60,000 bases of DNA, from contig CM075988.1 in NCBI GenBank assembly GCA_038087875.1, positions 8,000,001 to 8,060,000 of the forward strand. Direction: 5' to 3'. Below are positions 1-60,000 of this stretch, piece by piece. Positions within the stretch are counted from its first letter, which is position 1. Each line of letters starts with the position of its first letter. The DNA comes from Malacoraja senta. Taxonomy: Eukaryota. Both the position numbers and the translations under genes were made by a program. The notes below the pieces were generated by a model. It did not search any database. It saw only the letters and a program-made list of their open reading frames with translations, and was not told the origin of the DNA.

Positions 1-2073
1 CCGGCATTTTTGTGTACCTTCGATTTTCCAGCATCTGCAGTTCCTTCTTTAACAGTTTCCATTAGTTATTTTGTGGATAAAGTCTAATATAGACTTAAAA
101 TGACAGAACTTAGTCAGATAATGCATTTTGAAACTTGTTCTTATCTCTTAAATATACTGGTCAGTGGAACAGATCGAGCATTTTGTTGATTGAACAAGTC
201 CAGTAGATTCCATTGCTGCGTGACATTCCAGTGAGTCAGGCAGGAACTCTGGACAGAGAGTATTGTGATGTGGGCCAGTATTATTGGAACAATAAGCCGC
301 CAATGTGCATGGTCTATTATTAAAAGAAAGTTTCCTGTTTTGACAGCTGAATCTGGGGGGGACGTGCGGATATTTTTTCTCCTTTGTATTTGAGCAAAGA
401 CTTGTACAGGAACATTATTGTGTGTCAAAGCAGGCCTCATTCTCTCGTGTATACTCAACACTTTATACTACAGTCAGTCCCTCAAAATCAATCAGGGTGC
501 ATACAGGCAAATGGGGAAAGTGAGCTTGGTGAGAGAGTTGTAATTATGTTGATGAGTGCATTACTCAAGTAAAGTAAATTGCCTGTCTATAATTTCTGCA
601 GGGGTAATTTAGACTTTGAAAGGTTCAGCGTACACAGGCCCTTTGACCCTAGAGTCCGCGCCGAACAGCGATCACCTCGTAAACGACAAGGGGTACACCA
701 CGAAGTCGTACTCTGGGTACACTACACACTTGGGACGTTTTACAATTTTTACTGAAACCAATTCATCTACAAACTCTCTATATTTCTCTCACCTACTGCA
801 TTTATGGGGACAATGTCTTGCCCATGGGAATGTGGGATGTCACCCTGTGCGTGCAGCACTACCTCCTCCCAATGGTTGGTTTCATTCATGAGTGCTCCCA
901 TATGAAATAACTACATCAATCACTGCACCAAATAAGCAAGATGCAATGTCAAGCTTGCACGGCAGTCTAAGGCACTGTTTGGTTGGATTAAATGCACGGG
1001 TAGAGGAATTGGCTTCATCGGGGAGAAGCAGATTGGCCAGGATTGCAGTTCCCAATCATTATCTTGCAACTCTCTGTTGGAAGGTGTTCATGAGGATTTT
1101 TGTGTCTCACTTTCACGCTAGATTTAATAAACATTTCGACAGGTACATGGATAGGACAGGTTTAGAGGGATATGGGCCAAACACAGGCAGGTGGGACTAA
1201 TGTAGCTGGGACATGTTGGCCGGTGTGGGCAAGTTGGGCCAAAGGACCCAAGGGCTGTATGACTATGACTACGAGTTTCTGTGTTTTCATCTCTGGTCTT
1301 TGTCCAACCATCTGCCGAGCACCCCCTCCCCCCCCCCCCTCACCTGTATCAACCTGTTATCTGCCAAGACACCAAGTGCTGGAGTACCATCTGAAGAATG
1401 GTCCCTACCTGAAACACCGTATCTTCTTCTTCTCCAGAGATGCTGCCTGACCCGCTGAGTTACTCCAGCACTTTGTGTCTTCCCTTGTGGCTACATGATC
1501 ACTGGTCATTGTGTGAGAACAGAGTTTCTCATTGCTGTTCATATGGCCTCCAACGGAATCAGCAGTCCTTGCCATAGAGGATCATCCATGAAGAACCGCC
1601 ACATATGAAATTGTGCAGGGATTGTGGAAATGTGGGGATTAATTCGAGAGACCCTAGATCCATCAGGCAATCAAAGTGAGCATCTATTTTAAAAAAAATT
1701 GTGCGATTTTGGATGTTGCCAGCAAGGCTATATTTGCTGTCTTCAGACTTTACAGATACACCGCAGAAACAGGCCCTTCAGCCCACCGGATCCGCGCCGA
1801 CCAGCGATCACCCCATAACACTAGCACTATCCGAAACACTAAAGACAAGTTTAAATCTACCAAAGCCAATTACCCTACAAACCTCTGCGTCTTTGCAGTG
1901 TGGGAGGAAATTGGAGCACCAGGAAAAAAGTCACGTGGGCTCAGGGAGAATGTACAAACTCCATACAGACAGCACCCGTAGTCTTAGAGTCGTAGAGCAT
2001 AGAAGCAGGATGAATGACTCGGATTCAATGATGTATAGCGCTGAGGATTAATTGCCGATAACTTGTATTCCAG

Positions 2074-2400
2074 ATTCCCGGCTGCGTCTGGACGAGTCGC
2101 CGCCTGAGATAGTCGAGCATCCGACAGATCTTGCCGTATTCTGGGGCGAGCCGGCTACCCTGAACTGCCGGGCGGAGGGCAGGCCCCATCCAGTCATCGA
2201 GTGGTACAGGAATGGCGAGCGTGTGGAGACCAGCAATGACGACCCTCTGTCCCATCGCACTCTACTGCCACACGGCTCCCTCTTCTTCTTCCAGGTGATC
2301 CAGAGGCGTAAAGGAAAGTCCGATGAAGGGATATACACGTGCGTGGCAAGGAACCACTTGGGGAACGCCTTGAGTAAGAATGCATCACTCTATGTGGCAA
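2074..2400 (+). CDS. robo4: robo4 exon: Ig domain 1
   Basis: ttccag|AT acceptor, GCAA|gtgagt donor; [16 protein letters not shown]...[22 protein letters not shown]; phase 1 to 1. Confidence 0.95.
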
Positions 2401-5400
2401 GTGAGTAATCTGCTTTCTATTCCGTTGACTGTTTAATATTTTGTGCAGGACTCACTGGGAAGTTCTCAAGTGACCTTTTAAGGAATAGGAAATGTTCATT
2501 TATGTCCTCAGAACACAGCAACGAGTGGCACAATGTTTAGATATTCAGCATGGAAACATGCCTTTTGGCCCACTAAGTCCACGCCAACCATCAATCACCC
2601 GTTCATACTAGTTCTATGTTATCCCACTTTTGCATCCACTCCCTACACATTAAGGTCAATTTACAGAGGCCAATTTTAGAAGTGCACTCTCAGCAACTCC
2701 TTGGTTCACTCACCCTTTCGTTTAGTCTAGAGGTACAGCGCAGAAATAGGCCCTTCGGCCCAGCGAGTCCACGCCGACCAATGATACCCGCATACTAATG
2801 CTATCCCACACACACTAGAGACAATTTACAATTTACCAAGCCAATAAAGGGCCTGTCCCACAGGCATGCGACTCCATGCAGCAAGGGCGACCTAACCGGA
2901 AGCGGGAGCCGTGCGGGGGCCGCGTGGAGTTCGCAGGGCCGGTCCCAATTTGATCGCGGGAGCTTTATGGAGTTGTGCGGAGCTGGTTCCGACATCGCGC
3001 GGGGCTCCGAAAAACTGACACTGTTCAAAAATTCCGCCCGGCAACGGCCTGCCGCCCCGCAGCTGCATCGAGGCCGTGCGCGCCGCATCGAGGGCCGTGC
3101 ACACCGCCTCGACGCCGTACTTGACGTCACTCGACCTCCACGCGGCCCCCACTTCAGGTTTGGTAGCGCTTGCCGCATGCAGCCACATGCTGGTGGGGCC
3201 GGCCCTTTACGGGGATCACTCGACCTCCGCGCCGCCCCACGCTTCCGGTTAGGTCGCGCTTGCTGCATGGAGTCACATGCCCGTGGAATAGGCCCTTTAA
3301 CCTGCAAACCTGTACGTCTTTGGAATGTAGAAGGAAACTGGAGATCTCGGAGAAAACCCACACAGGTCATGGCGAGAATGTACAAACTCTGTATAGTCAG
3401 CACCCATAGTTACGATCGACCCCGGGTACCTGGCGCTTGTAAGACAGCAACTCTACTGCTGTGCCACCTTGCCCCCCTGCCACGATTTGGCCTGCCTCTC
3501 TGCTTTTCCAGCTTTCTTCTCGCCCACCCCCTATATAATCAGTCTGAAAAGGGTCTCAACCCAAAACATCACCTATCCATGTTCTCCAGAGATGCTGCCT
3601 TACCTGCTAAGTTACTCTGGCACTTTGTGTCCTTTTGAGTCTTGAATATGGATGGACTTTGCTGAACACTTAAATCAGAATGAATATTTGCTTGGAAAGT
3701 TGAAAACATTAGAAGATCATTTAGATTTTGCTTGGATACACCATTGGGTGATATTTTAATGCAAAATATGATGGCAGGTTCAACGATGCCTAAACAGGTC
3801 CTTCAGCCTAATAAGTCCACATCGACCAGCCATCACCCCGTACATGAGCACTATCCTACACACTAGGGCCAATTTTACAATTATTAAAGCCAGTTAACCT
3901 ACAAACCTGTACGTCTTTGGAGTGTGGGAGGAAACTGGAGCACCCGGAGAAATCCCATGCGGTCACAGGGAGAACGTACAAACTCTGTGCCGATAGCACC
4001 CGTAGTCGGGATTGAACCTGGGTCTCTGGCACTGCGAGGCAGCAGCTCTACCACTGCACTGCTGTGCCATCCTTAATGATCTTCCAATGCAGTTTTCATC
4101 AAGGACACTGATGGGGTAATTGTCATAATGGTTGCACCAAATGCATATGTAACAGTATGAATTTGCAGTGACTAGAAGGGAATTTTATGTCAAGTTGTCA
4201 CTGATGAAGATCTTCCCAGGTCTGTGTGACGAGTTGGTGAAATCCATGTTTTGGTTTTGGAAAACATGATTTGAGATGGATGTGGATGAGGTTAGTCAGT
4301 CCAGAAATGATTCCACTCTTATACTACATTGCCGTATGTAGTCAAATCATTTTTTTCTTTATAAAGTCAGGAGGTGCAATCAATAACTCTGCTCAAAATA
4401 AATTCTGTCAGTTCCTACTGGAGCAAGATTTTGTCGTTATTACAGATCAAAATTACATTTGCCAACTTTAGTCCAAAAGCAGCAATTCCTACAAAAGCTG
4501 TTTCCAGAAGGCAGAGGTAGATAGTTTTGTTCTATAATTGTGTAACATTGGCCAAAGCACAGTGCAATGTTCAGTTCAAAACAATGCATGAATCATCCAA
4601 CATTGGCCGAGAGAGAATTGCGGACAAAGATTTTCCAGTTACAGACAATGAGATTATTTGGGGAACTCAGCAAGATAAATGGAGATACAAGTTTACTTCT
4701 GTTTAATTTATTGTCACGTGTATCAAGGTACAGTGGAAAGTTTTTTTGTTGAGGGCTATCCACTCAGCGGAAAGACTACATGTTTAAGCCCCTGTCCCAC
4801 TTAGGAGACCTAAACAGCAACCTCTGGTGACCTTGCCCACCACCCCAAAAAAAAATCAAGGTCGAGGTGACCTGCAACCTCCTACCACCTCCCACGCATA
4901 TGTTGAAAACCTTCCTCGACTATGAAGAAAACCGGCTTTGACTAGACCTGCGACTAAAAAATTATCGATTTTTAAAACGGCAACTTATTTTTAGTCGAGG
5001 CCGGTTTTAATCATGATGAAAAAATAGCAACAACCTAGATGAAGCCTCGACCACACGGAAACCACTTTCGACCATTAGGGAGAGTGACCAAAACCTCCGG
5101 TGACCTCATGGAAACCTTGGGTGGCGGGCAAGGTCACCAGAGGTTGCTGTTTAGGTCTCCTAAGTGGGACAGGGGCTTTACTATCAAACCACAGTGCAGA
5201 GATACAAGTTAAAGGGAATAACGTTTCGTGCACGATAAAAGTCCAATAAAATGTGATTAAGGATAGTCTGATGGTCTACTTCACGTTTACTTGAGAGGAC
5301 AGAGCATCTGAAACAACTGACAGAGGATAGACACCCATTACACAACAATGTGCCCCCTCCTAGGTGGTTAAAGTCCTGTAAGAGCTTCCTAACCAGCGTC

Positions 5401-6441
5401 ACCCCATTGGAAACAACACCAACTGAAGCTCGCCTCCAGATGTGGAAGAACAGACGAGCCACTGTCCCTATTTCCACCATGATGGGCTCATACCAGCTGC
5501 AGAGCGCTTACCACCAGCTGCTGATGGACACTGGCTGAACTGGAGATGTCTCAACCGACTGCGAACCAGGGTCGGGCGGTCAAGGGTGACAATGCACATC
5601 AGGGTCGGGCGATGCAAGGGTGACAATTGGGGCTACATCGAGGGTACAACAACCTGTGACTGTGGCACAGAGACCCAGACAATGCAACACCTACTGCAAT
5701 GCCCATTGCTGGACAATCCATGTACTACTGCAGACCTTTCACTTAACACTCCAATAGCGTAACGATGTGTACAGCAGTGGCGTGCCACAATATAGCATAA
5801 GGACACGGAAGAAGAAGACTTGAGAGATTCATGCCTCAAAAATGTATTCCTTCCTCCAGAGCATCCAATAGCCGTTGGGGCAGCAGAGATGTTTAGCTTT
5901 GTTTAGACATACAGTATTGAAACAGGCCCTTCGGCCCACCGAGTACAAACAGACCATTGCTCACCTATTCACACTTCTATGTTGTCCCACTTTTGCATCC
6001 ACTCTGCACACACTAGGGGCAATGTTTAGAGGCCGATTAACCTCCACACAGACATGGTGTTCACACATGGTAAAGGAGTTTTTGAAATGCAGGTGAAGAA
6101 TCATGGATTGTGTGACTTGTTTAAATACTGTGTGGTACTGTGCTCTAGAACAGCTTTGTATTTGGCAGAGCTGTCAGATAGGTGATAGACACAAAATGCT
6201 GGGGTAACTCAATGGGACAGGTAGCATTTCTGGAGAGAATGGGTGATGTTTCGGGCAGACACTACTTCAGACAGGTAGGCAAGTTTGGCACAGCCCAATT
6301 CAAAGGGGTGAGTGGTAAAGGGGCTGTCCCACTGTGGCGACTTAATCGGCGAGTTAAGAAGAGTGTCTTCGACCTTCAAGCTCGAAGGCACTCGCCTGGA
6401 AAAGCTCGAGCTGGATCGACCGTCAGCGTTGAAAGCGCGAT

Positions 6442-6472
<31 letters not shown>

Positions 6473-9400
6473 ACACACACACGAACACACACACGAACAC
6501 ACACACGAACACGCACACGAACACGCACACGAACACACACACGAACACACACACGAACACACACACACGAACACACACACACGAACACACACACACACGA
6601 ACACACACACACGAACACACACACACGAACACACACACACACGAACACACACACACACGAACACACACACACACGAACACACACACACACGAACACACAC
6701 ACACACGAACACACACACACACGAACACACACACACACGAACACACACACACACGAACACACACACACACACGAACACACACACACGCGAACACACACAC
6801 GCGAACACACACACACGAACACACACACACGAACACACACACACGAACACACACACACGAACACACACACGAACACACACACGAACACACGAACACACAC
6901 ACGAACACACACACACACAAAAGGCGGCGAGCGCTGTCTGAAATTCACACCCGCGATGAAGAAGAAGGAAAGACGACTGCACAGTGGATGGTAAGTCCTT
7001 TAGGGAGGGGGGGGGGAGAAGGAGTGGAGACACTTTTAAGAAGTATAATGAAGTTTAACGGGCATTTTACTTACCGGTCGGTTTTCCTGGGTCCTGAAAA
7101 CTCCAATGAGCCAATCAAAATGCCCGGTCAGCGAAGGAGATTGCCTTCGGCTGCCCTCGACTGCCTGTAACTAAATAGCGACCCCACTCCACTGCACTAC
7201 GAGTTAAAAAGAACCATGCCGACCAAATTTTACTCGCGGAACATTTTTCAACATGCTGAAAAAGTTTCCCCGAGCTAGCTGAGGCCGCCAGTATGCGGGA
7301 ACTTCCCTCGAGCATGAAGGGGAGTTCCAGTGACCTCATAGGACCTCCTAGGACCACGCTGCGAGTTAGAGTGGAGGGCAAACTAGTCTAAACTCGCGGA
7401 TTAGGTTGCCGCAGCGGGACAGCCCCTTAAGGAAATAAAAGGTAATGATACAACACAAAGAAAGTTGCTAACCAGTCAGTGATTACATGGCACAGCAATG
7501 GAACATCACAGAAATAACTCAAGTCTGTCATCTAAAGAAATATTTAATATGCGTTAGAAGGAATGTTAGAAATGAGCAGTCAATCACAGCCTCATGTCGA
7601 GAAACATACTTGGAGATAATGATCTATCAATCAAGTCTGTCAGCCAACCAATATTGAAGAGTCTCAGGATAGCAATGAATTAAGACAAGGGGCTGCAAGT
7701 TCTTCAGCTCAAGGAATTGTTAAAAGGTTCAACAAAGACATAGTTACAGGATCGAACTAACTGAGGAAACCAGTCAAAAGTGAATCAGAATTAGATCCGA
7801 AAAGTGCACTCAGTTGTTTTCAAAGCAGGAAAACAATGTTGAAACCAGGAACTGGAGAAGCTGGTTTATTTTTTTTTAAAGACAGTGAGAAATTCAATGA
7901 GTCGGGCAGCATCTCTGGAGAACACAGATAGGTGATATTTCGGGTTGGGATCCTTATTCGGAATGATTAAGGAGGGGGGGGGGGGTGGGAGAAGAGAAAG
8001 CAGACAAATCCTGATAAAGGTTGATACGGGTAAGGGATGTTTTTGATGAATAGGTGCGAGTCTACATTGGTTTTTATCTGTGGTTTTAATTCGAGGAGGG
8101 AGTTGCTGATGGTGACAGATCTGAGGAGCGGGCCGGTAGGAGAGAGACCGGGTTATTGCCTCCAGCGGCTTCAAGGTCGGCAGCAGGAGGCACTCCCTGG
8201 GCCACAGAGGCTGTCGAGCAATGAGATGGATGTTGGCTCATGGGTCCGCAGCAGCCTGGGGCTTTCCTGGACTAGGGTAGACAAAAAATCTTGGGGAAAC
8301 TCAGCGGGAGAGGCAGCATCTTTGGAGAGAAGGAATTGGCGACTTTTTGGGTCGGGACCCTTGGTCTGTAGGTTAATTTGCTATTGTAAACGGCCTGTCC
8401 CACTTTCACGACCTAATTCACGACCTCTGCTGAGTTTGCCCTTGACTCATACTCGCAGCATGGTCGTCACGAGGTCGTAGGAGGTCGTAGGTAGGTCGTG
8501 ATGCTAGCCGTAGGTACTCGTGGCATCAAGAAGGTCGGGGCATTTTTCTAGCCTGATGAAAAATGTCCACGAGTAAAGAAGGTCGTGAATTAGGTCGTGA
8601 AAGTGGGACAGGCCCTTAAATTCTCCTTAGTGTGTAGGACTTGTATACGGGTGATTGTTGGTCAGCCCGAACTCATTGGGCTGAAGGGTCTGTTCCCACC
8701 CTGTATCTCTAAAAACAAAACAAACTAAAAACTAAAAATCTGAATAACATGAGTATAAAATTATTCGGATTTCTTGTCCTGTGAAAGAAAATCAAAAGCA
8801 AGTTGTGATTTGTGTCGCTGTAAAAGAATAATGCAGGCTGTTAAGAAATCTGATCAGCAGCAGCTTGAAGCGGTTAATAACACTTTTGATCTGCCTTGGT
8901 TGTTGCATTGTCCCACTGTTGGAACTACTCATGCTCAACTCCATTAATCACATCAGAAGACTTTCTTCCTGTCAGCTTTGATTCTGATCTTTTTCATGTC
9001 CCATTGTCTGGGGCTGCTCTATAAAGCAAGCCCTTGTACTTTAAATGAATATCCAGGTACTTCTCGTAAATCCCCGTCACACAAACCGCTGGCGCGTGGA
9101 GGTCATGCTGATTGACTGAATCCCACAATCCTTTGTGCTTGGCAACCTTACTGGAATGTTCTAGAATGAACTCTGCCCTTTCTTAGATAGACACACATGC
9201 TGGAGTAACACATCGGGACAGGCAGTATCTCCGGAGAGAAGGAATGGGTGACGTTTTGGGCCGGGACCCTCTGAAGAAGGGTCACAGCGCCAGAGACCCG
9301 GGTTCGATGCTGACCTCGGGTGCTGTCTGAACGGAGTTTGCACGTTCTCCCTGTTATCACGTAGGTTTTCTCCGGTTTCATCTCACTTCCCAAAGACGTG

Positions 9401-12400
9401 CAGGTTTGTAGGTTAATTGGCTTCTGTAAATTGCCCCCTAGTGTGTAGGATGGAACAAGTAGGGGGTGATTGCTGGTTGGGGTGGAGTCGGTGGGGCAAA
9501 GGGTTTAAAACAAAAATTAAAACTAAACATCAATTTAAAACATCGTGAAGTCATTTTATATTGCTGACCCCATTCCATTCTCTTCCAAGAGCAGCAAAGG
9601 GCAGGTTAATGTCAGGCTCAGGGGCCTGCCTAATTTTGATTCTTCAATCTCTTGTGTAAGAAGGAACTGCAGATGCTGCTTGAAACCGAAAATAGACATG
9701 AAATGCTGGAGTAACTCAGCAGGTCAGACAGCATCTCTGGAAAAAGGAATAGGTGGCGTTTCGGGTGGAGACCCTTCTTCAGACTGAGAGTCACGGGTCT
9801 TCAGTCTCTTCCTCATTTGATCAGGTGGACAATGTTATGTCTATATAAACATCTTCTGTTGGCTGTTTGTATTCATCTTGCTTCAAAGGATAACACACAC
9901 GAGAGAGACTGCGGTTGTAATCAGTTTGAAGGATATCAAATATCATTCACCAGCTACAAGTGCCATTCATTTTGATGATTTAGAGTTGTCAGGAAAGCAA
10001 AAGTGTTTTTTGCATTCCCTTGTGAGTGGAAAGAAGTGAATTCAAGGTCTCATTTTTATTCCTCCAGATCTATCTGTATTATGGCATTCTAAATCAGATC
10101 CACAAATCATTATGTTGTCTCTTATCAATCATAACTTTGGATTTCAGCTTGAAACCAATTGACTGAGCAATCTAAAATAATAGAATTTTACTTCAAAGGA
10201 AAAAATACTCACACATCACTTGCACAATCCATAATGATCGGGTCACGGTGCGAGCTCCATCTTCAAGTTCACCGACGACACCACCGTTGTTGGGCGAATA
10301 ACAGATGGTGATGAGTCAGAGTATAGAAGTGAAATCGACCGATTGACCAAATGTGCCAGCACAACAACCTGGTTCTCAATATGTCAGGCCAATGCACTGA
10401 TTGTGGACTTTGGAAGAGGAAGGATGAGGACCCACAAGCCTGTTTATATCAAATGTCAAATTCCAGGGAGTGCATATTTCCAAAGATCTTTCCTGGACCC
10501 AGCACACTGATGCAATCATAAAGAACGCACATCAATGCCACTACTTCCTGAGATTACGGAGTTTCGGTAGGTCGGAGAGGATTCTCTTGAACGTCTACAG
10601 ATGTGCAGTAGAGAGCATATTGATTGGTTGCATCACGGCCTGGTTCAGCAACTTGAATGCCCAGGAGTGAAGAAGACTGTGAACACTGGCCAGTCCATCA
10701 CAGGCTCTGACCCCACCATCGAAGGGATTTACCGGGGTTGCTGCCTCAAAAAGGCAATCGGCATAATCAGAGACCCTCACCACCCTGGCCATGCACTCAT
10801 TTCACCCCTGCCACCGGGAAGAAGGTACAGGAGCCTGAAAACTCTAACGTCCAGGTTCAGGAACAGCTTCCTCCCTCCAGCCGTTCGACTATTAAACACT
10901 ACAACCTCAAATAAACTCTGAACTACAACAGACTATTATTGTTATTGCACTATTATTGTTTTGTGTGTGTGTGTGTGTGTGTCTTTGTTCCCCCCTCTTG
11001 TTTATTATATTATTTACAGTGTAATGTGTTTACCTATTCTGTTGTGCTGCTGCAAGTAAGAATGTCATTGTTCTATCTGGGATATATGACAATAAAACAT
11101 TCTTGACCCTTGACAAGAACCAATATTCAGAGAGTTTGTTGAAGGCAGGGTACGTCGGGAGTTTAAACAGTTTTTAATGATACGTTTTAGTAGCTTATGC
11201 TGATGTTTGCCAACAATAGTCAACTTAGACAATTGGCTTGAAAGTTTATCAGGATAAGATCAGGTTAATCAAGCCCATCGCTTTAATCCAATTTTTAAGT
11301 TTAGATTTCTTATTATCACTTGAATAGTGAAAACTGAAGTTGGACATAAGAAGCTTGAGTAACTCAATGGGTCAGACAGCATCTCTGGAGAAAGGTAGTA
11401 GGTAAAGTTTCTGGTCGAGACCCTTCTTCAGACTGAGAGTCAGGGTATTTGCATGCTATTTAAACAGATCAGATATACCATGCATAGAAACAGCCACATC
11501 AAACTCGACTGCAATAGGTAGAGCAAAGGGGAAGAGTGCATAATATAGTTCTCAGCATCGTAGCCCATCAGTTTCACAGACTGAAGAAAGGTCTCGACCC
11601 TTCCGTTCATTGATGCTGCCTGTCCCGCTGTTACTCCTGCATTTTGTGTCTATCTTCAGTTTCATAGACAATGTCCACACTAGGACTGGGGTGAATCGGT
11701 CAGTACGCTAGGTTATGGAAGGACTGTTCAGAAGCCTAATAACAACCCAATGGTCAGTCCAGCTACATTTGTCGCATAAACAACATTTTAATAAGATGTG
11801 TGGTGAAACTGTGCTTCAAGATTAATATCTCGGCCACAGAAGTCAAATTGAGGTCTAATATCCTAATCATGGGGATGAATATCTATGCTGGGCGATGCAG
11901 AAGAAATTCTATGGAAATTCCTTGCAGTTCAATGGGTCATCTGGAAAAGAGTGGAATAAATCTTATGGTATCTTGATCTAATCTTGGCGACAAGGACATT
12001 CTATAGGTTGCTGTTTATGAATGAAGTTCGCAGTTATCACGAAATTTGAGTACACAATCCTCAAAATCCCACTTCAGCCATTACTCCCGTAGCTAGCCAC
12101 ATCATGTGGCAGCCACAAGGATAATTGAAAATTGTAGTGGTAATTTGATCTGATTTTCTATTTGAACTGAAACGCTTCGCAGTGCTGTTGAGCCGTACAG
12201 CAGGGTAACAGGCCCTTCTGCCCAGCCTGCTCATTCTGACCAAGATGCCTCATCTACCAGCATGATTCCAGCATGTGCAGTTGCTTGTGTCTCTATATTT
12301 TAGAGATCAGTTGATGGATCCATATAAACATCCACTGGTGACACAGAAGGAAAAGTGGTGTGGAGAAAATTGTGGATTATTAACGTTAAGATTTTAATAT

Positions 12401-15400
12401 TTCAATTGAATGATTTGGAATGCTCATTTCTTTTGATAACCTGAGAATCATTAACAACTAGCAATTAACCATGAGACTACCAAAGTCTGAAGAAGGGTCT
12501 CGACCGGAAAGGTCACCTGTCCATGTTTCCCAGAGATGCTGCCTGACCTACTGAGTTACTCCAGCACTCTGTGTCCTTTTGCAATTTACCAAGACCGTGG
12601 TCATTTACCAAGAATCCAATGGCGCAGCAGTAGAGTTGCTGCCTTACAGCGCTTGCAGTGCCAGAGACCCAGGTTCAATCCCAACTACGGGTGCTGTCTG
12701 TATGGAGTTTGTACATTCTCCCCGTGACCGCGTGGATTTTCTCTGCGATCTTTGGTTTCCTCCCACACTCCAAAGACGTACAGGCATGTAGGTTAATTGG
12801 CTTGGTGTATGTGTACATTTTCCTTGGTTTGTGCATGATAGTGTTAATGTGTGGGGATGGCTCGTCGGGGCAGACTCGGTGGGCCGAAGGGATTGTTTCC
12901 GCGGCGTATCTCTAAAACTAAAAACCAAACCTAAAGAGCAGTAGTGTAGAAAAGTGGGGTGATATATATATATACAGAGCGACTAGTTCAGCGGCTCTAA
13001 TTTAGCTAAACACTCAAAGTTTACTGCACAACCAACGTTGTCCTTTCACCCTCCCAGAACACTCTGTGCTTGCATGTTTTTCCCCGAGGTGCACGGTGAG
13101 TGAGTGCCTGCGCCAACAGAGCTCATTACGAAAAATAATTCACACTTAATTTGTGCTGCAATTAAACAGCGTCCGATCTACATGAGTAGACCTTCTAATG
13201 AACAATATGCCAGTGATAGAGGATCTGACAAGGTGACAAGGCCCTCGTTAACATTACAGCTTCCCAAAGGACTTGTTAGTCATTTACTGTGTCAGCTGGA
13301 TTTTCCAGAAGAATAGTGGGACAAGGAGAGGCCTTGTCTCTAAACCGAGGCAGCAAATTGTGACATTTCTCAGGCATGGAAGGGGGCAATCACTAACCAG
13401 GACTTTAAATGCATAAAGGGCCTGTCCCACTTTCACGACCTAATTTACGACCTCTGCCGAGTTTGCCCTTGACTCATACTCGCAGCATGGTCGCCACGAG
13501 GTCGTAGGTCGGTCGTGGCAGGTCGTGATGCTAGTCTTAGGTACTCGTGGCATCAAGTAGGTCGGGGCGTTTTTTCAACATGATGGAAAATGTCCACGAG
13601 TAAAAAAGGTCGTGAATTAGGTCGTGAAAGTGGGACAGGCCCTTAAAGAAACAGGTACCAACCCACAGAGAGGAATGGGTGGTGAGAATCGCGGCAGTCC
13701 TGTTGTCATTGTGACAGATCATTGCTCATTTGGGCCGCACCATCTCTTGGCGATTTGGCAGAAAGCTTACCTCTAAATTATCAGGGAGAATCAAATGGGC
13801 TGAAGGGCCTTTCAGGTTTATAACAGACTAGATTTAGAGAAGATATTTCCACTGATGATGGAGTCTAAAATTTGGAGCCATAGAAATGAGGCGGTCACTA
13901 ATAAATGCAATATGGAGTTCAGAGGAAATCGTGTTATTTAAGATTGCAGGAACTCAATCAAGATTGCAGGCACCCATCACTCGGCAAAAGAGTGATGGGT
14001 GGAAAATAAGGATAGTTTAAATCAGACCATTGAATAAAAGGGAATTGTATTGGGCACAATTAAGTAAATAAAAGGGGGTGAGGTTTGTGTGGAGGATGTC
14101 TGTTAACCAAGTGACCTCCTCGTGGGTACAGGTTCCATGTAATGGTGAGATCTGTGAACAATCTTCCAGTGGGCAGAGGAGGGGTACGTTGAATAGTTAA
14201 TAGAGCTAGATTCTGATATGATTACATTTATCTTTTTTTGAGGTTGTCCTACTCTGATAGACTGACCAGTCACCATCTGGGTCTATGGGAGTTTCTGGAT
14301 TCTGTTGGATTTTGAATAGCGTGGCACACAAACCCATAACGTTATTTCAGAATACTTGCCACAGCAGCATTTTGTGATTTAGTAAGTTATCTCCATTCCT
14401 CGTTTGTCTCCAGTCATTCTGCCTGTCCATGTTCCCTATGCTCATCCTTATCTTTTCTCTCTTTTTCTTTCTTCTTCTGGATTTATTATGCTCTGAATAA
14501 TAATCAATCTGTATAGAAAGGGGCAACAATAATAGTGTGAAAGGGCGGTTTCCCAATTAAACACTTGCTCAGTAATGGAAGGTCTTTGAAACTCTAAGAG
14601 GTTTGTTCCTTTGGGTATACATAGATCATAGAACATAGAACCGTACAGCAGAGGAACAGGACCTTCGGACCACAATGTTTGTGCTCAACATGATTGCAAG
14701 ACAAGCGAATCTCATCTGCCTGCACATGATCCATATCCTTCCATTCCCTGCATATCTTTGAGTATCTACAAACGCAGACATTGGCAACTACTTCCTGTCA
14801 TTTCTGTCAGGGTTGTGGGAGTGGGAAGTTGGTCAGAATGCACCTGGGAACTGCCTTGTAACCTGCCTATAAGCGGGAGGGAGCTGGAAGAGTCGGACGT
14901 GAGGAACAAGGGCTGGTGAACCTGGATAATGCCTCCAGCGCCTTCAGGTAGACAGCAAGAGGTGCCCCTAGGACACCTGATTCAAAGATGGCCAGGGAAG
15001 GAGTGGGACATTGGTTCGTGGGAACTTCTCCAGTACATCGAGCGCGCGGGCTGACCTGACTTTGAACTTTGAACAATGGCGCCAAAAATGACAGCTCCCG
15101 CATGTGTAATATATGCAAAATGAACTAAGAAATGTTCTCCATAACGCTGATTATTGGTGGGGAATGGTGGACTTGCAAGGTTCTGCGTGGTTTAAACCAG
15201 ACATGAGTGCAATTAGGATATTAAAGCAAGACTCTACCTAAAACTGCTAAGGTATAATTGTAAGAATGGAGGAATTCTTTAAGAAATATGAATGGACAAA
15301 TATTACTCCCTCCCATAACCAATGTGGCCAAAAATTCATCTGCCATTTATTTTCTGGTTTATCAGAGGATGATTCTCGTGTAGAAGGTCATCACTGCATC

Positions 15401-18400
15401 CAATTCACATCAAATAATCATTCATTTTATGGAATGCTTTTGTAATGTTAAGGTCCATATGCAGCCAAATATTACTCTAAATATCATGTGAGCTGCAGTA
15501 ATACAACCCATCTCATTCTCCTCAGACCCAGAACCTGATTTCACTGCATGTAGTCAGTCTGCTTGTGTGCTTTCTTTTGGAATAAGAAAAGGTCTTGAGC
15601 AAACCTTATTAATCGTGCTATCCAATGGAGATGGTACAAGGAAACTAATCATTATTGAATTGCAATCATCCAGTAATATTGCAATTATGAAATTAGTTTT
15701 TCTTGCTCTATTTAACAAGCAGAAACAAGAAATTCACGTTGAATCCATGTTCTTCTTATTCCCCAATAAAATAATTTGTTTAAAGTTAACGTGGGCGGCA
15801 CAGTTGGCGCAGTGGCTAGAGCTTCTGCCTCACAGCGCCAGAGGTCAAAATTCCATCCTGACCTTGGGCTCTGTGTGTGCGGAGTTTGCACGATCTCCCT
15901 GTGACCGCGTGTGTTTCCTCCGGGTGCTCCGATTTCGTCCGACATTCCAAAGCCATGTGGGTTTGTAGGTTAATTGGCCTCTGTAAATTGCCCCAAGTGT
16001 GTAGGGAGTGGTTGCAAAAGTGGGATAACAAAGAACTAATGTCAATGGGCGGATGATGGTTGGCATGTTCCTGGTGAGTCGAAGGGCCTGTTTCCATGCT
16101 GTATCTGTAAATTAAACTAAACTAAACTTGGGTGGCACGGTGGCGCAACATAGGATTGCTGCCTTACAGCGCCAGAGACCCAGGTTCAATCCTGACTACG
16201 GGTGCTGTCCGTACGGAGTTTGTACGTTCTCCCCATGACCTGCATGGGTTTTCCCCGGGATCTCCGATTTCCTTCTATGCTCCAAAGACGTACAGGTTTG
16301 TAGGTTAATTGGCTTGGTATAATTTTAAATTGCCCCTAGTGCGTGTAGGATCGCTGGTTGGCATGGACCGAAGGGCCTGTTTCTGCACCGTATCTCTAAA
16401 CTAAACGAAACTAAACTAAAAATTACTTGCTCACTTTCTATTTCTGCCGCTACATTCAAATGCTGCAGTCAAGCCAACCAAAACAACATCTGTTCCTGCA
16501 CACCAGCATCTATTTACACCTTGTTACCAATCTCCAAATCTGCCCTTCGGTAGAACCATAAGAAATGGGACCACATTGGAAAATTACTTTCAGCTTGAAA
16601 AGATGAATGGGATACAAATGCCTGTGTGTTGGGATTTAGTGAGCTGCTGGTGGTATTCTGGAGAGGATTGCCTGAAACTTTTTTTTTCAAGCCTTAAGAA
16701 TTATTTCTCTCATACTTTGTACTGAGAATGCTTCTGTTGACTCACGGACCCCACTACAACCCTGTAAAAAATGAAAGTGAATTCTTGGGTTACTTACAAT
16801 AGCCAAATCAGCTGGAAAAGTGTGCTTAAGCGACTTTGAGTCCTGAAAAGCGCTATATAAATAAAATCTATTATTATTATTATTATGCCGAATGTCAATA
16901 TGACAGAAACAGTTGCTGCATTCTTGGTATCTCAGCCAAATTTCAGTTGTTGTTCAAAGCAGCATGTGGTTAGTTTTTGTAGTTGCAGCGCTGGCAAAAA
17001 GACTTGTTTTTCAAGTTTGCCACCACTGTATTGTGAGACTGTCGGTGGCTTTGTGATTGCTGTGAAGTGGAGCCTTTCTGGAGTCTCAAAGTTGCTGTCA
17101 GTCATTTCCACCAGAAGCAGGATTGTTTTGCAACCTTTAGTTGAACCAAATGGGATTAATGAAAAGATGAGGAGTTTAGCTGTTCTATATTTCCGTAGGG
17201 CATAGAGGAAGGCATTTTGGCCCATCAGATCTATGCTGGCTCAGAGAGAAATCCCATTCCCAACTATTTCTACTCCCAACCAAATTTGTCCCCACCTTTC
17301 CGTCAATCAGGATAAGACTTTCACCGTGAATGAATGAATGAATGAATTATACTTTATTGTCACCTGTACTTACAGTGAAGTGCTTTGTTTTGCATACAGC
17401 CTAGGCAGTATACAAGTGTCGCCATGTGTTATCGCCGACAAAGTTACAAAAGTACCGAACAGTCCTGAAAGTACTACTTGCCGCCGTGCATGACAACAGG
17501 CTCCCCGCACCCCACCAGCTCCCCCCCCCATTGCCCTTGCCAGTCCACCTCCCTCTCGGTCTCTCCTCTCTCTCATTGGCGCAGTTCCCATCGACACCAG
17601 TGAATCGGAGCTGATTCGGAGACCGCAGTGGGTGAGCCGCACCTATTTGGTGGGTCCTCCGTCAACATTGATGGACACAAAATGCTGGAGTAACTCAACG
17701 GGACAGGCAGCATCTCTAGAGAGCAGGAATGGGTGATGTTTTGGATCGAGACCCTTCTTCAGACCCGAAACGTCACCCATTCCTTCTCTCCAGAGATGCT
17801 GCCCGTCCCACTGAGTTAGTCCAGCATTTTGTGTTGATCTTCAGTTTAAACCAGCAATTGCTGTTCCTTCCTACACCTTGGTCCACGCAAGGTGTTCTTC
17901 ATTCCTATGCGAGGCATAGAGACGGTAAATGCACAAAGTCTTTTTTTCTCAGGTTTGGGGGAATCAAGAGGTAGAGGTCCTAAGTTTAACATGAGAGGGG
18001 AAAGATTTAATAGGGACCTGAGGGACAACGTTTTCACACAGAGTTGTGGTGGGTATATGGAACAAGCTGCTGAGGGAGTGGCTGAGGCAGGAACAATAAC
18101 AATCTTTAAAATACATTTAGACAGGTAAATTAAAGGAAAGGTTTCGAGGGATACGGGCCTAATGAAGGCAGATGGGGCTACCTTAGATAGTGACTTGATC
18201 AGCATGAACGAGTTGGGCCAAAGGGCCTGTTTCTGTCTTCTATGACACTAACCACCATAGTATCTGGGGAAAATTAAAAAAAAAACAGGTTGGTGTACAT
18301 GCGTGGTTGATGGTTGCCACAGATACAGTGGCTGAAAAGCCTGTTTCCATGGTCTATCATTCTCTGATCTAACCCTAAACTCTTGGGGATATGTACAGTG

Positions 18401-21400
18401 GCAATTAACTTACAAACCCATATGTCTTTGGGATGTGGGAGAAAACAGGAGCACCCGGGGTAAATCCACACCGTCAGAAAGAGAACATATAAGTCACACT
18501 CAGACAAGACCGGAGGTCAGGATTGAACCCTACAACTGTGAGATATCAGCTCTCTCAGCACTGTCCTGCCCATTTACATGCTACCCTCAATATAAAATAT
18601 CTTAAATGTCTTATCCTTTGTTGCAGAAGGTATAAGTAACTTTAACACAAAGTGCTGGAGGAACTCAGTGGGTCAGGCAGCATCTGTGGAGGGAATGGAC
18701 AGAAAATGGTCCAGCTAAGGACAGTCTTTAGAAGAAGGCTCCCAACCCGAAATGTCATCTGTCCATTCCCTTCACAGATGCTGCCTGACTCACTGAGAAC
18801 CTCCAGCACTTTGTATTATGCACAAAATTCCAGCATCTGGGTCTCCATAAGTAAGTCTAAAGGGTCTGTCCCACTTTCACGACCTAATTCACGACCTCTG
18901 CCGAGTTTGCCCTTGACTCATACTCGCAGCATGGTCGTCACGAGGTCGTAGGTAGGTCGTTATGCTAGTCATAGGTACTCGTGGCATCAAGTAGGTCGGG
19001 GCGTTTTTTCAACATGATGAAAATGTCCACGAGTAAAAAAGGTTGTGAATTAGGTCGTGAAAGTGGTTCAGGCCCTTAAGATTGATGTAAACTTTAGTTT
19101 CTGTTTCACAAATTCCCTCGTGCTCAGCAGTGAGTTTTAAGTGCGTGAATTATAATTCCTATTTAAAATTAATTTTTATAAATTCTTTGTTTCAGTTTCT
19201 ACTGTAATCCAGTGTGTATTCCAATTTTTATTTCAAGCTTTGAAATGATTAAAAACATTAGATAAATTACATTTTTTATTTCTCGACATTGACTGCTGAA
19301 CAAGGTTGATAATATTACTGCAGAATATTGTGGATACACTTCAATTGATGCTTGACAGCCAACGATGTTGTGATGAAGGGTGGAGCCCATTGCCAGTGGT
19401 GGCACAATCTTCAAGGTTAGAAGCAAGTTGTGACTGTAGGATTCTTTATCGACGTTAGCTAATTAAGAAGTGAAGAGCGTGGAATGGATTTTTTATTGAT
19501 AATAAGGACTTCACCATCAACAGGAAGTGCTAATTTGTTTCATGGCTAGTTAATTTACTTTTGAAGCCTACTTAATCTCAATATGCACAAATGGAGCTGC
19601 CAATTTTCACACAGCAAAGATTCCAGGGTGAGATTAATTAGATTGAGATAATCTCATTGTGGCTTTGACTGGGAGTGGTGGGGTGGCTGAGTTTGATGAT
19701 GGGTTTAGTTTCATCCAACAGACAATTTATAGTTATTTGGCAGCATGCAATCTTGAACTTGCAATATTCACCGCAATTAATTGTATTTTGGAAGTAATTG
19801 TGCAGCCAAAGATGGCAAATTTTTTTTCTCTCTCTCCAGAGAGATTCCACCGATGACAATGAGATTAGTGAGCAGTTTACCTGATGCAGTGGTTTTGGGG
19901 TAGAACAATGGGAAATGTTTATTTCCAAAGAATGTTTCATAATCTTAACTTCACAGGAATTTTGAAGTGTTTAGTTTAGTTTAGAGATACAGCTCGGAAA
20001 CAGGCCTTCCGGCCAGCGAGATCTCACCGATCCCGGACATAAACCTGTGATCCCTGGACATTCGCACCATCCTACATACACCAGGGACAATTTACATTTA
20101 CACCAAGCCAATTAGCTTACAAACCCGTACGTCTGTTGGCAAGTGGGAGGAAATTGGAGATCCCAGTGAAAACCCTCGCAGGTCACGGAGAGATAGAACA
20201 AACTCTGTACAGACAAGTGCCCACAGTCAGAATCCAACCAGGGTCTCTGGTGCGTAGACAAAAATGCTGGAGAAACTCAGTGGGTGAGGCAGTATCTATG
20301 GAGCGAAGGAAATGGGAACAGGGTCTCTGCTGCTGTAAGGCAACAACTCTACCGCTATGCCACCATGCCGTCCTGAAGTGTAATGTAAAAATGGAGCAAC
20401 TAATTTGCGTTCAGCAGGGGCATGATAAAGTTCAAGATGAGCTCTGGAGCAGGTTCTATGGTCAAAGTCCTGCCTCCTGTCAGTGTTTGCTGGCATGTTT
20501 AAGGCTCGCCCTTGGTCTATCTGCAGTTAAAATTAACTTTGATTTGTGATTGTGTTAAGAGTTGGGACTTCATATTTAATCAGGGCATAAGGACATAATA
20601 AGTAGAAGCAGGTAGAAGTCAATAAAATCACAGCTAGCCAGTTACCTCAGTGCCACTTACATGCCTCAAGTCCTTATCCCAAAGATGGCACATTGCAGCG
20701 CCAGAGACCCAGGTTCGATCCTGACTTTGGGTGCAGTTGGGTGGAGTTTGCATGTTCTCCCTGTGAATGCGTGGGTTTTCTCATGGGTGCTCCAGCTCCA
20801 CCCTCCCCCCCCCCCCCACATCTAAAAGAAGTGCCAGTTTGTTGGTTAGTTGTCTTCTGTAAATTGTCCCCAATGTGTATCGGATGTGAAAGTGTGATAA
20901 CAGAACTAGTGCCAACAGGTGATCGATCGTCAATGTGGACTCCGTGGGCCGAAGGAATTATTTCCATACTGCTTCATTCAATCAATCAATCTCCTGATGT
21001 CTGCTATACTCAGCAACTACACGTCAATGACCATTCCATGTAGAGAATTGCAAAGATCCAATACCTATTGGGTGAAGAACTTCCTTCTCATCTCTGTCCT
21101 GAATTAGAGACTTTGTTCCTGGTTCTAGATGCCCAAGCCAGGAGAAGGGTTCCTCTTGCATGTAGGGATGGGATTATCTCTCTCTCTCTCCTGAGCTGTA
21201 GAGAGGGTAAACCCAGTCTCTCTGCATGGGACAAATCGTCCATCCCAGAGTCTAGAAATGTCTGGATCAAATTAGGATGTTTACTCCTCTGGGATGGGTA
21301 AACTAATCAGGCAAGTTGCGCTTGGGGAGAACATAAACCAGTTAGGATGTAGAAACAAGGAAACAAGATGCTGGTTTACAAAGTGAGACACAAAATGCTC

Positions 21401-24400
21401 GAGTAACTTAGCGGGTCAGGCTGCGTCACTGAAGGAAGACACAAAAAGCTAGATAACTCAGCGGGTCAGGCAGCATGTATGGAGAAAAGGAATAGGTGAT
21501 GTTTTGCTTCTCTAATGAACATGTTTGATTTGATGCTTCAGACTCATTGAAGCAAGTTAGGTATGCGCATGCATTCATTCTACCATCGTGAACTCTTCAC
21601 CAAAATCGCCTCCTTCAAGTTTGAGTGGAGAGAACAAAGTGAAATCATCAGTAGAATGATTTAAAATTATAGCCTTTTGTCATCATATGCTGACCCAAAA
21701 CATCACCTACCCTGTCTCTCTCCCCATGCTGCCTGACCCACTGAGTTAAACCAGCACTTTGTGTTTTGCTCAAGAATCCAGCATGTACAGTTCTTTGTGT
21801 CTCAATATAGTAGCTAATCCAGCTTCCCTGTCATTGCTAAATGCAGGTAGACAAAAATGCAGGATGGTTTTTGTTTACAAGCAAAATACAAAGAGCTCAG
21901 CCGGTCAGGCAGCATCTGTGATGGGAAATGGAGAGATGAAAGTTTCGGGACAGGACTCGTCTTCAGACCGAACCACTGAGTTCCTCCAGCAGTTTGTTTC
22001 TTGCACAAGATTCCAGCATCGGCAGTCTCTTATGTCTCTTGTATATTTTGTGAACCTTGTTCATGGTGCCTCTCTCTCCCCAACTCCCGGCGATCGTTCT
22101 GTTGCGATGATGATCCTGTTTCATTTCAGCCCTCCGGGAGGAGTTCCGCCTGCAGCCCAGCAGCGTGGTGGTGGCGTTAGGCGAGCAGGCGGATATGGAA
22201 TGTCTCCCGCCCCGGGGTCACCCCGAGCCAACCGTCACGTGGAAGAAAGATGGGGCACCTCTGGACGACAAGGACCAGCGTTACAGAGTGAGTCCACTGC
22301 TTGCCTACCTTCTCTGTTCCAATCACAGAGGGCAGTCATGTTAACATCAACTGACTGCCTTCTGTGCGGAAGCCATCCCATCAAACTGTGGAAGGACTCG
22401 GATGAGAAGAAGTGTGCAGGAAGCAACTGCAGATGCTGGTTTACACCGAAGATAGACACAAAATGCTGGAGTAGCTCAGCGGGTCAGGCAGCATCTCTGG
22501 AGAAAAGGAATAGGTGACGTGTCGGATTGCAACCGTGAAGGCATCCCTGAAGAAATGTCACCAATTCTTTTTCTCCGGAGATGCTGCGAGACTTGCTAAG
22601 TTACTCCAGCATTTTGTGTCTATCTTTGGACGAGAGGAAGTTGCTTTACCTGATGTCAAATGTAAACTTCCCATTTAAAAAAATGTGAGCAAAGCACAAA
22701 GGAGGAATTGAGTGGATAGGTAGTAATTGTGGAGGGAGTGGATAGATGTTTATTCCCTCCACGGATGCTGCCTGACAGCAGTCCTCCAGCATCTTGTTTT
22801 GTTCACGTTTCCTACATCTACAAAATCTTTTCTGTCCCCAATAAAAGATGTCCTATTTCACCATAATTTCAGGCAAATTTATACCGGTTATCGACAACCA
22901 AAGCTTAGGTTGTATCTTAGGTATCCTCTTGATTTATTCAAGAGAGAGTTCGATATAGCTCTTAGGGCTAACGGAATCAAGGGATACGGGGAGAAAGCAG
23001 GGACAGGGTACTTATTTTGGATGATCAGCCATGATCCTATTGAATGGCGATGCTGGCTCGAAGGGCCGAATGGCCTACTCCTGCACCTATTTTCTATGTT
23101 TCTAGGTACATTGTTGACAGTCATTGGTAAATTTCTCTTTGTTTATCTGTTTTAGATGGCCACTCTTTAGTGCAGTGGTTTACAGGATTATAGTATAATA
23201 TATAGAATATAGAACAATACAGCGCAAGAACAGGCCCTTCGGCCACAATGTCTGTGCTGACCATGATGTCGACTATTACTTATCTACCTGCATGTAACCC
23301 ATATCCCTCCATTCCCTGCATATCCATGTGCCTATCCAAACATGTCTGCTTCAACGACCACCCCAGGAAACATATTCCAGATACTCACCACCTTCTGTGT
23401 TTAAAAAAACAACTTGTCCTGCACATCTTCTTTAAAGTGTGTCCTTCTCATCTTAAACTGTTGTGCTGGGTGCAAGTTAGAATTTCATTGTCCTGTTTAG
23501 GACATATGCCAATAAAACACTTGACCTTTTCCCCCCAGTATTTGATTTTTCCATCCTGGGGAAAAAGGTTCTGACTGTCTACCTTATCTATGCCTCTCAT
23601 AATTTTATATCAGGTCTCCCACAACCTCCACTGTTTTAGAGAAAACAATCTTACTCACTCTAACCACTCTTTGTAGCGAATACCCCTGAATCCAGGCATC
23701 CAGTGGGAAATGTCCCCAGCCTCAAATGGTAAGCCTTCCAATCGAGATCCCATCACCGGGGAAGGATGATACATTTATCACCACAATATTCCTGGCATGC
23801 CCTGTGTCAGATTCTGTCAGTGCACCACACAAAGATTCATCTAGTAATTAGTTTTAGAGACACAGCGCGGAAACAGGCCCTTTGGCCCACCGAGCCTGCG
23901 ACGCCCAGCGATCACCCCGTACAGTTGCACTATCCTACACAATAGGGACAATTTATGATTCTTACCGAAGCCAATTAACCTACAAACCTGCATGTCTTTG
24001 GAGTGAGGGAGGAAACCGGAGCTCCTGGAGAAAACCCACGCGATCACGGGGAGAACATACAAACTCTGTATAGACAGCATCTGTAGTTCGGATTGAACCT
24101 GGGTCTCTGGCGCTGAAGGGCAGCAACTCTATTGCTGCACCACTGTGCCGCTTATAATCATCGAGAGGAAAACATCTCTGCCAGCCCTTCCATCTGTTCT
24201 CTCCTTTGACTGCCACCTATTGGATGTGCTTTCTCTATAGTAAGATTTATACTGAATTGCGTGCAAAAATAAATCACTGTACCTAGGTACATGTAACAAT
24301 AAATTACCATTGAATCACTATGAATATGAGTGATACACACTGCACTTTGATCAGCGGAAGAGCTGTGTAGATCTTTTCCTTATTTTAGAAATCCGAGGCT

Positions 24401-27400
24401 AAGATCTGTGCAAATTTCCCAACGACAGGATATGCCATTCCCTTTAAGGGAAAAATTGTGAATTTATTTTTAATATATTTTCTTTCAAAGGCGAGTGAAG
24501 TTTTTCATTTATAATTCTGGGTAGATGCCTCTTCCGTAGTTCTCCAGAGAACACCACAGAAAGGCCCTTTGCTGTATCTGGACTTTTCTTTCGGTTTCAT
24601 CTTCTTGTCTTTCCTACAGGCTACTGTCGGTAAACTCACCATTTTCTCCACACTGAGGAGTGACTCGGGAGTGTACATGTGTGTAGCAACAAACAAGGTG
24701 GGCCAGCGGGAGAGCAGAGCTGCCCGAATGTCCGTATTGGGTGAGTAACGCTCGACACATTGTTCACCAGTTGGTTTAAGAGTTGTTGTAAAGATTAGCG
24801 CAGGTTGAAAGACTCGACCTGGTGGTGTTGATGGATAGCAAACAGGGAGAACTTGCTCTTAGAGTCTGGAGTCTAGAGCCATGCGACACAGAAACAGAAA
24901 TGAGGAAAAACGTTTTCACACAGAGAGTGGTGAATCTCTGGAACTCTCTGCCACAGAGGGTAGTTGAGGCCAGTTCATTGGCTATATTTAAGAGGGAGTT
25001 AGATGTGGCCCTAGTGGCTAAAGGGATCAGGGGGTATGGAGAGAAGGCAGGTACGGGATACTGAGTTGGATGATCAGCCATGATCATATTGAATGGCGGT
25101 GCAGGCTCGAAGGGCCGAATGGCCTACTTATTTTCTATTCATCTATGTATCTAGGACTTTTGGCCCACCTTGTCCATGCTGACCAAGTTGGTATACTCGG
25201 CTAATCATATTTGCCCCCGTTTGGGCCATGGCACTCTGTACATCATTCCTATCCCGACCTATGTCCAAATGTCTTTTAACAGCATAATGATATGCTCTTC
25301 CCTAGCGTCCAGATACTGTCTACCCTCTGGTTTCCTCTCAGTAGTGTCATGGGTTAGAAACATTGACTAGTGCATTTGAATATTTATTTTTGCTTTTGAA
25401 ATGACCAGTAAATTATTATTTTCAAAAATGGAGCATTGGGGGGAAAAAAATCACCTTGTTCAAAGCTGAATTAATTCCAGCATACCAAATAAATGAGTTA
25501 CTTCTGACTGTAATAGTTAACAATCCTGCTCCATTCTTATCTTAGTCCAAATCTGCTGTCTTTGGCAAACTGACAGAAGCACTGGCGGTACATGTGCTTG
25601 CTGACTCAGAGAGCTAAAGGTTGCTGACTGAGCATTGGGCAGTCAATGTCCCGATGCCTGGGCTAGATGTGACAACGGCAAACCCAAGCATTGGAGGAGA
25701 TGGGAACCCTATGGATCAGAGTGAGAACCATCATCTTATTTCCTATGCCTGTAGACTCAGTGTGAATGGAAGCCTGAATCATACTTCCTGGTGGATGAAT
25801 GGTCCAGCCTCTACTCATCCATCTCCGAGGACACCAAATGCTTGAACTGGAGAATTGTTGTAGATAATAACATAAAGGTCTGAGGAGGGTTTTGATCCAT
25901 TGTCCTCTGGGTCATGGGCCCAGCACCTTTCCATTACGCCACTCCATTGAGTCATACAGCTTTATATTAAGCTTACTGTTTGAGGTACAGACTGAAAGAA
26001 AAGAGAGCAAACCTGGGTTCTATTCTTGGAAATGTGCACATGCTCTAACACATCTGCTCCGATGCATGGGTTTGACATTGCCTCCTTTAGCCCAAATTTT
26101 AGAATCTTAACTTACCCTCTGTCAGCAACTTTTACTTATTGATAGACACAGAATGCTGGAGCAAGTCAGCGGGCCAGGCAACATCTCTGGAGAAAGAGAA
26201 TAGGTGATGTCTCGGGTCGGAACCCTTCTTCAGACTGGAGAAATCTGAAGAAGGGTTCTAAGCCTAAATGTCACCTATTCCTTTTCTCCCGAGATGCTGC
26301 CTGACCCGCTGAGTTGCTCCAGCATTTTGTGTCTAGCTTCGGTATAAACCAACATCTGCAGTTCCTTTCTACACAACGTTTACTCATACATGGCCAGGGA
26401 AAGGCGGGAGGTCTGGCTGGCAGTGCGGACTGGTGTTTCTTCTGATGATAATCCTCTCGTCTTTCCTGCAGAAAAGCCAACCTTTGTTCAAAGGCCTAGT
26501 GATGCCACGGTAATGGCTGGAGACAGCGTGCAGTTTTCCTGTGACGCTCGCGGTGATCCATTGCCTCGAGTGGTTTGGAAGAAGGAAAATGGAGTGCTTC
26601 CCAATGGGAGGTCAGTGCAGTCACTGAATAATCCACCCAGTAGAAAGATACTGCTCCTGGAAATAACCATTTACGTATGTGTCTTGAGAATCGTTTTGTC
26701 TCACTGTCTGGGTGAAGAAGAGTTTGCACACAGCTTCTCGAAACATGGACATTGCAGTGATGAATGAATGAATGAATAAATTATTGGCCAAGTATATTAA
26801 CATACAAGGAATCAGCCGTGGTGCTCCGCCCACAAGTGACAACATGACATACAGTGACAATAAAGAATGAGGCATAAAGCATTAAACATTAATAATAAAA
26901 CATTATCGATTAAACATGTGAATTAAATAAAATACCAGAGCAAAAGGAGGCTACAGATTTTTGGTTATTGAGTAGAGCTGCTACTGTGGGAAAAAAGATG
27001 TGGCTATAAGAGCTGCTTCTTCACATCTCCAGGGATCTGGAATCCAACACTGGCTCCATTTATGTGGAGTTTGCATATTCTTTCTGAAACCACGTGGGTT
27101 TGTTCCATGTGTTCCAGTTTCCCTCCACATCCCAAGGATGTGCGGGTTGGTTGTTCAATTGGCTGCTGTGAGTTGCTCCTAGTGTGTAGGTGAGGTGGAA
27201 TCTGGGGTTGAGAGGTTGGGGCTTGGAGAGTTGTATTGTCATACAGCTCGGAAACAGACCCTCTGGCCTAACTTGCCTTTTCCGACCAAAATGGGTTGGA
27301 ATAGGATAAATGTACAAACAGGTGCCTGGTGGGCAGTGCAGACTCTGTTAAACAGAGATATACACAAAAAGCTGGAGTAACTCAGCGGGACAGGCATCAT

Positions 27401-30400
27401 CTCTGGAGAGAAGGAATGGGTGACGTTTCGGGTCGAGACCCTTCTTCAGACTCTGTTAAACAGAGGGCAGCTTCCGTGCTATATTTCTCTATGACTCTGT
27501 CTCAAAGAGCTGAGAAACCATGAAGCGCAGTTGTCATCAGTCTGAGGAAGGGTCCCGACCTGAAACATCACCAGTCTAAATAAGAGTCCCAACCCAAGAC
27601 TGTCTGTCCATTCCCTCCCTAAGTTCCTCCAGACCGTTTAATTTTGCATCTTCAGTTTCTTGTGTCTCTGAAACATAGTCACTGGCGGGATGTAGCAAGT
27701 GCAGCTGTTAGCTTACTGAGGGATAAGTGAACAGGAACATCGGGGAGAGATGCACATCATCCCATGCAATGGTTGATATCTACCTGAGTGGGCTTGACTC
27801 AATGCTTTACCATGATAGTGCAGCACATTCCCAGTAAGGCAGTGATGTGCTGGATCTTCACTGTTGATTGTTACATTCAGTCATAAACACATCTCAGCTT
27901 TATGTTACTGGGTGGTGGTGGAAGGAGCAGAGGTGTATATTTCGTAGCAAGGTGGGTGTTGGGAGAGGGGTGGAAATCGATTTCCCCTTCTGATCGAATC
28001 GGTGCTTTGATTCAACAGGTACGAGGTGAACTCTGATCACACAATAAGGATTCATTACACAGCTCCGAGTGACTCCGGTGTCTACACCTGCCTGGCTGAG
28101 AATGCAGTGGGTTCAGCTGCTGCCTCTGCCTCCCTCGCAGTACGAGGTATGTGTGAGTTTGCTATGGTTCACCCTGGTGGGAAACCTAACGGTGGCGTTA
28201 ACTGAAACCACACCCAGTCACAAGCAGTGGGGGGAAGAAATGTATGACTGAAAGCAGATAATGGCATGAATTATGTGAATAAGTGGGTCTCCATGTTGTA
28301 ACTCAGCGTTTCTCAACCGGGGTTCCTCGGAATGCTCGGGGTTCTGAGAGAAATAGTGATAAATGGGCTAATCATATGTAAATGCATTTTTGAGTCATTT
28401 TTGTGTTTAATTTCATATTCGTAATTTTATTATACACGTACATCATATTTAGCGACGTCTATTTAGCATATTTAGTTACATCATATTTAGCGACGTCTAT
28501 ACGGCGCCAGTGTGAAACGACCTTTAGTGGTCAGTGGACAGGAGCTGTAGATAGATAGATAGATAGATAGATTTTATTCTTGTCATTTGAACCTCAAAGA
28601 GGCTCAAACGAAACTCCGTTTCCACAGCCATACAAACAAAACAATTCCTACACGACACACAAACAATTCAATTTACAGAAAAAACATCCATCACAGTGAA
28701 TCTCCTCCTCACTGTGATGGAAGGCAAAGTCTTTTCTCTCCCCTGCACCATTTTGCTCCCGATGTTGAAGCCCCAGGCGGGCAATGTTAAGTCCCACGGC
28801 CGTTGAGGCCGCACCGGGCGGTGTACTGCTTCGCTCCGGGCCCAAAAGTCACCAAGTTGGAGCCCCCGGCGGGCGCTGGAATATCCCGCGGCCATTAAAG
28901 CCGCGCCGGGCGATGTAAGGCCCCGCTCCGGGTCGTTCCAAACCCGCGACACGGGCGGGAGAAGTTGCGTTGCGGGAGCTCCGGAAAGCGGTCTCTCACC
29001 CGGACCCGCGAGCTCCCGATATCACTGTCCGCGACTGGAGCCCCCAGGTCGTCCCGGTCGGAGGCCGCTCCACGGAGCTAGGCCCCAACGACAACGGAGA
29101 CCCGACAGGGAAAAGGTCGGGTCTCCCGTGCAGGGAAGAGATTTTTTAAAGTTTCCCCCTCCCCCCCCGCCCCCCCCGCCCCCCACATATACACAGTTAA
29201 AAACAGTATAAAAAAACCCACAAACAACTACATTTACCGAGACAAAAATTAAAAAAAGACAAACGGACTGCAGTCGAGCCGCTGCCGTTAGGCACCGCCA
29301 CACCCACATGCGTGTGACGGATTCATGTATCATCAAGTAACTCACTTGAGTACAGACGCATGCACCGCCTCCGTCAGTCCTGTTTGTGCTTCTTGGCATG
29401 CAGGTACAGTCCCTCATTCACCCACGTTATTTAATAATTTTTACCTATCATTTAGGGATGTTATATGAATTATATGATTTCAGGTTTTTTTTATATGATT
29501 TTAAGTTCTTTTTTGCTTAAACCAGTTATCAGAAAAATATATTATGTTTGTCTTATGAACTTTATGAAAGAGAAAGAAAGAGATTAATAAAGATCTAATA
29601 ATTTTTATGTAGGGGTTCCCTGAGACATGAACATTATTTCAAAGATTCTGCTAGGGTAAAAAGGTTGAGAAACGCTGTTCTAACTGGTTAAAACAGTGAA
29701 GTAGTGTATTGACAGCAGCAATTTCTAATGAAATAGTTCTTTTTACTCGCATACTGTAGTACATTAAACTCAATTGATAAACTGCAACTAACGTCTCTTG
29801 ATGTGAATGGGGCCAACAGGTTGAGGGGAGACCTGATAAAATAATATAAAATGACAAGAGGCATAGATAGGACATGTAGTCAGAACCTGTATGTCAGGGT
29901 GGAAACGTCAAGGGTAAGTGGGCAGAGCCTTAAGGTCAGAGAGAGGAAGATGTGTGGGGCAAGTTTACATGGAGTGGTGGATATCTGGAATGTGCTGCCA
30001 GGGGTGGTGGTGGAAGCAGATACAACAGCGGCATATAATTAGATGGGCAATGCATACTGTATTGAATGGAAGGATATGGATCATATGCTGGTAGTGGAGG
30101 TATGTTCAGCACAGATAGTGTGCGCCACAGAGCCTGTTCCTTTGCTACAATGTTCTATGTTCATTGCTCTAGGATCTTATTGATCCTTTGCTAGCCATCA
30201 ATAACGTCATCCATGCATTCAGACTATGTAATCCTTAGTGAACCAACTGGTCTTTTTCTGTCTTGCACTGTTATGGGGCTGTCCCACTGTACGAGCTAAG
30301 TCAAGAGTTCTCCCGAGTTTCCCCTAATTCGAACTCGGAGAATTACGGTAATAGCCGCTTGTAGGTACTCGGGGCTCTCGTGGACATTTTTCAACGTTGA

Positions 30401-33400
30401 AAAATCTTCATGAGTCTTCCCGAGCTTACCGCGTTTCCCGTGTACCTGCCGTTAGCGTGTTACGAGCCGCTAAGAGACGTCCCGAGCTCCGATGTACCTG
30501 CAACGTACATTCTACGTGCTTACCACGAGTTTGATTTTTTTTAAACTCGGGAGAACTCTTGAATTAGCTCGTACAGTGGGACAGCCCCTTTATGGGTTCA
30601 ATATTTATGACCCCTCACGCTGAAGAGACAAATAGAGTAGGAACAACAAATGATGGTTGGTGCAGTTGATCCGCATTAAATGAAACATAATTGCGCATGA
30701 CTGCTGTTATTGTGGCATGTTATTATTACCTTCAGATGCTCTTGACACTGGTGAGAGGGAGAGACAAGAGGACACCCAAAGGCAGATGCTGGATGTCCGT
30801 GTACACCTGGCCAACATTACCATTCTTCCATCATCTTCGCATGTCCATCTTCACTGGAAGGTGTGCCTCTGATCTACTTACCTAATTTCAGGACATTACC
30901 ACTTGATTCTAGACACAATTGTCATGCACTTCACTCTATTCAGCGTGATGCTATGCATATATTCTTGCGCTGTGTGTATAGTTTAGAAATCATAGTATGT
31001 TTTGGAAGGTGTTCTCCATTATATCTGCAGTGAGCCAAGGGAGGAACAGCAGTGTAACTGAATGACCAAAGCAGTGACCTGGCCGGGTAATCCAGGGACA
31101 TGAATTCCACCCAAGCTGCAGGAGAATTTAATATCATAAATCAATCTCGAATAGAAAGCAAGATTCTGTGATTTTTGACACAATTGGAATATTGTAAAAT
31201 GTATCTGATCTGCTAATGGTGTCTTTATTCTCACATGTACCAAGGCCCAGTGAAATACTTTTCCTTCAGCAAGACTCACCACACATCAGCTCAATCCCCA
31301 TGTTAGTACAGAAATTACAAAACAGCCCACTGATTATATATGTAAGAGGCGCCATTTTACAGTTCCAGATACAGCTGTCCATCTTTGGAAAAGGAGTTTG
31401 CATTCCACCTGATCTAGTTGCAGCAGTCGTCTAGTTAATGAGCAGCAGTCACTGGCTGCCCCAGCAATGGCAACTGCCTGGGCGTGAATAAGATAGATAT
31501 CTTCCTCAAGAGTAAAAGTATCAATGGAGTGAACAAGACGTTTAGTTTAGTTCAGTTTAGTTTGGAGATACAGCATGGAAACAGGCCCTTCGGCCCTTCT
31601 GGGTCCGCACTGATCAGCGATCTAACACACTGTTACAAAATTTTGAGATTTAAAAAATAAAGTCTGCAATTTATCCCATCAGATAAAGCATAAAAGGAAG
31701 TTTAATTTGACACTTAATTCACTTTCATATCTTCAGTATTAAAAAAGTTATGGCCATTATCATACTCAGAAATTAGCATCTAGTTCCCTATTGCTTTTCC
31801 ATTGACTTAACACAAAAGCTGTGATCGAGGACAGTTAAAAGCCCATAACTTTCTTAAAAATTATGGTAACTGAAAGAAATTTTCAGGTATTATAGATTGA
31901 AGCATTCTGAAACAAATATGAAACAATCTTACTTCGAAGACATGAAAGTAAAGCATATAATTAGTTAGTTACCTAATTGTAGCTAATTACAAAATTCAAT
32001 TACTAGATCTAAACATCTATCAATTTCTTAAGAATAGATTAACATTTTTAAATAGCCTAAGTGTCCAAATAACATTCACACAATAATTCACAATATAACA
32101 TAATTTTTAAATCTAATTTTCATGAATTTACAGGCCAAATGGAAGGAATTGAATGTTTAATACCTGTAAATTAATGGGGATTTAATTCATCTTGCGAGTG
32201 AGAATTTCTGGAACGCGATCTTTTGGAACGTTCATTTGCGGTGAATTTAACCCCGTATTGGCATGAAAAATACTGCCGTTAATTCGGGGAATAAAATCAC
32301 CGTGTCGCATGAAAAAATGTGAATTAAAGGCTTCTTAAGAAGCACTTTTATACATTTAAAGAAAGCACTTTCGTTTACCTGTCCATTGTGTGAAATCTGT
32401 CCCCGTTATTGGCGTTGACGCTTCAGGAGCTGCTTTTAAAATGACTGTAGCGCTGACATTGACGATTTAATTTAAAAAAAAAATTCACAAAACGCCGGTA
32501 GGAACGATTTTGTCAGCGAAGGTTTGTACTCCAACAAAATATTTCCAGGACAAGGGAGGAGAAACCGCGTTTTAACCCCGCCCCCCCCTTAAAGGCGCCA
32601 AAATCGCGCACACGGCCAGTGGCAGAATTACAGCGCGACTGAAGGTAAGTTTTGTAACATACCTACTAGTACTATCCGACACACACTAGGGACAATTTAC
32701 ATTTATAACAAGCCAATTAACCTACAAACCTGCACGTCTTTGCAGTGTGGGAGGAAAACTAAGATCTCGGAGAAAACCCACACACGGTCATGGGGAGAAC
32801 GTACAAGCTCCATACAGACAGCACCCGTAGTCAGGATTGAACCCGGGTCTCTGGTGCTGCAAGGCAGTAATTCTACCACTACACCACCATGCCTTAACGC
32901 TTAATGCTTTAGCTGGCTTCTTCTTAGTATTTACTTTACTGATATACTCTGAATTTCTACCGCTGGAGTCTGAATTAAAGTATTGCATCATAATGTGATG
33001 AAAATAACCTCACTTTCCAAGTCTTTATCAGCTTCTACCTGTCTCGCAGGAGAATAAATTAAGTTGGTTCAATAGTGTAAAGTTTGCCGTAATGAGTTGG
33101 TAGCTCACCTCTCCTGCTCCTTCGTTACATCGGAGTCAATAGTAATGTGGGAAAGGGTGCAAATTGGGTTATCCACGCATTAATTGGTGTTTTACAGATT
33201 ATTATTATATGGCATGATTGGATCTTAACGTTCAGGATGATTATTGTGGATGATGAATGCAATCTCTGACTGTATCTGAAAGTGTCTGTATCTGAACCTT
33301 GTGATGTCATGAGCTTTCATGAACCAACCTTCCTTCCATTGACTCCATAAATACCTAATGCTCCCTCGGGAAGGCCAACAGCCCAATCAAGGACGCGTCA

Positions 33401-36400
33401 CGCCCTGGCCACTCCCTCTTCTCGCCTCTCCCATGCCAACCAAGGTGCCCCCATCTAAGATAATCTTATTTGCCCATATCCCCCTAAACTTTTCCTACCC
33501 ACGTACCTATCCAAGTGCGGTTGTAGTACCTGCCTCAACCTTCTCTTCTGGCAGCTCGCTCTATATACCCGCCACCCTCTAAGTGAAAGAGGGAAGATCC
33601 CGTATGTGCACTGGGCATGAGCCCAATCTGTGGCTGGATCCCTCGAATGTTAGCAGTGAAGTAATGTTCTATTTCCCACCAGCAGCTACCACCCTGATAA
33701 CATTGGAAACGGAGCGTCTAAAACGCCTTAATTTCCCCCAGGATTGTGGGGACTCATATTTTCTCAAGCAGCTCTCAAGCACTTCAGTCCTAAGGCTGCA
33801 AGCCATGCTTGTTTAAACCGGTCATCGTATGACACCCAATTCCATTTCACCGATTCCATTTCAAAAGTAACCTCGGATGCTGCTCACGTGAGAAGCGTCA
33901 CGACGTGGAATTACAGGACAGGGATCAGGATCTGGGAGTTGTGAGATACTGACTACTTCCCCCGAGCGAGAATAACTAATTCGGACTAATCCCTGTAATT
34001 CCACTTGATCTTCTCCTTTCATGCAGGTTATTAAAACCAATGCCCACAGGGGGCTGAAAGTAAGTTGTACTATCTGCATAAATCTCACTTGATTTCTGCC
34101 CTCTGCAGGTTCTTTCACAGCCGCAGTACGTTGAGGGATTTAATGTTTTCTTCCGTTGTATGGTGCCCCTGAGCACGGACTGGATGGTGCGCCAAGTTGC
34201 CGACCCAGAGGAACAGAATGCAGAGCTGACCACGCTGAGGAGGGGCTTCATGTACGAGTTCAAGGTTCAGGCGTACAGTGGGATGTTCTGTGGTCCCGAC
34301 AGTAACAGGAAGCAAGGAAGGATTCCAGAGGAAGGTGAGAGCAGGGCAGCAGATCGATGGGTGCCGATGTCTACAACCACTAGTTACACCAGAATGGGCC
34401 GGGGGATCGGTAGAATCGAGGAAGGTGTAACACAAGGGGAGACCCTGCAGCCCACTGTGTCTATGTCTGGTACAGGTTTAGACTTTAGAGAGATACAGCA
34501 CGGGAACAGGCACTTCGGCCCACCGAGTCCGTGCGATCACCCCATACATTAGCACTATCCTACACACTGGGGACAATTTACAATTTAACCAAATTAACCT
34601 ACATACCTGCGCATTTTTGGAGTGCGGGAGGAAACCGGAGCACCCAGAGAAAATCCACGGGGAGAACGTATAAACTCCATACCCGTAGCGGTAGCTGTTC
34701 AGACTGATCCTGCTTTCACCACACTGCATCAGTCTGAAGAATGGTGCAAAACTGAAACGTCGCCTATCCCTGTGCTCCTTGACCCGCTAAGTTACTCCAG
34801 CACAGTGGCACTTTTTCTGATTTGGAATCCTGCAGGTATTGGCATCCACATACAGTTTCTGCCTCCACCACCCATTTAGCCACCCCCTTAAATAAGCCCC
34901 TGAGGAACATATTTATTGTCATATCTTCTCTAATCCGCCTACTAATTATTATAAATTTATGCCGCTCGGTTTTTGAACTCTCAGGTGCACGAAACAAACC
35001 AGTCCCATTTATTTTGTTTTAACCCCTCCTTATTTTTTTACACTTCACAGATGTCTATTAGTCTTAAAGAAGGAACTGCAGATGCTGGAAAATCGAAGGT
35101 ACACAAAAATGCTGGAGAAACTCAGCGGGTGCAGCAGCATCTATGGAGCGAAGGAAATAGGTAACGTTTCGGGCCAAAACCCTTCTTCAGACTGATAGGG
35201 GGTCTCGAAGCCCTCCGTTTTTTCCTCGACCGTAGAAGCAATCTATACCCGGCCACTGACACCCTCCTCCGCCTAGCGGAGCTGGTACTTACACTTAATA
35301 ACTTTTCATTTGACTCCTCCCATTTCCTCCAAATACAAGGCGTAGCTATGGGCACACGCATGGGCCCCAGCTACGCCTGCCTCTTTGTCGGGTACGTAGA
35401 ACAATCCTTGTTCAATGCGTACCAGGGCCCCATCCCCGACCTCTACCTCCGCTACATCGATGATTGTTTTGGTGCCACATCCTGCACCCACACACAACTG
35501 ACTGACTTCATCCGCTTCACCACCAACTTCCATCCGGCACTCAAATACACCTGGACCATTTCGGACACTTCCCTACCATTCCTTGACCTCACTATCTCCA
35601 TCGCAGGTGATAGACTCCTTACCGACATCCACTACAAACCTACCGACTCCCATGGCTATCTGGACTACACTTCTTCCCACCCTGCTTCCTGTAAGGACTC
35701 CATCCCCCACTCCCAATTCCTCCGTCTATGCCGCATCTGCTCCCAGGATGAGGCGTTCCACACCAGGGCATCTGAAATGTCCTCATTCTTCAGGGAACGG
35801 GGGTTCCCCTCCTCCACCATAGATGAGGCTCGCACCAGGGTCTCTGCCATACCCCGCAACACTGATCTCTCTCCCCATCCCCCCACTCACAACAAAGGCA
35901 GAGTCCCCCTAGTCCTCACCTTTCACCCCACCAGCCGTCACATACAACAAGTGATCCTCCGTTAGTTTCGCCACCTCCAACGTGACCCCACCACTCGCCA
36001 CATCTTCCCATCTCCCCCCATGTCTGCCTTCCGCAAAGACCGCTCCCTCCGTAACTCCCTTGTCAATTCTTCCCTTCCCTCCCATACTACCCCCTCCCCT
36101 GGTACTTTCCCTTGCAACCGCAAGAGATGCAACACTTGTCCCTTCACCTCCCCCCTCCACTCCATTCAAGGACCCAAGCAGTTGTTCCAGGTGCGACAGA
36201 GGTTCACCTGCATCTCCTCCAACCTCATCTATTGCATTCGCTGCTCTAGATGCCAGCTGATCTACATCGGTGAGACCAAGCGGAGGCTTGGCGATCGTTT
36301 CGCCAAACACCTCCGGTCGGTCCGCAATAACCAACCTGAACTCCCGGTGGCTCAGCACTTCAACTCCCCCTCCCATTCCGTATCTGACCTCTCTGTCCTG

Positions 36401-39400
36401 GGTCTCCTCCATGGCCACAGCGAGCAACACCGTAAATTGGAGGAAATGCACCTCATATTCCGCTTGGGCAGTCTACATCCTGGGGGCTTGAACATTGAAT
36501 TCTCCCAATTCTGCTAGCCCTTGCTGTCCCCTCCCCTTCATCAGCCCTCTGGTTGTCTCCTCCCCTCCCCCAGCCCTCGGGCTCCTCCTCCGCCTTTTCC
36601 TTTTTTCCTTTCTTCTCCCCACCCCCTATCAGTCTGAAGAAGGGTTTCGGCCCGAAACGTTACCTATTTCCTTCGCTCCATAGATGCTGCTGCACCCGCT
36701 GAGTTTCTCCAGCATTTTTGTGTACCTGTCTATTAGTCTTCTCTGTTGTGAAGTTAAAATCCTAAGCTGAGACAATCTTTCCTCTTGCAATTTGAAAGTA
36801 GGGAAATAATGTTGAATATTATTATCGTCTGGCAGCATGGATAATGGTTACTTTAGCCTTTGGGGAACCGATTAGGGACTGGAAGTCACAGATATAAAAG
36901 AAAGGGTAGGAGAATTGAGAGTGATCTGAGGAAAGACGTGATCATGCTGTGAGTGTCTGGAATCTAGAATGCGCAGTGTAGTGCCACAGTGGTGGAGCCC
37001 TAGAGCTGCTGCCTCACAGAGCCAGAGATCAGGGTTCAATCCTGACCTCGGCTGCTGTCTGTGTGGAGTTTGCATGTTCTCACTGTGACCACGTGGGTTT
37101 CCTCTGGGTACCCACATCCCAGTCATGCAGATTTGTAGGTTAATTAGCCCCTATCAACTTGTCCCTAGTGTGTAGGGATTAGATGCAAAAGTAGGATAAC
37201 ATAGAACTAATATGAATGGGTGATGGGTGGTCAGCATGGACTTGATGGGCCAAAGGGCCTTTTTCCCTGCTTTCTCACAAAACTGAACTAAACCAAGTTG
37301 GTGGAGGTAGTATCCTGTGAGAGGAAAGTGATGTAGTGAGGAAGTTCTGTTTTAAACAAAAAGAGCTATTACAGATTCTATTGAGGTAGTAAAGACAGAC
37401 TCTGTAAAACCTATAATTTCACAGAATTATCCCTGCACAATGTCCCCCTCACATTTGGCACAGTTCCTTTAAACCATTCCAATGTTTTATGGATTGAAGT
37501 GGTTGGTGAAATCTTTAATGGTGTGAGTAGTTGACAGTGACTAGTAATCTGCCGTCTCTTGTGTCTCATGTTCAGTACCCGACGCTCCCCCTGATGGTGT
37601 TATCATTGCGACCACAGAAAGGAGGAATGACAGTATTGTGGTCAGCTGGAAGCCACCTCCTCCCGAGTCTCACAACGGCATCATTAAAGGTTACAAGGTA
37701 CGATGACTGTGGGTAAGAGTGGAATGGGACTCGTTTATCGTCCCGGAAAGCTGTCAATAAAGGGCCTGTCTCACTCGGGCATCATTTGAGCGTCACGCAG
37801 GTGGCGCGCGAAGATTTTGTGAATCCCAAAATCCTGGGGCGCCGCGCGCGACCGCGCGTCACTGCCTACGTCACCATGCACCATGCGTGGATCACGTGCG
37901 TGTCACGACCGCGTAAATTATGTTGTGTAAGTGTCGCGCATATGACGCCCAAGTGGGACAGGCCCTTAATGGTTCAATTGCAGACTGCAGAGTTAGATTT
38001 CTGAAGAAAAGGTTTCATGGTTGGCTGCATGAACTGAAATCCCAATGAAAATTGATAGCCCCTTAGATGGACTCATGGATATGCAGGGAATGTAGGGATA
38101 TGGATTAGTTTAGGATTGTGTTAGGCACAGACATGGTGGGCCGAAGGGCTGTTCCTGTACTGTACTGATTCTGAATTCTGAATTCTGAAAAAGTAGGATT
38201 CTGAAGAGACCCTTCAGCCCATTGAGTCTGCACTGACCATCAAGCACCCTCTGATACATTAATCCAATCCTAACCCATTTTATTCTCTCGACATTCCCAT
38301 CAATTCCTCCCGGATTCTCGATCTCCTCTGCACACAGTAATGAATTCACGGTGTCCAATTAAACTACCAACCAGTGTGATATTGGGATTACCGTACTTTA
38401 GAGATATTGCATGGAAACAGGCCCTTCATCCCATTGACTCTTCAGTCCAGTGAACCGACACACTAGGGACAATTTACAAAGCCAATTAACCAATAAACCT
38501 GCACGCCTTTGGATTGTGGGACGAAACCAGGGCACCCGGGGAAAACCCACGCGGCCACAGGGAGAACGTGCAATCTCCGTACAGACGGCAGGTGTAGTCA
38601 GAATCGAACCCGAATCTCTGGCATTGTTTCGGTAGCAGCTCTACCGCTGCTCCACTGTGCCACCCAAATGTGGAAGTAAACAGAGGCATCTGGAGCAAAC
38701 TCTTGCAGTAATGAGGAGAAAGTGCAAACTCTACACATACTGGAGCACCAGAGGTCAGGATTAAACCTCGGCAGCTTGAACTGTGGGGCAGTGCCTCCAC
38801 TTGCTGCAACACTTGGGCTCCACATTACCCTTGCAGGTAATGAATGTGGCTCACTCACCTCAAATTCCGAAAAGGAGGGATCAATGGAAATATTTAAACA
38901 GGATGGAGATAATGTTGTGAAAGATTGGAGGAGTGAAGCTTCTGAGGAACTGGCATAGAAGAGTTGAGGCCTGTATGGTTGACCATGTTGAATGGTGGGC
39001 CGGCTGGACAATGCTACTCCTCCTCCTATTCACAACATAGCACATGGAGCAGTACAGCACAGGAACAAGCTCCTTGCCACACAATGTCTGTGCCAAACAT
39101 GATGCCAAGATAGACACAAAATGCTGGAGTAACTCCGCGGGTCAGGCAGCATCTCTGGAGACAAGGAACAGGTGACGTTTTGGATCGAGACTGAGCCTTC
39201 AGTCTGAAGAAGGGTCTCGACCCGAAAGGTCACCTGTTGCTTTTCTCCAGGGATGCTGCCTGACCTGCTGAGTTACTCCAGCATTATGTGTCTATCTTCG
39301 GTCTAAACCTTTCCTACACATGATGCCAAGATATGATTTGCTTGCATTCTTGCATAGTTGATACAGAATGCTTTCTCTTCTTTCCTTGGTGATAGGTTTG

Positions 39401-42400
39401 GTGCTTGGGGAATGACACACAGCACCACAGAAACTGGACAGTGAACAGCAGCACTCACCATCTGGAGATCCCTGCCATGAATTCTGGGATTGAGTACCGA
39501 GTGCAGATCGCAGCCATCAACGGTGCGGGGATCGGAGCGCACACCAAGCCTCAGTATGTCTACCTAGGTCAGTACACAGGGAAGGCCAGTGGCTCATTGA
39601 CACCAGTTTCCCACTCTCTCTCTGTCTCTCTGCCAACCCACCCAAGCCTCTCTCGTTCTGTCACTTGTGCAGGTCAATCTCCAGAATGGAGATGAGGAGG
39701 AATTTCTTCAGCCAGAGGGAGGTGCATCTGTGGATTCATTGCTACAGATGGTCGTGGAGGCCAAGACGTTGGTATTTCTAAAACAGAGATTGATAGATTG
39801 TCGATTAGTAAGGGTGTGACAGGTTACAGGGAGAAGGCAGGAGAATGAGGTTGAGAGGAAAAAAATCGCTCAGCCATGATTGAATGGCGGAGGAGACTCG
39901 ATGATTGAATGGCGGAGGAGACTCGATTGTTGAATGGCATAATTCTGTTCCAATGTCTTATAGAACCATGTGAGACAGAATCTTTATCTGTATTGTAGAC
40001 TCCTAGAAACTCCCAACCAGTTGTGTTTCTACAGTTAAATCAGCTCATCACACATTAACCATATTCCCCAACGTACTGCATTACTGACTGTATCTCTGCT
40101 GATGTTAAATGGACACTACACTGTGGGATAGACACAAAATGCTGGAGTAACTCAGCGGGACAGGCGGTGTCAGACAGCGGGACAGACAGGCGATCTGAAG
40201 AAGGGTCTTGACCCGAAACATCACCCATTCCTTCTTTCCAGAGATGCTGCCCGTCCTGCTGAGTTACTCCAGCATTTTGTGTCTAGCTTCGGTTTAAACC
40301 AGCATCTGCAGTTCCTTCCTACTCCACTGTAGGACTTAGTATTCCTCCCAGCTAGTTTGCTCTATTATTTATCCTCCATTGGTTAATTAATTTGTATATA
40401 ATTAGGCCCTCTGCTTTAATTGAAAATTAGTTAATGCTCTAATTAGAACATTATTCCTTGAAAGATTATACCCACCAAAAATCTTCAGTCCCTGCATTTC
40501 CACTACCTCTCGATTCTCCCAGGGTCCCACGCATCAATGGTGCCCGTCATTCAATAGTTAAACGCATTAAGGCCTTTGTGATAATTTTGCATCACTTTCC
40601 CAGGGTTTTGGAGATGGTGTTTGCACTGGTTATCACCTAATCAAACTCCATAGATCTCAGAATGTTTCCCAAATGTTGGAACGTTGCGAAGGTAACCCCA
40701 CTATTGGAGATAGAAAGGAACCATGGATCAGTTAGTTTGAAATCAATAGTAGGAAAAATCCTGGTATTATTAATTAAGGAAGTGGTAACAGGACATGAGG
40801 AAATAATAATAGGATTGTGCGGAGTCAAAGGTAGACAAAAATGCTGGAGAAACTCAGCGGGTGAGGCAGCATCTATGGAGCAAAGGAAATAGGCAACGTT
40901 TCGGGTCGAAACCCTTCTTCAGACTGATGTGAGGGTGGGGTGGGGGCGGGAGGAAGAAAGGAAGAGGCGGAGCCAGTGGGCTGAGGGAGAGCTGAGGAGG
41001 GGAGGAGAAAGTAGGGACTACCTGAAATTAGAGAAGTCAATGTTCATACCGCTGGGGTGCAAACTGCCCAAGCGAAATATGAGATGCTGCTCCTCCAATT
41101 TACGGTGGTCTACGGTGGTCCTCACTCTGGCCATGGAGGAGGCCCAGGCCAGAAAGGTCGGATTCGGGATGGGAGGGGGAGTCAACGTTGATTTAGTAAA
41201 GGGAAATGGCATTAAACAAAACTAAAGAGTTTTTGAAGTTGCAACAAGCAGAATGTAAAGGAAACCCAGAGGATGTGGTGTGCATGGACATCTAGAAGAC
41301 TAAGTTTGTGTATAGAAGATAATGAAGCAAAATTGGGGGTGATGTACCGACCTTGATGGATGCTTGGAAAGAAGACTAGGAATCAATGGGTCATATTTGG
41401 ATTGCAAGGCTGCTGTCGGCACCTGCCTGTAGGTGTCCTGGCTATTTATAATGGGCCACTCCTGAAATAATATATAATGTAAGAAATAGAAGTTGGAGGA
41501 GGCCATTCAATCCCTCTTACCTGTGTCATCAGTCAGTAAGAACACGGCTAACCTGTTACCTTGGCACCACTTTCCTGTACTAATCCTATATTCACTGCTT
41601 CCCTATCAAAGAGAAACTACCAGGTCTGTCTTGAATATATCCATTCACAGAGCTTCCACAAACTCTTGGAGGTAGAATTGGCAGTATTCCCAGAATAGGC
41701 TGGTCAGGCTGCATTTGGAGTACTGTAAGCAAATGTGAGCCCCATGTCAGAGGAAGGATGTGCTGGCTCTGGAGAGAGGGTCCAGAGGAGGTTTACAAGA
41801 ATGATTCTGGAAATGAGTGGGTTAGCATATGATGAGCATTTGATGACACTGTGCCTCTACTCGCTGGAGTTTAGAAGGTTGAGGGGGGACCTCATTGAAA
41901 CTTACAGAATAATGAAAGGCATAGATAGAGTGGATGTGGAAATTATGTTTCCACTGGTGGGAGAGTCCAGGACCAGAGGTCATAGCCTCAGAATTAAAGG
42001 GCGCTCTGTTAGAATGGTGGTGAGGAGGAACTTCTTTAGTCAGAGGGTAGTTAATCTGTAGAACTCATTGCCACAGAGAGCTATGGAGGCAAAGTCAATG
42101 GATATTTTTAGGGCAGAGAAAACAAATTCTTGATTAGAACGGGTGTCAAAGGTTATGGGGACAAGGCAGGAAAATAGGATAGGAGGCAGAGATCATCCAC
42201 GATTGAAAGACAGAGTAGACTTGATGGGCCGAATGGCCTAATTCTACTCCTATAACTTGTGAACTTGTGAATTCCAAAGATTCATGACTCCCTGCTTGAT
42301 AAACCTATGACCTCTGCCTGAATGGCCAACCCCTTATGTTGAGACATCGATGTCTGGTTCTGCAGTAAATATTCTTAACAGAGTAAACACGGTCCTTGCA

Positions 42401-45400
42401 ACCGGTCTGTCAAGCCTCTAGAATTTTGTACCTCGGCACAGATGATGTATGGACGGCACAGGATTCAATCCTGATGACGGATGCTGTCTGCGTGGAGTTT
42501 GCACGTTCTCCCTGTGACAATGTTGGTTTCCTCCGGGTGCTCCGGTTTCACCCACATCCCAAAGACGTGCGGGTTTATAGGTTAATTGGCTTCTGTAAAT
42601 TGCCCCTAGTGTGTAGGAAGCACATACATAACATAGAACTAGTTATAGAATTAATGTACGAGTTTGACTTAGTCGGCTGAAGGCCTGTTTCTATGCTGTA
42701 TCTCTAAAACTAAAACTAAAATTATCTCAAGGTATTCTCCTCTCCTAAATTTAAGCAATTTACTTAATTTCTCAACTGACTAACACCCTATATTGGAATC
42801 ACCTTGGTGAACCTGCATTGGGTTCTCCTCATTGCAAGAATATCCTTCCTTCGGGTTGAGACTTTGTACACAATATTCCAGGTGTCGTCTCCCCAGGGCT
42901 GCAAATATCTTCACTCTTGTGCTCACATCTTCTGCACACACCATCTGCCCTCCTAATTACATTGCGGTGCTGGCTCGAAGGGCCGAATGGCCTACTCCTG
43001 CACCTATTGTCTATTGTCTATTGTCTACATGCTGTACCTATGTGGTAACGTTCACTGATGCATGTACCTAGCTCTCTCCTACATCTGAGGCAAGTACCAA
43101 ACTAGTGAGTCAGAGTGACTTATGCTGTCTCTGATACCTCTGTGAAGGTGTCATGTCCCACTCCCAAAGCTAATGGGGGAGTAATGGAGTCAATGTCTTG
43201 AAGTAAACCATAGTGGACCCACATATACCCCAGCACACCTCATATAAACCCCACACACTCTGAATTGAAGGACAATAAATTGGGGTTTTGGTAGTAGTCT
43301 CTGTCTGTTTTGTGTTTCTACCTTTGAAGACTTTTGAATAATCTCTGGGCTGTGCTCCACCTTTGCGACTAGATTAGTTTATAGTTTGGAGCAGGCCTTT
43401 CAGCCCACCGGGTCTGCACCGACCAACTAGCTCTATCCAACAAACTAGGGACAATTTACAATCTTTACCGAAACCAATTAACCTACAAACCTGTACGTCT
43501 TTGGAGTGTGGGAGGAAACCAGAGCAACTGGGGAAAACCCACGCCGTCATGGGGAGATCGTACAAACTTCATACAGACAGCACCCGTAGTCAGGATCGAA
43601 CCCAGGGCTCTGACACTATAAGGCAACAACTCCACTACTGGGCCACTGTGATGCCCCTAGTCTTGAGGTTTAGTCCGAGTGTCTGAAGTTTGGAGCCCAA
43701 ATCAAGTGGTTGTTCAAATTGTCTATACTTTGCTTCTGAGAAACAGCTACATAACTAAAGGTAACACTGCAAGGTTATCCCTGTTCTTCCCAATAGTTCA
43801 GGGTTATGTAGGAGATCTTGTAATGACTGGAAGAGGAGCAAGTATATTCCATTAAGGGCCCTGTCCCACTTTCACGACCTAATTCACGACTTCTGCCGAG
43901 TTTGCCCTTGACTCATACTCGCAGCATGGTCGTCACAAGGTCGTAGGAGGTCATAGGTAGGTCGTAGCAGGCCGTGATGCTAGTCGTAGGTACTCGTGGC
44001 ATCAAGTAGGTCGGGGCGTTTTTCTAGCCTGATGAAAAATGTCCAGGAGTAAAAAAGGTCGTGAATTAGGTCGTGAAAGTGGGACAGGCCCTTAAGTCTT
44101 GGAGAACATGGACAGGTGACATTTTGGGGTCGGAACTCTTCTTCAGACAATGTAGATCCAGCAGAGAACAAAGTGAGGTTGAGGTCCATTGTAGGTCTGG
44201 GTGAGTGAGGCCCGGAGCTGCTGGAGAGGCAGAGTGAGGGTCTGCTGGTTCCGGTGCATGGCGGACCGTGTAGAACGCAGGGCACACAAGGAGAACTGTT
44301 GCAAGAAGCGGTGGATTGAGTGCAGCTGCCTGAAATCCCGGTCGGGCCTGAAATGGGTGTGTTGCAAATGGAGCTGGAAGCCATGTGGCACAAGATGGCT
44401 GTGCAGGCAAGTGTTGAGGAAACAATGTCCGGGTCAGAAACTGGCAGCCTTCTTCTCCCTTGACTTGGAGTTCCCATCCCTTTGAACAGAAGCCCTGTAC
44501 CCCAATCTGGAGTACCCTCCTCCGAACCAACACCATTCCCTCTCCCTTCTCCATCATCACCAGTAGCAACCTCATCATTCCGTCTTATAACAGCTCTCTC
44601 GTCCCCTCCCCTTGCACCCATCTCCTGCGGCAAGTAGCAGCAAAAGAAGGATTGATTGCTCAGTTACAACTGTCAACATAATGTTCTGGTAGAAGATTAA
44701 TAGTCACCATATTTTTCTGTTTGTGCTGATAGTTAATTTTGGCGGAAACGCCTCTATGTTTTCAAGTGATGTGCTGAGCAAAATGCGGCCTTTTGTCTGA
44801 ACTATTCAACTCCCCGCATGGGATATTAAATACTGCCTGTGCGATATACATGTTTGAAGCTGCCTGTGTAATTCTTAATCTCACAAGCGGTGGATTGAAG
44901 CCTGCACAAGTCATGAAAAGGTTATTTTATGTGATTATGAAATGCAGCAATCTCATTTTGTTTAAATAATGAAAAATCTATTCATTTATCCATTGTTGAT
45001 TCTCCCTGCGCTGTTCTGCGGCTTTATAATGAGCCGAGCAGAAAACAATCATTTATCATTCATCGCAGGGTTGAGACAGAGTTATTTCACATCATGTTGG
45101 ATACTCGGTTGGAGATGGGGAAACAGGAATTGTGTACATTACATGCTCACCTCCCTCATTCATCTCCATCACTCTCCCAGGATGGGCCGCCAGTAGACCC
45201 AATCCCATTTTACATCTGCGGCCCTGTTAAAAGTAAAACAAACAAGACTGAATAATCCCAAAGGTGGGAGTATTTTACAGAACCAGAGCAGTAAAATCAT
45301 TGCAGCTTCTAAGTTCATGTCATAGAAGCAGAATTAGGCTGTTCGTAAGTTTAAAGGAGCAGAATTAGGCCATTCAGCCCATCTAGTCTACTCAACCATT

Positions 45401-48400
45401 CAATCACAGTTGATCTATTTTTCCCTCTCAACCCCATTCTCCTGCCTTCCCTCCCCCATAACCGTTGCCACCCGTACTAATCAAGAACCTGTCAATCTCC
45501 GCTTTAAAAATACCCAATGACTTGCCCTCCACAGCATCTGTGGCAATGAATTCCACAGATTCACCACCCTCTGATTAACAAAATTCCTCCTTATCTCCTT
45601 TCTAAAGGTGCGTCCATTTATTGTGAGGCGGTGGCCTCTGGTCCAAGACTCTCCACAAGTGGTAACATCCGCTCCACATCTATTCTATCCAGGCCAGTAA
45701 AACACAATGAAAGTCCCCACTAGATCTAATTACACACAGTTTAACACTAGCGATTTAGAACATACAACATAGAACAGAACAGCTCAGGAACAGGCACTTC
45801 AGTCCACAGTCTGTGCTGAATATGTTGCTGAATATGAAAACTGATCTCATCTGCCTGCATGGGATCCATATCCCTCCATTATCTGTGTGTCTATCTAAAA
45901 ACCCCTTAACTGTTACTGTCATATCAGCTTCCACTAGCACCACTGGCAGCGTGTTCCAGGCACCAATCATGTGTGTGTGTCTGCATGTATGTGTGTCTGC
46001 GTGTATCTGCATCTGTGTGTGTGTCTGTGTATCTGTGTGCATGCATGTGTGTGTCTGCGTGTCTGTGTGTCTTTGTCTGTCTGTGTGAGTTTATGTCTGT
46101 GTCTGTGTCTGTCTGTGTCTGTGTGTGTCGGTGTCTGTGTCTGTGTGCAGGCACGGAAATCGCTATCAAAACAGGTGGGGGACACAATTTCTTGGCGGCC
46201 GCATGCACGCGCGCGCACACACACACACACATACACACACACACACACACACACGAGGCTTCGGCCGTGGGCCCTGTGGACGGTAACATCGGGAGCTGAC
46301 CTGATTGGTGACCGACTCCAAACTCCAGCAACAGCAGCTTTGTCCGCCCCGAATCGTGGGGCTTGAATCGGCCCGTTCACGGGGTCTTTCGTCGGCCGGC
46401 GGGGGCTTCAACATCAGGAGCCTCGATCGCCTCGATGCAGCAGTTTGAATTTAAGCCGCGCCGTGCGCTGAAAGGCCCCGCGAACAGGTCGATTCAGCCC
46501 TTAGAAAGCGGCTGATAAAGTCCGGATTACAAAACATTGGGTGGGGGGGGGGGGGGATTGTCCCCCACCTCTCAAAGCGGGGGGGGGGGAGACGTATCCC
46601 CCTGTCCCCCCAGGATTTCCGCCCCTGTGTGTGTGTGTGTGTGCGCATGTCTGTGTGTCCGCGTGCGTGTGTCCGCGTGCGCATGTGTGTCCGCGTGCGC
46701 ATGTGTGCGTGCGTGTGTCCGCGTGTCTGTGTCCGCGTGCGTGTACCCATATAAAAAATATTTCCTCGTACTTCTCTTTCAAACTTTGCCCCTCTCACCT
46801 CAAAGCTATGACCTTGTCTTCCACCCTGGGAAGAACATGCTGACTGTCGACCCAATCTATGCCTCTCAAAATGTGCACACTTCTATAAGGTCTCCCCGCA
46901 ACCTCTGGAGTTCCAGAGAAAATAACCCAAGTTTTTCCAACATCTCCTTGTAGCTAATACCGTCTAATCCAGGCAGTACTCTTGTTGTGAATCTTTACCT
47001 TGTTTTCTTTCCATCCTAGACCCTTTGGGGCAGGAGACGTCACCGGAGTCTTCGACCTTTGGGCTGGTGCTGGAGTTTGTCAGGCAGCCGGTGTTCATTG
47101 CAAGTGCTGGGAGCGTGATCTGGGTCATCCTGGTGGTGCTCAGTGTGTGTCTGTACTGTCGCCGGGCAAAACAGGGCCACCTTCAGAAGAAACACAAGCT
47201 GAGCAAAGGTGAGAGAAACATGATGGCAATTTATCATCAGAGTCACTGCACACCTTAAAACTGGTGACTTGGCGAAGGGTTAATTAGAGCTGAGGACAAC
47301 TAGGTTGATGGAACCCAACCGTGAAGAGGGTCCATCCTCTAGCTTCACAACTCGCAACTCTTCAATCCTTTTGTCTCACACCTTCTGTCTTTTCATCTCT
47401 TGCCTTTGTCCAATCATCTGCCCATCAAAAGCCCTCCTCACCTGTATAAACCTATTACGTGCCTGGCTTTGTTCTGCCCCTCCTCTCTTCAAGCTTTCTT
47501 ACCCCCTCGACAATCAGTCTGAATAAAGGCCCTGGCCCAAAACATCACCAGTCCATGTTCACCAGAGATGTGGCCTGACCTGGTGAGTTGCTCCTGCACT
47601 TTGTGTCCTCTTTGAAGAGGCTCAGATTTTCATTTAGAACAGCACGGGCACAATGTTTGTGCCAGACATGATGCCAAGTTAAACTGATCTAATCTTGCCT
47701 GTACATAATCTATATCCCTCTATTCCCCACACTTCCATGTGCCTACCTAAATGCCTCTTAAAAGCCACTATGATATCTGCCTTCACCACCACCCCCGGCA
47801 TTGTGTTCTAGGCCCCCACTACACTTTGTGTAAAAGAACTTGCCTGTACATCTCCATTAAACTCCCCCCCCCCCCCCTCACCTTATAGCTATGCCCTCTA
47901 CTGTTGGACATTTCCACCCTGGGGAAAAGTTCTGACTGTCTACCCTATCTATGCCTCTAGTAATTTCATATACTTTATCAAGTCCACTCAACATCTGACT
48001 TTCCAGAAAAAAACAATCCAAGTCTATACAACCTCTTCCTGTGACTGGAACACCCTAATCCAGTCAGGATTCTAGCAAGCCTCCTCTGCACCCTCTCAAA
48101 AACCTCCTCATCTTTCCTGTAATGGGCCACCAGAACTGCACATAAGACTAAACGTGGCCGAACCAAAGTATTATGATGCTGCATCATGACTTCCTGACTC
48201 TTGTACCCTGCCCCTGGCAATGAACCTTACACCCTCGCTACTTGTGGTGCCACCTTCAGTGAGCTATCAACTTGGACTCCAAGTATTCTCGGGACATCAA
48301 TGCTGTTAAGGGCCAATCTCCCAAAGTGCAACACATCACACTTGCTCGGGTGAAAATCCATCTGACATTTCTTCACCCATTTCTGCAGCTGATCCATCTA

Positions 48401-51400
48401 CATTCTGCTGTACCTTCTAACAAGCTTCCTCACTGTCTGGCATTGTCTGCAAACTTACTCACCAACCCATCTGCATTTACATTTACTGCATTCCCGGTCA
48501 TTTATATACAGTATATCATGAACAGCAGAGATCCCTGCGGAACTCCTGGTCACAGACCTCCAGCCAGGATACCTTCCTTCCACCACAACCCTCTGTCTTC
48601 TATGAATAAGCCAGATCTGAATCCATACAACCAAGTCATTGTGAATCCCCTACATCTTAATCCTCTGTATCAGCCTTCATGAGGGAGACATCAAAAACCT
48701 TACTGATCGGGCATCTTTTAAGTTAACTTCTCTCTATTGTGGTGCTGGTGAAGAGAGTTTCCAAACAAATGAAAACAAAATGATGTTCCCTTCATCTCTT
48801 TATCTTTCTTCTTTTTCTTCTTTACTCTTCACCTTCACTTTTCTCTCCATCTCTCTCTGCTTCTCCGCTTTCCTCCTTTAAATTCCATCCATCATTTTCC
48901 TTCCATAATTGTCTATCCCCGCCCCCTTATCTTCCATCTCAGAATATTGTCCTCCCTTTACTTCTGTCGCTCCTTCTTGTTATTTCTGCTTCCTTCATCA
49001 CTCCTGTTTCCCCACTCCTGCACATCGACGTCTCATAGTCCACTTTCCCAACTAACTCTCAATGCGCGACATTAAGCAAACGTTGCACCGTGACTAACCA
49101 CTAGGTGGAGCATGCGTGCTACTGACAGACTGTAAACCCGATCTGTGGGAGCCCTTGGGATGCTCTTTATATCTGTTCTGATAATGTGTTCAACACAGCC
49201 AATTCCTCTTAAAATAATGACTCCCCTGCCTAACCAAATAATGCAGGTACCAAGCATGAGTGCTTATTCTCCAAGGGACACAAGAAATGATTGGGGAGTC
49301 CATACATGGAAACATGAGGGGTCAAAACTGTGTTCTTGAATCCTAAAGATATTGGGGAACGCATGATTTTTCATGATTGTTTTGAAACTGGACCTATGTC
49401 AGTGCTCAAACCAGGGATGCATCAAAGTTCAAACGTCCAATGGTTCTTTAATGTCACGTGTGCACTGCACGGTGAAATTCTTTTTGCATAGATCACACTT
49501 GCACGAGTCGCCATAACTTGGCAGCATTTACAAAAAAATCCAAAGTCCGGTCCAAGCGCTCAGTGTACTGGAGCAGCTCCCGATCTAGGTAAGCCCCAGG
49601 CTGCTGCAGGGCCTCCGTCATTCAAGGAGTTAATCGTCACAGTATTACTTGCAAAGCATAGAAGGAAACAGTCCCAATGTGAGCAAATCAGATGAGCATA
49701 AATGGGCAAAATGGTTAGCATGGATGTGATGGGCTGAAGGGCTCGTTACTGTGTTGTATGACCCTATGATANNNNNNNNNNNNNNNNNNNNNNNNNNNNN
49801 NNNNNNNNNNNNNNNNNNNNNNNNNNNNNNNNNNNNNNNNNNNNNNNNNNNNNNNNNNNNNNNNNNNNNNNNNNNNNNNNNNNNNNNNNNNNNNNNNNNN
49901 NNNNNNNNNNNNNNNNNNNNNNNNNNNNNNNNNNNNNNNNNNNNNNNNNNNNNNNNNNNNNNNNNNNNNNNAGAATATGCAATGTAGCGTTTTATCCAAA
50001 TTATGGTTGGCATCAATTTTGACAGGATATAGCCGCATAACAAGAATAGAGCCAGAAAAATGTAAGCAATAGGATTTGTTTTTGCAAAACTCGCCATTGG
50101 GTGGAGTGCTGTAATGATTCTCTTGTTCCAAATGGAAACAGAGGAAAGCACTCAAGTTCGTAAGTCATAAAGCAGAATTAGGCCATTTGGCCCATTGATT
50201 CTACTCCACCATTCAATTATGGCTCTCAACTCCATTCTCCTGCCTTAAAAATACCCAATGACTTGGCCTCCACAGCCATCCGTGGCAATGAATTCCACAG
50301 ATTCACCACCGTCTGACTAAAGAAATTCCCCCACATCTCCTTTCTAAAGGTACAGTACATCCTTTTATTCATGGCGCTGCTCTCTGGTCCAAGACTCTCC
50401 CACCAGTAGAATCATCCTCTCCACCCACAACAGGGCACAACTTTTGTGTCAGAAGGAACTGCAGATGCTGGTTTACACTGAAGATAGACACAAAATGCTG
50501 GAGTAACTCAGCGGGGCAGGCAGCATCTCTGGAGAAAAGGAATAGGTGACGTTTCGGGTCGAGACCTTTCTTCAGACTCAAGGAATAACACTTCGGGTCT
50601 CGACCCGAAACGTCACCCATTCCTTCTCTTCGAGGATGCTGCCTGACCCGTTCAGCTATTCCAGCATTTTGTGTCGCACTCCTTGACTAGACTACTGTAG
50701 AAGTTCCATGTGGGGAAGGATTATTTCCATTTTACTAATTCATGTTATTTGTGCCTCGCAGGCATGTACAAGTGGGCTAACGACGACATTATAATCAAAC
50801 ACAGGTAAGCTGGGCCAGGATGAGTGATGGTTTGCATTTACTGCTCATGAAACAGTTATCTGACAACCTCTTCTTGATTTAAACCAGGATGAACCTGACA
50901 GATTCGCCTTGGCTGTCCAACTCTTGGAAGTCAAACAGCTGCTCCAAGAACCTCAGTGCCGGGAGTCGCCGTCCTCTCTGGCTGCACAGCTGGGAGAACC
51001 AGACGTACAGAGAAATAGGTAAGCGTCTTCGGCAGTGGTACACCAGCGCATCCACTACGAAGAATTTCACTGTACCTAGATACATGTGACAATGAACGCA
51101 ATGGTAACATTTATTTCAAGAGGGCAAGAATACAAAAACTGGGATGTTAAGGCCTGTCCCACTTTCACAACCTAATTCACGACCTTTTTTACTCGTGAAC
51201 ATTTTACATCAGGCTAGAAAAAACACCCCGACCTACTTGATGCCACGAGTACCTACGACTAGCATCACGGCCTGCTACGACCTACCTACGACCTCCTACG
51301 ACCTCGTGACGACCATGCTGCAAGTACGAGTCAAGGACAAACTCGGCAGTGGTCGTGAATTAGGTCGTGAAAGTGGGACAGGCCCTTAATGCTGAGTGTT

Positions 51401-53477
51401 TAGGAAAGAACTGCAGATGCTGGTAAGACCGAAGGTAGACACCAAATGCTGTCCCACTTGGGCGTCATTTGTGCGTAATTTACGCGACATCATTTATCGT
51501 CACGATGCACGACGTGCGCTTCGTGCCGCGCACGTGATGTTTTTATTTATTTTTTATTTTTGTCTAGTTAAATGTAGTTGTTTGTGTTTTTTTTGTACTG
51601 TTTTAACTGTGTATATGTGGGGGGGGGGGGGAGGGGGAAACTTTAAAAAAATCTCTTCCCTGCACGGGAGACCCGACCTTTTCCCTGTCGGGTCTCCGTT
51701 GTCGTTGGGGCCTAGCTCCGTGGAGCGGCTTCCGACCGGGACGACCTGGGGGCTCCAGTCGCGGAGCCTGTGGAGCTGCGGACTTACCATCGTGGGGCTG
51801 GCCGTCCTCGGAGCGCGGGGAGCGGGGGTGGCTCGCTGCTGCGGCACGACTCCGGAGCTCCAGCTGCAGCTGCAGACCCGTGGACTGGGACATCGGGAGC
51901 TCGCGGGTCCGGGTGAGAGACCGCTTTCCGGAGCTCCCGCAACGCAACTTCTCCAGCTCGAGTCGCGGGGTTGGAACGACCCGGAGCGGGGACATAAATC
52001 GCCCGGCGCGGCTTTAATGTTAAAGCCGCGGGACATTCCAGCGCCCGCCGGGGCTCCAACTTTGTGACTTTTGGGCCCGGAGCGAGGCCGTACACCGCCC
52101 GGCGCGGCCTCAACGGCCGTGGGACTTAACATTGCCCGCCTGGGGCTTCAACATCGGGAGAAAAATGGTGCAGGGGAGAGAAATGACTTTGCCTTCCATC
52201 ACAGTGAGGAGAACATTCACTGTGATGGATGTTTTTCTGTAAATTGAATTGTTTGTGTGTCGTGTAGGAATTGTTTTGTTTGTATGGCTGTGGAAATGGA
52301 GTTTCGTTTGAGCCTCTTTGAGGTTCAAATTACAAGAAATAAAATCTAATCAAATCAAATCACGGTGTGCATCACGCGCGGACGGTGGGTGGTGACGTAG
52401 GCAGTGATGCGCGGTCGCACGCGGCGCCCCAAGATTTTGGGATGTACAAAATCTTCGCGCGCCATCTGCGTGACTCGCAAATGATGCCCAAGTGGGACAG
52501 GCCTTAACTCAGTGGGTGAGGCAGCATCTATGGAGGGAAGGAGTTGGCGACGTTTCCTTCCCTCCACAGATGCTGCCTCACCCGCTGAGTTACTCCAGCA
52601 TTTTGTATCTACCACCGATGTAATGCTGAGGCTCTATAATGTGCTGATCAGGCCGCATTTGGAGTATTGTGAGCAATTTGGGGACCATATCTGTGAAGGA
52701 TGTGCTGGTTCTGGAGAGGGTCCAGAGGAGGTTTACAAGAATTATCCCAAGAATGAGTGGATTAACATATGATGCGCATTTGACGGCACTGGGCCTGTAG
52801 TCGCTGGAATTTAGAAGGAGATGAGGAAGAATTTCTTTCGTCAGAGGGTGGTGAATCCGTAGAATTCTTTGCCACAGAAAGCTGTGGAGGCCAAGTCTAT
52901 GGATATTTTTAAGGCAGAGAGAGATAGATTAGTATGGGTGTCAAGGGTTATGGGGAAAAGGCAGGAGAATGGGGTTAGGAGGGAGAGATAGATCAGCCAT
53001 GATTGAATGGCGGAGTAGACTTAATGGGCCAAATGGTCTAATTCTGCTCCTATCACTTGTAAAGTATCATTGAATCATTGTAATGCGCCCCTTGTCATGG
53101 TAGTCAGTCAATTGACGCACTTTAGGCTGTCCTTCTGAATCTGCCTCTTTCATTTGCAGGCTCGACATTTGAGAAGACTCCAGTGCTGAGAGTCCATCGG
53201 CCTGGACTGTTGCCTGACAACTGCCTGAGTGGGACGGCCTACTCTGATGTTAATGGCAAAGATCTGAAGTCGTTCAGCACTCCGCCCACACAGAGGTCCA
53301 CCGTATCCAAGTGCAGCGTCCAGATGACTCCAGACCACAGCCCTCTGCCTTTGCTGAAGAACAACATCAACAGAAACAACATCAGTGGCTACGGTCACGA
53401 TGTAGTAAAGTCGTCGCAGAAAATGCCGCCCTACCTGCGCTCAAACGTAGAATTCTGGGATCAAAACTGCAATAAAG
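2074..53477 (+). CDS. robo4: Roundabout-family receptor, Robo4-like (partial multi-exon gene: 3 Ig, 2 FN3, TM, partial cytoplasmic tail)
   Basis: 13 exons with AG/GT boundaries join in frame without stops (2199 nt). Robo Ig1 motif PPEIVEHP...[14 protein letters not shown]. Robo4-like motifs from recalled sequence: QRESRAAR (Ig2 end) and [28 protein letters not shown] (cf. mammalian [28 protein letters not shown]). No Ig4/Ig5/FN1 exons seen. Confidence 0.85.
2848..3296. mobile_element. PIF/Harbinger-type MITE nested in a SINE
   Basis: AGGGCCTGTCCCAC long imperfect TIRs, TAA/TTA flanks, CpG-rich. Confidence 0.8.
4787..5177. mobile_element. PIF/Harbinger-type MITE
   Basis: TIR of about 52 bp AGCCCCTGTCCCACTTAGGAGACC...; TTA TSD on both sides. 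Confidence 0.85.
5298..5817 (+). mobile_element. non-LTR retrotransposon 3' fragment, Vingi/Ingi-like
   Basis: [13 protein letters not shown]...[17 protein letters not shown] zinc knuckle; (GAA)n tail; 9-bp TSD ACTTGAGAG at 5289-5297 and 5818-5826. Confidence 0.7.
6319..7427. mobile_element. PIF/Harbinger-type MITE containing an expanded minisatellite
   Basis: AGGGGCTGTCCC TIRs, TAA TSD on both sides. Confidence 0.82.
6442..6918. repeat. (CA)n-derived minisatellite with periodic CGAA interruptions
   Basis: Repeating CACACA...CGAA units, mostly 12-18 nt. Confidence 0.97.
8390..8616. mobile_element. Harbinger-type MITE, family A (about 220-240 bp)
   Basis: TIR GGCCTGTCCCACTTTCACGACCTAATTCACGACCT, TAA TSD; inside a SINE fragment. 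Confidence 0.85.
10230..11115 (+). mobile_element. Rex1/Babar-like LINE 3' fragment
   Basis: [16 protein letters not shown] motif; [35 protein letters not shown]-terminus; gacaataaa plus (cttgac) tail. Confidence 0.8.
12620..12934 (+). mobile_element. tRNA-derived V-SINE (HE1-like)
   Basis: TGGCGCAGCAGTAG...GGTTCAATCC head, conserved body and tail. Confidence 0.85.
13417..13643. mobile_element. Harbinger-type MITE, family A
   Basis: Same sequence family; TAA TSD. Confidence 0.87.
15793..16128 (+). mobile_element. tRNA-derived V-SINE (HE1-like)
   Basis: A/B-box head, central ggagtttgcacg..ctccctgtgacc domain, gaagggcctgtttcc tail, (AAACT)n. Confidence 0.85.
16130..16420 (+). mobile_element. 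tRNA-derived V-SINE (HE1-like), tandem with the previous copy
   Basis: GTGGCGCA...GGTTCAATCC head, same body, (AAACT)n tail. Confidence 0.85.
18861..19076. mobile_element. Harbinger-type MITE, family A
   Basis: Same sequence family; TAA TSD. Confidence 0.87.
22130..22287 (+). CDS. robo4: robo4 exon: Ig2 first half
   Basis: tttcag| ... |gtgagt; [52 protein letters not shown]; 158 nt, phase 1 to 0. Confidence 0.95.
22414..22627. mobile_element. short palindromic Penelope-derived non-autonomous element
   Basis: Inverted arms; TSD ggatgagaagaagt / ggacgagaggaagt (22400-22413 and 22628-22641). Confidence 0.78.
23850..24151 (-). mobile_element. tRNA-derived V-SINE (HE1-like)
   Basis: Full reverse-complement copy. 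Further copies or fragments at about 1745-1985, 2720-3470, 3790-4072, 9283-9530, 18320-18570, 19968-20372, 20690-20990, 34477-34690, 38395-38665, 42455-42720 and 43373-43657. Confidence 0.85.
24620..24740 (+). CDS. robo4: robo4 exon: Ig2 second half
   Basis: cctacag| ... |gtgagt; [40 protein letters not shown]; 121 nt, phase 0 to 1. Confidence 0.93.
24893..25145 (+). mobile_element. CR1-type LINE 3' end
   Basis: [35 protein letters not shown], plus gaagggccgaatggcct 3' tail. Confidence 0.88.
26140..26373. mobile_element. short palindromic Penelope-derived non-autonomous element
   Basis: Two inverted arms matching the Penelope terminal repeat; TSD caacttttacttat / caacgtttactcat (12/14). Confidence 0.8.
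26472..26610 (+). CDS. robo4: robo4 exon: Ig3 first half
   Basis: cctgcag| ... |gtcagt; [47 protein letters not shown]; 139 nt, phase 1 to 2. Confidence 0.93.
27417..27455 (-). ncRNA. minimal hammerhead ribozyme-like motif in short Penelope-derived insertion
   Basis: Minus strand reads agt-CTGAAGA-a-GGG-tctcga-CCC-GAAA-CGTC-acc: full core with GUC cleavage triplet. Confidence 0.65.
28019..28146 (+). CDS. robo4: robo4 exon: Ig3 second half
   Basis: caacag| ... |gtatgt; [42 protein letters not shown]; 128 nt, phase 2 to 1. Confidence 0.93.
28304..29677. mobile_element. hAT (Charlie-like) non-autonomous element with nested insertion
   Basis: Perfect 15-bp TIR CAGCGTTTCTCAACC; 8-bp TSD ttgtaact / ttctaact. 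Confidence 0.85.
28548..29300 (-). mobile_element. GC-rich non-coding retro-like repeat, copy A
   Basis: Homologous to 51540-52361; minus-strand 3' end AATAAAA plus (ATCT)n tail. Confidence 0.75.
30274..30589. mobile_element. Harbinger-type MITE
   Basis: GGGGCTGTCCCACTGTACGAGCTAA TIR, TTA TSD. Confidence 0.83.
30736..30860 (+). CDS. robo4: robo4 exon: linker and start of first FN3
   Basis: ccttcag| ... AAG|gtgtgc; [42 protein letters not shown]; 125 nt; supplies the phase 1 to 0 bridge the flanking exons require. Confidence 0.85.
31631..32659. mobile_element. unclassified about 1-kb non-coding element with short inverted repeats, inside a SINE
   Basis: TGTTACAAAATTT / AAGTTTTGTAACA inverted repeat; splits a minus-strand SINE (31541-32893); no clear TSD. 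Confidence 0.6.
34109..34334 (+). CDS. robo4: robo4 exon: first FN3 remainder
   Basis: ctctgcag| ... |gtgaga; [16 protein letters not shown]...[33 protein letters not shown]; 226 nt, phase 0 to 1. Confidence 0.92.
35201..36517 (+). pseudogene. Penelope-like reverse transcriptase / GIY-YIG endonuclease ORF fragment
   Basis: [13 protein letters not shown] and RYIDD RT motifs; CNRKRCNTC Cys linker; [25 protein letters not shown]; one frame broken only by TAG at 35963-35965. Confidence 0.92.
36628..36668 (+). ncRNA. minimal hammerhead ribozyme-like motif in Penelope 3' terminal repeat
   Basis: CTGAAGA (36634-36640), extra A, GGG-tttcgg-CCC helix II, GAAA, then CGTT (palindromic AACGTT helix III); helix I pairing is weak. 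Confidence 0.65.
36980..37295 (+). mobile_element. tRNA-derived V-SINE (HE1-like)
   Basis: Head GGTTCAATCC, conserved body, aactgaactaaac tail. Confidence 0.8.
37576..37697 (+). CDS. robo4: robo4 exon: second FN3 first half
   Basis: gttcag| ... AAG|gtacga; [41 protein letters not shown]; 122 nt, phase 1 to 0. Confidence 0.93.
37761..37966. mobile_element. Harbinger-type MITE, family B
   Basis: AGGGCCTGTCTCACT / AGTGGGACAGGCCCT, TAA TSD; 63 nt downstream of an exon. Confidence 0.83.
39113..39317. mobile_element. short palindromic Penelope-derived non-autonomous element
   Basis: Inverted arms, CTGAAGA...GAAA at 39204; direct repeat ACATGATGCCAAGATA at 39097-39112 and 39318-39333; inserted in a CR1 tail. 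Confidence 0.82.
39396..39567 (+). CDS. robo4: robo4 exon: second FN3 second half
   Basis: gatag| ... |gtcagt; [57 protein letters not shown]; 172 nt, phase 0 to 1. Confidence 0.93.
40128..40322. mobile_element. short Penelope-derived non-autonomous element
   Basis: Partial left arm plus full inverted arm with CTGAAGA (40195)...GAAA; flanks ctacactgtggga / ctccactgtagga. Confidence 0.75.
40829..41177 (-). mobile_element. Penelope-like 3' fragment (endonuclease C-terminus plus terminal repeat)
   Basis: Minus frame [29 protein letters not shown]; direct repeat GGAGTCAA at 40821-40828 and 41178-41185; inside an older CR1 fragment. Confidence 0.85.
41701..42270 (+). mobile_element. CR1-type LINE 3' fragment
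   Basis: [11 protein letters not shown]...[19 protein letters not shown]...[11 protein letters not shown]...FFSQRVVNL. Confidence 0.9.
43855..44092. mobile_element. Harbinger-type MITE, family A
   Basis: Same sequence family; TTA/TAA flanks. Confidence 0.87.
44096..44480 (-). mobile_element. probable Penelope-like ORF N-terminal fragment joined to a terminal-repeat remnant
   Basis: Minus frame PHGFQLHLQ...[11 protein letters not shown] resembles the N-terminus of vertebrate PLE ORFs (recalled); terminal-repeat remnant at 44096-44148. Confidence 0.5.
45970..46147. repeat. degenerate (TG)n/(TGTC)n microsatellite, continuing at 46628-46745
   Basis: Seen directly; lies within a minus-strand CR1 fragment. 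Confidence 0.92.
46148..46627. mobile_element. hAT-like MITE inside a TG microsatellite
   Basis: TIR CAGGCACGGAAATC versus CAGGGGCGGAAATC (12/14); flanks tctgtgtg / tgtgtgtg. Confidence 0.65.
47020..47208 (+). CDS. robo4: robo4 exon: juxtamembrane and transmembrane helix
   Basis: catcctag| ... |gtgaga; [31 protein letters not shown] is a Robo-type TM followed by basic residues; 189 nt, phase 1 to 1. Confidence 0.93.
47636..48690 (-). mobile_element. CR1-type LINE fragment
   Basis: Minus frames [19 protein letters not shown]...ERVQRR, plus CR1 3' tail. Confidence 0.82.
49772..49971. other. assembly gap (200 N)
   Basis: Run of N. Confidence 1.
50445..50675. mobile_element. short palindromic Penelope-derived element
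   Basis: Same inverted-arm sequence (gacacaaaatgctggagtaactcagcgg ... ccagcattttgtgtc); TSD not clear. Confidence 0.72.
50762..50804 (+). CDS. robo4: robo4 short cytoplasmic exon
   Basis: ctcgcag| ... CAG|gtaagc; [15 protein letters not shown]; 43 nt, phase 1 to 2. Confidence 0.88.
50888..51018 (+). CDS. robo4: robo4 cytoplasmic exon
   Basis: aaaccag| ... |gtaagc; [43 protein letters not shown]; 131 nt, phase 2 to 1. Confidence 0.88.
51150..51386. mobile_element. Harbinger-type MITE, family A (opposite orientation)
   Basis: Reverse complement of the other family A copies; TTA/TAA flanks. Confidence 0.87.
51449..52504. mobile_element. Harbinger-type MITE, family B, split by a GC-rich retro-like insertion
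   Basis: Reverse-oriented relative of 37761-37966; left TIR partly lost; interrupted at about 51540-52361. Confidence 0.75.
51540..52361 (+). mobile_element. GC-rich non-coding retro-like repeat, copy B
   Basis: Closely similar to copy A; ends in a stem-loop, AATAAAA and (AAATC)n. Confidence 0.75.
52617..53060 (+). mobile_element. CR1-type LINE fragment (continues from about 51115-51146)
   Basis: [18 protein letters not shown]..., internally deleted, CR1 3' tail. Confidence 0.82.
53160..53477 (+). CDS. robo4: robo4 cytoplasmic exon with CC0-like motif
   Basis: catttgcag| ... AAG|gtgagc; contains [23 protein letters not shown], resembling Robo CC0 (VYGDVD...MKTF); 318 nt, phase 1 to 1. Confidence 0.85.
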
Positions 53478-54540
53478 GTGAGCCTGCAAATCACACGGCC
53501 TGGAAGTGTCTTGTGCCACAGCACTTAGTCATACAGCATGGAAACAGGCCCTTCAGCCCAAATCATCCATGCCAACCAAAAGGCCCCTAGGCCAGTCCCA
53601 TTGGCCTGCATTTGGCCCATCTAAACCTTTCCTATCCGCATACCTATCCAAGCGCCTTTGAAATGTTGTCATTGTGCCTGCATCAACAACCTCCTCCGGC
53701 AGCTCATTCCTTATGCCCACTATCCTCTGAATGTGCTGCTTTCTTCCCGGTGCCATACCAAGTTACTAGGATTCCCACTGGATATAGTTACTTGAGTTAC
53801 TTCCATTGCTTAACATAATATTTCTAGTGCAGTAAATCCCTCCGATAATCCGTTATCTGCATCTTTCATGTGTCGGAGCCAAATGGGTAAGAACAAAGTT
53901 GTCTTCACGAAAATACTTTTTTTTTAAAACAATAATCGGATAGCTTTACAGACCCTTTTCCTCAGCCAGTGTCCCTCGACTTATTTTGTGTCTTATTCTC
54001 AATTGACTTATTTTTAATAAACAAATTGCTCAAAATGCCAAGGCGAGATTTGAACCGATTATCACTGTCGGCCAAGGGCTCACTTTTATTAGACACCATT
54101 AGGCTGTAATATGATGGTGCAGAGTTGGAAATTAGGTCACATTTTAAAATCAGGGAACAAGCTTCCAATTCCCAAAGGCTGATCCACGACGAGTTCTAAG
54201 CAGCTGGCAAAAATGTTCAGAGACTCCAAAGTAGTTCATTGCATCGGATGCCTAGCAACTGACTCGCTTTTCTTACAGAATCTGCCACTTGGAATTCTGC
54301 AGAGCGCTTCCTTGTTGTGGCACTGTGCACATGACTTCACGGTGTAATCCAACGCTTGGCTTCAGGATGCTTGTCAGCTGAAAGAGTGCAGAGAAAACAA
54401 AGGACGCAAAATACTTAGCACAGAACGTTATTAAGCTTGGCAAAGCAGAGAGAGTTCAAAGTGCAATCATTGGTCTGTCCAAAGACAGCTCCATTGTTCC
54501 CAATGGGAATTGTCAGCCTACTCGGGCTTCTCAACATTAG

Positions 54541-54850
54541 GGGCGGCGCAGTGGTGCAGCTGGTAGAGCTGCTGCCTCACAGCACTGGAGACCCCGGTTC
54601 GATCCTGACCTCGGGTGCTGTCTATGTGGAGTTTGCACGTTCTCCCTGTGACCGCGTGCATTATCTCCGGGTGCTCCGGTTTCCTCCCGCGTCCCAAAAA
54701 CGTGCAGGTCTATCAATTAATTGGCTTCTTGTAAATTGCCCCCAGTGTGTAGGGAGTGGATGAGAAAATGGGATAGCATAGAACTAGTGTGAACAGGTGA
54801 TCAAAGCGTGGATTCGGTGGACCGAAGAGCCTGTTTCCATGTTGTATCTC
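54541..54850 (+). mobile_element. tRNA-derived V-SINE (HE1-like)
   Basis: GTGGTGCAGCTGGTAG...GGTTCGATCC head, conserved body. Confidence 0.85.
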
Positions 54851-54976
54851 TTGACAATTGCAGGTATTACAGTCAACTCAGCCAAATCTTCACCACATTA
54901 TCTTGCATATTGTTTTATCAATGGTCTGAAACAGAACACCAAAACCGATTCTTTATGGACTTAATTGGAAGAGTGA

Positions 54977-55643
54977 AGGGCCTGTCCCACTTGCGTGTCC
55001 TTGGCACGCAAATTACGCGACCTCGTGGTCGCGTTGAACCGAGACGGTCGAGCGAAGGTCGGGCGCGATTACATACGTACGCACAGCCGTCTGGAGCACA
55101 TGACGTCATTTGAAGATGGACACAAAGCTGGAGTAACTCAGCGGGACCGGCAGCATCTCCGGAGAGAAGCAATGGGTGACGTTTCCTGTCGAGACTCTTC
55201 TTCAGTCTGAAAAGAAGGGTCTTGACCAGAGATGCTGCCGGTCCTGCTGAGTTACTCCTGCATTTTGTGTCCATCTTCAATTTTCTTGGCCCCGCTCTGG
55301 GAGTAGAAGTGGGGGCGGATCCGGACCGCAACGGCCGTGAGCCCCAGGCCGAGTTCGGCGATCGTTTGCCTGCTCCTGCTGCTGTAGAAGGTGAGACGTT
55401 GCGTCGCGCCAGGGTCTTGGGCCTGTCCCACTTTGGCCGTCAGTTCCGCGACAGGCCGTTGGCGCGCGAAGATTTCGTTCACTACAAACATTTCGGAGCC
55501 CCGTGCGATGTCGCGCACAACTCCATACCCCTCCGCGTTTCTAAGTGGGTCCGGCCCCGCGCGGCCACACGATGCCCGTGCCCGCAACGCAACCACGAGG
55601 TCGCGTAATTTGCGTGCCAAGGACACGTAAGTGGGACAGGCCT
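54977..55643. mobile_element. Harbinger-type MITE with nested Penelope-derived palindrome
   Basis: TIR of about 55 bp, TGA TSD on both sides; nested element at about 55112-55280. Confidence 0.83.
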
Positions 55644-56841
55644 TGAGGCTGGGTATAAAGCTAGGGTTACAACTTGGCAAACTTTCTTCTTAACCTTCAT
55701 ATGCTACTGTACGATTGCTGGTTTTCAGTGAATCTGTTCCTCAGCAAGAATCCTGCAGTTGTTAGAAAGGTGGAGTACAGGTCTGGGTTATAACCTGCTC
55801 CTTCTGCCCACCACCAAGGCCTCATTATGTAGCTAAAATAGACACAAAATGCTGAAGTAACTCTCAGTGGGACAGGCAGCATCTCTGTCCCATTGCACGG
55901 TGCCAGAGTTATAGGCACCACTAGTCTCTGCCACCTAGCCATGGGAGTCTGATCTAGTTGGTGCCTTGGTCTCAAATGTCCCTCCCTCCCTCTCTCTCTC
56001 TCTCTCCCTATAGCCCCTGATTTGTTTCCCTGTGTTTCCATAGTAATACAAGCAATAATTATGGTAAACTATGAAGGTACGGTTATTAATGGGGACAGCT
56101 GGATTCATGCTGTCATATTAGACGCATTTAAAGTGTTTACCTGCAAGTTAACACAGATTAATCAATTGTTAAGTTGATTGTTTATAACTACTTTAAGCCG
56201 TGCATTTTACACATTGATCTCGGCAGCTTTTAATGTTGATATGTTTATGTTAACCTCTTCAATTCAATTATTTTGACCTTTTTAATTCAAATTGTTTATT
56301 TTATTTTAGCTCGTGTAGTTTGAACTGCTTAGTTTCATCTGTCATTTTAAATTGTTCTCATTTGCTTTTTGGTTGTCATAAATGCCTTTAAAAGAGCTTT
56401 AATGGGCTCATTAACAGCTGAAAACCTTCAAGCTTTGGAAAGTGTGCTTGACACCTATTATAAATACAACCTTGCACCTTGAGGTGTGGAAAGGAACCTC
56501 ACAGAGTCTTGAATGGTTGAGAGAACAACAGTTCCTGACCTTTCGAGTCTATACATCTCAAACACTCTACTGTAAGATATAAACACATGAATTAGAGATG
56601 CATGTAAAGTTATTTTACTATTTAATAAGACCACGGATAATAACACCATTAATAACACCAGAAGACCAGTCATGGTCTGATTTCAAACTCAACTCCAAAT
56701 TCTCATCAACTTTCAGTAACCTTTCATCCCCTTTACTTACACCTCTGCCCCCAAAATATTCAAAGATTCTACTTCCCACTCACTGCCCTTTGTAGAAGAG
56801 AGTTCCAAAGTCTCTCAACACACTAAGAGAAATATGAACTA

Positions 56842-58446
56842 CAGTGCATTCAGAAAGTACTCAGACCCCTTCACCTTTTCCACATTTTGTTACGTTACAG
56901 CCTTTTTGTAAATTGATTAAATTCTTCATTTTTTTTATCATCAATCTACACACAATACCCCAGAATGAAGAAGAGAAAACAGGTGTTTAGAACATTTTGT
57001 AAAGTAATTCAAAAGAAATAACAGAAATATCATATTTATGTAAGTATTCAGACCCTTTGCTATGACACTCAAAATTGAGCTTAGGTTCATCCTGTTTCCA
57101 TTGATTATCCTTGTGATGTTTCTACAACTTGATTGGAGTCCACCAGTGGTAAATTAAATTGATTGGACATGATTTGGATAGGCACACACCTGTCTATATA
57201 AGGTCCCACATTTGACAGTGCATGTCAGAGCAAAATCCAAGCCATGAAGATGAAGGAAATGTCCGTAAACCTCAGAGACAGGATTGTGCCGAGACACAGA
57301 TCTGGGGAAGGGTATAAAACAATTTCTGCAGCATTGCAGGTCCCGAAGAGCACAGTGGCCTCCGTCATTCTTTAATGGAAGAACTTTGAAACCAACAGGA
57401 CTCTTCATAGAGCTGGCCGCCCGGACAAACTGAGCAATCGGGGGAGAAGGGCCTTGGTCAGGGAGGTGACCAAGAACCCGATGGTCACTGACAGAGCTCC
57501 AGAGTTCCTCTGTGGAGATGGGAGAACCTTCCAGAAAGGCAACTATATCTGCAGAACTCCACCAATCAGGCCTTTATGGTAGAGTGACCAGACAGAAGCC
57601 ACTCCTCAGTAAAAGGCATATGACAGCCCGCTTGGAGTTTGCCATAATGCATGAGAAACAAGATTGTCTGGTCTGAGGAAACCAAGATTGAACTCTTTGG
57701 CCTGAATGCCCAGCATCACGTCTGGAGGAAACCAGGCACCGCTCATCACCTGGCCAATACCATATCTACGGTAAAGCATGGTGGTGGCAGCATCATGCTG
57801 TGGAGATGTTTTTTCAGCGGCAAGAACTGGGAGACTAGTCGGGATCAAGGGAAAGATGAACGGAGCAAAGTACAGAGAGATCTTCGATGAAAACCTGCTC
57901 CAGAGCGTTCTGGACCTCAGACTGGGGTGGAGGTTCATCTTCCAACAGGACAACGACCCTAAGCACACAGCCAAGACAACGCAGGAGTGGCTTCGTGACA
58001 AGTCTGTGCATGGCCCAGCCAGAGCCTGGAGTTGAACCCGATCGAACACCTCTGGAGGGACCTGAAAATAGCTGTGCATCGACGCTCCCCATCCAACCTG
58101 ACAGAGCTTGAGAGGATCTGCAGAGAAGAATGGGAGAAGTTACCCAAATACAGGTGTGCCAAGCTAGTAGCGTCATACCCAGAAGACTTGAGGCTGCAAT
58201 CGCTGCCAAAGGTGCCTCGACAAAGTATCTAGTAAAGGGTCTGAATACTTTTGTAAATGTGATATTTCAGTTATTTATTTTTGATTACTTTGCAAAAATT
58301 TCTAAACACCTGTTTTCGCTTTTTTATTATGGGGTATTGTGTATAGATTGATGATAAAAAAATAATTTAATTCATTTAAGAATAAGGCTATAACGTTACA
58401 AAACGTGGAAAAAGTGAAGGGGTCTGAATACATCCTGAATGCACTG
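56842..58446 (+). mobile_element. Tc1-like DNA transposon, full length (about 1.6 kb), defective
   Basis: TA-CAGTGCATTCAG ... CTGAATGCACTG-TA; TIRs of about 210 bp with internal direct repeats (aagtaYtcagacccYt); inserted in a minus-strand CR1 fragment. Confidence 0.95.
57244..58232 (+). pseudogene. Tc1 transposase pseudogene
   Basis: MKMKEMSVNLRDRIV...GEGYKTISAAL, GRP AT-hook-like motif, IVWSEETK (first catalytic D appears as E), [16 protein letters not shown]; stops and frameshifts. Confidence 0.92.
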
Positions 58447-58682
58447 TACACCATCCCTGTCTACAATGGACAACACCTTATTTCTAAGCAGTGGCCCTAA
58501 TTCTAGATTCTCCCACAAGATGAAACATCACCTCCACATCACCCTGCCAAGGTTGCAAAGGGAGTTCATGTGTTTTAAGTTTCATCTGTTGAGATAAATT
58601 GTTTGATGGTCTTGGATATACCGGAACTGGAGCTCTTTATCATTTGAAGATGCACATTGAGTTCTTCCACTCTAATCCCCAG

Positions 58683-58772
58683 GAAACAATGGGCCGGTAA
58701 TGGCCATTTGTCGCAACCCAACGCCAGGGAACGTGCCAGCCACCATCACCAGCCCAGCGAGCACCCGCAAAG
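58683..58772 (+). CDS. candidate further robo4 cytoplasmic exon
   Basis: Acceptor ttcttccactctaatccccag, donor AAG|gtaaaa, 90 nt, open in phase 1 to 1 (GNNGPVMAICRNPTPGNVPATITSPASTRK), in non-repeat sequence. No recognisable homology, and the acceptor choice is uncertain. Confidence 0.4.
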
Positions 58773-58807
58773 GTAAAACCATCAGCACCATCCACATAAT
58801 GACAGAA

Positions 58808-59615
58808 TTACAATACAATACAATTTATTTGTCTTTTGTCTTTTGGACAAATTTGTCATTTGGACCCCGTTGAGGTCCAAACGAAATATCGTTTCTGCAG
58901 CCATACATTACAAAACGAAGAAGACCCGAGACACAACACAATTTACACATTACATCCATCACAGCGCTGTGATGGAAGGCAAAAAAACGTATCTCTCCAC
59001 TGCACTCCCCCCCCGATGTCAGAGTCAAAGTCAAAGCCCCCGGCGGGCGATGGTGATTATCCCACGGCCATTAAAGCCACGCCGGGTAATGCAAGGTCAC
59101 GTACCGGGTCTTGGTGTTAGAGCCCCGGCGCGCGCTCGCAAAGTCCGGCGGCCATTCCAAGCCGCGCGGGGCGACGATGTAAAGCCCCGCTCCAGGTGCT
59201 CTTCAACCCCGCAACTCGGGCGGGAGAAGTCGCCGCTGCGGAAGCCCCGAAAAGCGGTCTCCCGCGGGCTTCCGGTGTTGCCGTCCGCCAGACCCGCGGT
59301 TGTAGCCTCCGAATCTCCGGGGGTCGGGTAGCAGCAGCGATTGTCTCCACCACAGCTCCACCCGCTCCGGACTCGGCCAGCCCCGCGACGGTGAGTAGTC
59401 CGCAGCTCCGCAACTGGAGCCCCAGGTCGTTCCTGCTGGAGGCCGCTCCACGTTGCCCAGCCCCAACGACAACGGAGACCCGACAAAGAAAAGGTCGGGT
59501 CTCCCGTGCAGGGGAAAGATTTTAAAGTTTCCCCCCCTCACCCCCACCCCCACCCCCCCACACACATACCCCGACAAAAAATAAAAATAAAAAACTACAT
59601 AAAAACGAGACAACA
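58808..59615 (-). mobile_element. GC-rich non-coding retro-like repeat, diverged copy C
   Basis: Shares the ggagacccgac hairpin, the gctttacatcg-like core and the 3' stem-loop; (TGTAT)n tail. Confidence 0.7.
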
Positions 59616-59619
59616 TTGA

Positions 59620-60000
59620 AGGTACTTTCCCCTGCAACCGCAGGAGATGCAACACCTGTCCCTATACCTCCCCCCTCGACTTCATCCAAGGACCCTGACA
59701 GTCTTTTCAGGTGAGGCAGAGGTTCACTTGCACCTCCTCCAACCTCATCTACTGTATCCGCTGTTCCAAGTGTCAACTTCTGTACATCGGCGAGACCAAG
59801 CACAGGCTTGGCGATTGCTTCGCTGAACACCTCCCCTCAGTCCGTCTTAACCAACCTGATCCCCCGGTTGCTCAACACTTCAACTCCCCCTCCGATTCCC
59901 AATCCAACCTTTCTGACCTGGGCCTCCTCTATTGTCAGAGTGAGGCCCAGCGCAAATTGAAGGAACAGCACCTCATATTTCGCCTGAGTAGTTTACACCC
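59620..60000 (+). mobile_element. Penelope-like GIY-YIG fragment, runs off the window
   Basis: GTFPCNRRRCNTC...[20 protein letters not shown], homologous to 36101-36480; in-frame stop present. Confidence 0.88.

Follow-up and report, generated by a model that had tools for sequence, protein, structure and literature searches.

The short, hairpin-like copies of a Penelope-like element (PLE) found throughout the 60-kb stretch of DNA analysed here (the window) are probably dead-end integration products of Neptune-type PLEs, with the hairpin made anew at each insertion and not inherited. The window sequence is skate-like and covers introns of a ROBO-like gene.

A profile trained on 11 window arms—an arm being one copy of the PLE terminal repeat (pLTR)—detected 46 arms that add up to 4,312 bp (7.2% of the window), and returned 0 matches on the reversed window. 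Ten short copies consist of two arms placed head to head (Table 1). They include all seven examples named in an earlier note on this DNA, roughly at the coordinates it gave, together with 18637-18845, 21839-22031 and 52505-52626; 11327-11664 (a 138-bp spacer between arms 73% alike) and 27335-27658 were excluded as probably independent insertions. The tail, described in that note as one-sided, is clearly so in 7 of the 10 copies (six aligned in the profile, 18641..18845 judged by eye), partial in 39113..39317 and 52505..52626, missing from 55112..55283 and two-sided in none. Internal deletions are visible at 39105, 22416 and 55202. No head-to-tail tandem hammerhead units occur among the 46 arms, where a partial direct pair (21366-21507) lacks the core. 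Single arms fold no more strongly than their shuffles (z from -0.83 to 0.08), and an exact 29-nt pLTR pattern had 0 matches in metagenome contigs. Automatic annotation would mislabel this repeat, 7% of the window, as a MITE or an miRNA-like hairpin.

Table 1. Coordinates of PLE-derived features in the window (TSD, target-site duplication).
Feature	Position	Strand	Details
Two-arm stub	17668..17877	.	tail right; 3-4-letter arm overlap in the centre; no TSD found
Two-arm stub, older subfamily	18641..18845	.	tail right; 14-bp TSD, 2 mismatches
Two-arm stub, decayed	21839..22031	.	tail right; centre overlap 5 letters
Two-arm stub	22414..22627	.	tail left; 14-bp TSD, 2 mismatches (22400-22413 / 22628-22641)
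Two-arm stub	26140..26372	.	both arms extend to hammerhead start; tail right; 14-bp TSD, 2 mismatches
Two-arm stub	39113..39317 (from 39105 in arm alignment)	.	tail with internal deletion; exact TSD of at most 16 bp (39097-39112 / 39318-39333)
Two-arm stub	40129..40322	.	short left arm plus 22-letter filler; tail right; 14-bp TSD, 2 mismatches
Two-arm stub	50445..50677	.	tail left; arms with letters of different subfamilies; no TSD found
Two-arm stub, short	52505..52626	.	centre overlap 3 letters
Two-arm stub without tail	55112..55283 (from 55108 in arm alignment)	.	folded at 9-bp quasi-palindrome TCAG-T-CTGA; no TSD found
Single arm with tail	9654..9797	-	13-bp TSD, 1 mismatch
Single arm	12475..12580	+	14-bp TSD, 2 mismatches
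65-bp single arm, coding-type subfamily, within SINE-like repeat	20254..20318	-	15-bp TSD, 1 mismatch
Single arm without tail	27358..27450	-	exact TSD, 15-19 bp
5'-truncated coding PLE copy	35066..36726	+	inverted pLTR with tail, RT-EN ORF remnant, 3' UTR, pLTR
Coding copy: inverted pLTR with tail	35067-35204	opposite to coding copy	part of 35066..36726
Coding copy: RT-EN ORF remnant	~35205-36517	+	one in-frame stop, 35963-35965
Coding copy: pLTR without tail	36628-36726	+	preceded by 3' UTR
Coding copy: left TSD	35052..35065	.	right partner 36727-36740; 14/14 match
Predicted minimal type I hammerhead motif	36633..36663	+	CUGANGA, one extra A, 4-bp helix II, GAAA, palindromic ACGU, 2-bp helix I
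Second ORF-linked copy	40823..41186	-	pLTR, 3' UTR, endonuclease end; inverted arm absent
Third PLE ORF fragment	59621..60000	+	extends beyond window edge

Three ORF-bearing PLE loci accompany the 46 arms. The coding copy, whose two arms are 97/98 identical, encodes a protein with homologues at 64-67% among shark and ray proteins and, over 48% of the query, a 91% match in Leucoraja erinacea; full-length homologues (800-900 aa) that carry RT and PLE domains are 50-54% identical to it. Its GIY-YIG domain (PF01541) has an E-value of 1.6e-4, marginally under the curated cut-off. As in EN+ PLEs, RT is followed by the GIY-YIG endonuclease, C-terminal in the same ORF (here with one in-frame stop), and the pLTR is combined with an inverted 5' copy, a one-sided tail and a TSD. 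The linker Cys motif of the Neptune clade, C-x4-C-x2-C before the endonuclease, is kept in proteins P0118, P0001, P0003 and P0006 and is one residue shorter in P0119; by this motif, the coding copy looks like a Neptune-type PLE.

The centres of the two-arm copies are distinct in 9-10 cases out of 10, with arm overlaps of 3-9 letters in four copies and junctions that include filler among the others, so that the shared central junctions which the earlier note would have counted as support are lacking, apart from one possible case: at both 39113..39317 and 55112..55283 the centre may be interpreted as folding at TCAG-T-CTGA. The two arms of a copy have non-consensus letters in common 23 times, whereas shuffled pairings give 9.3 (p=0.0004). 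Hairpins are spread over several tree groups or subfamilies, and any one difference between the tail-bearing and the other arm is confined to at most 3 of 9 copies. With copy-specific centres and arms that pair within copies across several subfamilies, the proposal of an independently amplifying, MITE-like hairpin family is not borne out.

The same note had expected extreme truncation to leave unique breakpoints in copies interleaved with coding ones. The centres are indeed unique in all or nearly all copies, but no ORF-linked copy falls within the groups that the main short subfamilies make up. These groups, which may be short-copy-only clades, are seen locally, in a window tree of 99 columns with supports of 0.8-0.92 and just two ORF-linked loci that have arms. 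Arms 35067, 36628 and 40823, all ORF-linked, cluster only with the single arm 20254 (support 0.84), and the autonomous source of most stubs is therefore not seen in the window. Short-copy arms are mostly 83-92% alike, compared with 97/98 in the coding copy; judged from this divergence, the short copies are older, and their coding partners may hence be rare or decayed. Among six tail-bearing arms from the main short subfamilies, five have an in-frame stop after the pLTR ATG; this was considered as a sign of a non-coding lineage and dropped, because the ORF start of two relatives (L012 and L007) has no pLTR or tail ahead of it and no protein compared carries the pLTR-ATG peptide.

The outer ends of the arms are bimodal, at +85 to +105 and +112 to +128 from C3, forming two discrete positions ~35 nt apart, and inner ends are piled directly before the hammerhead core: by eye, ~17 of the 26 arms that hold C3 end within ~10 nt of it. 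Arms 3538, 7844 and 47513 run on past the hammerhead start into a UTR-like stretch.

A TSD score of at least 9 was reached by 10 of the 17 elements examined, against 1.4% of 1,980 random sites. The lengths are 14, 14, 14, 16 and 14 bp in the two-arm copies 18641, 22414, 26140, 39113 and 40129, 13, 14, 15 and 19 bp in the single arms 9654, 12475, 20254 and 27358, and 14 bp in the coding copy; the 16-bp and 19-bp values are upper bounds that may include up to ~6 and up to ~4 element-end letters, respectively. No TSD was found in 5 of the 10 two-arm copies. The TSDs of 13-16 bp reported earlier thus hold for four of the seven named examples, none being found at 17667, 50445 and 55112. TSD length and tail match those of the coding copy, in agreement with the earlier view that the stubs consist of PLE terminal repeat and owe their insertion to PLE RT/GIY-YIG.

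The arms had also been described as hammerhead-bearing. A minimal core test (CUGANGA / GAAA / UH, helix II with G10.1-C11.1, an extra base after A9 and a palindromic helix III stub) was passed by 10 of the 22 arms that span the core region. Across 16 rows chosen from motif-holding arms, including two outgroup rows, 87.5% of helix II cells are paired and two of the four pairs have two-sided changes, while slid controls reach 16-47%. Helix I has 2 bp in the skate arms, short of the 4-5 bp of the minimal PLE hammerhead, and its third pair is unpaired in 14 of the 16 rows; for fly Penelope, too, a helix I of 2 bp has been described. The description therefore applies to a predicted minimal motif of PLE type, and not to an Rfam hammerhead, for which there was no match at E<=1 in the window or E<=10 in the coding pLTR (hairpin matches were sub-threshold only).

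Public sequencing contigs confirm that the repeat is very abundant, as had been suggested: 331,998, 359,966 and 377,364 contigs match one arm in three DNA-type runs from three organisms (depth profiles are not taken as copy numbers). No RNA run was listed as containing the repeat, run X18 being probably DNA. Among the best 15 of 759 joint rows, two are of centre type, with 0-8 contigs per run, and no centre junction is dominant or frequent there in the three organisms. The test is blunt, as all three runs saturated with some joints uncounted, a contig may end early at a hairpin and symmetric fold-backs are possibly missing; one centre row reaches a depth of 692 over 5 contigs in run X2, above the single-copy level. 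Outer ends are bimodal here too (50452-3 and 50480-7). Loose ends at the hammerhead start occur in 2,137-2,441 contigs, with an agreement of 0.35-0.40 against 0.34-0.43 for unique flanks, and their purine-rich consensus suggests that some arms continue into the UTR-like stretch.

A related ORF-bearing invertebrate family, sampled at 80 loci, holds ORF-linked copies whose inverted arms vary in length as well as pLTR-only hairpins with a one-sided tail (L028 1382-1569, L072 1907-2038 and L075). TSDs measure 14 bp in L072 and 11 bp in L075, and 15-16 bp in the ORF-linked copies L029 and L057. Outer ends are again bimodal (+75 to +92 and +113 to +119), and in both families helix II starts 110-120 nt away from the tail end. 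In the invertebrate family TATA lies at -39, and positions -6 to -2 read TCACT as against TCAGT in the skate arms; of 21 hand-picked free inner ends, 6 lie between -7 and -2 (p ~0.013, post hoc).

On the preferred reading, staggered nicks ~14 bp apart would produce the TSD, and each nicked target strand would prime a short cDNA, with one strand's product starting at the tail end and the other's at the pLTR end; the tail would be one-sided because the two cDNAs start at different sites. The RNA would begin at a putative initiator just before the hammerhead, so that both cDNAs would run off after ~95 and 130 nt or stop earlier. Their ends would then be joined head to head via microhomology or filler, sometimes via the self-complementary TCAG-N-CTGA at the run-off point. 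If only one cDNA were kept, a single arm would result, and a cDNA made on, or jumping to, the downstream pLTR would give an ORF-bearing copy. In vitro, the enzyme of the anole element PAc cuts both strands of its target and extends each of them, and its reverse transcription begins within the RNA, at two neighbouring sites on either side of the tail (PMC11167929), a parallel that comes from the Poseidon clade and not from a Neptune-type element.

Short-only tree groups with 0 ORF-linked copies in the window, and 3 ORF-bearing loci against 46 arms, also suit SINE-like lineages, in which short pLTR-plus-tail RNAs from stubs, transcribed by an internal promoter with read-through into the flank, would be mobilised in trans by the PLE protein; two-strand priming would double each insertion into a hairpin, so that every copy would have a centre of its own although the single arms group in short-only clades. 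Published excerpts agree in that rotifer pLTR sequences suffice to move unrelated DNA (PMC3846280), the fly Penelope promoter is internal (PMC8557442) and retrozymes are proposed as non-autonomous pLTR derivatives (bioRxiv 10.64898/2026.07.22.740005). We nevertheless consider such lineages unlikely: the anole protein requires RNA to +172, ~55 nt past the start region, a part that the stubs lack, the greater age of the short copies could itself make coding partners scarce, and some arms (the loose ends; 3538, 7844 and 47513) continue into the UTR-like stretch. Doubtful to a similar degree is the version in which the short-only subfamilies are PLE parasites, their ~135-nt stub RNA being used in trans by a Neptune-type protein and the hairpin doubled by two run-off cDNAs, comparable to retroviral strong-stop DNA, that prime each other via the self-complementary end; were it true, skate genomes would hold ~10^5 or more fossils of a strong-stop-like intermediate.

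The model of the earlier note, whereby all 200-240 bp of the hairpin would be copied into RNA and retrotransposed together as a MITE look-alike, could draw on the similar sizes, the TSDs at the outer ends, the very high abundance and a symmetric centre possibly common to two copies. Unique centres and arm lengths, no fixed arm asymmetry, the within-copy match in several subfamilies and the lack of a frequent centre joint among the contig rows listed make it highly improbable, as do single arms with TSDs of their own and the same forms inside the ORF-bearing invertebrate family. We give equally little credence to stubs arising by post-insertion interior deletion of longer inverted-pLTR copies, or to a second arm self-primed on an antisense transcript, a route put forward for junction palindromes (PMC3846280). 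Coding copies do have the same outer structure and deletions exist at 39105, 22416 and 55202, yet deletion should leave random UTR or ORF remnants and not the pile-up next to C3, and self-priming alone accounts neither for a tail marking the two measured start sites nor for the different-subfamily arms of 50445-50677.

As integration by-products, the stubs would document the geometry of PLE integration in very many natural copies—two outer ends, an inner-end pile-up and a 14-bp stagger—so that the two-cDNA run-off model could be tested by counts and the anole result would carry over to a second clade. MITEs have a class II origin. The skate copies are likewise short and abundant, with inverted arms and TSDs (definition in PMC8969392, as excerpted), but differ in having no shared interior, asymmetric ends, long and variable TSDs and arms that are retroelement termini. 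A search of the openly accessible literature, in its main texts, returned no description of this repeat and no twin-priming or strong-stop model for PLEs; the accessible portions of PMC12910113 and PMC5753468 hold nothing relevant to it.

The inverted-pLTR architecture of PLEs is already published. Going by the available parts of PMC3846280, PMC8557442 and PMC8969392, EN+ insertions carry an inverted pLTR and a 30-40-bp tail, and the skate copies share with them the inverted 5'-truncated pLTR, a tail at one end only, the TSD, solo pLTRs and an overlap or palindrome at the inverted junction. In contrast to those reports, pLTR-only hairpins and single arms here far outnumber ORF-bearing copies, and TSDs centre on 14 bp instead of the 8-10 bp of rotifer examples. 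The way in which inverted pLTRs and tails of PLEs arise is called undefined in PMC8557442, and the steps after priming unvalidated in PMC11167929. In the section of PMC4209133 on dual motifs, which covers schistosome and other genomes with no shark or skate among them, truncated PLEs are credited with opposite-strand motifs 100-700 bp apart and widespread single motifs; the skate motifs likewise have an additional base ahead of helix II, together with G10.1-C11.1 and a palindromic 15.2-16.2, whereas their pairs are often <30 bp apart and helix I has 2 bp. Non-LTR retrozymes, which occur in a chondrichthyan as well, are similarly non-coding, hammerhead-bearing, pLTR-derived and PLE-associated, but form head-to-tail tandem units (bioRxiv 10.64898/2026.07.22.740005, main text), unlike the dispersed, head-to-head or single skate copies. 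A further parallel is PAc, with two internal tail-bounding start sites, both strands cut and extended, and a similar hammerhead-to-start distance (its start region lies 111-118 nt into an ORF beginning at stem II). PAc belongs to the Poseidon clade and its ORF starts in the hammerhead, whereas the skate element has the linker Cys motif and its relatives' ORF start lies outside pLTR and tail; pLTR-only hairpins, common among the skate copies, are not treated in the main text of PMC11167929.

A profile of the terminal repeat (pLTR) of the Penelope-like element (PLE) recovered 46 arms, i.e., single pLTR copies, covering 4,312 bp across the whole window, and 0 arms in the reversed window used as a control. 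Short head-to-head arm pairs occupy 10 loci, among them all seven two-arm examples picked out in the earlier note. The one-sided tail ascribed to these pairs was clear in seven of the ten, partial in two and absent in one, and in none did it occur on both sides. A high-scoring flanking direct repeat accompanied 10 of the 17 elements examined (1.4% of 1,980 random sites score so); the target-site duplications (TSDs) of 13–16 bp described earlier held for nine of these ten—six being exactly 14 bp—but not for the tenth, which is 19 bp and shares four letters with the element end. As single arms are also TSD-flanked, they represent complete insertion events. Median arm identity to the window consensus was 86.8%. 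The two arms of the coding copy agree at 97/98 versus 83–92% for most short pairs, indicating that the short pLTR-only insertions (stubs) are older.

The coding copy is flanked by a perfect 14-bp TSD, as previously reported, and is one of only three ORF-bearing PLE loci in the window. Its ORF is interrupted by one stop; the named proteins closest to it come from sharks and rays (64–67%), and a Leucoraja erinacea protein matches at 91% over 48% of the query. The RT-EN linker motif C-x4-C-x2-C is conserved among homologues, and PMC8557442 gives this cysteine motif as a mark of Neptune and Nematis; judged by the motif, the copy is putatively Neptune-type. All PLE stubs in the window lie within introns of a ROBO-like Ig/fn3 gene, and a ROBO-like exon (26471–26611; closest relatives ROBO2/ROBO1, E 3.7e-35), taken with the relatives of the PLE ORF, suggests that the window is intronic DNA of a skate-like animal. 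Inverted GGGCCTGTCCCAC-like ends delimit further repeats at 18863–19078, 37760–37969, 51452–52500 and 54918–55610; the stubs at 51401, 52505, 55112 and 55839 are interrupted by repeats of this kind or sit inside them. Long CA-rich microsatellite-like arrays (6430–6940 and 45910–46380) and an assembly gap of 200 N (near 49,800–50,000) were also observed.

Coding PLE copy and exons of the ROBO-like gene in the window
Feature	Coordinates	Strand	Composition
Coding PLE copy	35066-36726		inverted tail-bearing pLTR, 5'-truncated RT-GIY-YIG ORF, pyrimidine-rich UTR, tailless pLTR
ROBO-like Ig/fn3 gene exons	24620-24740, 26471-26614, 34110-34336, 37577-37698, 39399-39568	+	

That the arms bear hammerheads was borne out in part: 10 of 22 passed a core test, with a motif that matches the minimal PLE type of PMC4209133, but an Rfam search found no hammerhead. 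The motif aligns almost gap-free to that of a distant relative, and both sides of the stem have changed within helix II and at one pair of helix I; the predicted helix I would comprise only 2 bp. At 36615–36632, a pyrimidine tract plus CAG lies immediately 5' of helix I and resembles a splice acceptor too. In fly Penelope, the intron end coincides with helix I (PMC4209133). Many stubs retain the CAG, suggesting derivation from unspliced or locally started RNA. An older pLTR subfamily has a common upstream block of ~90 bp (1277–1365, 47383–47463, and upstream of 3538 and 7844; 74% between copies 1389 and 47513), which points to a longer UTR in that subfamily; no ORF was found beside these copies in the window.

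Short mirror-image PLE repeats are real and abundant, and their kind is already known. PMC3846280, PMC8557442 and PMC8969392 cover inverted pLTRs with a tail, junction palindromes and solo pLTRs; others attribute dual opposite-strand minimal hammerheads to truncated PLEs (PMC4209133), describe minimal PLE hammerheads (PMC6155905) and treat tandem retrozymes as pLTR derivatives (bioRxiv 10.64898/2026.07.22.740005). None of the papers listed by our literature search dealt with this skate repeat or with a model in which two cDNAs run off.

The earlier note had envisaged the whole hairpin amplifying as a MITE-like unit. Counted from the hammerhead core (C3), the inner breakpoints of ten copies are (-2,+15), (+37,+2), (-2,+56), (+8,+20), (-4,-3), (-2,-5), (+53,-1), (-5,+8), (+20,+33) and (-4,-4), with overlaps of 3–10 letters or fillers of 1–25 at the centres. 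A fold at TCAG-T-CTGA would account for two of the centres (39105 and 55108); since their subfamily letters differ, recurrence via microhomology is the simpler reading. Non-consensus letters common to both arms of a copy numbered 23, versus 9.3 in shuffled pairings (p=0.0004). The hairpins spread over several groups of the arm tree (99 columns, supports 0.8–0.92, arms <55 columns excluded). The within-copy match fails in 50445–50677, whose two arms fall into different groups, as would be expected if two templates were used. Comparing the tail-bearing arm with its partner gave 68 differences, 11 of them recurrent, each in at most three of nine copies. With centres varying by copy, arms matching within copies and no fixed arm difference, amplification of the hairpin as a unit is highly improbable.

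Public contigs from four of 24 listed runs were compared with one arm (window 50410–50600), which matched 331,998, 359,966 and 377,364 contigs in X1, X2 and X4 (three organisms) and 28,845 in X18. On the outer side, loose contig ends accumulate at the tail end and the pLTR end, and 2,137–2,441 contigs diverge from the reference at the hammerhead start, with agreement of 0.35–0.40, similar to unique flanks. No frequent central junction appeared among the 15 of 759 joint rows listed, where two centre-type rows had 0–8 contigs per run; joint counts were saturated, contigs may break at hairpins and symmetric folds may escape listing. Eleven of the 15 rows (50444–50496) connect the tail end with the pLTR end on opposite strands, in 8–39 contigs per DNA run, and could reflect insertions near each other, stubs in tandem or artefacts of assembly; the window itself has such an outer-to-outer arrangement at 21691–22031 (spacer ~45 bp). 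A go-back joint in X2 (50492–50536, 13 letters between, depth 11,020) is possibly a pLTR-derived ~57-bp tandem repeat in organism B.

Eighty metagenome loci of a related PLE family, probably invertebrate host DNA, served as an outgroup; being selected by ORF, they give no stub-to-coding ratio. Their anatomy matches the window family (TATA at -39, TCACT directly 5' of the hammerhead, bimodal outer ends). ORF-linked copies carry inverted arms of many lengths and 15–16-bp TSDs, and pLTR-only hairpins with a one-sided tail occur in L028, L072 (14-bp TSD) and L075 (11-bp TSD). Single arms begin at -7 to -2 (post hoc cluster p about 0.013), and TSD scores exceeded 10 in 4 of 14 elements tested, against a null maximum of 10 in 150. 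At 3071–3166 of L028, an inverted pLTR piece (+11 to +78) abuts a segment made up of just the tail (+84 to +118); this lack of overlap is what two primers on one RNA would be expected to give. At 1380–1600, L073 contains a stub from an unrelated repeat family that carries hammerheads; it is a head-to-head hairpin with its two cores ~34 bp apart.

We regard the stubs as quite probably per-insertion products. The main short subfamilies lack an ORF-linked copy in the window, which counts against this reading and favors a SINE-like, single-arm RNA template, an alternative we consider unlikely. For the per-insertion products, two cDNAs would be made, each from its own nicked strand and its own start site; the initiator-like TCAGT would mark the RNA 5' end at which both run off before they are linked head to head. 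Self-complementarity at 8/9 bases of the run-off end would favor the symmetric centre, and single arms and ORF-bearing copies would be alternative outcomes of the same reaction. On these detailed steps our judgment is evenly balanced. According to PMC11167929, a PLE protein from anole cleaves both strands and extends them, requires RNA to +172 and starts internally on the RNA at two adjacent sites bounding the tail; these lie ~111–118 nt from helix II, and the tail ends of the window family lie 110–120 nt from it.
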